Shown: positions 1 to 64,000 of the stretch, one piece after another
Numbering within the stretch: the stretch's first letter is position 1
Layout of the letters: every line of letters begins with the position of its first letter
Made by a program: the position numbers and the translations under genes
Notes under the pieces: generated by a model
Database searches by the model: none
The model's input: the letters and a program-made list of their open reading frames with translations, nothing else
Told to the model about the DNA's origin: nothing
NCBI GenBank assembly: GCA_038087875.1
Contig: CM075991.1
Coordinates: forward strand, 13,642,001-13,706,000
Length of the DNA: 64,000 nucleotides
From: Malacoraja senta
Taxonomy: Eukaryota
Direction: 5' to 3'

Positions 1-612
1 TATAGGAGTAAAGAGGTTCTTCTGCAGTTGTACAGGGCTCTGGTGAGACCACATCTGAGTATTGTGTACAGTTTTGGTCTCCTAATTTGAGGAAGGACAT
101 CCTTGTGATTGAGGCAGTGCACAGCGTAGGTTCACGAGATCGATCCCTGGGATGGCGGGACTGTCATATGAGGAAAGATTGAAAAGACTAGGCTTGTATT
201 CACTGGAGTTTAGAAGGATGAGGGGTTATCTTATAGAAACTTATAAAATTATAAAAGGACTGGACAAGCTAGATGCAGGAAAAAATGTGCCCAATGTTGG
301 GCGAGTCCAGAACCAGGGCCACAGTCTTAGAATAAAGGGGAGGCCATTTAAGACTGAGGTGAGAAGAAACTTTTTCACCCAGAGAGTTGTGAATTTGTGG
401 AATTCCCTGCCACAGAGGGCAGTGGAGACCAAAACACTGGATGGATTTAAGAGAGAGTTAGATAGAGCTCTAGGGGCTAGTGGAATCAAGGGATATGGGG
501 AGAAGGCAGGCACGGGTTATTGATTGGGGACGATCAGCCATGATCACAATGAATGGTGGTGCTGGCTCGAAGCGACGAATGGCCTCCTCCTGCACCTTAT
601 TTTCTATGTTTC
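1..612 (+). mobile_element. CR1-clade LINE, 3' fragment (RT C-terminus, 3' UTR stem-loop, TTTCTATG tail)
   Basis: Translation GLSYEERLKRLGLYSLEFRRMRG...FFTQRVVNLWNSLP is the typical CR1 ORF2 C-terminus, here frameshifted. It ends in a ggtgctggctcgaag...cctcctgcacc hairpin plus tttctatgtttct. Confidence 0.93.
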
Positions 613-949
613 TGCGTTTCTTAATAAACAGACATGCACTTACAACCCATTGAGGCCTTTGCAATTGAAGCCCTGTTTTAATTGCCTGCATTCTGCATAT
701 TTAATGTGGTCCTTCTTGAAGATAGGATTCACAGTTCAAAACAAACAGCGGACAAACAATACATGAGTTAATTGCCTGTCCTCATGCATATTTACTTCTT
801 GGGCTTTTGGAGACAGGATTCAACTGTCAAACACATAACGTGTGAAAGTTGTCTGCAACCTTACGTTTCCAGCTGCAAACCAAGTACAAACGTTTTATTT
901 AATGCAAAATAAAGACCTTTCACATCAGTGAGACTGTCAATTATATTTT

Positions 950-1147
950 TGAAAAGGGAGGGAGAGGGTAAACGAGGAATTACAGACCAGTTAGTATAAC
1001 ATCGGTAGTGGGAAAACTGCAAGAGTCAGTTATTAAAGATGGGATAGCAGCACATTTGGAAAGTGGTGAAATCATTGGACAAAATCAGCATGGATTTATG
1101 AACGGTAAATCATGTCTGACAAATCTTATAGAATTTTTCGAGGATAG
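950..1147 (+). mobile_element. CR1 ORF2 internal fragment (start of RT domain)
   Basis: Near-identical to 39665-39858 (ttacagaccagttagt...aatcatgtctgac...tttttcgaggat; the NYRPVSLT/KSCLTNL region). Confidence 0.85.
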
Positions 1148-1690
1148 ATACATAGAAACATAGAAAATGGGTGCAGGAGTAGGCCATTCGGCCCCGAGCC
1201 TGCACCGCCATTCAATATGATCATGGCTGAATCCAACTCAGTATCCTGTACCTGCCTTCTCTCCATACCCCTGATCCCTTTAGCCACAAGGGCCACATCT
1301 AACTCCCTCTTAAATATAGCCAATGAACTGGCCTCAACTACCTTTTGTGGCAGAGAATTCCACAGATTCACCACTCTCTGTGTAAAAAATATTTTTCTCA
1401 TCTCAGTCCTAAAAGATTACCCCTTTATCCTTAAACTGTGACCCCTTGTTCTGGACTCCCCCAACATCGGGAACAATCTTCCTGCATCTAGCCTGTCCAA
1501 CCCCTTAAGAATTTTGTAAGTTTCTATAAGATCCCCCCTCAGTCTTCTAAATTCTAGCGAGTACAAGCCGAGTCTATCCAGTCTTTCCTCATACGAAAGT
1601 CCTGACATCCCAGGAATCAGTCTGGTGAACCTTATCTGTACTCTCTCTATGGCAAGAATGTCCTTCCTCAGATTAGGAGACCAAAACTGT
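1148..1690 (-). mobile_element. CR1 3' fragment
   Basis: catagaaa tail repeats at 1148-1167; ORFs 1417-1608 and 1126-1401 give the CR1 C-terminal peptide. Confidence 0.92.
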
Positions 1691-1751
1691 TTCTATGTTG
1701 GGCTGATGATGCCCCAATATATCAGAATGCACTCACATGTGCATCCTGGTA

Positions 1752-1926
1752 AACATAGAAACATAGAAACATAGAAAACAGGTGCAGGAGAAGGCCATTC
1801 GGCCCTTCGAGCCAGCACCGCCATTCATTGTGATCATGGCTGATCGTCCCCTATCAATAACCTGTGCCTGCCTTCTCCCCATATCCCATGACTCCACCAG
1901 CCCCTAGAGCTCTATCTAACTCTCTC
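1752..1926 (-). mobile_element. CR1 3' terminal fragment
   Basis: (acatagaa)x3 tail and a 3' UTR matching the element at 1-612. Confidence 0.88.
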
Positions 1927-1944
1927 TGAGCCAAATCACCCAGG

Positions 1945-3015
1945 CATGTACACACATAGGCACAGACACATACATACCCACACATACACACAGACAGATA
2001 CATATACACACAGACACATACATAACCACACATACACACAGACAGATACATATACACACAGACACATACATATCCACACATACACACAGACAGATACATA
2101 TACACACATACACACATGTACGTATACACATACACAGACAGATACATATACACACATACACACATGTACGTATACACATACACAGACAGATACATATACA
2201 CACATACACACATGTACGTACACACATACACACAGACAGATACATACACACATGTACGTACACACATACATACATACGCACATGCATGTATACAAACACA
2301 CAGTACACACATACTTACATGCACATATATGAAAACACAGGTGCATACATGCATAAGTATGAACTCACAAGTACACATACATATACACAGTTGCAAGTCC
2401 ACATGCAGTTGTGCATACACATGTACGTATATACATAAATGCACACATGCATACACACACGTGTATAAACACACACAAGCACATGTGCACGCACATGCAT
2501 GTACATATGCATGTATACACATGTACATGCACACACAAATATGCATTTGGATATAAACAGGCACAGTCGCACATACATACACATGATGTACATGTACATG
2601 CACATACGTAGACATGTACATGCACATGTATGCTAACACACATCAGTACACACATGTACATACATACACATGTTTATACGTGTATAATGTGTAGTACATG
2701 TGTACATATATGCATGTATGTATACACGTGCATGTGTGCATGTGTGCTGGTGCATGTGATTATATGTGAGTGCATCTGTTTCTGTGGGACTGTGTGTATA
2801 CATGCATATATGTGTGTATTTGCATACCTATGCATAGTTATGTCTATGTGTACTACTTATGTGTGTACATGCACACAAATGTGTATTTACACATGTACTG
2901 ACGTACGTACACGCATGTATACATATGCACGTATGTATATTCCATGTACATATGCATGTACCAACACACACATACACACGCAGGTACCAAGATGCATGTA
3001 CACATATACATGCAG
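1945..3015. repeat. Degenerate (CA/TA/TG)n low-complexity tract with ~40-bp sub-repeats
   Basis: Alternating purine-pyrimidine sequence, CA-rich then TG-rich. All overlapping ORFs are H/T/Y/C/V/M artefacts. Confidence 0.95.
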
Positions 3016-3237
3016 GTTCAAACACAGGGCTGTCCGGCCCACTCCAGAGACTGCTGCTTGTATTTATTTCCCAGTGACCACAGTTCGGCTGAGATGAGGG
3101 CAGCAGGATCCCTACTTCACGGCTTGGCGGCGCGGGCAGAGTCCGCTCAACAACACGGGTTGTCTCGTCATGAACCTCATTCAACCTCAGTCATGTTCCA
3201 TTTTGGCAAGAGTGCAACACCAACCTGGAACAGTGGA

Positions 3238-3625
3238 GATACAGAGTGCTGGAGTAACTCAGCAGGTCAGGCAGCATCTGTGGAGAACATGGATAGGTGA
3301 CGTTTCACAGAGTGCTGGAGTAACTCAGCGGGTCAGGCAGCATCTGTGGAGAACATGGATAGGTGACGTTTTGTGTCAGAACCCTTCTTCAGACCAAGTT
3401 AAACACAAAGTGTTGGAGTAACTCAGCGGGTCAGGCAGCATCTGTGGAGAAATAGGATAGGTGATGTTATTGGACTGGACCCTTCTTCAGTTTGCAGATT
3501 AGCAGTCTGAAAGTTACTGACCAGAACTATCACCTATCCATGTTCTCCAGAGATGCTGCCTGGCCCTCTGAGTTACTCCAACACTTTGTGACTTTTTTGT
3601 TAACAAGCAGCTGAAATTCCTTGTG
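3238..3625. mobile_element. Tandem and inverted copies of a short dispersed repeat, probably Penelope-like terminal-repeat derived
   Basis: gtgctggagtaactcagcgggtcaggcagcatctgtggagaacatggataggtgacgttt occurs three times, then inverted at 3505-3620. The minus strand carries a CTGAAGA...AAACGTC hammerhead-like core. The family assignment is inference. Confidence 0.6.
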
Positions 3626-3714
3626 TCTACATACAACAGTACAGGCCCTCTGGCCCACAGTCTGTGCCAAATATGATGTCAAGTCCAAATCTCTTTCACC
3701 TGCACATGATTTCA

Positions 3715-4510
3715 TGCTCTGGTTTCCTCCCACACTCCAAAGACGTACAGGTTTGTAGGTTAATTAGCTTTGGTAATTTGATAATTGTAAAATTGTCCCT
3801 TGTGTGTGGGGTGGTGCTAGTGTACGGGATGATTGCAGGTCAGTGTGCACACAGTGGGCGGAAGGGCCTGTTTCTGTGCTATATGTCTAAACTAAAACTA
3901 AAAGGTTGTTTCCACTAGTGAGAGAGTCTAGGACCAGAGGGAACAGCCTCGGAATAAAAGTATGTACTTTAGAAAGGAGATGAGAAGGAATTTCTTTAGC
4001 TAGAGGGTGGTGAATGTGGAATTCAATGCCACAGAAGGTTTTGGAGGCCATCATTGGATATTTTTAAAGCGGAGATTGACAGGTTCTCGATTAGTAAGGT
4101 CATCAAGGGTTAAGGGGAAAAGGCAGGAGAATGGGGTTGAGAGGGAAAGATAGATCAGCCATGATCAAACATAGAAACATAGAAACATAGAAAATAGGTG
4201 CAGGAGTAGGCCATTCGGCCCTTCGAGCCTGCACCGCCATTCAATATGGTCATGGCTGATCATCCAACTCAGTATCCTGTACCTGCCTTCTCTCCATACC
4301 CCCTGATCCCTTTAGCCACAAGGGCCACATCTAACTCCCTCTTAAATATAGCCAATGAACTGGCCTCAACTACCTTCTGTGGCAGAGAGTTCCACAGATT
4401 CACCACTCTCTGTGTAAAAAATGTTTGTCTCATCTCGGTCCTAAAGGATTTCCCCTTTATCCTTAAACTGTGACCCCTTGTCCCTCTATGGCAAGAATGT
4501 CTTTCCTCAG
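3715..4510. mobile_element. SINE 3' half (+), old CR1 3' fragment (+, ~3905-4165) and CR1 3' fragment (-, ~4168-4510)
   Basis: Similarity to the SINE at 7762-8030 and to the other CR1 3' ends; (acatagaa)n tail at 4168-4195. Confidence 0.8.
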
Positions 4511-4654
4511 AACGGTGGAGTTTCAGAGGGTCGAACATCCTAATTCTGCTCTTATGTCTTATCATCTTTTCTGACAAAGTGAAATGGCAGCAATGAATCA
4601 ACAGACAATCAACTACTGCCCCCAGGTGGATATCATCATGTGTGCAACAAACAT

Positions 4655-4765
4655 TGATTGGCCACTGGTGGGTCAATGTGGTAATTGGGTAGATTGGAGC
4701 TGATTAGGGTATTGCCAGCTGCTGTGTATAAAAGGGGGAGTTGTGTGGGTGAGTGAGTGCAGTTG
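4655..4765 (+). promoter_or_regulatory. Putative RNA polymerase II core promoter
   Basis: Three reverse CCAAT boxes (ATTGG at 4657, 4684, 4693), TATAAAAG at 4727-4734 followed by a G run, and an Inr-like CAGTT at ~4760, in non-TE-like sequence. Confidence 0.55.
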
Positions 4766-4850
4766 TCCTGGGCTGACGTTGGGACATGTCGAGTCCCACC
4801 TTGCAAGCGGTGCTCTTGGTCGAGGCAGGGAGTCTTCTCTTGTGTCTGAG
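4761..4850 (+). ncRNA. Putative first exon of a spliced, probably non-coding transcript
   Basis: Starts about 30 nt after the TATA box and ends in a near-consensus donor GAG|GTGAGT (GT at 4851). Confidence 0.4.
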
Positions 4851-4888
4851 GTGAGTGAGAACACTATTGCTTTCTCTTAAAGTGTTTG

Positions 4889-5104
4889 TGTCTTTGATTA
4901 ATTCTCCAGACTTGTTATATATTCTCTTGTTATATTCCTCTTGTTATATACATAACATAACATATATATATTACAAGAGAATATGTAACAAGTCTGGAGA
5001 ATTAATCAAAGACAGAAAACTATTCTCATTGGTGAGTGTGGAGGATATATATATAGATATATATATTCTTCCTCCACACTCACCAATGAGAATAGTTTTC
5101 TGTC
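4889..5104. repeat. Two abutting near-perfect palindromes with TA-rich centres
   Basis: Arms 4889-4930/4973-5014 (tgtctttgattaattctccagacttgtt...) and 5011-5045/5070-5104 (gacagaaaactattctcattggtgagtgtggagga). Confidence 0.92.
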
Positions 5105-5431
5105 GGCGGCTTCCCCGTAAAGAATTTAATTGGCTTGAGCCCATCGCGCACTATTTATAATGGCAATGTGGACAAAAATGCTGGAGAAACTCAGCGGGCG
5201 AGGCAGCATCTTTGTCTGAGTTTGACTCTTCTACAGACTCGAGCATTTCTCCAGCATTTTTGTCTATCGCTCTGGAGATGCTGCCTCACCCGCATTCACA
5301 TTCCCGTGCAGATGCCGGTGTGATCGGTGAGAGACACCTCCCGCTTCACCCTCATCTGTGTCCGGCGGCTCTGTCCATCCACACCGTATGGAGTTTTAAC
5401 CCCGGCCAGGAGCGGGGATGAATCTCGGGCT

Positions 5432-6769
5432 ATAGGGGGGTTGCACTGGGTGATAGGGCTTGATGCACGGAGCCACTCAATCCATCTGGAGGACATCGCA
5501 GCTTCAGATATATGTTATTAATGCAAGAAACGCGTACTTTCTACCTGTTAAAACCCGCCAAAATGTTGAATTGTTGCGCTATAATTACTGTGGAAGTCGG
5601 GTAACTGTGAGAGACATTTATCCTGTGAGACATTTACCCAACTTCAGAATTCCAAAAGTGAAGCGAAATGACGGTAGATAGAAGCGAGAGCTGAAGGGAC
5701 AACAGCTAAAGTGCTTGGCGAACATTGGCCGTTTGCTCACTGCATTTCATCAACAGTAAGGCATTATTTGTGTTTTTTCTTGATTCCTTTGGCATCTACA
5801 AAGTTTCAGAAGTGATAAATCTGGCTGTAAAAGTTTAAAACCGCCCATGGTTCTCAAGTGGGTTTTTACATACAAAAATAAAACGCCTCTGAAGCAAAAT
5901 TTACAGCCAGATTTATCACGTCTGAGACTTTTTAGATACCAAAGGAATCAAGAAAAAAACACAATTAATGCCTTACTGTTGATGAAATGCAGTGAGCAAA
6001 CGCGATAATTCCCAATATTTCCAATTCCGATATCTGCACGGCCAATGTTCGCCAAGCACTTTAGCTGCTGTTGTCCCTTCAGCTCTCGCTTCTCTTTACC
6101 TTCATTTCGCTTCACTTTTGGAATTCTGAAGTTGGGTACATGTCTCTCACACTTACCCCGACTACCACAATTATTTACAGCGAAATAATTCACCATTTTG
6201 GGGGTTTTAACAGGTAGGAAAGTACATGTTTCTTGTATTAACAACATATACCGGAAGCTGCGATGTCCTCCAGATGGATTAAGTGGCTCTGTGCGTCAAG
6301 CCCTATGACCCAGTGACGTTACGTGCAACCCCCTATAACCCACTTGAGTACCATGGACGATTTTTAAATTTTACAGCCAGATTTCTCACTTGTGAAACTT
6401 TGTAGATGCCAAAGGAATTAAGAAAAAACACAATTAATTCCTTAGTTGATGAAATGCAGTGAGCAAACGGCCAATGTTCGCCAAGCACTCTGGCTGTTGT
6501 TGTCCCTTCAGCTCTCGCTTCTATCTACCGTCATTTCTCCTCACTTTTTGAATTCTAAAGTAGGCTAAATGTCTCTCACGCTTATCCCGATTTCCACAAT
6601 TATTTACAGCGCAAAAATTAACAATTTCGGGGGGGGGGTTTAACGGGCCCGCTACGCTGGAAACAATGGTAAGTGCTTACCTGCAGTTCATTGCGTGTAA
6701 TCCACTTGGTGTAGCGTAGCAACAGTACAGGTCATGGGTCGTGACCCCACTGCCGTGAAACCTCCCTAT
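5432..6769. mobile_element. THAP-domain DNA transposon remnants (ISL2EU/Harbinger-like), three copies in foldback arrangement
   Basis: ORF 5948-6247 reads MVNYFAVNNCGSR...FRIPK...CLANIGRADI...YRVCSLHFI, a decayed C2CH THAP zinc finger. Termini atagggggttgcac/atagggaggtttcac lie at 5432 (+), 6336 (-) and 6769 (-). The superfamily call is inference. Confidence 0.65.
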
Positions 6770-6779
6770 AGCTCCGATG

Positions 6780-7382
6780 CCTGACCCCCGGGTCATTGAC
6801 CCTCACCCCCCCCCAGACTCCTGGGTCACTGTCCCTCACCCCCCAGACCCCTGGGTCACTGTCCCTCACCCCCCCCAGACTCTTGGGTCACTGTCCCTCA
6901 CCCCCCCCCCAGACCCCCGGGTCACTGTCCCTCACCCCCCCCCCCCCCAGACCCCCGGGTCACTGTCCCTCACCCCCCCCCCCAGACCCCTGGGTCACTG
7001 TCCCTCACCACCCCCCCCAGACCCCCGGGTCACTGTACCTCACCCCCCACCCCCAGACCCCCGGGTCACTGTACCTCACCCCCCCCAGACCCCCGGGTCA
7101 CTGTCCCTAACCCCTTCCTCCCCCCCCCCCCAGACCCCCGGGTCACTCTCCCTCACCCCTCCCCCCCCAGACCCCCGGGTCACTGTCCCTCAACCCCCCC
7201 AGACCCCGGGTCACTGTCCCTCAACCCCCCCAGACCCCGGGTCACTATCCCTCAACCCCCCCCCACCCAGACCCCCGGGTCACTGTCCCTCACCACCCCC
7301 CCCCCCCCAGACCCCCGGGTGACTGTACCTCACCCCCCCCCCCCCCCCAGACCCCTGGGTCACTGTCCCTCACCACCCCCCC
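6780..7382. repeat. C-rich minisatellite, ~27-35 bp unit (C)n-agacccccgggtcactgtccctca
   Basis: Direct tandem repetition with a variable poly-C run; the Pro-rich ORFs are artefacts. Confidence 0.96.
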
Positions 7383-7761
7383 GAAGAAAGATTTGATAAC
7401 TGGGATTGTATTCTCTGCAGCAACAGAGATGAAGAAAATCCTTAGTTGAGGTGAATAATATTATGAGAATAGGACCTGTTTTGCTTAACAAAGAGTGCAA
7501 GAAGGAACTGCAGATGGTGGTTTAAACTGAAGATAGACACTAAAAGCTGGGATAACTCAGCAGGACAGGCAGCATCTCTGGAGAGAAAGAATAGGTGATG
7601 TTTCGGGTTGAGACCTTCAGACTGAAGAGGCTGAAAACCAGCCATAAAACACAATGACTGGAGATGTGTGTTATCCAATTAAGGACAGAAATCAGAATCG
7701 TGTGTTCATCTTTATTGACGTGACGCCATAATAAATATATAACAGAAAAAAAGAATTTAAT

Positions 7762-8030
7762 GGGGTGGCGCAGCGGTAGAGTTGCTGCCTTGCAGCACCA
7801 CAGACCCAGATTTGATCCTGACTACGAGTGCTGTCTGTACAGTATTTGTACATTCTCCTTATGACCACATGGTTTTCTCTGGATATTCCGGTTTCTCCTA
7901 CATCCGAAAGAAGTGCAGGTTTGTACGTTAATTGGCTTCTGTAAATTGTCCCTGGCGTGTAGGATACAACTGGTGTATGGTAGATTACTGGTCGGTGTGG
8001 ACTTGGTGGGCAGAAGGGCCTGTTTCCATA
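7762..8030 (+). mobile_element. tRNA-derived SINE (HE1-like)
   Basis: A box TGGCGCAGCGG, degenerate B box GATTTGATCC, and a CR1-type 3' end gggcagaagggcctgtttcc. Confidence 0.8.
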
Positions 8031-8337
8031 TGGTTTACATATATATCTTAATTTCATTGAACCATGCACGGTTGAATATGTGGCATTATTTTTTCTAAGG
8101 GTAAGGTTGATTTATTTGTGCAGAACAGTGATGGAAGTCTGACTCCTCTTGCCTTGCTTCGATGTTTTTGTTTCTATCTCTATATATATATGTATAGCAG
8201 CATGAATTATAATCTGATTTCCATACATGAATATACTAAGGTCATTCATGTGCTGCACCTGTTGATCAGAGCCTGGCTCTACTGTGGAATGTTATTAGGA
8301 ATGTAATTTAGCCTAATCTAATTTAGACTCACTACAG

Positions 8338-8504
8338 TATGCACCAGATTGCACAATTTCAAGGTGAAAAATGCAAAAGCTCCCTACCATGAGAGGGAGG
8401 GACACCACCCCCACCCTCACCCCCCCCTCACCCCCCACCCCCCTCGGTCGCTACGCTCCCTCACAATTTCTCACACAACTCTCACCCAATGTTGGCAGCC
8501 CTGT
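8338..8504. mobile_element. Possible hAT-type MITE fragment
   Basis: Ends in gttggcagccctg (reverse complement cagggctgccaac, resembling an hAT terminus). No partner TIR was found. Confidence 0.3.
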
Positions 8505-9240
8505 CTCTGGTACAAAAAACTAGCATCTGCAGTTCTTTGTTTCTCCATTTTACTGTTCAATGTTGTCAGTGATAACTGTTATTGGTTGATGCACAATGTG
8601 GAACAGATGCAGGGATAATGTAGAATATTGGGCTGAAGAGGACTGAGGGGCATTCTTATTGTGAACCCAATGATTTGGAACAATTGGTCTGCTGTGGATT
8701 GGAGTAAGGATGTATAAAATTCCCCGATCTGATCTGTCTCAATGTTTGGAGACCCTTGGAAAGGGTGCAGTCAAGATTTATGAGGATATTGCCAAGAATT
8801 GTTGTTGAGGTTCCATTTGCTTCATGAAGGCAGTGGCAAGAATGAATTTGTCTCCTGGATAGATGTCCAATTGTGTTTTAATTGGGGCCCTTTATGAAAA
8901 CTGGTTTTCAGTTGATGACTAATTGTTATGATTAAGAAGACAGCAAGGAATTTAAAGTGGATCTACATTGTACTTGGTTGAGGAAAGTTAATGTGAACTA
9001 GTTGTTAACCACTTGTGTGAAATGGTTAATGTTAACTACCCTAATCACAGCTTGTTTATTGTGAATTCTTATGAAGGACTTTCAGGTGAAAGGAATCTGT
9101 GATGTGTTGAGTGGTCATTCATTGAGCTTTGGACTGGACAGACTGTTGTAAAGATATTTGGATACTCTTGCTCAAAAGACAAAATGCTGGAGTAACTCAG
9201 CGGGTCAAAGTCAGCATCTGTGGAGAACATGGATAGGTGA

Positions 9241-10573
9241 CATAGAAACATAGAAAATAGGTGCAGGAGGAGGCCATTCGGCCCTTTGAGCCAGCACCGC
9301 TATTCACTGTGATCATGGCTGATCATCCCCAATCTGTACGCCGTTCCTGCCTTCTCCCCATATCTCCTGACTCCGCTATTTTTAAGAGCCCTATCTAGCT
9401 CTCTCTTGAAAGTATCCAGAGAACCTGCCTCCACTGCCCTCTGAGGCAGAGAATTCCACAGACTCGCCACTCTCTGTGTGGAAAAGTGTTTCCTCGTCTC
9501 TGTTCTAAATGGCTTACTCCTTATTCTTAAACTGTGGCCTCTGGTTCTGGACTCGCCCAACATTGGGAACATGTTTCCTGCCTCTAGCGTGTCCAAGCCC
9601 TTAACAATCTTATATGTTTCAATGAGATCCCCTCTCATCCTTCTAAACTCCAGAGTGTACAAGCCCAGCTGCTCCATTTTCTCAGCATATGACAGTCCCG
9701 CCATCACGGGAATTAACCTGGTGAACCTACGCTGCACTCCCTCAATAGCAAGAATGTCCTTCCTCAAATTAGGGGACCAAAACTGCACACAATACTCCAG
9801 GTGCGGTCTCACTATGGCTCTGTACAACTGCAGAAGGACCTCTTTGCTCCTATATTCGATTCCTCTTGTTATAAAGGTCAACATGCCATTCGCTTTCTTC
9901 ACTGCCTGCTGTACCTGCATGCTTACTTTCATAGACTGATGAACAAGGACCCCCAGATCCCGTTGTACTTCCCCTTTTCCCAACTTGACGCCATTTAGAT
10001 GGTAATCTACCTTTTTTTGCTACCAAAGTGGATAACCTCACATTTATCCGCATTAAACTTCATCTGCCATGCATCTGCCCACTCCCCAACCTGTCCAAGT
10101 CACCCTGCATTCTCATAGCATTCTCTTCACAGTTCACACTGCCACCCAGCTTTGTGTCATCTGCAAATTTGCTAATGTTACTTTGAATCCCTTCATCCAA
10201 ATCATTGATGTATATTGTAAATAGCTGCGGTCCCAGCACTGAGCCTTGCGGTACCCCACTAATCAATGCCTGCCATTCTGAAAGGGACCCGTTAATCCCT
10301 ACTCTTTGTTTCCTGTCTGCCAACCACTTCTCTATCCATGTCAGCACTCTTCCTTCTAAACTCCAGTGAATACAAGTCTATTCTTTTGAATCTTTCCTCA
10401 TGTGACAGTCCCGCCATCCCAGGGATCAATCTCGCGAACATACGCTGCACTGCCTCAATCACAAGGATGTCCTTCCTCAAAATAGAAGACCAAAACTGGA
10501 CACAATACTCCAGATGTGGTCTCACCAGAGCCCTGTACAACTGCAGAAGAGCCTCTATACTGAAATCCTCTTG
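9241..10573 (-). mobile_element. CR1 ORF2 3' portion with an extra appended CR1 fragment (~10346-10573)
   Basis: ORFs contain SGVPQGSVLGP, SKFADD and RPHLEYCVQFW; frameshifted; catagaaa tail at 9241. Confidence 0.93.
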
Positions 10574-10577
10574 TTAG

Positions 10578-11160
10578 AGTGATGGGAACCCCCTCTTTCC
10601 CTGCACTCCCCACCCTGGTGATAGGAACCCCCTCTTTCCCAGCATGCCCCCCACCCTGGTGATGGGAACCCCACACTTTGCATGCCCCCCACCCTGGTGA
10701 TGGGAACCCCCTCTTTCCCTGCACTCCCCACTCTGGTGATAGGAACCCCCTCTTTCTGAGCACCTCACCCTGGTGATGGAAACCCCCTCTCCCCCCCCAC
10801 CCCGGTGATTGGAACCCCCTCTTTCCCTGCACCCCCCACCCTGGTAATGGGAACCCCATCTTTCCCTGCACCCCACACCCTGGTGATGGGAAACCCATCT
10901 TTCCCTGCACCCCCACCCTGGTGATGGGAACCCCCTCTTTCACTGCATCCCCCCCACCCTGGTGATGGGAACCCACTCTTTCCCTGTACCCCCCCCCACC
11001 CTGGTGATGGGAACCCCATCCTTCCCTGCACTCCCCACCCTGGTGATGGGAACTCCCTCTTTCCCTGCACCCCCACCCTGGTGATGGGAACCCCCTCTTT
11101 CCCTGCACCCCCACCTTGGTGATGGGACCCCCCTCTTTCCCTGCACCCCCCACCCTGGTG
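10578..11160. repeat. Minisatellite, ~36-39 bp unit ccaccctggtgatgggaaccccctctttccctgcaccc
   Basis: About 15 tandem copies; a related single-copy motif lies at ~14290-14337. Confidence 0.95.
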
Positions 11161-12464
11161 TGAACACTTCCCTCAACACCTTGGTCACTCTGCTCCTTCC
11201 CTGTGTATGCTCACCTCCCAAACCAGTCTCATATTTCACTCTATCCACTTCCACCCGTATCCCTCCCTCCAGCTTTATGTTTCACTTCTCATCTGTTGCA
11301 CCTTTTGTCTCCTTGTCACCCCTAGCCAATGTCACAACCCATCACCCTCTCACCCTGTATCCACTAATCACACAACAGGCTTTGTCCTGCTCCCACCTCT
11401 TTCCCACTTTCTCAACCCAACTCCATCAGTCTGAAAGGGTCCCAACAAGAAACAACAGCATCTGTCCATTCCCTTTGTGGTCGGGTAGATGGTGCCTGAT
11501 CTGCCAAGTACCTCCAGCACTTGTTTTGGACCAGGTTACATCCCCCTGGTTAAAGTAATCCTAGTTGGCTGCTGTTGCAGGGAAAGTAGTTTAATGTTGA
11601 TGACACTTGAAGTCTCATTACAAATTATCAATCCTGCCGTTCACCCTACTGTAGTTTTGGAATTTGTCTAAATCTACATTTGGTTTGAGTGTGTTTGTTG
11701 CCAGAATCCATTTCTTCTCCTCTCTGCTCTTTTGTGAAGGTGACCAATTAGTGTTAGTTTCATTTCCACTTTCTCTACCCTTCTCCATCAGTCTGAAGAA
11801 GGATCCCAACCTGAAACATCTGTCCATTCCCTTTGCAGGCAGGCAGATGTTGCCTGACCCACTGAGTACCTCCAGCACTTTGTTTTAGACCAGGTTACAT
11901 CCCCTGGTTAAAGTAATCCTAGTTGGCTGCTGTTGCAGGGAAAGTAGTTTAATGTTCATGACACTTGTTTTGAACTCATTAAAATTAGGTAATCTTGCCC
12001 CTTCCATTCACCCAACTGTAGCTTTGTTTGGAATTGGTCTAAATCTATATTTGGTTTAGTACGTTTGTGTCTGTTGCCAGAATCCATTTCCTCTCCTCTC
12101 TGCTCCTTTCTAAAGGGGTGACCAATTAGTGTTAGTTTCCACCCAGGATCTCCAAAGACTGGGTCCTCTGATGCAGGAAGAGTCTGCCAGGGTTAGACTG
12201 TCTTCCCCATTCTGCCAAATGTTGCATAAACTGGGCCAAACTTCACTATTGTTCCTTTATCTGTACGTCTCATTTAATTCAAAGTATTTATTTGTCAGTT
12301 CAAGTAGTATCTGGTTTGTCATGGTGTGTTTCTCCAGATATTTGAACTGCCTGTATGCTCCTATCTGTTTCTGTTTGTGCACAGGGTCTCAATGTCCATG
12401 GTAAAGGGCACAATATCAGGGCAGTGTCAGGGAGAACACGACATGTGACATGGTACGTTTCACA

Positions 12465-13065
12465 TTTAGAGACACAGCGCGGAAACAGGCCCTTTGGCCC
12501 ACCGAGTCTTCACCGACCAGCGATCCCCGCACATTAACACTATCCTACACACACTAGGGACAATGTTGCATTTATACCAAGTCAATTAACCTACAAACTT
12601 GCACATCTTTGAATAGAAACATAGACAATAGGTGCAGGAGGAGGCCATTCGGCCCTTCGAGCCCGCACAGCCATTCAATATGATCATGGCTGATCATCCA
12701 ACTCGGTATCCTGTACCTGCCTTCTCTCCATACCCCCTGATCCCTTTAGCCACAATGGCCACATCTAACTCCCTCTAAAATATAGCCAATGAACTGGCCT
12801 CAACTACCCTCTGTGGCAGAGAATTCCACAGATTCACCACTCTGTGTAAAAAATGATTTTCTCATCTCAGTCCTAAAATACTTCCCCCTTATCCTTAAAC
12901 TGTGACCCCTTGTTCTGGACTTCCCCAACATCGGGAACAATCTTCCTGCATCTAGCCTGAAGATCTCTGAGAAAACCCACTTGGTCACTGGGAGAATGTA
13001 CAAACTCCGTACAGAACCCGTGTCTCTGGTGCTGTAAGGCAACAACTCTGCCACTGTGCTGCCCT
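12465..13065 (-). mobile_element. tRNA-SINE split by a nested CR1 3' fragment (~12612-12958)
   Basis: SINE 3' part at 12465-12610 and 5' part at 12960-13065 flank the CR1 tail sequence. Confidence 0.78.
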
Positions 13066-14783
13066 TCAACAAAGCTGGCATGTTGCTGTGCCAGGGAATT
13101 ACAGTAGTCAATGTATTCTGCTACCCTGTAGGGTTCACTACAATCCTTTCAATGGTTGATCCTGTTTCTCACGACATTTAATCTCAATTGGAATCTCTTC
13201 CTCTCTAGATGTCCAGTGTGAAGGAGGATGTCGGCAGACTTCAAATCACTAACATGACATTGGTTTGTTTTGTATAAAACTTGTTCTATGTGAATATGGT
13301 TATGGAGTTGGTACAAAGGTAAGGCCCCTGTTTAGAACCTTCTCTTGGGCTTCAGTGTGGATGAAGGTTTGGGAAAGATTAACAATTGTTTTCTCTAATT
13401 GGGCTCAGCCTGTCTCAGCTTGGGGCCCACTTTAGTTTGAAGATTACATTTCCCCTCTCCCTCGTTAAGGTTTATTCACTAAAGTTGTGGTCTGGGCCTA
13501 CTTGAAGGAGTTTAACAGGGATCACTGGTATGTACTTGTGTCTCTATTTAGTAGTGAGTTTCTGCCTGTACCTGGGGCTGTTGGTCAGGGTGGGGACAGT
13601 GAGGGGGATGTATGGGGGGTGAGATATTGGTTCCACATGCCAATGTGGTGGATTCCCCTCCACCAGCATGACACCAATGATCACCTGCTCCTGTCAGCAC
13701 TTGACTGGATGGCTCTGCCTTCTGTCTCTGGACTTTGTGTGTGTGTACTTGTGCTTGAGGAAACGATGACCTGAAGACTCGTCCAATCTGAGGTCTTGGC
13801 TGGGGAACGGCCACTTTGGTCTGACCCATGAGATCATTACCCTTGTCCAAATCCACTTGCCTTCATTAGACTCCCCATTTCCTCATAGTCTTGGCCTTCA
13901 TCCTAACAAGGATTTATCTGGGCTTTGGCCATGCCATGGAACAAATAAAAACTGCTCGCAGAACTCAGCGGGTCAGGCAACATCTGTAGAGGAAATGGAC
14001 AGATGACTTAGCTTGGAAGCCTTCAGGCTGGAGTAGTGGGAGAAGGTTGGAAAAGGGAAATGGGGCAAAGCTTGGCAAGTGATGGGTGGATGCAGGTGAA
14101 GGGATGAATTGCAGATGGTGGAGAAAAGGACAGAGGTGAAAATGTGACAAAACATTCCAGAGGTGTGAAATGTAAAGCTGGAGCGAGGTATGCGGGTGTA
14201 ATGGGATGGGTCTGCGGGTGTAATTGGACGGGTGTAATGGGACCAGAAGGGATAAAAGGGAATGTGATTTCGAGATGGGGATGAGTGTACTGATGAAGGG
14301 ACACCCACTCTTTCCCTACACTCCCCACCCTGGTGTGCACCTCACTCAACACTCCAGTCACCCTACTCCTTTCCCCTCTAATGTACGCTCATCCTTGTCC
14401 CATATTCCCCTCTTTCCCAGATCCCTCCCTCTGGCTTTCCATGTCACACCTACATAGACATAGACATAGAAAGTAGGTGCGAGAGTAGACCACCAGGCCC
14501 ATCGAGCCCGCACCGCCATTCGCTCATGGCTGAACACTAAACAGACACCCTTACCCACAAACAGTAGACACAAGACACAGAACACAAGACACTACCCTCC
14601 CCTTTATATCGCTATCACCCCTCTCCACCCCAAGAACCGCGTGATCTCCTGGGGGAGGCAAAAAACCGGATAAAAACCCAGGTTCAATTCGGGGAAAAAA
14701 TCCGGGAAATTCCTCTCCGACCCCAATCCAGGCGATCGACACTTGTCCAGGAGATCACTCGGGTCTTACTATACTAACCATAC

Positions 14784-17677
14784 CTAGGTCCATATCCCTG
14801 CCCTCTCCCCGTAGCCCCTTATCCCCTTGGCAGCTAAAAAAACATCTATTTTAGACTTAAACATATTTAATGTTTCTGCTTCCACTGCTCCCTGGGGCAG
14901 TGAATTCCATAAATTAACCACCCTCTGGGTGAAGAAGTTCTTCCTCATCTCAGTTTTAAAAGAGCCCCCTCTTATTCTACAACTATGTCCCCTAGTTCTA
15001 GTTTCCCCGATCATTGGGAACATCCTCGGTGCATCCACCCGATCAAGGCCCCTCACGATCTTATATGTTTCAATGAGATCGCCTCTCATTCTTCTAAACT
15101 CCAAAGAGTAGAGTTCCAGCCTACTTAACCTTTCCTCATATGTCAATCCCCTCATTGCAGGAATTAATCTTGTAAACCTTCGCTGCACTGCCTCCAGGGC
15201 CAGTACATCCTTTCTTAAGTATGGACCCCAGAACTGTACACAGTATTCCAAATGTGGTCTCACTAATACTGTGTACAGCTGCAGCAAGACCTCCGTGTTT
15301 TTATACTCAATCCCCCTAGCAATAAAGGCCAAAACTCCATTGGCCTTCCTGATTGCTTGCTGCACCTGCATACTAACTTTTAGTGATTCATGTACTACTA
15401 CCCCTAGATCCCTTTGCGTTGCATTACAACGCAGCTCCACCTCATTTAGAAAATAACTTGCCCTATCATTTTTTTTCCCAAAGTGAATGACTTCACATTT
15501 ATTAGTATTAAATTTCATCTGCCAAGTTGTTGCCCACTCACCTAGCTTATCTATATCCTTTTGCAGACTCTTCCTATCCTCCTCATCCCCTACTTTTCCT
15601 CCCATTTTTGTATCGTCCGCAAATTTTGATATATTACACTTGGTTCCCTCCTCCAAATCATTTATATAAATTGTAAACAACTGGGGTCCCAGCACCGACC
15701 CTTGCGGAACCCCGCTAGTTACCGGTTGCCATCCCGAGTATGAACCATTTATCCCCACTCTCTGCTTCCTATTTGTTAGCCAATCCTCTACCCATGCTAA
15801 TATATTGCCCCCAATCCCATAATTTTTTATTTTTAGCAATAGTCTCTTATGTGGCACCTTGTCAAAAGCCTTTTGGAAGTCCAAGTATACCACATCCACC
15901 GGTTCCCCTTTATCCACCCGGGTTGTTACTTCCTCAAAGAATTCGAGCAGATTCGTTAAACAGGACTTCCCCTTCACAAAACCATGCTGGTTCTGTCCGA
16001 TGAAGTCATGTTTATCCAAGTGCCCCGTTAGTGTTTCTTTAATAATTGTCTCTAACATTTTACCCACCACCGATGTTAGACTAACCGGTCTATAGTTACC
16101 CGCCTTCTGTTTACTTCCTTTTTTAAATATAGGTGTTACATTGGCCATTTTCCAATCCACTGGGACCGTTCCTGCCTCCAGGGAGTTTTGGAAAATTATC
16201 ACCAATGCATCCACAATCCCCACCGCTATCTCCCTCAAGACCCTTGGATGTAATCCATCAGGCCCAGGGGATTTATCCTCCTTCAGTCTCATTAATTTCC
16301 CTAATACCACCTCCTTGGTGATCTTAATAGTATTTAGCTCCTCCATTCCTACCGCCCCCTGTTTATCCAGCGTTGGAATATTTTTTGTGTCTTCTATGGT
16401 GAAGACTGATACAAAATACTCGTTTAATGCCTTTGCCATTTCCATGTTCCCCACCAACAACTCTCCAGTCTCACCCTCCAATGGACCAACGTTCACCTTA
16501 GCCACCCTTTTTCTTTTTATATAGCTATAAAAACTCTTACTATTAGTTTTTATGTTGTTCGCTAAATTCCTTTCATAGTCTATTTTCCCCGTCTTAATTA
16601 ATCTCTTAGTTATTTTTTGCTGACCTTTAAATGCTTCCCAATCCTCTACCCTCCCACTATCTCTAGCTACCTTATATGCCCTTGCCTTCAGCCGAATACT
16701 ATCCTTTATAGTTTTACTGAGCCATGGCTGACTGTTCTTTCCCTTACCCCTTTTTTTCTTCATAGGAATAAATTTTTCTTGAAGGTTATACAGTAGATCC
16801 TTAAACGTACACCACTGCTCATGTACCGTCTTATTCTTGAGTCTGCTATCCCAGTCAACTTTGATCAGCTCAGTCCTCATACCTTCATAATCCCCTTTAT
16901 TTAGACTAAGTACCCTAGCCTGAGTTTCAACCTGCTCTCCTTCTATTTGAATATGGAATTCGACCATATTGTGGTCACTTGTTCCCAACGAGTCCCTAAC
17001 TATGACATTTTTAATTAATCCTGCTTCATTACACAGGACCAGATCCAAAATTGCCTCCCTCCTTGTCGGTTCTGTGACATACTGTTCTAGGAACCCGTCT
17101 CTAATACATTCTATAAACTCTTCCTCTAGTCTACCCTGCCCAGTTTGGTTTGCCCAATTAATATGAAAATTGAAGTCCCCCATGATTACAGCAGTTCCCT
17201 TTTTACATGCGTCAACTATTTGCAGATTTATGTTCTGACTAACAGCGTCACAGCTATTTGGAGGTCTATAAATTACACCCACTAGTGTTTTTTTCCCTTG
17301 TTATTCTCTATCTGTACCCAAGCTGTTTCACTATCCTGATCCTTCAACGCAATATCCTTCCTCTCTATTGCCGTTATTCCCTCCCTTATTAAAAGGGCCA
17401 CCCCTCCTCCCTTTCTTTCCTGTCTATCTTTTCTAATTGTCGAGTACCCCTCTATATTTAACTCCCAATCCTGATCCCCTTGCAGCCATGTCTCCGTAAT
17501 GGCCACGATATCATAACTATAAGTACTTAATTGCACCGTTAATTCATTTATCTTATTTCGAATACTCCGTGCATTTAGATACAGCACTTTCAGATGATTT
17601 TTACTACCCTTCCTTTCTGTTTTTGCCCCTTTTACATCTAGAGCTTTATCTTCACACATTCTGGATCCTCCTGTCAC
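14784..17677 (-). CDS. CR1 ORF2p (APE endonuclease + reverse transcriptase), split by one frameshift at ~17282-17295
   Basis: EN motifs YLNARS, ETWL, GDFN, SDH; RT motifs NYRPVSLT, LDFQKAFD, GVPQGSVLGP, KFADD. The 131-aa and 832-aa ORFs abut at an A7 run. Confidence 0.92.
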
Positions 17678-17766
17678 ATTTTGATTTTCCGTTTCCCCAC
17701 TGATACCCTGCTCTATTTCCTCTACCCCTGCCGTTATTACCCCCCTTGATACCTCCCCCCCGCTAC

Positions 17767-18720
17767 TTAGTTTAAAGACCTCTCTACTGCCCTAGTTATA
17801 TGATTTGCCAGGACCCCAGTCCCAGCACCGTTCAGGTGAAGTCCGTCCTTACAGAACAGATCCCCCCTGTCCCAGTACTGGTGCCAGTGGCCCAAGAAAC
17901 CAAACCCATTTTTCCCACACCAGTCTTTGAGCCACGCATTCAGCTTTTTAATTTTTCGTACCCTCGCCGATTTGGCCCGTGGCTCAGGTAGCAATCCGGA
18001 GATCAGTACCCTCGAGGTTCTGCTTTTTAATTTATTCCCTAACTGCTCAAACTCGTTCAGCAGATCCTCCTTCCTCGTCCTTCCTATGTCATTGGTCCCC
18101 ACATGGACCACGACCACTGGATCCTCCCCCTCACTCTGCAAATTTCTCTCCAGCATCGCAGAGATATCCTTAACCCTAGCACCGGGTAGGCAACACAGCC
18201 TTCGGGACATGTTCTGCTGGCCGCAGAGAACCGTATCTACCCCCCGAATAATACTATCCCCTATCACAATGGCATTTCTTCTAACTCCCCCCTCTTGAAT
18301 GGCCCCCTGATCCACGGTGCTGCAGCCAGGTTGCTCATCCCTCCCACAGCCCCTGATCCCGTCCTCACATTGAGTAAGAGCCTCGGTCATGCTCGTCAGG
18401 GACAGGGGCTGTGGCTCCTGCCGCATCTCCTCCTGGTTCCCCCTACCTGCCTCGCTTATGGCCACACCTTCCTTTCCCTGCTCACTAACTACTGAATTAG
18501 TTAAACTGGTCGGTGTGACCATCCCCTGGCACAAAACATCCAGGTAATACTCCCCCTCCCTGATGCACCGCAGCGTATGAAGTTGGGTCTCCAGCTCATC
18601 AATGCGGAGCTCGAGTTCCGCTAGCCTCAAACACTTACTGCAGCTGTAGGGATCATCTACATCAATGGTGTCGACAATTTCCCACATCTCACAGTATTGG
18701 CACATCTCCTGGCCGCCCAT
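17767..18720 (-). CDS. CR1 ORF1p: Cys-rich zinc-finger-like N-terminus, coiled coil, SGNH/GDSL esterase domain (317 aa)
   Basis: CQYC...CSKC, heptad LAELELRIDELETQL, and esterase blocks IVIGDSII, VHVGTNDI and DGLHL. Confidence 0.92.
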   Translation of the reverse strand: MGGQEMCQYCEMWEIVDTIDVDDPYSCSKCLRLAELELRIDELETQLHTLRCIREGEYYLDVLCQGMVTPTSLTNSVVSEQGKEGVAISEAGRGNQEEMRQEPQPLSLTSMTEALTQCEDGIRGCGRDEQPGCSTVDQGAIQEGGVRRNAIVIGDSIIRGVDTVLCGQQNMSRRLCCLPGARVKDISAMLERNLQSEGEDPVVVVHVGTNDIGRTRKEDLLNEFEQLGNKLKSRTSRVLISGLLPEPRAKSARVRKIKKLNAWLKDWCGKNGFGFLGHWHQYWDRGDLFCKDGLHLNGAGTGVLANHITRAVERSLN

Positions 18721-20002
18721 CTTATATAAGTAATTAACTGGTCCTATTAAGAATCCCCTACCCGGATTACTGTAATTAAAACACCCCTTATTTATATAAT
18801 CCTACCTCCTATAAATGGGAAAGTACTTACCCCAGCCGTAAATTACCTACTGGTTTGGCTGTCTAGTGGTAATTCCGTCCGCTCTTTCTGTCTGGTCCAC
18901 TGCTCCCTTGCAGTGCATGGCCTACCTCTTAGCCCCTGTTAGCCTCTCGAGCCGCGGCTCCGTCCTTCCTCCCTCGGCGACAGCCCGGGCCGCACCTGTG
19001 GCACCTGTGGCACCGCGGTCGTGACGTCCCTTCCGTTCCAACTGCCACTGATTACTCGCTGCACTCTGATTACCTCGCTACACCTCTTCTTGTCTGATAT
19101 TTGTCTCCTCTTCACCTCTAGCCTTTGTCACTACTCCTCTCTCTACTAATCAGTCCCAACTGTATCCAGCATCACTCACCAGGCTTTGTCCTGCTCCCAT
19201 CTCTTTCCAGCTTTCTCCCAACTCCATCAGTCTGAAGAAAGGTCCTGATCTGAAACATCTGTCCATTCCTTTGCAGTCGGGCAGATGGTGCGTGACCCAC
19301 TGAGTACCTCCAGCACTGTTTCTGACCTCGTTATTCCTTGGTTAAAGTTATCCTAGGGAAAGTGAGGTTAATAGTCATGGCTCTTGAGTCTTATTACAAT
19401 TTACCCATCCTGCCCCTTCTATTCACCCTACTGTAGTTCTTTAAAGTCAGTCTATATATTTGGTTTGGCGAGTGTCTGCGTTGCTGCAATCTGTTTGCTT
19501 TCTGCTTTCATCCTCTGAATAATTTGTTAATTTCTACCCAGAATCTCCAAGGACTGGACCTGTGCTGCTGGAAGTGTCTGCTGGGGTTACAGTCTTCCCG
19601 TTCTGCCCAAATGTTGGTGTGAGATGGAATAAACTTCTTCCCCATTGCTGTTCTCCTGATACACAAGTCTCATTTAATTCAATGTTTTTGTCAGTTAAAG
19701 TAAAGTCTGGTCTGTTGCGGTCGGGTTTCCTCTGATATTGTGAACTGCTGCACGCCCTGTAACGTTCCTGCAACGTTATCCAGTCTATCTGGATTTGATC
19801 TTCATGGAGATGGTGTGAAGGTAAGGCTCCTATTTCAACCCCTCTTTTGGTTTCAGTGGGATAAGTTTTTGAAAGATTAACAATGGGGTTTCCTATTTAT
19901 TTTTGGTGAAGGGTTTTATAATTCAGGATGCTGGATCTTTAACAATAAAAGCAGAGGTGGAGGAACTCGATGGGTCAGGCTGCATCTGTCGGCTGGCTCG
20001 GA

Positions 20003-20405
20003 GATTTGTAGGTTAATTGGTTTTTGTAAACTGTCCCTAGTGTGTAGGATAGTGCTAGTGTACGGGGTGATCGCTGGATTGTGCTGGATTGTGCAGGATA
20101 GTGCTAGTGTACGGGGTGATCGCTGGATTGTGCAGGATAGTGCTAGTGTACGGGGTGATCGCTGGATTGTGAAGGAGAGTGCTGGTGTACGGGGTGATCG
20201 CTGGATTGTGAAGGAGAGTGCTGGTGTATGGGGTGATCGCTGGATTGTGCAGGATAGTGCTAGTGTACGGGGTGATTGCTGGATTGTGCAGGATAGTGCT
20301 AGTGTACGGGGTGATCGCTGGATTGTGCAGGATAGTGCTAGTGTACGGGGTGATCGCTGGATTGTGCAGACTCGGTGGGCCAGATGGCCTATTTCCACAC
20401 TATCT
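20003..20405 (+). repeat. SINE 3' half with an internal 39-bp tandem expansion (~8 copies)
   Basis: Unit gtgcaggatagtgctagtgtacggggtgatcgctggatt; single-copy in the SINE at 21395-21437. Confidence 0.92.
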
Positions 20406-21207
20406 CTAATTATTTTTTATTCATGGTTCTTTCAATTCGGGGCGCTGGAATCTTGAGCATAAACAACAGTGCTGGAGGAACTTGGTGGGTCAGGCAGTAA
20501 CTGAAGAAATGGACAGATGACTAATCAGGTCGGGAGCCTTCAGACTGAATTACGGGAGAAAGCTGGAAATGAGGTGGGGGTGGGGCACTGCCTGACAGGT
20601 GATGGGTGGATACAGGTGAGTGGGTGATGGGCAGATGGGTGGAGTAAGTGACAAAGGCTGAAGGTGAAAGTGATAAAACGTGTTGGGTAAGGACAAGAAC
20701 TGTGAAATGTAAAGCCATAGGGAGGTGGGTTGGGAAGGTAAAAGGGAAATATGGGACAAGGAGATGGGAAATGAGTACTTCCCTTCACCCCCCCCCCCCC
20801 CAAACACCCTGGTGTGCTAATTGACTGACTAACTAACTAATTAACTCACTAACTAACTAACCAACTAACACTGGTCCTTTCCCTTCCTCTGTACGCTCAT
20901 CTCTCAAACAGGAAAGTTGCTGACCTGAGATGTCATCTGTCCATTCCACTTGCAATCAGGCAGATTGTGCCTGAACTGCTGAATGCCTCCAGCACTTTGT
21001 CTTTGGACAGAGCCATTTTCCCAGGTTAATGTAATTGTGGTTGGCTCCTGTTACAGGGAAAGTAGAGTTTAATATTTGTGGTGTATTAATTTGACTGTTT
21101 TGTACATCTTTGTCGGCTCTTGGGATCTGGTCTTTCTGGCGATTACTTTAAGGTAAGGCCCCTGTTTCAAAACCTCTCTTGGGTTTCAGTGTTTGGGGGA
21201 AAGATTA

Positions 21208-21472
21208 GGCAGCACAGTGGTAGAGTTGCTGCCTCACAGCGCCAGAGACCTGGGTTCAATCCTGACAACATGTGTTGTCTGTACAGTTTGTATATTCTGC
21301 CTGTGACCATGTGGGTTTTCTCCAGGTGTTCTGGCTTCCAACACCAAAGACATTCAGATTTGCAGGTTAATTGGTTTTAGTAAACTGTCCCTAGTGTGTA
21401 GGATAGTGCTAGTGTACGGGGTGATTGCTGGATTGTGCTGACTTGGTGGACCAAAGGGCCTGTTTCCACACT
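21208..21472 (+). mobile_element. tRNA-derived SINE (HE1-like)
   Basis: B box GGTTCAATCC; body matches 7762-8030. Confidence 0.8.
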
Positions 21473-24298
21473 TTAGTTGGTCTTAATGTATTTATTTTAG
21501 TACAATGTGAAGAAGGATCCTGTTCTGAAACATCACCTATAAATGTTCTCCAGAGATGCTGCCTGACCTGCTGAGTTACTCCAGCACTGTCTATTTTTTT
21601 GTAAACCAGCACCTGCAGTTCCTTGATTTTCATCCCAAATCTTCCCTGGTTTCAGGGCTTTTACAAACTTTGGCATCTGTACAATGGGTGCATTACAGGG
21701 AAAGGAAACGGGTCCCAGACCAATAAAGCACCATTTTGCAGTAAAGAGAACAATTATATCTAATTTATAGACAGCACTCCCAATGTGCAGTGAATTTGTA
21801 CAACAGGTCGCTTCAGTTTGTGGTCAACACTCCCACCGTGTGGTGATCCACTGCACTGCAGACCCATCCAATTTGTGGTCAACACTCCCACCGTGTGGTG
21901 ATCCGCTGCACTGCAGGTCGATGTGACGTGGACAAAGTACGTTTAACTCTGGTCAGGCAGCATCTCTGGAGAACGTAGACAGGAGTATCTTTTTGTCCAC
22001 ACTTACTGCGTTGCACCGCATACCGCACAGTGAGGAATTTCTTTAGTCGGAGGGCGGTGAATCTGTAGAATTCACTGCTACAGAGGGCTGTGGAGGCTGT
22101 CGATGGATATTTTTAAATTGGAGATAGATTCTTGATTAGCAAGGGCGTTAACCATATAACCATATAACAATTACAGCACGGAAACAGGCCATCTCGGCCC
22201 TTCAAGTCCATGCCAAACACTTTTTCTCCCCTAGTCCCATCTACCTGCACTCAGACCATAACCCTCCATTCCTTTCTCGTCCATATACCCATCCAATCTA
22301 TTTTTAAATGATAAAATCGAACCTGCCTCCACCACTTCCACTGGAAGCTCATTCCACACAGCTACCACTCTCTTTGAGTAAAGAAGTTCCCCCTAATGTT
22401 ACCCCTAAACTTCTGTCCCTTAATTCTCAAGTCATGTCCCCCTTGTTTGAATCTTCCCCACTCTCAATGGGAAAAGCTTATCCACGTCAACTCTGTGTCT
22501 ATCCCTCATTTTAAAGATCTCTATCAAGTCCCCCCTTAACCTTCTGCGCTCCAAAGAATAAAGACCTAACTTGTTCAGCCTTTCTTTGTAATTTAGTTGC
22601 TGAAACCCAGGCAACATGCTCGTAAATCTCCTCTGTACTCTCTCTATTTTGTTGACATCCTTCCTATAATTAGGCAACCAAAATTGTACTCCATACTCCA
22701 GAATTGGCCTCACCAATGTCTTGTACAATTTTAACATTACATCCCAACTTCTATACTCAATGCTCTGATTTATAAAGGCCAGCACACCAAAAGCTTTATT
22801 TACCACCCTATCTACATGAGATTCCACCTGCAGGGAACTATGCACAGTTATTCCTAGATCCCTCTGTTCAACTGCATTCCTCAATTCGCTACCATTTACC
22901 ATGTATGTCCTATTTTGATTTGTCCTGCCAAGATGTAGCACCTCACATTTATCAGCATTAAACTCCATCTGCCATCTTTCAGCCCACTCTTCCAAATGGC
23001 CTAAATCTCTCTGTAGATCTACTTCATTATCCACAACACCACCTATCTTAGTATCATCTGCATACTTACTAACCCAAATTTCCACACCATCATTCAGATC
23101 ATTGATGTACATGACAAACAACAGTGGACCCAACAGACCCCTGAGGCACCCCACTAGTCACCGGCCTCCAACCTGACAAACAGCCATCCACCATTACTCT
23201 CTGGCATCTCCCATTCAGCCACTGTTGAATCCATCTTGCTACTCCACCATTAATACCCAACAATTGAATCTTCTTAACCAACCTTCCATGAGGAACCTTG
23301 TCAAAGGCCTTACTGAAGTCCATATAGACAACATCCACTGCTTTACCCTCATCAATTTCCCTAATAACCTCTTTGAAAAATTCAAGAAGATTAGTCAAAC
23401 ATGACCTTCCAGGCACAAATCCATGTTGACTGTTCTTAATCAGACCCTGTTTATCCAGATGCTTATATATATTATCCCTAAGTATCCTTTCCATTAATTT
23501 GCCCACCACTGACGTCAAAGTAACAGGTCTATAATTGCTAGGTTTACTCTTGGAACCCTTTTTAAACAATGGAACAACATGCGCAGTACGCCAATCCTCC
23601 GGCACTATTCCCGTTTCTAATGACATTTGAAATATTTCTGTTATAGCCCCTACACTAACTTCCCTCAATGTCCTAGGGAATATCCTGTCAGGACCTGGAG
23701 ACTTATCCGTTTTCATATTTTTCAAAAGTGTCCACACCTCCTCTTCTTTGAATCTCATAGTTTCCATCGCTACTCTGCTTGTTTCCCTTACCTCGCATAA
23801 TTCCATATCCTTCTCCTTGGTGAATACCGAAGAAAAGAAATTGTTCAATATCTCCCCCATCTCTTTTGGTTATGCAGATAGCTGTCCACTCTGACTCTCT
23901 AATGGACCAATTTTATCCCTCGTTATCCTTTTGCTATTAATATAGCTGTAGAAACCCTTTGGATTTACTTTCAACTTACTTGCCAAAGCAACCTCATCTT
24001 CTTTTAGCTTTTCTAATTTCTTTCTTAAGATTCTTTTTACATTCTTTATACTCTTGCAGCACCTCATTTACTCCATGCTGCCTATAATTATTGTAGATCT
24101 CTCTCTTTTTCCGAACCGTGTCCAAATTCCCTTGAAAACCATGGTTCTTTCCAATTTTTACTATTTCCTTTCAACCGAACAGGGACATAAAGATTCTGTA
24201 CTCTTAAAATTTCACCTTTAAATGACCTCCATTTCTCTTCTACATCCTTCCCATAAAACAACATGTCCCAATTCACTCCTTTTAAATCCTTTTGCATC

Positions 24299-24922
24299 CT
24301 TTTGAGTATAGGAGCAGGGAGGTTCTACTGCAGTTGTACAGGGTTTTGGTGAGACCACACCTGGAGTATTGCGTACAGTTTTGGTCTCCTAATCTGTGGA
24401 AGGACATTCTTGCCATAGAGGGAGTACAGAGAAGGTTCACCAGACTGATTCCTGGGATGTCAGGACTTTCATATGAAGAAAGACTGGATAGACTCGGTTT
24501 GTACTCGCTAGAATTTAGAAGATTGAGGGGGGATGTTATAGAAACGTACAAAATTCTTAAGGGGTTGGACAGGCTAGATGCAGGAAGATTGTTCCTGATG
24601 TTGGGGAAGTCCAGAACAAGGGGTCACAGTTTAAGGATAAGGGGGAAATCTTTTAGGACCGAGATGAGGAAAACATTTTTTCACACAGTGGCGAATCTCT
24701 GGAATTCTCTGCCACAGAAGGTAGTTGAGGCCAGGTCATTGGCTATATTTAAGAGGGAGTTAGATGTGGCCCTTGTGGCTAAAGGGATCAGGGGGTATGG
24801 AGAGAAAGCAGGTACAGGATACTGAGTTGGATGATCAGCCATGATCATATTGAATGGCGGTGCAGGCTCGAAGGGCCGAATGGCCTACTCCTGCACCTAT
24901 TTTTTATGTTTCTATGTTTCTA
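24299..24922 (+). mobile_element. Nested CR1 3' fragment
   Basis: ORF 24292-24825 gives the CR1 C-terminus; tttctatg tail; the host CR1 resumes after it. Confidence 0.92.
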
Positions 24923-24945
24923 TCTCCTCAAAGTTAGCCTTTCTC

Positions 24946-25598
24946 TTTTTTATTTTTTTTATTAGAAGTGTTTTACATTACAGTAATCTGCAATAACGTA
25001 ACTTTATACAGTTCTTGTACTACTTCTGTTTTTCAACTTAAATAGAAAAAAAGGATAGAAAGAGCTAGCAAAGACAGTCAGTGAGTGAATGAAAAAGTGG
25101 TCCAGGAACACACATGTGAACCTAAACCACGAGAAGTAGTTAAAGAAGAAAAGAAAAAAAGAGAAAAAAGAAAATAAGATAGGACAATATGAAAGGGATG
25201 TACCTACTTATCTTTACTCGCCCCTCGCCAGGTCCTAAAACCATTTATTATCATCATTTTGTTGCACCCTATGTTTGTAATAAGTCGATATATGGAGACC
25301 AAATCTTTTGGAATTGGTCTTGTTTACCTGCTAGGAGGAATCTCATATCTTCTAGATGTAACAATTCCGACATATTAGAAGCCCACATTTTTATTGTTGG
25401 CATAGGAGCATTTTTCCAAAATTTCAGTATCATTTTTTTTGCCGTTATTAAGCTATAACTAAGAAAACTCCTTTGAAACACAGTCAGCTCCAAACTTGCT
25501 TCTATTGTTCCAAAAATAATCAGTTCTGCATTCGGTTTCAGTTTTATTTTAAATAATTTAGTGAAAATTTCAAAAATTTCATTCCAAAATTTTAAAGA
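24946..25598 (-). mobile_element. Nested L1/Tx1-clade LINE 3' fragment with poly(A) tail and 11-bp TSD
   Basis: TSD TAGCCTTTCTC at 24935-24945 and 25599-25609; T run at 24946-24960; peptide FWNEIF...IIFG...AKKMILKFWK...W...KIWSPY resembles an L1/Tx1 ORF2 C-terminus. Confidence 0.85.
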
Positions 25599-28500
25599 TA
25601 GCCTTTCTCCAGTCAAAAATCTCAACCTTAGGTCCAGTTCTGACCCTCTCCATAATTATATTGAAACTAATGGCATTGTGATCACAGGACCCGAAGTGCT
25701 CCCCAACACATACCTCTGCCACCTGCCCTGTCTCATTTCCTAACAGGAGGTCCAGCACTGCCCCTTCTCTTGTAGGTACCTCTATGTATTGCTGCAAAAA
25801 ACTATCCTGCACACATTTTACGAACTCCAAACCAGCCAGCCCTTTTACAGAATGTGTTTCCCAGTCTATGTGTGGAAAATTGAAATCTCCCACAATCACT
25901 ACCTTGTGCTTACTACTAATATCTGCTATCTCCTTACATATTGGCTCTTCCAATTCTCGCTCCCCATTTGGCAGTCTATAATACACCCCTATAAGTGTTG
26001 CCCCTTTCCCATTTCTCAGTTCCACCCAAATAGCCTCTAGATGAGCCCTCTAATCTATCCTGCCAAAGCACTGCTTTAATATCTTCCTTGACAAACAATG
26101 CAACACCCCCACCTCTTGCCCCTCCAATTCTATCACCCCTGAAGCAACGAAATCCTGGAATATTTAGTTTCCAATCACAGCCATCCTGCAACCATGTTTC
26201 ACTGATCGCCACAACATCATACTTCCAGGTATCAATCCAGGCTCTAAGCTCATCCACCTTTCTTACAATGCTCCTAGCATTTAAATATACACATTTAAGA
26301 AACCCACCACCTCTTATTCTCTGTTTATTATCTTTTTCCTCTTTCTCCCCTACATGTTGGGTCTGAGTGCTTCCCTTCTCTGCCTCCTGCCTCGCACCCT
26401 GACTACTAGCTTTCCCTATTCGAGTCCCTCCCCCCAACCGTTCTAGTTTAGTCTCCCCAGTTGCCTTTGCAAATCTTCCCGCCAGGATATTGGCGTTGAA
26501 CGTTACGGGGTCTGAATGATGATCTCGTCCCAAAATGTCACCTGTTCCTTCTCACCAGAGATGCTGCCTGACCTGCTGAGTTACTCCAGCTCGTTGTCTC
26601 ACCATACATTTGGGTGCATCTACATTGTTACTATCCATTTCTTCAGTACTCTCGGTTCTACTCTCATCCTTGGCTCTGCTCTTGGCCTTTCCACCCTGAC
26701 TCGACAATTTTTGACTGAAAATCTGGGGGGTTGAGTTTTTCCAGGTATTTTTAACCAACTGGACACCACTAAATGTTTGTTTATATAGAACGTTTCAATG
26801 TCCACGTGTAGAGTACTGCATTGGGCAACAAGGTTGGGAGAACACTTGTGAAATTTAATGTGTATTTGATGGGGTAACTGGGGTGTTGCTGTGCTTGTAA
26901 ATTGCAAGTCAGTGCTGGAGCAACTCGATGGGTCCAGCAATGTCACTGGAGAATATAGATTGGTAATTCTGGGTTGGGACTCTTCAGACCCGTAAGAATT
27001 TTAGTCTAAATATATTCGACTACTTTAATATTGGTCCAACCTGTAGGAGTCCTGACTGCAGAGACACATTGGTCCTGGTTGGAGATGCATCTCCAGGCAT
27101 TGTCCACATGTCCAAGTGTTATTACCTTGAGGACTAGAATCTTCCCACCCAGGACTGTCTGACCCACTGAGTTACTCCAGCACTTTGTCTAATTGTAGAG
27201 AAGGACGTTGGAAAATTTCAAACAGTAAAATGTTATGTTAATTTGATTTTTCAGCATCAAGTCTTCCTGGATTTGGTCTTTCTGGATGTCATAGGAAGAT
27301 AAGGTACATATTTCTAACTCTCTTCAGTTTAATGGGATAAATGTGTTAAATTATTGATGGCTTTTCAAAATTTGTTTCTTCAACATCGAGGAGCTTGCAG
27401 TCTCTGGTAGAGACCGATGTCGGGAAGCTCCAAAGAACGCAAAAGGTTCGACTAGACCCCGAGTGAGCTGGGATTCAACCCCCCGATGCAGGACCCCCGA
27501 CACGGACGGCCCGACCGCCGGCTATGGGAGTCGAGATCGTGCGACAACGGAAGGCTCGAGGCCCCAGACCGCGGGAGACCAAAGAAGGGAAGAGTTTGAA
27601 ATTTGTGTTCTGTTGCTTTTTATTGGTATGAGTGGATGGTAAATGAAAATCCTCGTGTTGCAAACATACTTTTTTTGCAACACGAGCCACCCCATGCTTG
27701 AATCGTGAGTAAATACACAGTGTTGGAGGAACTTGGTGGGTTTGACAACTTCTGAAGAAATGGACAGATGACTCATCGGGTCAGGAGCTCTCAGTCTGAA
27801 ATATGGGGGAGAGCTGGAAATGAGGTGGGGGGTGGGCACTGCCTGACAGGTGATGGGTGGATTACAGGTGAGTGGGTGATGGGCAAATGGATGGAGAAAA
27901 TGCCAAAGGCTGAAGATGGAAGTGATCAAACGTGTTGGATAAGGACAAGAACTGTGAAATGTAAAACCAGGGTGAGGTGGAGTTGGAAGGTAAAAGGGAA
28001 ATATGGGACAGTTGAGAGATGAGCATATGTCCCTTCATTAACTAAGTAACAGTAATAACTAAAAAATAATAATAACTAAATAATAATAATAACTAAATAG
28101 TAATACCAACTAAATAGTAATACCAACTAAATAGTAATACCAACTAACTAGTCCTTTCTTGTACGCTCATCTCTCAAACAGTCCCATATTCCCTCTGTCC
28201 CTTCCACCCATCTCTCCTAGTTTCATATTTCCGTTCTCTGCTTATTTGGCATTTTGTCCCTTTCACCTTGAGCCTTTGGCACTCACTCTATCCATATGCT
28301 CATCACGCCTCACATGTACCACCTATTTACTTGCTGGCTTTGTCCTGCGTGCCTCTGCATCTTTTCACGCTCTTTCATCAGTCTGAGGAAGGTTGCTGAC
28401 CTGATGTCATCTGTCCATTCCACTTGCAGTCAGGCAGATTGTGCCTGTACTGCTGAATGCCTCCAGCACTTCGTCTTTGGACAGAGCCATGTTCCCTGGT

Positions 28501-30829
28501 TGTAGTTGGCTCCTGTTACAGGGAAAGTAGAGTTTAATATATTTGACTGGAGCTCTGTGGGATTGGGTTTTTCCATGTATTTTTGAACCATCTGGACACC
28601 ACTGAATGTTTGTTTATATCTAACGTTTAAATGTCCACGTGAGGAGTAAGGCATCGGGCAACAAGGTTGGGAGAACACTTGTGAAATATAATGGGTATTT
28701 GATGTAACTGGGGTGTTGCTGTGCTTGTAAATTGTGTCAGTGCTGGAGCAACTCGATGGGTACAGCAACATCGCTGAAGAACATGGATTGGTAATTCTGG
28801 GTTGGGACTCTTCAGACCTTAATCTCTTGAGCTAGTCTAAATATATTCTACTACATTAATATTGGTCCACCTGTAGGAGTGCTGACTGCAGAGACACAAT
28901 GGTCCTAGTTGGAGATACATCTCCAGGCATTGTCCACATGTCTCCAAGTGTTGTTACCTTGAGGACTAGAATCTTCTCACCCAGGACTGTCCGACCCACT
29001 GAGTTACTCCCACACTTTGTCTAATTGTAGAGAAGGATGTTGGAACATTTCAAACATTAAAATGTTATGTTAATTTGATTTTTCAGCATCAAGTCATCCG
29101 GGATTTGGTCTTTATGGATGTCATAGGAAGATAAGGTACCTATATCTAACCCTCTTCAGTTTAATGGGGTAAATGTGTTAAATTATTGTTGGCTTTTCCA
29201 AATTTGTTTCTTCAACATCGAGGAGCTCGCAGTCTCTGGTATAGACTGATGTCGGGAAGCTCCAAAGAACGCAAAAGGTTCGACTAGACCCTGAGTGAGC
29301 TGGGATTGAACCCCCCGATGCAGGACCCCCAACACAGACGGCCCGACCGCTGGCTACGGGAGTCAAGGTCGTGCCGTCAACGGGAGGCTCGAGGCCTCAG
29401 ATCAAAGAAGGGAAGAGTTTGAACTTTGTGCTCTGTTGCTTTTTATTGGTATGAGTGGATGGTAAATGAAATTCCTCGTGTTGCAAACATACGTTTTTTG
29501 CAACACGAGCCACCCCATGCTTGAATCGTGAGTAAATACACAGTGTTGGAGGAACTTGGTGGGTTTGACAACTTCTGAAGAAATGGACAGATGACTCATC
29601 GGGTCAGGAGCTCTCAGTCTGAAATATGGGGGAGAGCTGGAAATGAGGTGGGGGGTGGGCACTGCCTGACAGGTGATGGGTGGATTACAGGTGAGTGGGT
29701 GATGGGCAAATGGATGGAGAAAATGCCAAAGGCTGAAGATGGAAGTGATCAAACGTGTTGGATAAGGACAAGAACTGTGAAATGTAAAACCAGGGTGAGG
29801 TGGAGTTGGAAGGTAAAAGGGAAATATGGGACAGTTGAGAGATGAGCATATGTCCCTTCATTAACTAAGTAACAGTAATAACTAAAAAATAATAATAACT
29901 AAATAATAATAATAACTAAATAATAATACCAACTAAATAGTAATACCAACTAAATAGTAATACCAACTAACTAGTCCTTTCTTGTACGCTCATCTCTCAA
30001 ACAGTCCCATATTCCCTCTATCTCTTCCACCCATCTCTCTCCTAGTTTCATATTTCAGTTCTACTTATTTGGCATTTTGTCCCTTTCACCGTGAGCCTTT
30101 GGCACTCACTCCATCCATATGCTAATCACACCTCACATGTACCACCTATTTACTTGCTGGCTTTGTCCTTTGTGCCTCTGCCTCTTTTCACTCTCTTTCA
30201 TCAGTCTGAGGAAGGTTGCTGACCTGAGATGTCATCTGTCCATTCCACTTGCAGTCAGGCAGATTGTGCCTGTACTGCTGTATGCCTCCAGCACTTTTGT
30301 CTTTGGACAGAGCCATGTTCCATGGTTGTAGTTGGCTCCTGTTACAGGGAAAGTAGAGTTTAATATTTTTGACTGAAGCTCTGGGGGTTTGGGTTTTTCC
30401 AGGTATTTTTAACCATCTGCACACCACTAAATGTTTGTTTATATCTAATGTTTAAATGGCCACGTGAAGAGTAAGGCATCGGGCAACAAGGTTGTGAGGA
30501 CACTTGTGAAATATAATGGGTATTTGATATAACTGGGGTGTTGCTGTGCTTGTAAATTGATCAGTGCTGGAGCAACTCGATGGGTACAGCAACATCGCTG
30601 GAGAACATGGATTGGTAGTTCTGGGTTGGGATTCTTCAGACCTTAATCTCTTGAGGTAGTCTAAATATATTCGACTACCATAATATTGGTCCAACCTGTA
30701 GGAGTCCTGACTGCAGAGACACAATGGTCCTGGTTGGAGATACAACTCCAGGCATTGTCCAAGTGTTTTAACTTGAGGACTAGAATCTTCTCACCCAGGA
30801 CTGTCCTACGCACTGAGTGGGTCGGACAG

Positions 30830-31400
30830 TCCTTGTGATTGAGGCAGTGCAGCGTAGGTTCACGAGATTGATCCCTGGGATGGCGGGACTGTCATATGGG
30901 GAAAGATTGAAAATACTAGGCTTGTATTCACTGGAGTTTAGAAGGATGAGGGGGGGGGGTATCTTGTAGAAACTTATAAAATTATAAAAGGACTGGACAA
31001 GCTAGATGCAAGAAAAATGTTCCCAATGTTAGGCGAGTTCAGATCCAGGGGCCGCAGTCTTAGAATAAAGGGGAGGTCATTTAAGACTGAGGTGAGAAAA
31101 AACATTTTCACCCAGAGTTGTGAAGTTATGGAATTCCCTGCCACAGAGGGCAGTGGAGGCCAAATCACTGGATGGATTTAAGAGAGAGTTGGATAGAGCT
31201 CCAGGGGCTAGTGGAGTCAAGGGATATGGGGAGAAGGCAGGCAAGGGTTAAGCGACTTTGAGTCCTGAAAAGCGCTATATAAATAAAATCTATTATTATT
31301 ATTATTATTGATAGGGGATGATCAGCCATGATCACAATGAATGGCGGTGCTGGCTCGAAGGGCCGAATGGCCTCCTTGTGCACCTATTTTCTATGTTTCT
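30830..31400 (+). mobile_element. CR1 3' fragment inserted in a monomer, containing a tiny L2-type tail (~31250-31308)
   Basis: CR1 C-terminal sequence, with an inner aagcgactttgag...aaagcgctatataaat...(att)n. Confidence 0.88.
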
Positions 31401-32921
31401 AAGTTACTCCCACACTTTGTCTATTTGTAGAGAAGGAAGTTGGAACATTTCAATCATTAAAATGTTATGTTAATTAGATTTTTCAGCATCAAGTCTACCT
31501 GGATTTGGTCTTTATGGATGTCATAGGAAGGTAAGGCACTTATTTCTAACCCTCTTAAGTTTAATGGGATAAATGTGTTACATTATTGATGGCTGTTTCC
31601 AATTTGTTTCTTCAACATCGAGCAGCTCGCAGTCTCTGGTAGAGACCGATGTCGGGAAGCTCCAAAGAACGCAAAAGGTTCGACTAGATCCCGAGTGAGC
31701 TGTGATTGAACCCCCCGATGCAGGACCCCCGACACGGACGGCCCGACTGCCGGCTACGGGAGTCAAGATTGTCCTGTCAACGGAAGGCTTGAGGCCCCAG
31801 ACCAAAGAAGGGAAGAGTTTGAACTTTGTGTTCTGTTGCTTTTTATTGGTATGAGTGGATGGTAAATGAAATCCCTTGTGTTGCAAACATACATTTTTTG
31901 CAACACGTGCCACCCCATGCTTGAATCGTGAGTAAACACAGTGCTGGAGGAACTTGGTGGGTTTGACAACCTCTGAATAAATGGACAGATGACTCATCGG
32001 GTCGGGAGCTCTCGGTCTGAAATACGGGGGAGAGCTGGAAATGAGGTGGGGGTTGGGCACTGCCTGACAGGTGATGGGTGGATTACAGGTGAGTGGGTGA
32101 TGGGCAAATGGATGAAGTGCCAAAGTCTGAAGGTGGAAGTGATGAAACATGTTGGATAAGGACAAGAACTCTGAAATGTGAACCTGGGTGAGGTGGGGTT
32201 GGTAGGTAGAAGTGAAATATGGGACAGTTGAGAGATGAGCGTACTTCCCTTCATTAACTAAGTAATAACTAATTAATAATAACTAAATAATTATAACTAA
32301 GTAACAACTAAATAATAACAACTAAATAATAACAACAACTAACTAGCCCTTTCTTGTACGATCATCTCTCAGAAACAGTCCCATATTCCCTCTATCTCCA
32401 CCCATCTCTCTCCTAGTTTCATATTTCAGTTCTACTTATTTGGCATTTTGTCCCTTTCACCATGAGCCTTTGGCACTCACTCCATCCATATGCTAATCAC
32501 AGCTTACATGTACCACCTATTAACTTGCTGGCTTTGTCCTGCGTGCCTCTGCATCTTTTCACTCTTTCATCAGGGTGAGGAAGGTTGCTGACCTGAGATG
32601 TCATCTGTCCATTCCACTTGCAGTCAGGCAGATTGTGCCTGTACTGCTGAATGCCTCCAGCACTTTGTCTTTGGACAGAGCCATGTTCCTTGGTTGTAGT
32701 TGGCTCCTGTTGCAAGGAATGTAGAGTTTAATATTTGTGACTGAAGCTCTGGGGGGGGGGGGGTTGGAGTTTTTCCAGGTATTTTTAACCATCTGGACAC
32801 CACTGAATGTTTGTTTATATCTAACGTTTACATGTCCATGTGAAGAGTAAGGCATCAGGCAACAAGGTTGGGAGAACACTTGTGAAATATAATGGATATT
32901 TGATATAACTGGGGTGGTGCT

Positions 32922-35150
32922 AATGACAGGATATATGACTGGTTAGGTCCTGACAGGATATTCCCGAGGACATTGAGGGAAGTTAGTGCAGAAATAGCAG
33001 GGGCTATGACAGAAATATTTCAAATGTCATTAGAAACGGGAATAGTGCCGGAGGATTGGCGTACTGCACATGTTGTTCAGTTGTTTAAAAAGGGTTGTAA
33101 GAGTAAACCTAGCAATTATAGACCTGTTAATTTGACGTCAGTGGTGGGCAAATTAATGGAAAGGATACTTAAAGATAATATATATAAGCATCTGGATAAG
33201 CAGGATCTGATTAGGAACAGTCAACATGGATTTGTGCCTGGAAGGTCATGTTTGACTAATCTTGAATTTTTCGAAGAGGTTACTAGGGAAATTGATGAGG
33301 GTAAAGCAGTGGATGTTGTCTATATGGACTTCAGTAAGGCCTTTGACAAGGTTCCTCATGGAAGGTTGGTTAAGAAGATTAAATTGTTGGGTATTAATGG
33401 TGGAGTAGCAAGATGGATTCAACAGTGGCTGATTGGGAGATGCCAGAGTAATGGTGGATGGCTGTTTGTCAGGTTGGAGGCTGGTGACTAGTGGGGTGCC
33501 TCAGGGGTCTATGTTGGGTCCACTGTTGTTTGTCATGTACATCAATGATCTGGATGATGGTGTGGAAAATTGGATTATTAAGTATGCAGATGATACTAAG
33601 ATAGGTGGTGTGGTGGATAATGAAGTAGATTTTCAAAGTCTACAGAGAGATTTAGGCCATTTCGAAGAGTGGGCTGAAAGATGGCAGATGGAGTTTAATG
33701 CTGATAAATGTAAGGTACTACATCTCGGCAGGACAAATCAAAATAGGACGTACATGGTAAATGGTAGAGAATTGAGGAATGCAGTTGAACAGAGGGATCT
33801 AGGAATAACTGTGCATAGTTCCCTGAAGGTGGAATCTCATGTAGATAGGTTGGTAAAGAAAGCTTTTGGTGTGCTGGCCTTTATAAATCAGAGCATTGAA
33901 TATAGAAGTTGGGATGTAATGTTAAAATTGTACAAGGCATTGGTGAGGCCAATTCTGGAGTATGGAGTACAATTTTGGTCGCCTAATTATAAGAAGGAGG
34001 TCAACAAAATAGAGAGTACAGAGGAGATTGACTAGAATGTTGCCTGGGTTTCAGCAACTAAGTTACAGAGAAAGGTTGAATAAGTTAGGTCTTTATTCTT
34101 TGGAGCGCAGAAGGTTAAGAGGGGACTTGATAGAGGTCTTTAAAATTATGAGCGGGTTAGACAGAGTTGACGTGGATAAGCTTTTTCCATTGAGAGTAGG
34201 GAAGATTCAAACAAGGGGACATGACGAGAATTAAGGGACAGATGTTTAGGGATAACTTTAAGGGGAACTTCTTTACTCAGAGAGTGGTATCTGTGTGGAA
34301 TGAATTTCCAGTGTAAGTGGTGGAGGCTGGTTTGATTTTATCCTTTAAAAATAGATTGTATGGGTATTATAAGATCGTGAAACATATAAGATCGTGAGGG
34401 GCCTTGATCGGGTGGATGCACCGAGGATGTTCCCAATGATCGGGGAAACTAGAACTAGGGGACATAGTTGTAGAATAAGAGGGGGCTCTTTTAAAACTGA
34501 GATGAGGAAGAACTTCTTCACCCAGAGGGTGGTTAATTTATGGAATTCACTGCCCCAGGGAGCAGTGGAAGCAGAAACATTAAATATATTTAAGTCTAAA
34601 ATAGATGTTTTTTTAGCTGCCAAGGGGATAAGGGGCTACGGGGAGAGGGCAGGGATATGGACCTAGGTATGGTTAGTATAGTAAGACCCGAGTGATCTCC
34701 TGGACAAGTGTCGATCGCCTGGATTGGGGTCGGAGAGGAATTTCCCGGATTTTTTTCCCGAATTGGACCTGGGTTTTTATCCGGTTTTTTGCCTCCCCCA
34801 GGAGATCACGCGGTTCTTGGGGTGGAGAGGGGTGATAGCGATATAAAGGGGAGGGTAGTGTCTTGTGTTCTGTGTCTTGTGTCTACTGTTTGTGGGTAAG
34901 GGTGTCTGTTTGGTGTTCAGCCATGAGCAAATGGCGGTGCGGGCTCGATGGGCCTGGTGGTCTACTCTCGCACCTACTTTCTATGTTTCTATGGACGGGA
35001 AAGGAATGGAGGGTTATGGTCTGAGTGCAGGTAGATGGGACTAGGGGGAAGTATTTATTTATTTAAATTTTTTTTTTTTTTTTAATGTTCGGCACGGACT
35101 TGAAGGGCCGAGATGGCCTGTTTCCGTGTTGTAATGGTTATATGGTTATA
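32922..35150 (+). mobile_element. 5'-truncated CR1 (ggttatat family), apparent TSD TGCT
   Basis: ORFs 32973-34234 carry RT motifs (KYADD); the monomer sequence resumes after the tail. Confidence 0.92.
34376..34992 (+). mobile_element. Young CR1 3' fragment nested in the previous element; same family as the full-length copy
   Basis: Almost identical to the reverse complement of 14455-15070. Confidence 0.94.
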
Positions 35151-35345
35151 TGCTGTGCTTGTAAATTGTGTCAGTGCTGGAGCAACTCGATGGGTACAGC
35201 AACATCACTGGAGAACATGGATTGGTAATTCTGGGTTGGGACTCTTCAGACTTTAAACTCTTAAGGTAGTCTAAATATATTCAACTACCTTATTATTGGA
35301 CCAAACTGTAGGAGTCCTGACTGCAGAGCCACAATAGTCCTGGTT

Positions 35346-35500
35346 GACAATAGACAATTGGTGCAGGAGTAGGCCATTCGGGCCTTTACCGCCATTCAAT
35401 GTCATCATGGCTGATCATCCCCAATCAGTACCCTATTCCTGCCTTCTTCCCATATCCCCTGGCTCTGCTATATTTAAGAGCCCTATCTAGCTCTCTTGAA
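35346..35500 (-). mobile_element. Short CR1 3' tail insertion
   Basis: CR1 3' UTR hairpin; the monomer sequence gttg is duplicated on either side. Confidence 0.8.
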
Positions 35501-37439
35501 AGTTGGAGATGCATGTCCAGGCATTGTCCACATGTCCCCAAGTGTTGTTACCTTGAGGAATAGAATCTTCACACCCAGGACTGTCTGACCCACTGTTACT
35601 CCAGCACTTTGTCTAATTGTAGAGAAGGAAGTTGGAACATTTCAAACATTAAAATGTTATGTTAATTTGATTTTTCAGCATCAACTCTACCTGGATTTGG
35701 TCTTTATGGATGTCATAGGAAGGTAAGGTACCTATTTCTAACCCTCTTCAGTTCAATGGGATAGATGTGTTACATTATTGATGGCTTTTCAAAATTTGTT
35801 TCTTCAACGTCGAGGAGCTCGCAGTCTCTGGTAGAGACCGATGTCGGGATGCTCCAAAGAACGCAAAAGATTCGACTAGACCTCGAGTGAGCTGTGATTG
35901 AACCCCCCGATGCAGGACCCCCGACGCGGACGGCCCGACCGCGGGCTACGGGAGTCAAGATCGTGCCGTCAATGGAAGGCTCGAGGCCCCAGACCAAAGA
36001 AGGGTAGAGTTTAAACTTTGTGTTCTGTTGCTTTTTATTGGTATGAGTGGATGGTAAATGAAATTCCTCGTGTTGCAAACCATACTTTTTTTGCAACACG
36101 TGCCACCCCATGCTTGAATCATGAGTAAATACACAGTGCTGGAGGAAATTGGTGTGTTTGACAACCTCTGAAGAAATGGACAGATGACTCATCGGGTCAG
36201 GAGCTCTCAGTCTGAAATACGGGGGAGAGCTGGAAATGAGGTGGGGGGTGGGCACTGCCTGACAGGTGATGAGTGGATTACAGGTGAGTGGGTGATGGGC
36301 AAATGGATGGAGTAAATACCAAAGGCTGAAGGTGGAAGTGATCAAACATGTTGGATAAGGACAAGAACTGTGAAATGTAAAACCAGGGTGAGGTGGGTTA
36401 GAAGGTAAAAGGGAAATATGGGACAGTTGAGAGATGAGCATACTTCCCTTCATTAACTAAGTAACAGTAATAACTAAAAAATAATAACTAAATAATAATA
36501 ACAACTAAATAATAATAACTAAATAATAATAATAACTTAATAATAATAAGTAAAGAGTAATACCAACTAAATAGTAATACCAACTAACTAGTCCTTTCTT
36601 GTATGCTCATTTCTCAAACAGTCCCATATTCCCTCTATCCCTTCCACCCATCTCTCCTAGTTTCATACTTCCTTTCTCTGCTTATTTGGCATTTTGTCCC
36701 TTTCACCTTGAGCCTTTGGCACTCCATCCATATGCTAATCACGCCTGACATGTACCACCTATTTACTTGCTGGCTTTGTCCTGCGTGCCTCTGCCTCTTT
36801 TCACTCTCTTTCATCAGTCTGAAGAAGGTTGCTGACCTGATGTCATCTGTCCATTCCACTTGCAGTCAGGCAGATTGTGCCTGAACTGCTGAATGCCTCC
36901 AGCACTTTGTCTTTGGACAGAGCCATGTTCCCTGGTTGTAGTTGCCTCCTGTTACAGGGAAAGTAGAGTTTAATATTTTTGACTGAAGCTCTGGGGGGTT
37001 GGGTTTTTCCAGGTATTTTTTACCATCTGGACACCACTGAATGTTTGTTTATATCTAGTGTTTAAATGGCCACGTGAAGAGTAAGGCATCGGGCAACAAG
37101 GTTGTGAGAACACTTGTGAAATATAATGGGTATTTGATGTAACTGGGGTGTTGCTGTGCTTGTAAATTGTGTCCGTGCTGGAGCAACTCGATGGGTACAG
37201 CAACATCGCTGGAGAACATGGATTGGTAATTCTGGGTATGGAATCTTCAGACCTTAATCTCTTGAGATAGTCTAAATATATTCGACTACCACAATATTGG
37301 TCCAACCTGTAGGAGTCCTGACTGCAGAGACACTGGTCCTGGTTGGAGATACAACTGCAGGCATTGTCCAAGTGTTTTACCTTGAGGACTAGAATCTTCT
37401 CAACCAGGACTGTCCTATGGACAGAGTGGGTCGGACAGT

Positions 37440-40400
37440 CCTTGTGATTGAGGCAGTGCAGCGTATGTTCACGAGATTGATCCCTGGGATGGCGGGACTG
37501 TCATATGAGGAAAGATAGAAAAGATTAGGCTTGTATTCACTGGGTTTAGAAGGATGAGGGGGGGGAGGGGGGTCTTATAAAAACTTATAAAATTATAAAA
37601 GGACTGGACAAGCTAGATGCAGGAAAAAGTTCCCCATGTTAGGCGAGTCCAGAACCAGGGGCCACAGTCTTAGAATAAAGGGGAGGTCATTTAAGACTGA
37701 GGTGAGATAACTTTTTCACCCAGTTGTGAATTTATGGAATTCCCTGCCACAGAGGGCAGTGGAGGCCAAATCACTGGATGGATTTAAGAGAGAGTTGGAT
37801 AGAGCTCCAGGGGCTAGTGGAGTCGAGGGATATGGGGAGAAGGCAGGCAAGGGTTATTGATAGGGGTTGATCAGCCATGACTTTAAACTAGAATGGTTGG
37901 GGGGAGGGACTCGAATAGAGAATGCTATTAGACAGTGTGTGAGGCAGGAGGCAGAGAAGGAAAGCACTCAGACCCAACATGTAGGGGGAAAGAAGAAAAC
38001 AATAATAGACGGAGAATAAGAGGTGGTGGGGTTCTTAAATGGGTGAGCAGAGAAACAGAGGGGTGTAAAATGTGGGCGGAAGCAATAGGTAGCAAGGTGA
38101 AAAGTAAAAGTGGCAGGCAGACAAATCCAGGGCAATAATCAAAAAGGGCCACTTTTCAACATAATTGTATAAGGGGTAAGAGCGTTGTAAAAACAAGCCT
38201 GAAGGCTTTGTGTCTCAATGCAAGGAGCATTCGTAATAAGGTGGATGAGTTGAACGTGCAGATAGCAATTAATGATTATGATATAGTTGGGATCACGGAG
38301 ACATGGCTCCAGGGTGACCAAGGCTGGGAGCTGAACATCCAGGGATATTCAATATTCAGGAGGGATAGAGAGAAAGGAAAAGGAGGTGCGGTAGCGTTGC
38401 TGGTTAGAGAGGAGATTAACGCAGTGGAAAGGAAGGACATTAGCTTGGAGGATGTGGAATCGGTATGGGTAGAGCTGCGAAACACTAAGGGGCAGAAAAC
38501 GCTGGTGGGTGTTGTGTACAGGCCACCTAGCAGTAGTAGTGAAGTTGGGGATGGCATCAAACAGGAAATTAGAAATGCGTGTAACAAAGGCAAAACAGTT
38601 ATAATGGGTGACTTCAATCTACATATAGATTGGGTGAATCAAATTGGCAGGGGTGCTGAGGAAGAGGATTTCTTGGAATGTATGCGAGATAGTTATCTAA
38701 ACCAACATGTAGAGGAACCAACGAGAGAGCAGGCTATTCTAGACTGGGTATTGAGTAATGAGGAAGGGTTAGTTAGCAGTCTTGTTGTGCGTGCCCCCTT
38801 GGGCAAGAGTGACCATAATATGGTTGAGTTCTTCATTAGGATGGAGAGTGACATTGTTAATTCAGAAACAACGGTTCTGAACTTAAAGAAAGGTAACTTT
38901 GAGGGTATGAGACGTGAATTGGCCAAGATTGACTGGCAATTAGTTCTAAAAGGGTTGACGGTGGATATGCAATGGAAGGCATTTAAACACTGCATGGATG
39001 AACTACAAAAATTGTGCATCCCAGTTTGGCAAAAGAATAAATCAGGGAAGCTAGTGCATCCGTGGATAACAAGGGAAATCAGGGATAGTATCAAAGCAAA
39101 AGATGATGCGTACAAATTAACTAGAAAAAGCAGCATACCAGAGGACTGGGAGAAATTCAGAGACCAGCAGAGGAGGACAAAGGGCTTAATTAGGAAAGGA
39201 AAATAGATTAAGAAAGGAAACTGGCAGGGAACATAAAAACTGACTGCAAAAGTTTTTATAGATATGTGAAGAGAAAGAGATTGGTTAAAACAAATGTAGG
39301 TCCCTTGCCGTCAGAAACAGGTGAATTGATCATGGGGAACAAGGATATGGCGGACCAATTGAATAACTACTTTGGTTCCGTCTTCACTAAGGAAGACATA
39401 AATAATCTGCTGGAAATAGCAGGGGGCCGCGGGTCACAGGAGATGGAGGAACTGAGTGAAATCCAGGTTAGTCGGGAAATGGTGTTGGGTAAATTGAATG
39501 GATTAAAGGCCGATAAATCACCAGGGCCAGATAGACTGCATCCCAGAGTACTTAAGGAAGTAGCTCCAGAAATAGTGGATGCATTAGTGATAATTTTTCA
39601 AAACTTTAGATTCTGGAGTAGTTCCTGAGGATTGGAGGGTAGCAAACGTAACCCCACTTTTTAAGAAGGGAGGGAGAGAGAAAACGGGGAATTACAGACC
39701 AGTTAGTCTAACATCGGTAGTGGGGAAACTGCTAGAGTCAGTTATTAAAGATGGGATAGCAGCACATTTGGAAAGTGGTGAAATCACTGGACAAAGTCAG
39801 CATGGATTTACGAAAGGTAAATCATGTCTGACGAATCTTATAGAATTTTTCGAGGATGTAACGAGTAGAGTGGATAGGGGAGAACCAGTGGATGTGTTGT
39901 ATCTGGACTTTTAGAAGGCTTTTGACAAGGTACCACATAAGAGATTAGGATACAAACTTAAATCACACAGTATTGGGGGTTCAGTATTGATGTGGATAGA
40001 GAACTGGCTGGCAAACAAGAAGCAAAGAGTAGGAGTAAACGGGTCCTTTTCACAATGGCAGGCAGTGACTAGTGGGGTACCGCAAGGCTCAGTGCTGGGA
40101 CCCCAGCTATTTACAATTTATATTAATGAACTGGATGAGGGAATTGAAAGCAACATCTCCAAGTTTGCGGATGACACTAAGCTGGGGGGCAGTGTTAGCT
40201 GTGAGGAGGATGCTAGGAGACTGCAAGGTGACTTGGATAGGCTGGGTGAGTGGGCAAATGTTTGGCAGATGCAGTATAATGTGGATAAATGTCAGGTTAT
40301 CCACTTTGGTGGCAAAAACGGGAAGGCAGACTATTATCTAAATGGTGGCCGATTAGGAAATGGGGAGATGCAGCGAGACCTGGGTGTCATGGTACACCAG

Positions 40401-41166
40401 TCATTGAAAGTAGGCATGCAGGTGCAGCAGGCAGTGAAGAAAGCGAATGGTATGTTGGCTTTCATAGCAAGAGGATTTGAGTATAGGAGCAGGGAGGTTC
40501 TACTGCAGTTGTACAGGGTCTTGGTGAGACCACACCTGGAGTATTGCATACAGTTTTGGTCTCCAAATCTGAGGAAGGACATTATAGCCATAGAGGGAGT
40601 GCAGAGAAGGTTCACCAGACTGATTCCTGGGATGTCAGGACTTTCATATGAAGAAAGACTGGATAGACTTGGCTTATACTCGCTAGAATTTAGGAGATTG
40701 GGAGGGATCTTATAGAAACGTACAGAATTCTTATGGGGTTGGACAGGCTAGATGCAGGAAGATTGTTCCCGATGTTGGGGAAGTCCAGGACAAGGGGTCA
40801 CAGCTTGAGGATAAGGGGGAAATCCTTTAAGACCGAGATGAGGAAAAACTTTTTCACACAGAGTGGTTAATCTCTGGAACTCTCTGCCACAGAGGGTAGT
40901 TGAGGCCAGTTCATTGGCTATATTTAAGAGGGAGTTAGATGTGGCCCTTGTGGCTAAGGGGATCAGGGGGTATGGAGAGAAGGCAGGTACGGGATACTGA
41001 GTTGGATGATCAGCCATGATCATATTGAATGGCGGTGCAGGCTCGAAGGGCCAAATGGCTTACTCCTGCACCTATTTTCTATTTATCTATGTATATGATC
41101 ACAATGAATGGTGGCGCTGGCTCGAAGGGCCGAATGTACTCCTCCTGCACCTATTTTCTATGTTAC
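37440..41166 (+). mobile_element. CR1 3' fragment (37440-37880, tail 41095-41166) split by a long decayed CR1 ORF2 copy (37881-41094)
   Basis: ORFs 38208-40715 carry EN (CLNARS, GDFN, SDH) and RT (KFADD) motifs with stops and frameshifts. The host UTR cagccatga|tcacaatg is split with atga duplicated. Confidence 0.92.
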
Positions 41167-43083
41167 TAAGTTACTCCCGCACTTTGTCTAATTGCAGAGA
41201 AGGAAGTTGGAACATTTCAAACATTAAAATGTTATGTTAATTTGATTTTTCAGCATCAAGTGTACCTGGATTTGGTCTTTATGGATGTCATAGGAAGGTA
41301 AGGTACCTATTTCTAACTCTCTTCAATTTAATGGAATAATTGTGTTACATTATTGATGGCTGTTCCCAATTTGTTTCTTCAACATCGAGGAGCTCGCAGT
41401 CTCTGGTAGAGACCGATGTCGGGAAGCTCCAAAGAACGCAAAAGGTTCGACTAGACCCCGAGTGAGCTGTGATTGAACCCCCCGATGCAGGAGCCCCGAC
41501 ACGGACGGCCCGACCGCCGGCTACGGGAGTCCCGTCAACGGAAGGCTCGAGGCCCCAGACCATGGGAGACCAAAGAAGGAAAGAGTTTGAACTTTGTGTT
41601 CTGTTGTTTTTTATTGGTATGAGTGGATGGTAAATGATATTCCTCGTGTTGCAAACATAAATTTTTTGCAACACGTGCCACCCCATGCTTCAATTGTGAG
41701 TAAACACAGTGCTGGAGGAACTTGGTGGGTTTGACAACCTCTGAAGAAATGGACAGATGACTAATTGGGGCGGGAGCTCTCAGTCTGAAATATGGGGGAG
41801 AGCTGGAAATGAGGTGGGGGTTGGGCAATGCCTGACAAGTGATGGGTGGATTACAGGTGATTGGGTGATGGGCAAATGGATGGAGTAAGTGCCAAAGGCT
41901 GAAGGTGAAAGTGATAAAACATGTTGGATAAGGACAAGAACAAGAACTGAAATGTAAAACCAGTGTGAGATGGGGTTGGAAGGTAAAAGGGAAATGTGGA
42001 CAAGGAGTTGAGAGATGAGCATACTTCCCTTCATTAACTAAGTAATAACTCAATAATAATAATAACTAAATAATAATAATAATAACTAAATAATAATAAT
42101 AATGACTAAATAATAATACCAACTAAATAGTAATACCAACTAACTAGTCCTTTCTTGTACGCTCATCTCTCAAACAGACCCATATTCCCTCTCTCTGTTC
42201 CACCCATCTCTCTCCTAGTTTCATATTTCTGTTATCTCCTTATTTGGCATTTTGTCCCTCTCACCTTGAGCCTCTGGCACTCACTCCATCCAAATGCTAA
42301 TCACGCCTCACATGTACCACCTATTTACTTGCTGACTTTGTCCTGCGTGCCTCTGCCAATTTTCACTCTCTTTCATCAGTCTGAGTTAGGTTGCTGACCT
42401 GAGATGTCATCTGTCCATTCCACTTGCAGTCAGGCAGATTGTGCCTGTACTGCTGTATGCCTCCAGCACTTTTGTCTTTGGACAGAGCCATGTTCCCCGG
42501 TTGTAGTTGGCTCCTGTTACAGGGAGTGTGGAGTTTAATATTTTTGACTGAAACTCTGGGGGATTGGGTTTTCCAGGTATTTTTAACCATCTGGACACCA
42601 CTGAATGTTTGTTTATATCTAATGTTCAAATGTCCACGTGAAGAGTAAGGTATCGGGCAACAAGGTTGGGAGAACACTTGTGAAATATAATGGGTATTTG
42701 ATGTAACTGGGGTGTGCTGTGCTTGTAAATTGTGTCAGTGCTGGAGCAACTCGATGGGTGCAGCAACATCGCTGGAGAACATGTATTGGTAATTCTGGGT
42801 AGGGACTCTTCAGACATTAATCTCTTAAGGTAGTCAAAATATATTCGACTACCTTAATATTGGTCCAATCTGTAGGAGTCCTGACTGCAGAGACACAATG
42901 GTCCTGGTTGGAGATACATGTGAAGGCATTGTCCACATGTCCCAAGTGTTTTACCTTGAGGACTAGAATCTTCTCACCCAGGACTGTCCGACCCACTGAG
43001 TTACTCCCACACTTTGTCTAATTGTAGAGAAGGAAGTTGGAACATTTCAATCATTAAAATGTTATGTTAATTAGATTTTTCAG

Positions 43084-43127
43084 CATCAAGTCTACCTGGA
43101 TTTGGTCTTTATGGATGTCATAGGAAG
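43084..43127 (+). ncRNA. Representative 44-nt exon-like cassette present once per monomer
   Basis: tttttcag|catcaagtctacctggatttggtctttatggatgtcataggaag|gtaagg. AG and GT are both intact in 10 of 13 copies. Confidence 0.45.
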
Positions 43128-46100
43128 GTAAGGCACTTATTTCTAACCCTCTTAAGTTTAATGGGATAAATGTGTTACATTATTGATGGCTGTTCCCAAT
43201 TTGTTTCTTCAACATCGAGGAGCTCGCAGTCTCTGGTAGAGACCGATGTCGGGATGCTCCAAAGAACGCAAAAGATTCGACTAGACCCCGAGTGAGCTGT
43301 GATTGAAACCCCCGATGCAGGACCCCCGACACGGACGGCCCGACCCCCGGCTACGGGAGTCAAGATTGTCCCATCAATGGAAGGCTCGAGGCACCAGACC
43401 AAAGAAGGGAAGAGTTTGAACTTTGTGTTCTGTTGCTTTTTATTGGTATGAGTGTATGGTAAATGAAATTCCTCGTGTTGCAAAGCATACTTTTTTTGCA
43501 ACACGAGCCACCCCATGCTTGAATCGTGAGTAAATACACAGTGCTGGAGGAACTTGGTGGGTTTGACAACCTCTGAAGAAATGGGCAGATGACTCATTGG
43601 GTCCGGAGCTCTCAGTCTGAAATATGGGGGAGAGCTAGAAATGAGGTGGGGGTTGGGCACTGCCTGACAAGTGATGGGTGGATTACAGGTGAGTGGGTGA
43701 TGGGCAAATGGATGGAGAAAATGCCAAAGGCTGAAGATGGAAGTGATCAAACATGTTGGATAAGGACAAGAACTGTGAAATGTAAAACCAGGGTGAGGTG
43801 GGGTTGGAAGGTAAAAGGGAAATATGGGACAGTTGAGAGATGAGCATATGTCCCTTCATTAACTAAGTAACAATAATAACTAAACAATAGTAATAACTAA
43901 ATAATAATAATAACAATAATGATAATAACTAAATGATAATAGTAACAATAATGGTAAGAACTAAATAATGATAAGAACTAAATGATAAGAACTAAATAAT
44001 ACCAAGTAACTAGTCCTTTCTTGTACGCTCATCTCTCAAACAGTTCCATATTCCCTCTCTCCCTTCCACCCATATCTCTCCTAGTTTCACTGTTCTCTCC
44101 TTATTTGGCATTTTGAGCCTTTGGCACTCACTCCATCCATATGCTAATCACGCCTCGCATGTACCACCTATTTACTTGCTGACTTTGTCCTGCGTGCCTC
44201 TGCCTCTTTTCACTCTCTTTCATCAGTCTGAGGAAGGTTGCTGACCTGAGATGTCATCTGTCCATTCCACTTGCAGTCAGGCAGATTGTGCCTGAACTGC
44301 TGAATGCCTCCAGCACTTTGTCTTTGGACAGAGCCATATTCCCTGGTTGTAGTTGGCTCCTGTTTCAGGGAATGTAGAGTTTAATATTTTTGACTGAAAC
44401 TCTGGGGTGTTGGGTTTTTCTAGGAATTTTCTAACCATCTCGACAACACTAAATGTTTGTTTATATCTAACGTTTAAATGTCCACATGAAGAGTAATGCA
44501 TCTGGGCAACAAGTTTGGGAGAACACTTGTGAAATATATTGGGTATTTGATGTGCTTGTAAATTGTGTCAGCGCTGGAGCAACTCGATGGGTACAGCAAC
44601 ATCGCTGGAGAACATGGATTGGTAATTCTGGGCTGGGACTCTTCAGACCTTAAACTCTTCAGGTAGTCTAAATATATTCAACTACCTTAATATTGGTCCA
44701 ATCTGTGGGAGTCCTGACTGCAGAGACACAATGGTCCTGGTTGGAGATACATCTCCAGGCATTGTCCACATAAAACGAGGTATTCTAGTTTTACCTTGAG
44801 GACTAGAATCTTCTCACTGAGGACTGTCCGACCCACTAAGTTACTCCCGCACTTTGTCTAATTGTAGAGAAGGAAGTTGGAACATTTCAAACATTAAAAT
44901 GTTATGTTAATTTGATTTTTCAGCATCAAGTGTACCTGGATTTGGTCTTTATGGATGTCATAGGAAGGTAAGGTACCTATTTCTAACTCTCTTCAATTTA
45001 ATGGAATAATTGGGTTACATTATTGATGGCTGTTCCCAATTTGTTTCTTCAACATCGAGGAGCTCGCAGTCTCTGGTAGAGACCGATGTCGGGAAGCTCC
45101 AAAGAACGCAAAAGGTTCGACTAGACCCCGAGTGAGCTGTGATTGAACCCCCCGATGCAGGAGCCCCGACACGGACGGCCCGACCGCCGGCTACGGGAGT
45201 CCCGTCAACGGAAGGCTCGAGGCCCCAGACCATGGGAGACCAAAGAAGGAAAGAGTTTGAACTTTGTGTTCTGTTGTTTTTTATTGGTATGAGTGGATGG
45301 TAAATTATATTCCTCGTGTTGCAAACATAAATTTTTTGCAACACGTGCCACCCCATGCTTCAATTGTGAGTAAATACAGTGCTGGAGGAACTTGGTGGGT
45401 TTGACAACCTCTGAAGAAATGGACAGATGACTAATTGGGGCGGGAGCTCTCAGTCTGAAATATGGGGGAGAGCTGGAAATGAGGTGGGGGTTGGGCAATG
45501 CCTGACAAGTGATGGGTGGATTACAGGTGATTGGGTGATGGGCAAATGGATGGAGTAAGTGCCAAAGGCTGAAGGTGAAAGTGATAAAACATGTTGGATA
45601 AGGACAAGAACAAGAACTGAAATGTAAAACCAGTGTGAGATGGGGTTGGAAGGTAAAAGGGAAATGTGGACAAGGAGTTGAGAGATGAGCATACATCCCT
45701 TCATTAACTAAGTAATAACTAAATAATAATAACTAAATAATAATAATAACTAAATAATAATAATAACTAAATAATAATAATAACTAAATAATAATAATAA
45801 TAACTAAATAATAATACCAACTAAATAGTAATACCAACTAACTAGTCCTTTCTTGTACGCTCATCTCTCAAACAGACCCATATTCCCTCTCTCTGTTCCA
45901 CCCATCTCTCTCCTAGTTTCATATTTCTGTTATCTCCTTATTTGGCATTTTGTCCCTCTCACCTTGAGCCTCTGGCACTCACTCCATCCAAATGCTAATC
46001 ACGCCTCACATGTACCACCTATTTACTTGCTGACTTTGTCCTGCGTGCCTCTGCCAATTTTCACTCTCTTTCATCAGTCTGAGGTAGGTTGCTGACCTGA

Positions 46101-49100
46101 GATGTCATCTGTCCATTCCACTTGCAGTCAGGCAGATTGTGCCTGAGCAGGTGAATGCCTCCAGCACTTTGTCTTTGGACAGAGCCATGTTCCCCGGTTG
46201 TAGTTGGCTCCTGTTACAGGGAGTGTGGAGTTTAATATTTTTGACTGAAACTCTGGGGGATTGGGTTTTCCAGGTATTTTTAACCATCTGGACACCACTG
46301 AATGTTTGTTTATATCTAACGTTCAAATGTCCACGTGAAGAGTAAGGTATCGGGCAACAAGGTTGGGAGAACACTTGTGAAATATAATGGGTATTTGATG
46401 TAACTGGGGTGTGCTGTGCTTGTAAATTGTGTCAGTGCTGGAGCAACTCGATGGGTGCAGCAACATCGCTGGAGAACATGTATTGGTAATTCTGGGTAGG
46501 GACTCTTCAGACATTAATCTCTTAAGGTAGTCAAAATATATTCGACTACCTTAATATTGGTCCAATCTGTAGGAGTCCTGACTGCAGAGACACAATGGTC
46601 CTGGTTGGAGATACATGTGAAGGCATTGTCCACATGTCCCAAGTGTTTTACCTTGAGGACTAGAATCTTCTCACCCAGGACTGTCCGACCCACTGAGTTA
46701 CTCCCACACTTTGTCTAATTGTAGAGAAGGAAGTTGGAACATTTCAATCATTAAAATGTTATGTTAATTAGATTTTTCAGCATCAAGTCTACCTGGATTT
46801 GGTCTTTATGGATGTCATAGGAAGGTAAGGCACTTATTTCTAACCCTCTTAAGTTTAATGGGATAAATGTGTTACATTATTGATGGCTGTTCCCAATTTG
46901 TTTCTTCAACATCGAGGAGCTCGCAGTCTCTGGTAGAGACCGATGTCGGGATGCTCCAAAGAACGCAAAAGATTCAACTAGACCCCGAGTGAGCTGTGAT
47001 TGAAACCCCCGATGCAGGACCCCCGACACGGACGGCCCGACCCCCGGCTACGGGAGTCAAGATTGTCCCATCAATGGAAGGCTCGAGGCACCAGACCAAA
47101 GAAGGGAAGAGTTTGAACTTTGTGTTCTGTTGCTTTTTTTTGGTATGAGTGTATGGTAAATGAAATTCCTCGTGTTGCAAAGCATACTTTTTTTGCAACA
47201 CGAGCCACCCCATGCTTGAATCGTGAGTAAATACACAGTGCTGGAGGAACTTGGTGGGTTCGACAACCTCTGAAGAAATGGGCAGATGACTCATTGGGTC
47301 CAGAGCTCTCAGTCTGAAATACGGGGGAGAGCTAGAAATGAGGTGGGGGTTGGGCACTGCCTGACAAGTGATGGGTGGATTACAGGTGAGTGGGTGATGG
47401 GCAAATGGATGGAGAAAATGCCAAAGGCTGAAGATAGAAGTGATCAAACGTGTTGGATAAGGACAAGAACTGTGAAATGTAAAACCAGGGTGAGGTGGGG
47501 TTGGAAGGTAAAAGGGAAATATGGGACAGTTGAGAGATGAGCATATGTCCCTTCATTAACTAAGTAACAATAATAACTAAACAATAGTAATAACTAAATA
47601 ATAATAATAACAATAATGATAATAACTAAATGATAATAGTAACAATAATGGTAAGAACTAAATAATGATAAGAACTAAATGATAAGAACTAAATAATACC
47701 AAGTAACTAGTCCTTTCTTGTACGCTCATCTCTCAAACAGTTCCATATTCCCTCTCTCCCTTCCACCCATATCTCTCCTAGTTTCATTGTTCTCTCCTTA
47801 TTTGGCATTTTGAGCCTTTGGCACTCACTCCATCCATATGCTAATCACGCCTCGCATGTACCACCTATTTACTTGCTGACTTTGTCCTGCGTGCCTCTGC
47901 CTCTTTTCACTCTCTTTCATCAGTCTGAGGAAGGTTGCTGACCTGAGATGTCATCTGTCCATTCCACTTGCAGTCAGGCAGATTGTGCCTGAACTGCTGA
48001 ATGCCTCCAGCACTTTGTCTTTGGACAGAGCCATATTCCCTGGTTGTAGTTGGCTCCTGTTTCAGGGAATGTAGAGTTTAATATTTTTGACTGAAACTCT
48101 GGGGTGTTGGGTTTTTCTAGGAATTTTCTAACCATCTCGACAACACTAAATGTTTGTTTATATCTAACGTTTAAATGTCCACATGAAGAGTAATGCATCT
48201 GGGCAACAAGTTTGGGAGAACACTTGTGAAATATATTGGGTATTTGATGTGCTTGTAAATTGTGTCAGCGCTGGAGCAACTCGATGGGTACAGCAACATC
48301 GCTGGAGAACATGGATTGGTAATTCTGGGTTGGGACTCTTCAGACCTTAAACTCTTCAGGTAGTCTAAATATATTCAACTACCTTAATATTGGTCCAATC
48401 TGTGGGAGTCCTGACTGCAGAGACACAATGGTCCTGGTTGGAGATACATCTCCAGGCATTGTCCACATAAAACGAGGTATTCTAGTTTTACCTTGAGGAC
48501 TAGAATCTTCTCACTGAGGACTGTCCGACCCACTAAGTTACTCCCGCACTTTGTCTAATTGTAGAGAAGGAAGTTGGAACATTTCAAACATTAAAATGTT
48601 ATGTTAATTTGATTTTTCAGCATCAAGTGTACCTGGATTTGGTCTTTATGGATGTCATAGGAAGGTAAGGTACCTATTTCTAACTCTCTTCAATTTAATG
48701 GAATAATTGGGTTACATTATTGATGGCTGTTCCCAATTTGTTTCTTCAACATCGAGGAGCTCGCAGTCTCTGGTAGAGACCGATGTCGGGAAGCTCCAAA
48801 GAATGCAAAAGGTTCGACTAGACCCCGAGTGAGCTGTGATTGAACCCCCCGATGCAGGAGCCCCGACACGGACGGCCCGACCGCCGGCTACGGGAGTCCC
48901 GTCAACGGAAGGCTCGAGGCCCCAGACCATGGGAGACCAAAGAAGGAAAGAGTTTGAACTTTGTGTTCTGTTGTTTTTTATTGGTATGAGTGGATGGTAA
49001 ATGATATTCCTCGTGTTGCAAACATAAATGTTTTGCAACACGTGCCACCCCATGCTTCAATTGTGAGTAAATACAGTGCTGGAGGAACTTGGTGGGTTTG

Positions 49101-52100
49101 ACAACCTCTGAAGAAATGGACAGATGACTAATTGGGGCGGGAGCTCTCAGTCTGAAATATGGGGGAGAGCTGGAAATGAGGTGGGGGTTGGGCAATGCCT
49201 GACAAGTGATGGGTGGATTACAGGTGATTGGGTGATGGGCAAATGGATGGAGTAAGTGCCAAAGGCTGAAGGTGAAAGTGATAAAACATGTTGGATAAGG
49301 ACAAGAACAAGAACTGAAATGTAAAACCAGTGTGAGATGGGGTTGGAAGGTAAAAGGGAAATGTGGACAAGGAGTTGAGAGATGAGCATACATCCCTTCA
49401 TTAACTAAGTAATAACTAAATAATAATAACTAAATAATAATAATAACTAAATAATAATAATAACTAAATAATAATAATAATAACTAAATAATAATACCAA
49501 CTAAATAGTAATACCAACTAACTAGTCCTTTCTTGTACGCTCATCTCTCAAACAGACCCATATTCCCTCTCTCTGTTCCACCCATCTCTCTCCTAGTTTC
49601 ATATTTCTGTTATCTCCTTATTTGGCATTTTGTCCCTCTCACCTTGAGCCTCTGGCACTCACTCCATCCAAATGCTAATCACGCCTCACATGTACCACCT
49701 ATTTACTTGCTGACTTTGTCCTGCGTGCCTCTGCCAATTTTCACTCTCTTTCATCAGTCTGAGTTAGGTTGCTGACCTGAGATGTCATCTGTCCATTCCA
49801 CTTGCAGTCAGGCAGATTGTGCCTGTACTGCTGTATGCCTCCAGCACTTTTGTCTTTGGACAGAGCCATGTTCCCCGGTTGTAGTTGGCTCCTGTTACAG
49901 GGAGTGTGGAGTTTAATATTTTTGACTGAAACTCTGGGGGATTGGGTTTTCCAGGTATTTTTAACCATCTGGACACCACTGAATGTTTGTTTATATCTAA
50001 TGTTCAAATGTCCACGTGAAGAGTAAGGTATCGGGCAACAAGGTTGGGAGAACACTTGTGAAATATAATGGGTATTTGATGTAACTGGGGTGTGCTGTGC
50101 TTGTAAATTGTGTCAGTGCTGGAGCAACTCGATGGGTGCAGCAACATCGCTGGAGAACATGTATTGGTAATTCTGGGTAGGGACTCTTCAGACATTAATC
50201 TCTTAAGGTAGTCAAAATATATTCGACTACCTTAATATTGGTCCAATCTGTAGGAGTCCTGACTGCAGAGACACAATGGTCCTGGTTGGAGATACATGTG
50301 AAGGCATTGTCCACATGTCCCAAGTGTTTTACCTTGAGGACTAGAATCTTCTCACCCAGGACTGTCCGACCCACTGAGTTACTCCCACACTTTGTCTAAT
50401 TGTAGAGAAGGAAGTTGGAACATTTCAATCATTAAAATGTTATGTTAATTAGATTTTTCAGCATCAAGTCTACCTGGATTTGGTCTTTATGGATGTCATA
50501 GGAAGGTAAGGCACTTATTTCTAACCCTCTTAAGTTTAATGGGATAAATGTGTTACATTATTGATGGCTGTTCCCAATTTGTTTCTTCAACATCGAGGAG
50601 CTCGCAGTCTCTGGTAGAGACCGATGTCGGGATGCTCCAAAGAACGCAAAAGATTCGACTAGACCCCGAGTGAGCTGTGATTGAAACCCCCGATGCAGGA
50701 CCCCCGACACGGACGGCCCGACCCCCGGCTACGGGAGTCAAGATTGTCCCATCAATGGAAGGCTCGAGGCACCAGACCAAAGAAGGGAAGAGTTTGAACT
50801 TTGTGTTCTGTTGCTTTTTATTGGTATGAGTGTATGGTAAATGAAATTCCTCGTGTTGCAAAGCATACTTTTTTTGCAACACGAGCCACCCCATGCTTGA
50901 ATCGTGAGTAAATACACAGTGCTGGAGGAACTTGGTGGGTTTGACAACCTCTGAAGAAATGGGCAGATGACTCATTGGGTCCGGAGCTCTCAGTCTGAAA
51001 TATGGGGGAGAGCTAGAAATGAGGTGGGGGTTGGGCACTGCCTGACAAGTGATGGGTGGATTACAGGTGAGTGGGTGATGGGCAAATGGATGGAGAAAAT
51101 GCCAAAGGCTGAAGATGGAAGTGATCAAACATTTTGGATAAGGACAAGAACTGTGAAATGTAAAACCAGGGTGAGGTGGGGTTGGAAGGTAAAAGGGAAA
51201 TATGGGACAGTTGAGAGATGAGCATATGTCCCTTCATTAACTAAGTAACAATAATAACTAAACAATAGTAATAACTAAATAATAATAATAACAATAATGA
51301 TAATAACTAAATGATAATAGTAACAATAATGGTAAGAACTAAATAATGATAAGAACTAAATGATAAGAACTAAATAATACCAAGTAACTAGTCCTTTCTT
51401 GTACGCTCATCTCTCAAACAGTTCCATATTCCCTCTCTCCCTTCCACCCATATCTCTCCTAGTTTCACTGTTCTCTCCTTATTTGGCATTTTGAGCCTTT
51501 GGCACTCACTCCATCCATATGCTAATCACGCCTCGCATGTACCACCTATTTACTTGCTGACTTTGTCCTGCGTGCCTCTGCCTCTTTTCACTCTCTTTCA
51601 TCAGTCTGAGGAAGGTTGCTGACCTGAGATGTCATCTGTCCATTCCACTTGCAGTCAGGCAGATTGTGCCTGAACTGCTGAATGCCTCCAGCACTTTGTC
51701 TTTGGACAGAGCCATATTCCCTGGTTGTAGTTGGCTCCTGTTTCAGGGAATGTAGAGTTTAATATTTTTGACTGAAACTCTGGGGTGTTGGGTTTTTCTA
51801 GGAATTTTCTAACCATCTCGACAACACTAAATGTTTGTTTATATCTAACGTTTAAATGTCCACATGAAGAGTAATGCATCTGGGCAACAAGTTTGGGAGA
51901 ACACTTGTGAAATATATTGGGTATTTGATGTGCTTGTAAATTGTGTCAGCGCTGGAGCAACTCGATGGGTACAGCAACATCGCTGGAGAACATGGATTGG
52001 TAATTCTGGGCTGGGACTCTTCAGACCTTAAACTCTTCAGGTAGTCTAAATATATTCAACTACCTTAATATTGGTCCAATCTGTGGGAGTCCTGACTGCA

Positions 52101-55100
52101 GAGACACAATGGTCCTGGTTGGAGATACATCTCCAGGCATTGTCCACATAAAACGAGGTATTCTAGTTTTACCTTGAGGACTAGAATCTTCTCACTGAGG
52201 ACTGTCCGACCCACTAAGTTACTCCCGCACTTTGTCTAATTGTAGAGAAGGAAGTTGGAACATTTCAAACATTAAAATGTTATGTTAATTTGATTTTTCA
52301 GCATCAAGTGTACCTGGATTTGGTCTTTATGGATGTCATAGGAAGGTAAGGTACCTATTTCTAACTCTCTTCAATTTAATGGAATAATTGGGTTACATTA
52401 TTGATGGCTGTTCCCAATTTGTTTCTTCAACATCGAGGAGCTCGCAGTCTCTGGTAGAGACCGATGTCGGGAAGCTCCAAAGAACGCAAAAGGTTCGACT
52501 AGACCCCGAGTGAGCTGTGATTGAACCCCCCGATGCAGGAGCCCCGACACGGACGGCCCGACCGCCGGCTACGGGAGTCCCGTCAACGGAAGGCTCGAGG
52601 CCCCAGACCATGGGAGACCAAAGAAGGAAAGAGTTTGAACTTTGTGTTCTGTTGTTTTTTATTGGTATGAGTGGATGGTAAATGATATTCCTCGTGTTGC
52701 AAACATAAATTTTTTGCAACACGTGCCACCCCATGCTTCAATTGTGAGTAAATACAGTGCTGGAGGAACTTGGTGGGTTTGACAACCTCTGAAGAAATGG
52801 ACAGATGACTAATTGGGGCGGGAGCTCTCAGTCTGAAATATGGGGGAGAGCTGGAAATGAGGTGGGGGTTGGGCAATGCCTGACAAGTGATGGGTGGATT
52901 ACAGGTGATTGGGTGATGGGCAAATGGATGGAGTAAGTGCCAAAGGCTGAAGGTGAAAGTGATAAAACATGTTGGATAAGGACAAGAACAAGAACTGAAA
53001 TGTAAAACCAGTGTGAGATGGGGTTGGAAGGTAAAAGGGAAATGTGGACAAGGAGTTGAGAGATGAGCATACATCCCTTCATTAACTAAGTAATAACTAA
53101 ATAATAATAACTAAATAATAATAATAACTAAATAATAATAATAACTAAATAATAATAATAATAACTAAATAATAATACCAACTAAATAGTAATACCAACT
53201 AACTAGTCCTTTCTTGTACGCTCATCTCTCAAACAGACCCATATTCCCTCTCTCTGTTCCACCCATCTCTCTCCTAGTTTCATATTTCTGTTATCTCCTT
53301 ATTTGGCATTTTGTCCCTCTCACCTTGAGCCTCTGGCACTCACTCCATCCAAATGCTAATCACGCCTCACATGTACCACCTATTTACTTGCTGACTTTGT
53401 CCTGCGTGCCTCTGCCAATTTTCACTCTCTTTCATCAGTCTGAGGTAGGTTGCTGACCTGAGATGTCATCTGTCCATTCCACTTGCAGTCAGGCAGATTG
53501 TGCCTGAGCAGGTGAATGCCTCCAGCACTTTGTCTTTGGACAGAGCCATGTTCCCCGGTTGTAGTTGGCTCCTGTTACAGGGAGTGTGGAGTTTAATATT
53601 TTTGACTGAAACTCTGGGGGATTGGGTTTTCCAGGTATTTTTAACCATCTGGACACCACTGAATGTTTGTTTATATCTAACGTTTAAATGTCCACATGAA
53701 GAGTAATGCATCTGGGCAACAAGTTTGGGAGAACACTTGTGAAATATATTGGGTATTTGATGTGCTTGTAAATTGTGTCAGAGCTGGAGCAACTCGATGG
53801 GTACAGCAACATCGCTGGAGAACATGGATTGGTAATTCTGGGTTGGGACTCTTCAGACATTAAACTCTTCAGGTAGTCTAAATATATTCGACTACCTTAA
53901 TATTGGTCCAATCTGTAGGAGTCCTGACTGCAGAGACACAATGGTCCTGGTTGGAGATACATCTCCAGGCATTGTCCACATGTCCACATAAAACAAGGTA
54001 TTCTAGTTTTACCTTGAGGACTAGAATCTTCTCACTGAGGACTGTCCGACCCACTAAGTTACTCCCGCACTTTGTCTAATTGTAGAGAAGGAAGTTGGAA
54101 CATTTCAAACATTAAAATGTTATGTTAATTTGATTTTTCAGCATCAAGTGTACCTGGATTTGGTCTTTATGGATGTCATAGGAAGGTAAGGTACCTATTT
54201 CTAACTCTCTTCCATTAAATGGAATAATTGGGTTACATTATTGATGGCTGTTCCCAATTTGTTTCTTCAACATCGAGGAGCTCGCAGTCTCTGGTAGAGA
54301 CCAATGTCGGGAAGCTCCAAAGAACGCGAAAGGTTCGACTAGACCCCGAGTGAGCTGTGATTGAACCCCCCGATGCAGGAGCCCCGATACGGACGGCCCG
54401 ACCGCCGGCTACGGGAGTCCCGTCAACGGAAGGCTCGATGACCCAGACCATGGGAGACCAAAGAAGGAAAGAGTTTGAACTTTGTTCTGTTGTTTTTTAT
54501 TGGTATGAGTGGATGGTAAATGATATTCCTCGTGTTGCAAACATAATTTTTTTGCAACACGTGGCACCCCATGCTTCAATTGTGAGTAAATACAGTGCTG
54601 GAGGAACTTGGTGGGTTTGACAACCTCTGAAGAAATGGACAGATGACTAATTGGGTCCGGAGCTCTCAGTCTGAAATATGGGGGAGAGCTGGAAATGAGG
54701 TGGGGGTTGGGCACTGCCTGACAAGTGATGGGTGGATTACAGGTGATTGGGTGATGGGCAAATGGATGGAGTAAGTGCCAAAGGCTGAAGGTGAAAGTGA
54801 TAAAACATGTTGGATAAGGACAAGATCAAGAACTGAAATGTAAAACCAGTGTGAGATGGGGTTGGAAGGTAAAAGGGAAATGTGGACAAGGAGTTGAGAG
54901 ATGAGCATACTTCCCTTCATTAACTAAGTAATAACTAAATAATAATAATAACTAAATAATAATAATCACTAAATGATAATAATAATGACTAAATAATAAT
55001 ACCAACTAAATAGTAATACCAACTAACTAGTCCTTTCTTGTACGCTCATCTCTCAAACAGTCCCATATTCCCTCTCTCTCTTCCACCCATCTCTCTCCTA

Positions 55101-56093
55101 GTTTCATATTTCTGTTATCTCCTTATTTGGCATTTTGTCCCTCTCACCTTGAGCCTCTGGCACTCACTCCATCCATATGCTAATCACGCCTCGCATGTAC
55201 CACCTATTTACTTGCTGACTTTGTCCTGCGTGCCTCTGCCTCTTTTCACTCTCTTTCATCAGTCTGAGGAAGGTTGCTGACCTGAGATGTCATCTGTCCA
55301 TTCCACTTGCAGTCAGGCAGATTGTGCGTGAACTGCTGAATGCCTCCAGCACTTTGTCTTTGGACAGAGCCATATTCCCTGGTTGTAGTTGGCTCCTGTT
55401 TCAGGGAATGTAGAGTTTAATATTTTTGACTGAAACTCTGGGGTGTTGGGTTTTTCTAGGAATTTTCTAACCATCTCGACAACACTAAATGTTTGTTTAT
55501 ATCTAACGTTTAAATGTCCACATGAAGAGTAATGCATCTGGGCAACAAGTTTGGGAGAACACTTGTGAAATATATTGGGTATTTGATGTGCTTGTAAATT
55601 GTGTCAGAGCTGGAGCAACTCGATGGGTACAGCAACATCGCTGGAGAACATGGATTGGTAATTCTGGGTTGGGACTCTTCAGACATTAAACTCTTCAGGT
55701 AGTCTAAATATATTCGACTACCTTAATATTGGTCCAATCTGTAGGAGTCCTGACTGCAGAGACACAATGGTCCTGGTTGGAGATACATCTCCAGGCATTG
55801 TCCACATGTCCACATAAAACAAGGTATTCTAGTTTTACCTTGAGGACTAGAATCTTCTCACTGAGGACTGTCCGACCCACTAAGTTACTCCTGCACTTTG
55901 TCTAATTGTAGAGAAGGAAGTTGGAACATTTCAAACATTAAAATGTTATGTTAATTTGATTTTTCTGCATCAAGTCTACCTGGATTTGGTCTTTATAGAT
56001 GTCATAGGAAGGTAAGGTACGTATTTCTAACCCTCTTCAGTTTAATGGAATAATTGTGTTACATTATTGATGGCTGTTCCAAATTTGTTTCTT

Positions 56094-56369
56094 AGTTACG
56101 TTTTTTGACCTATGGACCTATCTCCTAAGTTGTATTATTGATAGTTTATCTTACTTTTCTAATTTCTTCTTTATTTCTTTATTTTCCTTGTCTATAAATT
56201 TAAATAAATAATTAGAGGCAACGTTAATATTTAACCGATAAAGGAGGACCTACTACTTTGGTAACTGGGTACCCGGAACCATGGATACTTAATATGAAAT
56301 CGTTATACAAAGTTTGTATTGGGTTGGACTATGATATGCAGATACCTCTAATAAAACAAATTAAAACAT
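56094..56369 (+). mobile_element. Retroposed AT-rich fragment (L1-type 3' UTR-like) with 14-bp TSD
   Basis: TSD CAAATTTGTTTCTT at 56080-56093 and 56370-56383; ends in aataaa plus an A-rich tail. Confidence 0.8.
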
Positions 56370-56413
56370 CAAATTTGTTTCTTCAACATCGAGGAGCTCG
56401 TAGTCTCTGGTAG

Positions 56414-57170
56414 GAATTGAAGTGACTGAGTGAGATATGGCGGAACCAAGGACTCACGGTTAACCCTGAAATATTGGTGTGTAATATAACAATTATATAT
56501 TGAATCGTCGGATTAATAAGTATTGAGACGTTAACCGAGACCAAGGTACCCCCGTATCTCACAGAAAGTCCGCCTTAGACTGGTTGTTAAGAGAGGAAAT
56601 CCTCCACGCGAAGGTCAGGAATTGAAGTGACCGAGTGAGATACGGCAGAACCAAGGACTCACGGTTAACCCTGAACTATTGGTGTGTAATAATATAAGTA
56701 TTTTAAAAAATGGGTAATGGTATGGACACCAGTTGTCACCCGGACTGGCCATTACATCAGCTATGTTTCTTGCATCCAGAAATGCATTATTAGACCTTCA
56801 GGCGTATGTCGGGAAGGGGGTTCCAAGGATATGGGTGTGTTATCAAGGGCCCAGAGTGTAATATGGAAAAAGGATAAAAAAAGAAATTATAAAAAGGCCA
56901 TTCAGTTGTGGATCGATCATTGTAACGGAGAAAAGGCACGGTCATTAACGGCCAGTTGGCAGAGTAAGGCCTTGAAACTAGTAATTCCCCTGACCGAGGG
57001 GGGTCAGGAGATGTCGGTGACCGTATTAAAACAGTAATGTAGGCATGCTAAGGAAAGTAAGGATCGTCAGGAGAGAGGGAGACAAAATAAGGCCGAGGTA
57101 GATAAAGTTGGTGCTGGCATAGATTTGGGAGGTGATGACGAGGGTTGGGGTTTGGGTTAGGGTTAGGGTT
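56414..57170. other. Unclassified ~760-bp insert ending in a short degenerate TTAGGG tract
   Basis: Replaces ~250 bp of the monomer; internal ~60-bp direct repeat (56413/56618); ends agggttggggtttgggttagggttagggtt. Confidence 0.75.
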
Positions 57171-57989
57171 TTTTGGAACACGAACCACCCCATGCTTGAA
57201 TCATGAGTAAATACACAGTGCTGGAGGAACCTGGTGGGTTTGACAACCTCTGAAGAAATGGGCAGATGACTCATTGGGTCCGGAGCTCTCAGTCTGAAAT
57301 AGGGGGGAGAGCTGGAAATGAGGTGGGGGTTGGGCACTGCCCGACAAGTGATGGGTGGATTAAAATGGATGGAGAAAATGCCAAAGGCTGAAGATGGAAG
57401 TGATCAAACGTGTTGGATAAGGACAAGAACTGTGAAATGTAAAACCAGGGTGAGGTGGGGTTGGAAGGTAAAAGGGAAATATGGGACAGTTGAGAGATGA
57501 GCATATGTCCCTTCATTAACTAAGTAACAATAATAACTAAACAATAGTAATAACTAAATAATAATAATAACAATAATGATAATAACTAAATGATAATAGT
57601 AACAATAATGGTAAGAACTAAATAATGATAAGAACTAAATGATAAGAACTAAATAATACCAAGTAACTAGTCCTTTCTTGTACGCTCATCTCTCAAACAG
57701 TTCCATATTCCCTCTCTCCCTTCCACCCATATCTCTCCTAGTTTCATTGTTCTCTCCTTATTTGGCATTTTGAGCCTTTGGCACTCACTCCATCCATATG
57801 CTAATCACGCCTCGCATGTACCACCTATTTACTTGCTGACTTTGTCCTGCGTGCCTCTGCCTCTTTTCACTCTCTTTCATCAGTCTGAGGAAGGTTGCTG
57901 ACCTGAGATGTCATCTGTCCATTCCACTTGCAGTCAGGCAGATTGTGCCTGAACTGCTGAATGCCTCCAGCACTTTGTCTTTGGACAGA

Positions 57990-60354
57990 GGGTTTAGAGT
58001 CGTTAGGGTTTAGAGTCGTTAGGGTTTAGAGTCGTTAGGGTTTAGAGTCGTTAGGGTTTAGAGTCGTTAGGGTTTAGAGTCGTTAGGGTTTAGAGTCGTT
58101 AGGGTTTAGAGTCGTTAGGGTTTAGAGTCGTTAGGGTTTAGAGTCGTTAGGGTTTAGAGTCGTTAGGGTTTAGAGTCGTTAGGGTTTAGAGTCGTTAGGG
58201 TTTAGAGTCGTTAGGGTTTAGAGTCGTTAGGGTTTAGAGTCGTTAGGGTTTAGAGTCGTTAGGGTTTAGAGTCGTTAGGGTTTAGAGTCGTTAGGGTTTA
58301 GAGTCGTTAGGGTTTAGAGTCGTTAGGGTTTAGAGTCGTTAGGGTTTAGAGTCGTTAGGGTTTAGAGTCGTTAGGGTTTAGAGTCGTTAGGGTTTAGAGT
58401 CGTTAGGGTTTAGAGTCGTTAGGGTTTAGAGTCGTTAGGGTTTAGAGTCGTTAGGGTTTAGAGTCGTTAGGGTTTAGAGTCGTTAGGGTTTAGAGTCGTT
58501 AGGGTTTAGAGTCGTTAGGGTTTAGAGTCGTTAGGGTTTAGAGTCGTTAGGGTTTAGAGTCGTTAGGGTTTAGAGTCGTTAGGGTTTAGAGTCGTTAGGG
58601 TTTAGAGTCGTTAGGGTTTAGAGTCGTTAGGGTTTAGAGTCGTTAGGGTTTAGAGTCGTTAGGGTTTAGAGTCGTTAGGGTTTAGAGTCGTTAGGGTTTA
58701 GAGTCGTTAGGGTTTAGAGTCGTTAGGGTTTAGAGTCGTTAGGGTTTAGAGTCGTTAGGGTTTAGAGTCGTTAGGGTTTAGAGTCGTTAGGGTTTAGAGT
58801 CGTTAGGGTTTAGAGTCGTTAGGGTTTAGAGTCGTTAGGGTTTAGAGTCGTTAGGGTTTAGAGTCGTTAGGGTTTAGAGTCGTTAGGGTTTAGAGTCGTT
58901 AGGGTTTAGAGTCGTTAGGGTTTAGAGTCGTTAGGGTTTAGAGTCGTTAGGGTTTAGAGTCGTTAGGGTTTAGAGTCGTTAGGGTTTAGAGTCGTTAGGG
59001 TTTAGAGTCGTTAGGGTTTAGAGTCGTTAGGGTTTAGAGTCGTTAGGGTTTAGAGTCGTTAGGGTTTAGAGTCGTTAGGGTTTAGAGTCGTTAGGGTTTA
59101 GAGTCGTTAGGGTTTAGAGTCGTTAGGGTTTAGAGTCGTTAGGGTTTAGAGTCGTTAGGGTTTAGAGTCGTTAGGGTTTAGAGTCGTTAGGGTTTAGAGT
59201 CGTTAGGGTTTAGAGTCGTTAGGGTTTAGAGTCGTTAGGGTTTAGAGTCGTTAGGGTTTAGAGTCGTTAGGGTTTAGAGTCGTTAGGGTTTAGAGTCGTT
59301 AGGGTTTAGAGTCGTTAGGGTTTAGAGTCGTTAGGGTTTAGAGTCGTTAGGGTTTAGAGTCGTTAGGGTTTAGAGTCGTTAGGGTTTAGAGTCGTTAGGG
59401 TTTAGAGTCGTTAGGGTTTAGAGTCGTTAGGGTTTAGAGTCGTTAGGGTTTAGAGTCGTTAGGGTTTAGAGTCGTTAGGGTTTAGAGTCGTTAGGGTTTA
59501 GAGTCGTTAGGGTTTAGAGTCGTTAGGGTTTAGAGTCGTTAGGGTTTAGAGTCGTTAGGGTTTAGAGTCGTTAGGGTTTAGAGTCGTTAGGGTTTAGAGT
59601 CGTTAGGGTTTAGAGTCGTTAGGGTTTAGAGTCGTTAGGGTTTAGAGTCGTTAGGGTTTAGAGTCGTTAGGGTTTAGAGTCGTTAGGGTTTAGAGTCGTT
59701 AGGGTTTAGAGTCGTTAGGGTTTAGAGTCGTTAGGGTTTAGAGTCGTTAGGGTTTAGAGTCGTTAGGGTTTAGAGTCGTTAGGGTTTAGAGTCGTTAGGG
59801 TTTAGAGTCGTTAGGGTTTAGAGTCGTTAGGGTTTAGAGTCGTTAGGGTTTAGAGTCGTTAGGGTTTAGAGTCGTTAGGGTTTAGAGTCGTTAGGGTTTA
59901 GAGTCGTTAGGGTTTAGAGTCGTTAGGGTTTAGAGTCGTTAGGGTTTAGAGTCGTTAGGGTTTAGAGTCGTTAGGGTTTAGAGTCGTTAGGGTTTAGAGT
60001 CGTTAGGGTTTAGAGTCGTTAGGGTTTAGAGTCGTTAGGGTTTAGAGTCGTTAGGGTTTAGAGTCGTTAGGGTTTAGAGTCGTTAGGGTTTAGAGTCGTT
60101 AGGGTTTAGAGTCGTTAGGGTTTAGAGTCGTTAGGGTTTAGAGTCGTTAGGGTTTAGAGTCGTTAGGGTTTAGAGTCGTTAGGGTTTAGAGTCGTTAGGG
60201 TTTAGAGTCGTTAGGGTTTAGAGTCGTTAGGGTTTAGAGTCGTTAGGGTTTAGAGTCGTTAGGGTTTAGAGTCGTTAGGGTTTAGAGTCGTTAGGGTTTA
60301 GAGTCGTTAGGGTTTAGAGTCGTTAGGGTTTAGAGTCGTTAGGGTTTAGAGTCG
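57990..60354 (+). repeat. Telomere-like satellite zone A: (TTAGGGTTTAGAGTCG)n, ~148 copies
   Basis: Apparently perfect 16-bp periodicity, G-rich strand running toward the window end. Confidence 0.98.
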
Positions 60355-63300
60355 TTAGGGTTTAGGGTCGTTAGGGTTTAGAGTCGTTAGGGTTTAGAGT
60401 CGTTAGGGTTTAGGGTCGTTAGGGTTTAGGGTCGTTAGGGTTTAGGGTCGTTAGGGTTTAGGGTCGTTAGGGTTTAGGGTCGTTAGGGTTTAGGGTCGTT
60501 AGGGTTTAGGGTCGTTAGGGTTTAGGGTCGGTTTAGGGTCGTTAGGGTTTAGGGTCGTTAGGGTTTAGGGTCGTTAGGGTTTAGGGTCGTTAGGGTTTAG
60601 GGTCGTTAGGGTTTAGGGTCGTTAGGGTTTTGGGTCGTTAGGGTTTAGGGTCGTTAGGGTTTAGGGTCGTTAGGGTTTAGGGTCGTTAGGGTTTAGGGTC
60701 GTTAGGGTTTAGGGTCGTTAGGGTTTAGGGTCGTTAGGGTTTAGGTCGTTAGGGTTTAGGGTCGTTAGGGTTTTAGGGTCGTTAGGGTTTAGGGTCGTTA
60801 GGGTTTAGGGTCGTTAGGGTTTAGGGTCGTTAGGGTTTAGGGTCGTTAGGGTTTAGGGTCGTTAGGGTTTAGGGTCGTTAGGGTTTAGGGTCGTTAGGGT
60901 TTAGGGTCGTTAGGGTTTAGGGTCGTTAGGGTTTAGGGTCGTTAGGGTTTAGGGTCGTTAGGGTTTTAGGGTCGTTAGGGTTTAGGGTCGTTAGGGTTTA
61001 GGGTCGTTAGGGTTTAGGGTCGTTAGGGTTTAGGGTCGTTAGGGTTTAGGGTCGTTAGGGTTTAGGGTCGTTAGGGTTTAGGGTCGTTAGGGTTTAGGGG
61101 TCGTTAGGGTTTAGGGTCGTTAGGGTTTAGGGTCGTTAGGGTTTAGGGTCGTTAGGGTTTAGGGTCGTTAGGGTTTAGGGTCGTTAGGGTTTAGGGTCGT
61201 TAGGGTTTAGGGTCGTTAGGGTTTAGGGTCGTTAGGGTTTAGGGTCGTTAGGGTTTAGGGTCGTTAGGGTTTAGGGTCGTTAGGGTTTAGGGTCGTTAGG
61301 GTTTAGGGTCGTTAGGGTTTAGGGTCGTTAGGGTTTAGGGTCGTTAGGGTTTAGGGTCGTTAGGGTTTAGGGTCGTTAGGGTTTAGGGTCGTTAGGGTTT
61401 AGGGTCGTTAGGGTTTAGGGTCGTTAGGGTTTAGGGTCGTTAGGGTTTAGGGTCGTTAGGGTTTAGGGTCGTTAGGGTTTAGGGTCGTTAGGGTTTAGGG
61501 TCGTTAGGGTTTAGGGTCGTTAGGGTTTAGGGTCGTTAGGGTTTAGGGTCGTTAGGGTTTAGGGTCGTTAGGGTTTAGGGTCGTTAGGGTTTAGGGTCGT
61601 TAGGGTTTAGGGTCGTTAGGGTTTAGGGTCGTTAGGGTTTAGGGTCGTTAGGGTTTAGGGTCGTTAGGGTTTAGGGTCGTTAGGGTTTAGGGTCGTTAGG
61701 GTTTAGGGTCGTTAGGGTTTAGGGTCGTTAGGGTTTAGGGTCGTTAGGGTTTAGGGTCGTTAGGGTTTAGGGTCGTTAGGGTTTAGGGTCGTTAGGGTTT
61801 AGGGTCGTTAGGGTTTAGGGTCTTTGGGTTAGGTTTAGGGTCGTTAGGGTTTAGGGTCGTTAGGGTTTAGGGTCGTTAGGGTTTAGGGTCGTTAGGGTTT
61901 AGGGTCGTTAGGGTTTAGGGTCGTTAGGGTTTAGGGTCGTTAGGGTTTAGGGTCGTTAGGGTTTAGGGTCGTTAGGGTTTAGGGTCGTTAGGGTTTAGGG
62001 TCGTTAGGGTTTAGGGTCGTTAGGGTTTAGGGTCGTTAGGGTTTAGGGTCGTTAGGGTTTAGGGGTCGTTAGGGTTTAGGGTCGTTAGGGTTTAGGGTCG
62101 TTAGGGTTTAGGGTCGTTAGGGTTTAGGGTCGTTAGGGTTTAGGGTCGTTAGGGTTTAGGGTCGTTAGGGTTTAGGGTCGTTAGGGTTTAGGGTCGTTAG
62201 GGTTTAGGGTCGTTAGGGTTTAGGGTCGTTAGGGTTTAGGGTCGTTAGGGTTTAGGGTCGTTAGGGTTTAGGGTCGTTAGGGTTTAGGGTTTAGGTTTTG
62301 GGTCGTTAGGGTTTAGGGTCGTTAGGGTTTAGGGTCGTTAGGGTTTAGGGTCGTTAGGGTTTAGGGTCGTTAGGGTTTAGGGTCGTTAGGGTTTAGGGTC
62401 GTTAGGGTTTAGGGTCGTTAGGTTTAGGGTCGTTAGGGTTTAGGGTCGTTAGGGTTTTAGGGTCGTTAGGGTTTAGGGTCGTTAGGGTTTAGGGTCGTTA
62501 GGGTTTAGGGTCGTTAGGGTTTAGGGTCGTTAGGGTTTAGGGTCGTTAGGGTTTAGGGTCGTTAGGGTTTAGGGTCGTTAGGGTTTAGGGTCGTTAGGGT
62601 TTAGGGTCGTTAGGGTTTAGGGTCGTTAGGGTTTAGGGTCGTTAGGGTTTAGGGTCGTTAGGGTTTAGGGTCGTTAGGGTTTAGGGTCGTTAGGGTTTAG
62701 GGTCGTTAGGGTTTAGGGTCGTTAGGGTTTAGGGTCGTTAGGGTTTAGGGTCGTTAGGGTTTAGGGTCGTTAGGGTTTAGGGTCGTTAGGGTTTAGGGTC
62801 GTTAGGGTTTAGGGTCGTTAGGGTTTAGGGTCGTTAGGGTTTAGGGTCGTTAGGGTTTAGGGTCGTTAGGGTTTAGGGTCGTTAGGGTTTAGGGTCGTTA
62901 GGGTTTAGGGTCGTTAGGGTTTAGGGTCGTTAGGGTTTAGGGTCGTTAGGGTTTAGGGTCGTTAGGGTTTAGGGTCGTTAGGGTTTAGGGTCGTTAGGGT
63001 TTAGGGTCGTTAGGGTTTAGGGTCGTTAGGGTTTAGGGTCGTTAGGGTTTAGGGTCGTTAGGGTTTAGGGTCGTTAGGGTTTAGGGTCGTTAGGGTTTAG
63101 GGTCGTTAGGGTTTAGGGTCGTTAGGGTTTAGGGTCGTTAGGGTTTAGGGTCGTTAGGGGTTTAGGGTCGTTAGGGTTTAGGGTCGTTAGGGTTTAGGGT
63201 CGTTAGGGTTTAGGGTCGTTAGGGTTTAGGGGTCGTTAGGGTTTAGGGTCGTTAGGGTTTAGGGTCGTTAGGGTTTAGGGTCGTTAGGGTTTAGGGTCGT

Positions 63301-63860
63301 TAGGGTTTAGGGTCGTTAGGGTTTAGGGGTCGTTAGGGTTTAGGGTCGTTAGGGTTTAGGGTCGTTAGGGTTTAGGGTCGTTAGGGTTTAGGGTCGTTAG
63401 GGTTTAGGGTCGTTAGGGTTTAGGGTCGTTAGGGTTTAGGGTCGTTAGGGTTTAGGGTCGTTAGGGTTTAGGGTCGTTAGGGTTTAGGGTCGTTAGGGTT
63501 TAGGGTCGTTAGGGTTTAGGGTCGTTAGGGTTTAGGGTCGTTAGGGTTTAGGGTCGTTAGGGTTTAGGGTCGTTAGGGTTTAGGGTCGTTAGGGTTTAGG
63601 GTCGTTAGGGTTTAGGGTCGTTAGGGTTTAGGGTCGTTAGGGTTTAGGGTCGTTAGGGTTTAGGGTCGTTAGGGTTTAGGGTCGTTAGGGTTTAGGGTCG
63701 TTAGGGTTTAGGGTCGTTAGGGTTTAGGGTCGTTAGGGTTTAGGGTCGTTAGGGTTTAGGGTCGTTAGGGTTTAGGGTCGTTAGGGTTTAGGGTCGTTAG
63801 GGTTTAGGGTCGTTAGGGTTTAGGGTCGTTAGGGTTTAGGGTCGTTAGGGTTTAGGGTCG
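60355..63860 (+). repeat. Telomere-like satellite zone B: (TTAGGGTTTAGGGTCG)n, ~215-220 copies
   Basis: Single A>G change relative to zone A; sporadic homopolymer indels. Confidence 0.98.
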
Positions 63861-64000
63861 TTAGGGTTTAGGGGGGTTAGGGTTTAGGGGGTTAGGGTTT
63901 AGGGGGGTTAGGGTTTAGGGGGGTTAGGGTTTAGGGGGGTTAGGGTTTAGAGGGGTTAGGGTTTAGAGGGGTTAGGGTTTAGAGGGGTTAGGGTTTAGAG
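63861..64000 (+). repeat. Telomere-like satellite zones C/D: TTAGGGTTTAGGGGGG then TTAGGGTTTAGAGGGG
   Basis: The ~16-bp period is retained and TCG is replaced by GGG; the tract runs off the window end. Confidence 0.9.

What the first reader, a model, noticed from the sequence alone, without database searches (positions are those of the whole stretch)
60340..64000. Variant zones form an ordered mutational series with a fixed 16-nt period
Seen: zone A (AGAGTCG) switches to zone B (AGGGTCG) through a short interdigitated junction (B,A,A,B at 60355-60420), then to GGGGGG and AGAGGGG units after 63860. TTAGGGTTTAG stays constant. Inference: kb-long homogeneous blocks one or two steps apart suggest burst amplification from a single template (rolling circle or break-induced replication, ALT-like). 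Less likely, they record changes in a long telomerase template. GGG runs per unit double from A to B, raising G-quadruplex potential distally.
Basis: partly seen in the sequence, partly recalled or inferred. Interest (0 to 1): 0.7.

Follow-up and report, generated by a model that had tools for sequence, protein, structure and literature searches.

The report
Telomere-like 16-base repeat, shark/ray genome
A shark-or-ray chromosome region ends in 6 kb of an unusual 16-base telomere-like repeat whose first form is abundant in related animals, but the 'ordered mutational series' of zones does not hold up and may partly be sequencing error; the open question is whether this repeat, not TTAGGG, caps the chromosomes.

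Summary
The zones are in the window as described: 147 flawless A units (58003-60354), a B,A,A,B junction, about 214 B units, then only 5 C and 3+ D units. The period is not fixed in B (14 of 214 units irregular, 0 of 147 in A; p=0.001). The four units are the four combinations of two sites, so the order A>B>C>D needs a reversion: it is no mutational series, and irregular units show no rolling-circle periodicity. The host is an elasmobranch. The array joins a truncated 1.84-kb subtelomeric unit sharply and holds no TTAGGG tandem. An A-type family is very abundant in 3 of 3 informative public runs (two organisms), probably at the depth cap, so A was not born at this end. B, C, D and the junction were not confirmed in any run; the A-to-B change is a known nanopore confusion and coincides with the onset of homopolymer noise. 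Best reading: a lineage-wide telomere-derived subterminal minisatellite, patched by recombination and slippage (0.45); distal zones as read error (0.30). Boldest open reading: a non-TTAGGG vertebrate telomere (0.15).

The parts
41165..56093 (+). Tandem array of a ~1.84-kb subtelomeric unit, alternating two types (dimer of ~3.69 kb); scattered older copies from ~20400
   Evidence: start-to-start 1824-1859; same-type copies 99.4-99.9% (one type) and 95-98% (other type) identical
56094..57140 (.). ~1.05-kb stretch found once in the window, interrupting the last full unit
   Evidence: no match elsewhere in 1-57990 except a 43-nt piece of the unit and an internal 75-nt duplicate
57141..57168 (+). 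Short telomere-like stub (five hexamer-like units, two canonical) running into a T-run that it shares with the next piece
   Evidence: the only TTAGGGTTAGGG on either strand in 1-57988 lies at 57157
57169..57990 (+). 822-nt piece of the 1.84-kb unit, truncated at its right end where the array starts
   Evidence: 9-10 mismatches and one 20-nt gap to the copies at 43492, 47189 and 50870; 13 of 14 anchor copies continue CCAT, this one continues into the array
57989..58002 (+). Sharp flank-to-array junction, 2-nt overlap (AG), partial A unit, no degenerate repeats
   Evidence: chance of a 2-nt or longer overlap 0.064; no listed contig bridged it
58003..60354 (+). Zone A: 147 perfect copies of the 16-nt A unit
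   Evidence: an A-type family is abundant in runs X1, X2, X3
60355..60402 (+). A/B junction: B, A, A
   Evidence: not tested in reads
60403..63860 (+). Zone B: 200 perfect B units and 14 irregular segments (10 single-base homopolymer indels, 1 substitution, 1 five-base deletion, 2 complex)
   Evidence: not confirmed in any run
63861..63939 (+). Zone C: four TTAGGGTTTAGGGGGG units and one 15-nt unit
   Evidence: not confirmed in any run
63940..64000 (+). Zone D: three TTAGGGTTTAGAGGGG units and a partial unit cut by the window edge
   Evidence: not confirmed in any run

Best explanation
The 16-nt unit is a telomere-derived minisatellite (a fused, mutated multiple of TTAGGG) that already exists as a high-copy family in this elasmobranch lineage. 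A broken subtelomeric 1.84-kb unit acquired an array of it by recombination with another array (telomere capture or break-induced copying primed on a 2-nt overlap). Slippage and unequal exchange keep long runs uniform; A, B, C and D are sister variants differing at two sites, and the zones are a patchwork of exchange tracts, not a time series. The canonical telomerase-made tip lies further out or is missing from the assembly. Shown: zone map, sharp junction, two-site structure, abundance of the A-type family elsewhere. Inferred: recombinational capture, reality of B/C/D, a distal canonical tip.
For: All four two-site combinations occur, which one lineage of point mutations cannot give without reversion. 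Contigs laid on the 62-nt repeat part sum to depth 327,000-593,000 in X1, X2 (organism A, two samples) and X3 (organism B); 257 of 727, 195 of 611 and 111 of 742 laid contigs fit two places of the stretch; canonical and plant-type 31-mers reach only 77-84% identity, under the 88% cut-off, so they cannot be the source. The flank itself is homogenised by tandem duplication and holds a second template-switch-like joint at a telomere stub (57141-57174). X3 shows a further sister form at a loose end (58048; 5 contigs, agreement 0.76). Local homogenisation and higher-order units of variant telomere repeats, explained by slippage and unequal crossing over, are documented in Arabidopsis (PMC11406999 sections 6 and 9); canonical ends are reported in a stingray, two mobulids and three sharks.
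Against: No run confirmed B, C, D, any zone joint or the flank junction; one search lists no A>G row in the repeat, so B made up under 5% of what was laid (or was not seeded: it shares only 15-nt exact runs with A). Noise begins exactly where B begins (0 of 147 vs 14 of 214, p=0.001; 9 of 214 at sites both units share, p=0.012), which fits a change of data quality. No canonical tract is seen in 6 kb, so the distal tip is assumed. A perfect array from the first base after a break is also the signature of telomerase healing.
Confidence: 0.45

Rival explanations
1. Zone A is real, but B, C and D are read-level errors: the assembly passes from a well-supported consensus to a single or poorly corrected long read, in which GAG is called GGG and, at the read end, TC is called GG. 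The 'series' is then an artefact. (Compatible with either origin of the A unit.)
For: Error-free sequence ends where B begins; 10 of 14 irregularities are one-base homopolymer indels, 0.4 events per 100 nt, aperiodic. (TTAGGG)n and (TTAGAG)n, also (TTGGGG)n, have similar nanopore current profiles and telomere-like repeats are miscalled in blocks (PMC9414165 passages). Random 1-bp indels dominate HiFi read ends in telomere arrays (PMC11406999 section 15). No A>G row in three runs although contigs with 8-9 differences in 70-85 nt were laid on the flank.
Against: The sequencing platform is unknown; the same paper did not see such block miscalls in HiFi data. 200 B units are called cleanly, with runs of 33-44 perfect copies. 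Similarity of currents was shown for hexamers, not for this 16-mer. B may have escaped seeding, and organisms A and B need not be the window's species or individual.
Confidence: 0.3
2. The 16-nt unit is what telomerase makes in this lineage (a template of about 20 nt), the junction at 57989 is a healed break, and this is a vertebrate without a TTAGGG telomere. A is the product; B to D are errors of reading or of the enzyme, or products of template paralogues.
For: A TAGGGTT core (TRF-binding, recalled) is kept in every unit. Template paralogues make mixed telomeres in Mimulus (PMC12169523 passages).
Against: No non-canonical vertebrate motif was known in 2023 or 2025 (PMC10767889, PMC12169523 passages); stingray, mobulid and shark ends are TTAGGG. 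The recalled POT1 10-mer and full TRF half-site are absent from all four units. A canonical stub lies 820 nt upstream. A 2-nt overlap arises by chance in 6% of cases, and most neotelomere junctions in cancers fit capture as well as telomerase (PMC11293586 passages). Three template changes including a reversion within 6 kb are implausible, so zones cannot be a template history.
Confidence: 0.13
3. The array is not at a chromosome end: it is a large interstitial or pericentromeric telomere-like satellite block, and the window or contig simply stops inside it.
For: The window edge cuts a unit; terminal position is unverified. Telomere motifs form interstitial satellite blocks in many vertebrates (PMC9693754 passages). 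High abundance fits a satellite.
Against: Orientation and a 15-kb tandem repeat just upstream look subtelomeric; no interstitial sites in three sharks by FISH.
Confidence: 0.07
4. One reading: each zone arose at this end as a new mutant unit amplified in one burst by rolling-circle or ALT-like copying, giving an ordered series.
For: Two kb-long uniform blocks one change apart with a 3-unit junction; ALT spreads variant repeats by recombination-templated synthesis (PMC3919612 abstract).
Against: Order needs a reversion; C and D are under 80 nt each within the window; no periodic recurrence of marked units (1283 of 2000 random sets scored as high); A exists abundantly in other samples; 0 changes in 2352 nt only bounds divergence at 0.13%, which at the very low elasmobranch mutation rate (recalled) is no evidence of a burst.
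Confidence: 0.05

Closest known systems
Telomere variant repeat (TVR) zones: Arabidopsis atlas (PMC11406999), human and cattle TVRs
   Same: Telomere-derived units next to subtelomeric DNA; local homogenisation; units built from several monomers; read-end homopolymer indels.
   Different: Those zones are 6-3,384 bp, mixed with canonical repeats (20.7% of units) and end-specific; here at least 6 kb, no canonical tandem, a sharp start, and a unit shared at high copy by two organisms.
Great-ape subterminal satellite StSat/pCht/Cht7 (PMC3643582, 10.64898/2026.10.19.760198, passages)
   Same: Short-period, lineage-wide, high-copy repeat next to vertebrate telomeres, thought to spread between ends by ectopic exchange.
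   Different: StSat is 32 bp and AT-rich; this unit is 16 nt, G-rich, keeps an intact TTAGGG and has a CpG. Multi-end location and heterochromatin are not shown here.
Nanopore repeat-calling errors at telomeres (PMC9414165, passages); block-organised double-monomer telomeres in Chenopodium (PMC10521516, abstract only)
   Same: Abrupt block-wise switches between motifs one or a few letters apart; TTAGGG/TTAGAG is a listed look-alike pair.
   Different: Here the A unit itself is found in independent runs; platform unknown; the 16-mer was not examined in that paper.
Long non-canonical telomerase motifs (Allium 12 nt, Bombus 11 nt per PMC10767889; yeasts, recalled)
   Same: A TTAGGG-like core plus extra letters in a longer unit; G-rich strand outward.
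   Different: Those are backed by a matching telomerase RNA template; none is known in vertebrates and none was tested here.
Neotelomeres / healed breaks (PMC11293586, passages)
   Same: Sharp junction, 0-3 nt microhomology, no degenerate zone.
   Different: Added repeats there are TTAGGG; here a 16-nt variant.

Membership tests
Canonical vertebrate telomere | Tandem (TTAGGG)n | tested here: not met
   0 TTAGGGTTAGGG in 57989-64000
Telomerase-made telomere (any motif) | G-rich strand runs 5'-3' towards the end | tested here: met
   41% G, 6% C on + strand, array runs off the right edge; that the edge is an end is unverified
Telomerase-made telomere (any motif) | Physically terminal (molecule ends, Bal31-sensitive, most chromosome ends) | not testable with these tools
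   no genome held; contigs cannot show ends
Telomerase-made telomere (any motif) | Telomerase RNA template complementary to the unit | not testable with these tools
   no Rfam match in the window; no elasmobranch template found
Telomerase-made telomere (any motif) | Shelterin sites (motifs recalled) | tested here: inconclusive
   TAGGGTT core once per unit; longer TRF site and POT1 10-mer absent
TVR zone | Variants interspersed with canonical repeats | tested here: not met
TVR zone | Local homogenisation into runs of one derived unit | tested here: met
   147 identical A units; B runs of up to 44
TVR zone | Canonical array distal to it | not testable with these tools
   window ends inside the array
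Subterminal satellite (StSat-like) | High-copy family shared across a lineage | tested here: met
   3 of 3 informative runs, 2 organisms; rough lower bound 166-1868 units per low-depth copy against 149 in the window (my assumption, the tool warns depth is no copy number)
Subterminal satellite (StSat-like) | Located next to telomeres at many chromosome ends; heterochromatic | not testable with these tools
   one window only
Rolling-circle / ALT amplification | Periodic recurrence of marked units | tested here: not met
   best lag shared by 6 pairs; 1283 of 2000 random sets reached it; uninformative if the irregular units are read errors or the circle was uniform
Rolling-circle / ALT amplification | C-circles, t-circles, APBs | not testable with these tools
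   bench assays
Nanopore repeat-calling artefact | Motifs differ by a known current look-alike change | tested here: inconclusive
   TTAGGG/TTAGAG pair listed in PMC9414165; not computed for the 16-mer; platform unknown
Nanopore repeat-calling artefact | Motif absent from other platforms, strand-specific in raw reads | tested here: inconclusive
   A present in three runs of unrecorded platform; B not seen but possibly not seeded; raw reads unavailable
Neotelomere / healed break | Sharp junction with 2-4 nt microhomology | tested here: met
   2 nt; chance 0.064; junction not bridged by a listed contig

The most novel reading that the evidence does not exclude
Probability: 0.15. Interest if true: 0.92.

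Novelty: new variant of a known kind. Interest (0 to 1): 0.5.

Why it matters
As a subterminal minisatellite it is an apparently undescribed elasmobranch counterpart of telomere-variant and StSat-type arrays, and it would hide chromosome ends from TTAGGG-based telomere finders. If the zones are read error it is a caution for telomere-to-telomere assemblies. If the unit is the true cap, it breaks the rule that all vertebrates share TTAGGG and makes telomerase-shelterin co-evolution testable in a vertebrate; one look at the species' telomerase RNA template settles it.

Tried and rejected
Own genome: none held, so other chromosome ends could not be compared. Earlier findings: nothing by place, sequence or relatives; one search gave analogues only. 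Pattern scans: 0 in genome contigs and viral contigs, 3 single matches in metagenome contigs that lie in degenerate TTTAGGG-type tracts, not arrays: rejected as chance. Run search shares (best 0.69, 0.67) cannot show the repeat, because the flank makes up 301 of 391 distinct 31-mers. I laid 4 of the 24 listed runs; X23 (raw reads, about 6% read) laid 0 and is no test. A suspected partial duplication inside zone B (motif order near 60622-60765 and 62277-62449) failed the lag test. My first Fisher test used 16 irregular units; recounted to 14. Template-history reading rejected (reversion; three template changes within 6 kb). Rfam: 0 matches. Literature searches showed no paper on this unit in the listings seen; one search matched 190 papers of which I saw 20 titles, none on telomeres.
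Full report
Observation. The array runs from 57989 to the window edge. Parsing gives 147 consecutive perfect A units (58003-60354), B,A,A (60355-60402), zone B (60403-63860), five C units and three D units plus a partial. The period is not fixed: zone B has 200 perfect units and 14 irregular segments, 10 of them single-base homopolymer indels, and the phase shifts 13 times. Only A and B are kb-long; C is 79 nt and D 61 nt within the window. And the order is no series: the units differ at two sites (position 12 A/G; positions 14-15 TC/GG) and A, B, C, D are all four combinations, so going A>B>C>D changes the first site and then changes it back. G3 runs do double from A to B; on a G4Hunter-like score A (0.69) and B (1.12) stay below the canonical repeat (1.5), C and D above.

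Host and surroundings. The best named homologues of a retroelement ORF in the window are from a stingray (65%), a catshark (58%), a sawfish and a sawshark: an elasmobranch. That its short repeats look skate-like is my recall and was not tested. No genome is held, so I cannot say that 64000 is a chromosome end. Upstream lies a tandem array of a 1.84-kb unit in alternating types, same-type copies up to 99.94% identical over 1800 nt. The last unit is interrupted by a 1.05-kb single-copy stretch that ends in a short telomere-like stub (57141-57168; the only TTAGGGTTAGGG in 1-57988), joined through a T-run to an 822-nt piece of the unit. That piece is cut at GGACAGAG: 13 of 14 copies go on with CCAT, this one goes straight into perfect A repeats with a 2-nt overlap, chance 0.064. 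There is no degenerate zone and no canonical tandem in the 6 kb.

Independent data. The run search listed 24 runs; the best shares (0.69, 0.67) are explained by flank alone. I laid 4 of them on 57660-58050 at 88% likeness. X23 laid nothing and is no test. In X1, X2 (organism A, two samples) and X3 (organism B) the central repeat bins sum to depth 327,000-593,000, and 257 of 727, 195 of 611 and 111 of 742 contigs fit two places. No A>G row appears in the repeat, so what was laid is mostly A at that site. A rough lower bound of my own is 166-1868 units per low-depth copy, against 149 in the window; the tool warns that summed depth is no copy number, and the platform of these runs is not on record. 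Against my reading: no listed contig bridges the flank junction (loose ends at 57990 are the intact unit), B, C, D and the zone joints were not seen, and these runs need not be the window's species. X3 has a loose end at 58048 pointing to a further sister unit (5 contigs, agreement 0.76): weak.

Mechanism. Shown: the A unit is a shared, abundant family, so it did not arise at this end; the four units are a two-site set; the junction is sharp. Inferred: the truncated subtelomeric unit captured an array by recombination, runs are kept uniform by slippage and unequal exchange as described for Arabidopsis variant arrays (PMC11406999), and zones are exchange tracts among sister variants, with a canonical tip further out (0.45). 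No rolling-circle signature was found: irregular units share no lag beyond chance (1283 of 2000). Uniformity does not date a burst: 0 changes in 2352 nt bounds divergence at 0.13%, and elasmobranch mutation rates are very low (recalled).

The artefact rival (0.30). Noise starts exactly with B (0 of 147 vs 14 of 214, p=0.001; p=0.012 counting only sites both units share). TTAGGG and TTAGAG arrays have look-alike nanopore currents and such repeats are miscalled in blocks, though not in HiFi (PMC9414165); HiFi read ends show random 1-bp indels in telomere arrays.

The telomerase rival (0.13, 0.15 with recombination-kept caps). A sharp start, outward G strand, absence of TTAGGG, sharing between organisms and possibly capped abundance are what a true telomere motif would give. 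Against: no non-canonical vertebrate motif was known (PMC10767889, PMC12169523); stingray, mobulid and shark ends are canonical; recalled POT1 and full TRF sites are missing; a canonical stub lies upstream. I found no statement on skate ends; a 2001 FISH paper on selachians was seen as a reference title only.

Known relatives. It works like a TVR zone or a StSat-type subterminal satellite; it fails TVR membership on interspersion with canonical repeats and meets the satellite test only on abundance. I found no description of the unit in the listings (20 of 190 titles seen for the motif search); subscription journals, the TeloBase tables and supplements were not seen and may bear on this. Papers seen: PMC11406999 abstract and sections 6, 9, 15; 10.1101/2025.06.08.657570 passages and section 5; abstracts only for PMC10521516 and PMC3919612; passages for 10.64898/2026.10.27.761883, PMC9414165, PMC10767889, 10.1101/2024.07.30.605881, PMC9693754, PMC12169523, PMC11293586, PMC7648076, 10.64898/2026.10.10.758172, 10.64898/2026.10.19.760198, PMC3643582.

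Verdict. Observation partly confirmed; interpretation partly supported in class (recombination) but not in its claim of an ordered series. What deserves follow-up is the 16-nt unit itself. New variant of a known kind; interest 0.5.

Noticed in passing
window 41165-56093: The 1.84-kb subtelomeric unit forms a dimeric higher-order repeat (~3.69 kb); copies at 43400 and 50778 differ at 1 of 1800 nt.
   Followed up: partly
window 57141-57174: Telomere-like stub joined through a shared T-run to a copy of the 1.84-kb unit: possibly the scar of an earlier end extended by template switching.
   Followed up: partly
window 56094-57140: Single-copy 1.05-kb stretch with an internal 75-nt duplicate (56412-56486 and 56617-56691, 95%); origin unknown.
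   Followed up: no
window 14784-18801, minus strand: Largely intact non-LTR retroelement: SGNH-esterase ORF (344 aa, PF13472 in homologues) and an 838-aa open frame that looks like a CR1-type reverse transcriptase (family recalled).
   Followed up: partly
window 14464-15072 and 34378-34986: 609-nt inverted pair at 99% identity, 19 kb apart: recent retroelement copies.
   Followed up: no
run X3, laid place 58048: Loose end suggesting a longer sister unit whose third element is a TGAGGG-type hexamer, a hint that the 16-mer shrank from a three-hexamer unit (5 contigs, agreement 0.76).
   Followed up: no
window 6783-7382, 10579-11160, 20083-20369: Further minisatellites of 35-40 nt period, two strongly C-rich on the + strand.
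   Followed up: no
window 58003-63860: A and B each carry one CpG per unit, which the canonical repeat lacks; C and D lose it. The array could be methylated.
   Followed up: no

What the first reader, a model, noticed from the sequence alone, without database searches (positions are those of the whole stretch)
57990..64000. Six kb of a non-canonical 16-bp composite telomere-like repeat in vertebrate-type DNA
Seen: the unit is TTAGGG + TTTAG(A/G)G + TCG, with the G-rich strand pointing to the window end and no run of pure (TTAGGG)n noticed in 6 kb. Established: vertebrate telomerase makes (TTAGGG)n, which has no CpG; TTTAGGG is the plant-type heptamer; POT1 binds TTAGGGTTAG, which the unit lacks. 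Inference: this is either an unusually long, homogeneous proximal variant-repeat domain or a lineage-specific terminal repeat. It carries a methylatable CpG every 16 bp and probably has altered shelterin binding.
Basis: partly seen in the sequence, partly recalled or inferred. Interest (0 to 1): 0.85.

Follow-up and report, generated by a model that had tools for sequence, protein, structure and literature searches.

The report
Telomere-derived 16-base satellite in cartilaginous fish
A cartilaginous-fish sequence ends in at least 6 kb of a very uniform 16-base repeat built from telomere-like pieces, which is also abundant in sequencing data from a second organism; it is likely a young satellite lying just inside chromosome ends, with a small untested chance that it has replaced the universal vertebrate telomere repeat.

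Summary
Observation confirmed and refined. Window 57989-64000 is a 16-bp array (about 376 copies) of TTAGGGTTTAG plus 5 variable bases, with no TTAGGGTTAG. It is four uniform blocks in series, not a random A/G mix: AGTCG (147 perfect copies), GGTCG (3.5 kb), then CpG-free GGGGG and AGGGG in the last 140 bp. It is joined abruptly, over a 2-base overlap, to a young 1.84-kb satellite in LINE-rich chondrichthyan DNA. Contigs of public runs hold the first variant at very high depth in two samples of organism A and in organism B, but not as an array in organism C. So it is a real, high-copy, lineage-restricted family, not a base-calling artefact. Whether it is terminal could not be tested: no genome is held and the window ends inside the array. 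Best reading (0.6): a telomere-derived higher-order repeat amplified and homogenised by recombination inside a canonical telomere. Bold reading (about 0.13): it is the chromosome cap itself, as compound repeats are in bees. No paper describing it was found in 10 searches, and the scan had not noted it on other DNA.

The parts
57989..60354 (+). Block A: partial unit plus 147 identical TTAGGGTTTAGAGTCG units
60355..63860 (+). Block B: TTAGGGTTTAGGGTCG units; 201 of 218 perfect; B-A-A interleave at 60355-60402; 10 of the 15 other deviants are one-base homopolymer length changes
63861..63939 (+). Block C: 5 units TTAGGGTTTAGGGGGG (one is a base short); no CpG
63940..64000 (+). Block D: 3 full and one partial TTAGGGTTTAGAGGGG units, running off the window
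57989..57990 (+). Junction: 2 bases (AG) shared by the truncated satellite unit and the array; no degenerate transition zone
57169..57990 (+). Truncated last unit of the 1.84-kb satellite, 98.8-98.9% identical (gaps excluded) to the units at 43492, 47189 and 50870
57140..57170 (+). Relic of about five 6-bp-period telomeric repeats (two canonical, three variant), G-rich strand +, at a rearrangement joint
   Evidence: 0.007 expected by chance for the canonical dimer in the flank
56094..57140 (.). Disrupted satellite unit: 276-bp insertion with a 14-bp target-site duplication (56080, 56370) and a 727-bp foreign segment with a 75-bp direct repeat
26707..56093 (+). 1.84-kb satellite array, LINE-interrupted up to about 41165, then a 3.69-kb two-unit higher-order repeat (like units 99.4-99.9% identical, unlike units 93.1-93.7%)

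Best explanation
The array is a 16-bp compound of two telomere-like sub-units sorted into four uniform blocks, and it is likely a young, high-copy satellite derived from the telomeric repeat that probably lies just inside a canonical TTAGGG telomere beyond the window. Shown: the unit, the blocks, the abrupt 2-base joint to a young satellite unit, and very high depth in two organisms. Inferred steps: (1) a TTAGGG dimer gained T and TCG in the proximal variant zone of a telomere; (2) the 16-mer was amplified by slippage, unequal exchange or copying of a telomeric circle and spread between ends by break-induced replication or gene conversion, each sweep leaving one uniform block; (3) a break in the 1.84-kb satellite at 57990 captured such an array through 2 bases of microhomology; (4) ordinary telomerase would still cap the true end. 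Predicted effect: a spacer that keeps about one TRF-type double-strand site per 16 bp but cannot serve as the POT1-bound overhang.
For: Four uniform blocks carry all four combinations of two variable sites (A/G at unit position 12; TC/GG at 14-15), which needs recombination or repeat mutation and cannot come from one fixed template (inference). The innermost block is the most perfect (0 of 147 deviants against 15 of 216 in block B, Fisher p = 6e-4), the reverse of an ageing telomerase product. No CpG-to-TpG/CpA unit was seen among 365 CpG units although flank CpG o/e is 0.35: young or rapidly homogenised. Summed contig depth on the array part is 437-452k (X1), 630-657k (X2), 49-51k (X6) and 27-39 (X8). 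The X1 and X2 profiles fit 16 single 31-mer records, about 30,000 each in X1; X2 fits the 50,000 cap of these data. That implies roughly 1,100-7,500 A-type copies against about 149 in the window (estimate). A 6-bp-period canonical relic lies at 57140-57170. TTAGGG is reported at chromosome ends in three carpet sharks, a freshwater stingray, the red stingray, manta rays and a reef shark and in 21 of 21 chordates tested with tidk. Local homogenisation and higher-order repeats inside canonical telomeres are described in Arabidopsis. The POT1-type decamer is absent from all four blocks.
Against: No canonical tract is seen in 6 kb, and a distal canonical telomere was not observed. The array starts perfect at the first base, directly after AG, the register in which vertebrate telomerase begins adding (recalled), as in a healed break. 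The AGTCG variant appears unchanged in a second organism (no other-letter row in the array), which a template would explain easily. The Arabidopsis examples I saw are 5-15 repeats long, far shorter than 147 or 218. The rise in homopolymer errors in block B fits thin read support near a contig tip but does not place a canonical tract. Blocks B-D and canonical repeats were not measured in any run. None of the passages read reports telomere sequence for a skate, guitarfish or electric ray, and the order of this fish was not determined.
Confidence: 0.6

Rival explanations
1. Interstitial or pericentromeric telomere-derived satellite, not near a present chromosome end (for example at an old fusion site or in a heterochromatin block).
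For: High copy number, lineage restriction and block homogenisation fit any satellite. The window end is not shown to be a contig end (no genome held).
Against: The order LINE-rich DNA, satellite, higher-order satellite, telomeric relic, G-rich array all in one polarity looks subtelomeric (inference). Homopolymer errors rise outward. FISH found no interstitial TTAGGG sites in the four species.
Confidence: 0.2
2. True telomere made by a telomerase whose RNA template has lengthened to a compound repeat, with paralogous or changing templates giving the blocks, as in bees and wasps.
For: Perfect array from the first base after a 2-base AG overlap; canonical-plus-variant architecture like Bombus TTAGGTTGGGG and Tetragonula TTTAGGTTAGG, whose motifs match their telomerase RNA templates; same variant in a second organism; blocks B-D keep four-G-tract quadruplex motifs; the estimated amount could supply about 1 kb per end from variant A alone (estimate).
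Against: Four blocks need four templates or added recombination. Vertebrate templates are 1.5-2 copies of a 6-nt repeat. The POT1-type site is absent. All chordates and elasmobranchs in the passages read are canonical. A 6-bp canonical relic lies 800 bp away.
Confidence: 0.07
3. True terminal repeat kept by recombination (ALT-like or roll-and-spread) with little or no telomerase contribution.
For: Serial uniform blocks and four-way variant combinations are what recombinational lengthening leaves (inference). No canonical tract in 6 kb.
Against: No telomerase-independent germ-line telomere is known to me in vertebrates (recalled). The shelterin overhang site is missing. No evidence on telomerase genes of this species was obtained.
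Confidence: 0.06
4. A single-end event: one unusually long proximal variant domain private to this chromosome end.
For: The joint itself was not seen in the 32 listed contig pieces (3,229 not shown). The single-copy depth of the runs was not measured.
Against: Even the most cautious depth ratio gives about 7 times the window's A-type copies in X1, and organism B holds the variant too.
Confidence: 0.04
5. Base-calling artefact, misassembly or contaminant telomere.
For: Library types of the runs are not on record; X1 or X2 may be the source; no listed piece bridges the joint. Blocks C and D are short and unverified.
Against: Present in a second organism and study, nearly absent in a third organism that shares the flank. 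147 error-free copies. No tandem array of the unit in metagenome or viral contigs.
Confidence: 0.03

Closest known systems
Proximal telomere variant repeats and their higher-order repeats (Arabidopsis, PMC11406999; human TVR haplotypes, bioRxiv 10.64898/2026.08.19.745664)
   Same: Units derived from the canonical repeat, grouped into a higher-order unit, locally homogenised, next to subtelomeric DNA, same strand polarity.
   Different: Here one 16-bp unit runs for hundreds of near-identical copies with no canonical interruptions, begins with no degenerate zone, and is a high-copy family shared with another organism. The examples read were 5-15 repeats (Arabidopsis) or analysed within the first 0.25-1 kb (human).
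Telomere-derived and subterminal satellites (telomere-like satellites of Solanum, rodent TTAGGG-type satellites, great-ape subterminal caps; all recalled, no call)
   Same: High copy, lineage-restricted, homogenised tandem DNA related to or abutting telomeres.
   Different: Short compound unit with one CpG; serial variant blocks; in a cartilaginous fish, where no such family turned up in my searches.
Compound telomerase-made telomeres of Hymenoptera (Bombus, Tetragonula; PMC9841428, PMC11814493)
   Same: Canonical repeat fused to a variant sub-repeat to give a longer fixed unit.
   Different: There the motif matches the telomerase RNA template and sits at ends; neither is shown here, and the four blocks argue against a single template.
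Canonical vertebrate telomere (TTAGGG)n, including sharks and rays (PMC7648076, PMC9858463, PMC12498223)
   Same: G-rich strand polarity; one TTAGGG in every unit.
   Different: No tandem TTAGGG, no TTAGGGTTAG, TAGGGTT at 62 per kb against 167 per kb, CpG present.

Membership tests
Canonical vertebrate telomere | Tandem (TTAGGG)n | tested here: not met
   0 TTAGGGTTAG in the array
Canonical vertebrate telomere | Single-strand POT1 site TTAGGGTTAG (as named in the finding) | tested here: not met
   0 occurrences
Canonical vertebrate telomere | Double-strand TRF1/TRF2 core TAGGGTT (motif recalled) | tested here: inconclusive
   371 sites, 62 per kb against 167 per kb in a canonical control; binding not tested
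Canonical vertebrate telomere | Physical chromosome end with 3' overhang | not testable with these tools
   no genome held; runs are contigs only
Proximal telomere variant-repeat / HOR zone | Units derived from the canonical repeat in telomeric polarity | tested here: met
Proximal telomere variant-repeat / HOR zone | Local homogenisation into blocks | tested here: met
   four blocks
Proximal telomere variant-repeat / HOR zone | Short, mixed zone with degenerate inner edge | tested here: not met
   147 perfect copies from the joint
Proximal telomere variant-repeat / HOR zone | Canonical tract on the distal side | not testable with these tools
   window ends inside the array
Telomere-derived satellite DNA | High copy number beyond one locus or short tract | tested here: met
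   depth 4.5e5-6.6e5 in organism A, 5e4 in B; about 1,100-7,500 copies estimated; single-copy depth not measured
Telomere-derived satellite DNA | Lineage-restricted | tested here: inconclusive
   high in A and B, one contig at depth 39 in C; 4 of 24 runs laid; contigs show presence, not absence
Telomere-derived satellite DNA | Not made by telomerase | not testable with these tools
   inferred from four blocks only
Compound telomerase-made telomere (Hymenoptera type) | Fixed unit of canonical plus variant sub-repeat | tested here: met
   comparison
Compound telomerase-made telomere (Hymenoptera type) | Motif matches the telomerase RNA template | not testable with these tools
   no genome held; no Rfam match in the window
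Compound telomerase-made telomere (Hymenoptera type) | Same motif at most chromosome ends | not testable with these tools
   one locus only

The most novel reading that the evidence does not exclude
A lineage of cartilaginous fishes has replaced TTAGGG at its chromosome ends with a 16-bp, CpG-bearing compound repeat, made by a lengthened telomerase template or kept by recombination, with shelterin changed to match: the first non-canonical vertebrate telomere.
Probability: 0.13. Interest if true: 0.92.

Novelty: new variant of a known kind. Interest (0 to 1): 0.5.

Why it matters
TTAGGG is treated as invariant in vertebrates, and annotation pipelines scan only for it or its one-base variants, so a 16-bp family like this would be missed. 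On the likely reading it is an unusually clean natural record of how telomeric DNA turns into satellite and spreads between ends, and a test bed for how much non-canonical, methylatable DNA shelterin tolerates next to a telomere. On the bold reading it would overturn the universality of the vertebrate telomere and give a natural case of telomerase and shelterin co-evolution. Existing long reads can decide between the two in hours.

Tried and rejected
No own genome was available, so other ends and the telomerase RNA could not be read. The run search used the flank (50000-57900), not the array; no RNA holder was listed. No listed piece bridged the joint, which proves nothing (32 listed, 3,229 not shown). 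Contaminant telomere: two tandem units gave 0 matches in metagenome contigs, a 22-base pattern 0 in viral contigs; a looser pattern gave 27 metagenome loci, all isolated matches in degenerate TTTAGGG-like tracts or unrelated DNA, none a tandem array. Viral telomeric repeats: rejected, no viral match and only LINE-type or low-complexity frames seen in the flank by eye. Telomere-targeted retroelement for 56414-57140: no long frame, no other copy in the window, no Rfam hit. Literature: 10 searches; searches returned nothing, and none of the others listed a paper on this repeat. The library lacks most subscription papers, including older ray and skate cytogenetics. The VGP supplement search showed no list of 'additional canonical motifs' (2 of 5 places in file 2 seen; media-4.xlsx too large to read, and it may bear on this). 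Earlier scan findings: no match to this array. The X6 record-partition fit has many free parameters and is illustrative only.
Full report
Observation. The array is real. It starts at 57989 and runs off the window: period 16, 375.6 copies, 99% matches. Every unit begins TTAGGGTTTAG and ends in five variable bases. Run-length parsing shows four blocks in series: AGTCG (147 identical copies, 58003-60354), GGTCG (60355-63860), GGGGG (5 units, 63861-63939) and AGGGG (63940 to the end). In block B, 201 of 218 parsed units are perfect, 2 are A-type at the boundary and 15 deviate otherwise, 10 of these by one base in a homopolymer. The array holds no TTAGGGTTAG; TAGGGTT occurs 371 times (62 per kb, against 167 per kb in a canonical control); 365 of its 366 C bases are in CpG.

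Organism and setting. The flank is rich in LINE-type frames. One ORF1-like frame has as best named relatives Hemitrygon akajei (65%), Scyliorhinus torazame (58%) and Callorhinchus milii (47%) among 36 hits, so this is a cartilaginous fish, probably a batoid; the order was not determined. From 26.7 kb the window is a 1.84-kb satellite that becomes a two-unit higher-order repeat from about 41 kb, with like units 99.4-99.9% identical. The last unit is broken by an insertion with a 14-bp target-site duplication and by a 727-bp foreign segment that ends in about five 6-bp-period telomeric repeats, two of them canonical (0.007 expected by chance). The satellite then resumes, 98.8-98.9% identical to its partners, and is cut at 57990, where the array begins over a shared AG with no degenerate zone. 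So the joint is young, and 6-bp repeats have existed in this genome.

Independent data. The run search on the flank listed 24 runs; I laid 4 on 57660-58034, which holds 46 bases of block A. Summed contig depth over 57998-58023 was 437-452k in X1 and 630-657k in X2 (organism A, two samples, one study), 49-51k in X6 (organism B, another study) and 27-39 in X8 (organism C), although all four cover the flank. Relative to the dispersed-repeat core at 57959-57971 the ratios are 13.7, 4.0, 0.52 and 0.0002. No other-letter row falls inside the array, so the laid depth is most likely the AGTCG variant. The four-bin profile of X1 and X2 matches 16 separate 31-mer records, about 30,000 each in X1. X2 equals 14 x 49,036 with 88% of its records read; these data cap k-mer depth at 50,000 (passages), and the X2/X1 ratio is 1.45 on the array against a median 5.8 on 25 flank bins, so X2 is probably saturated. 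Single-copy depth was not measured. Dividing by the low listed depths of X1 (about 4-27) gives roughly 1,100-7,500 copies (18-120 kb), against about 149 A-type copies in the window. X6 fits 3-6 records of 8,500-17,000 (loose fit) against low listed depths of 7-21. The tool warns that summed depth is not a copy number, X1 or X2 may be the source, library types are not on record, and contigs cannot prove absence in C. With the possible source left out, one independent study (organism B) holds the repeat. No listed piece bridges the joint (32 listed, 3,229 not shown). No tandem array of the unit was found in metagenome or viral contigs.

Mechanism. Three features point to recombination rather than one telomerase template. 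All four combinations of two variable sites occur as blocks. The innermost block is the most perfect (0 of 147 against 15 of 216, p = 6e-4), though this may partly reflect thinner read support outward. No CpG transition is seen in 365 units in a genome with flank CpG o/e 0.35. I infer that a TTAGGG dimer gained T and TCG, was amplified by slippage, unequal exchange or circle copying, spread by break-induced replication or conversion, and was captured at a break in the satellite. A canonical telomere is predicted further out; this is not shown. Against it: the start directly after AG is the telomerase register (recalled), the same variant occurs in a second organism, and 6 kb pass with no canonical tract. 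Blocks B-D keep four-G-tract motifs and block A has none.

Comparison with what is known. TTAGGG FISH marks all ends in three carpet sharks (PMC7648076, passages) and a freshwater stingray (PMC9858463, passages). Assemblies show TTAGGG at ends in the red stingray (10.1101/2025.06.08.657570, passages), manta rays (10.64898/2026.10.27.761883, passages) and the grey reef shark (PMC12498223, passages). tidk found it in 21 of 21 chordates (PMC11814493, passages). [quoted passage not shown] PMC8081667 (passages) added nothing on this point. Vertebrate templates are 1.5-2 copies of a 6-nt repeat (PMC8480181, passages). Homogenised and higher-order variant repeats inside canonical telomeres are described in Arabidopsis (PMC11406999, passages and Discussion), and variant haplotypes shared between ends in humans (10.64898/2026.08.19.745664, passages), on a much smaller scale. 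Compound repeats are true, template-matched telomeres in Hymenoptera (PMC9841428, passages), which keeps the bold reading alive. The array works like a telomere-derived satellite or an extreme higher-order variant zone; it fails the sequence tests for a canonical telomere; the tests for a compound telomere that matter (template, terminal position) could not be run.

Verdict. Real, high-copy, apparently lineage-restricted and not found in 10 literature searches of an open-access library or 7 look-ups of earlier scan findings. New variant of a known kind; interest 0.5. Probability about 0.13 that it is the chromosome cap itself, which would deserve about 0.9.

Noticed in passing
window 41165-56093: 1.84-kb satellite organised as a 3.69-kb two-unit higher-order repeat; the units at 53512-55336 are intermediate (95% and 97.5%), suggesting a crossover between types. 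Each unit contains an AAT-rich tract and a short dispersed-repeat core.
   Followed up: partly
window 56094-56369: 276-bp AT-rich insertion with a 14-bp target-site duplication, no other copy in the window; probably a short retroelement fragment.
   Followed up: partly
window 56414-57170: 727-bp foreign segment with a 75-bp direct repeat (95%), ending in a 6-bp-period telomeric relic and replacing about 250 bp of satellite; may be a captured former chromosome end.
   Followed up: partly
window 14784-18801 (- strand): Nearly intact LINE: SGNH-esterase ORF1 (344-aa open stretch) followed by ORF2 in two frames (169 and 838 aa).
   Followed up: partly
window 5444-6315: About 870-bp self-complementary (inverted) region, 76% identity to its own reverse complement.
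   Followed up: no
window 6783-7382, 10579-11160, 20083-20369: Strand-skewed minisatellites with 35-, 39- and 39-bp units; the first and third contain CpG.
   Followed up: no
window 14459-15072 and 34378-34993: 616-bp inverted duplication at 98.9% identity that includes part of the LINE end.
   Followed up: no
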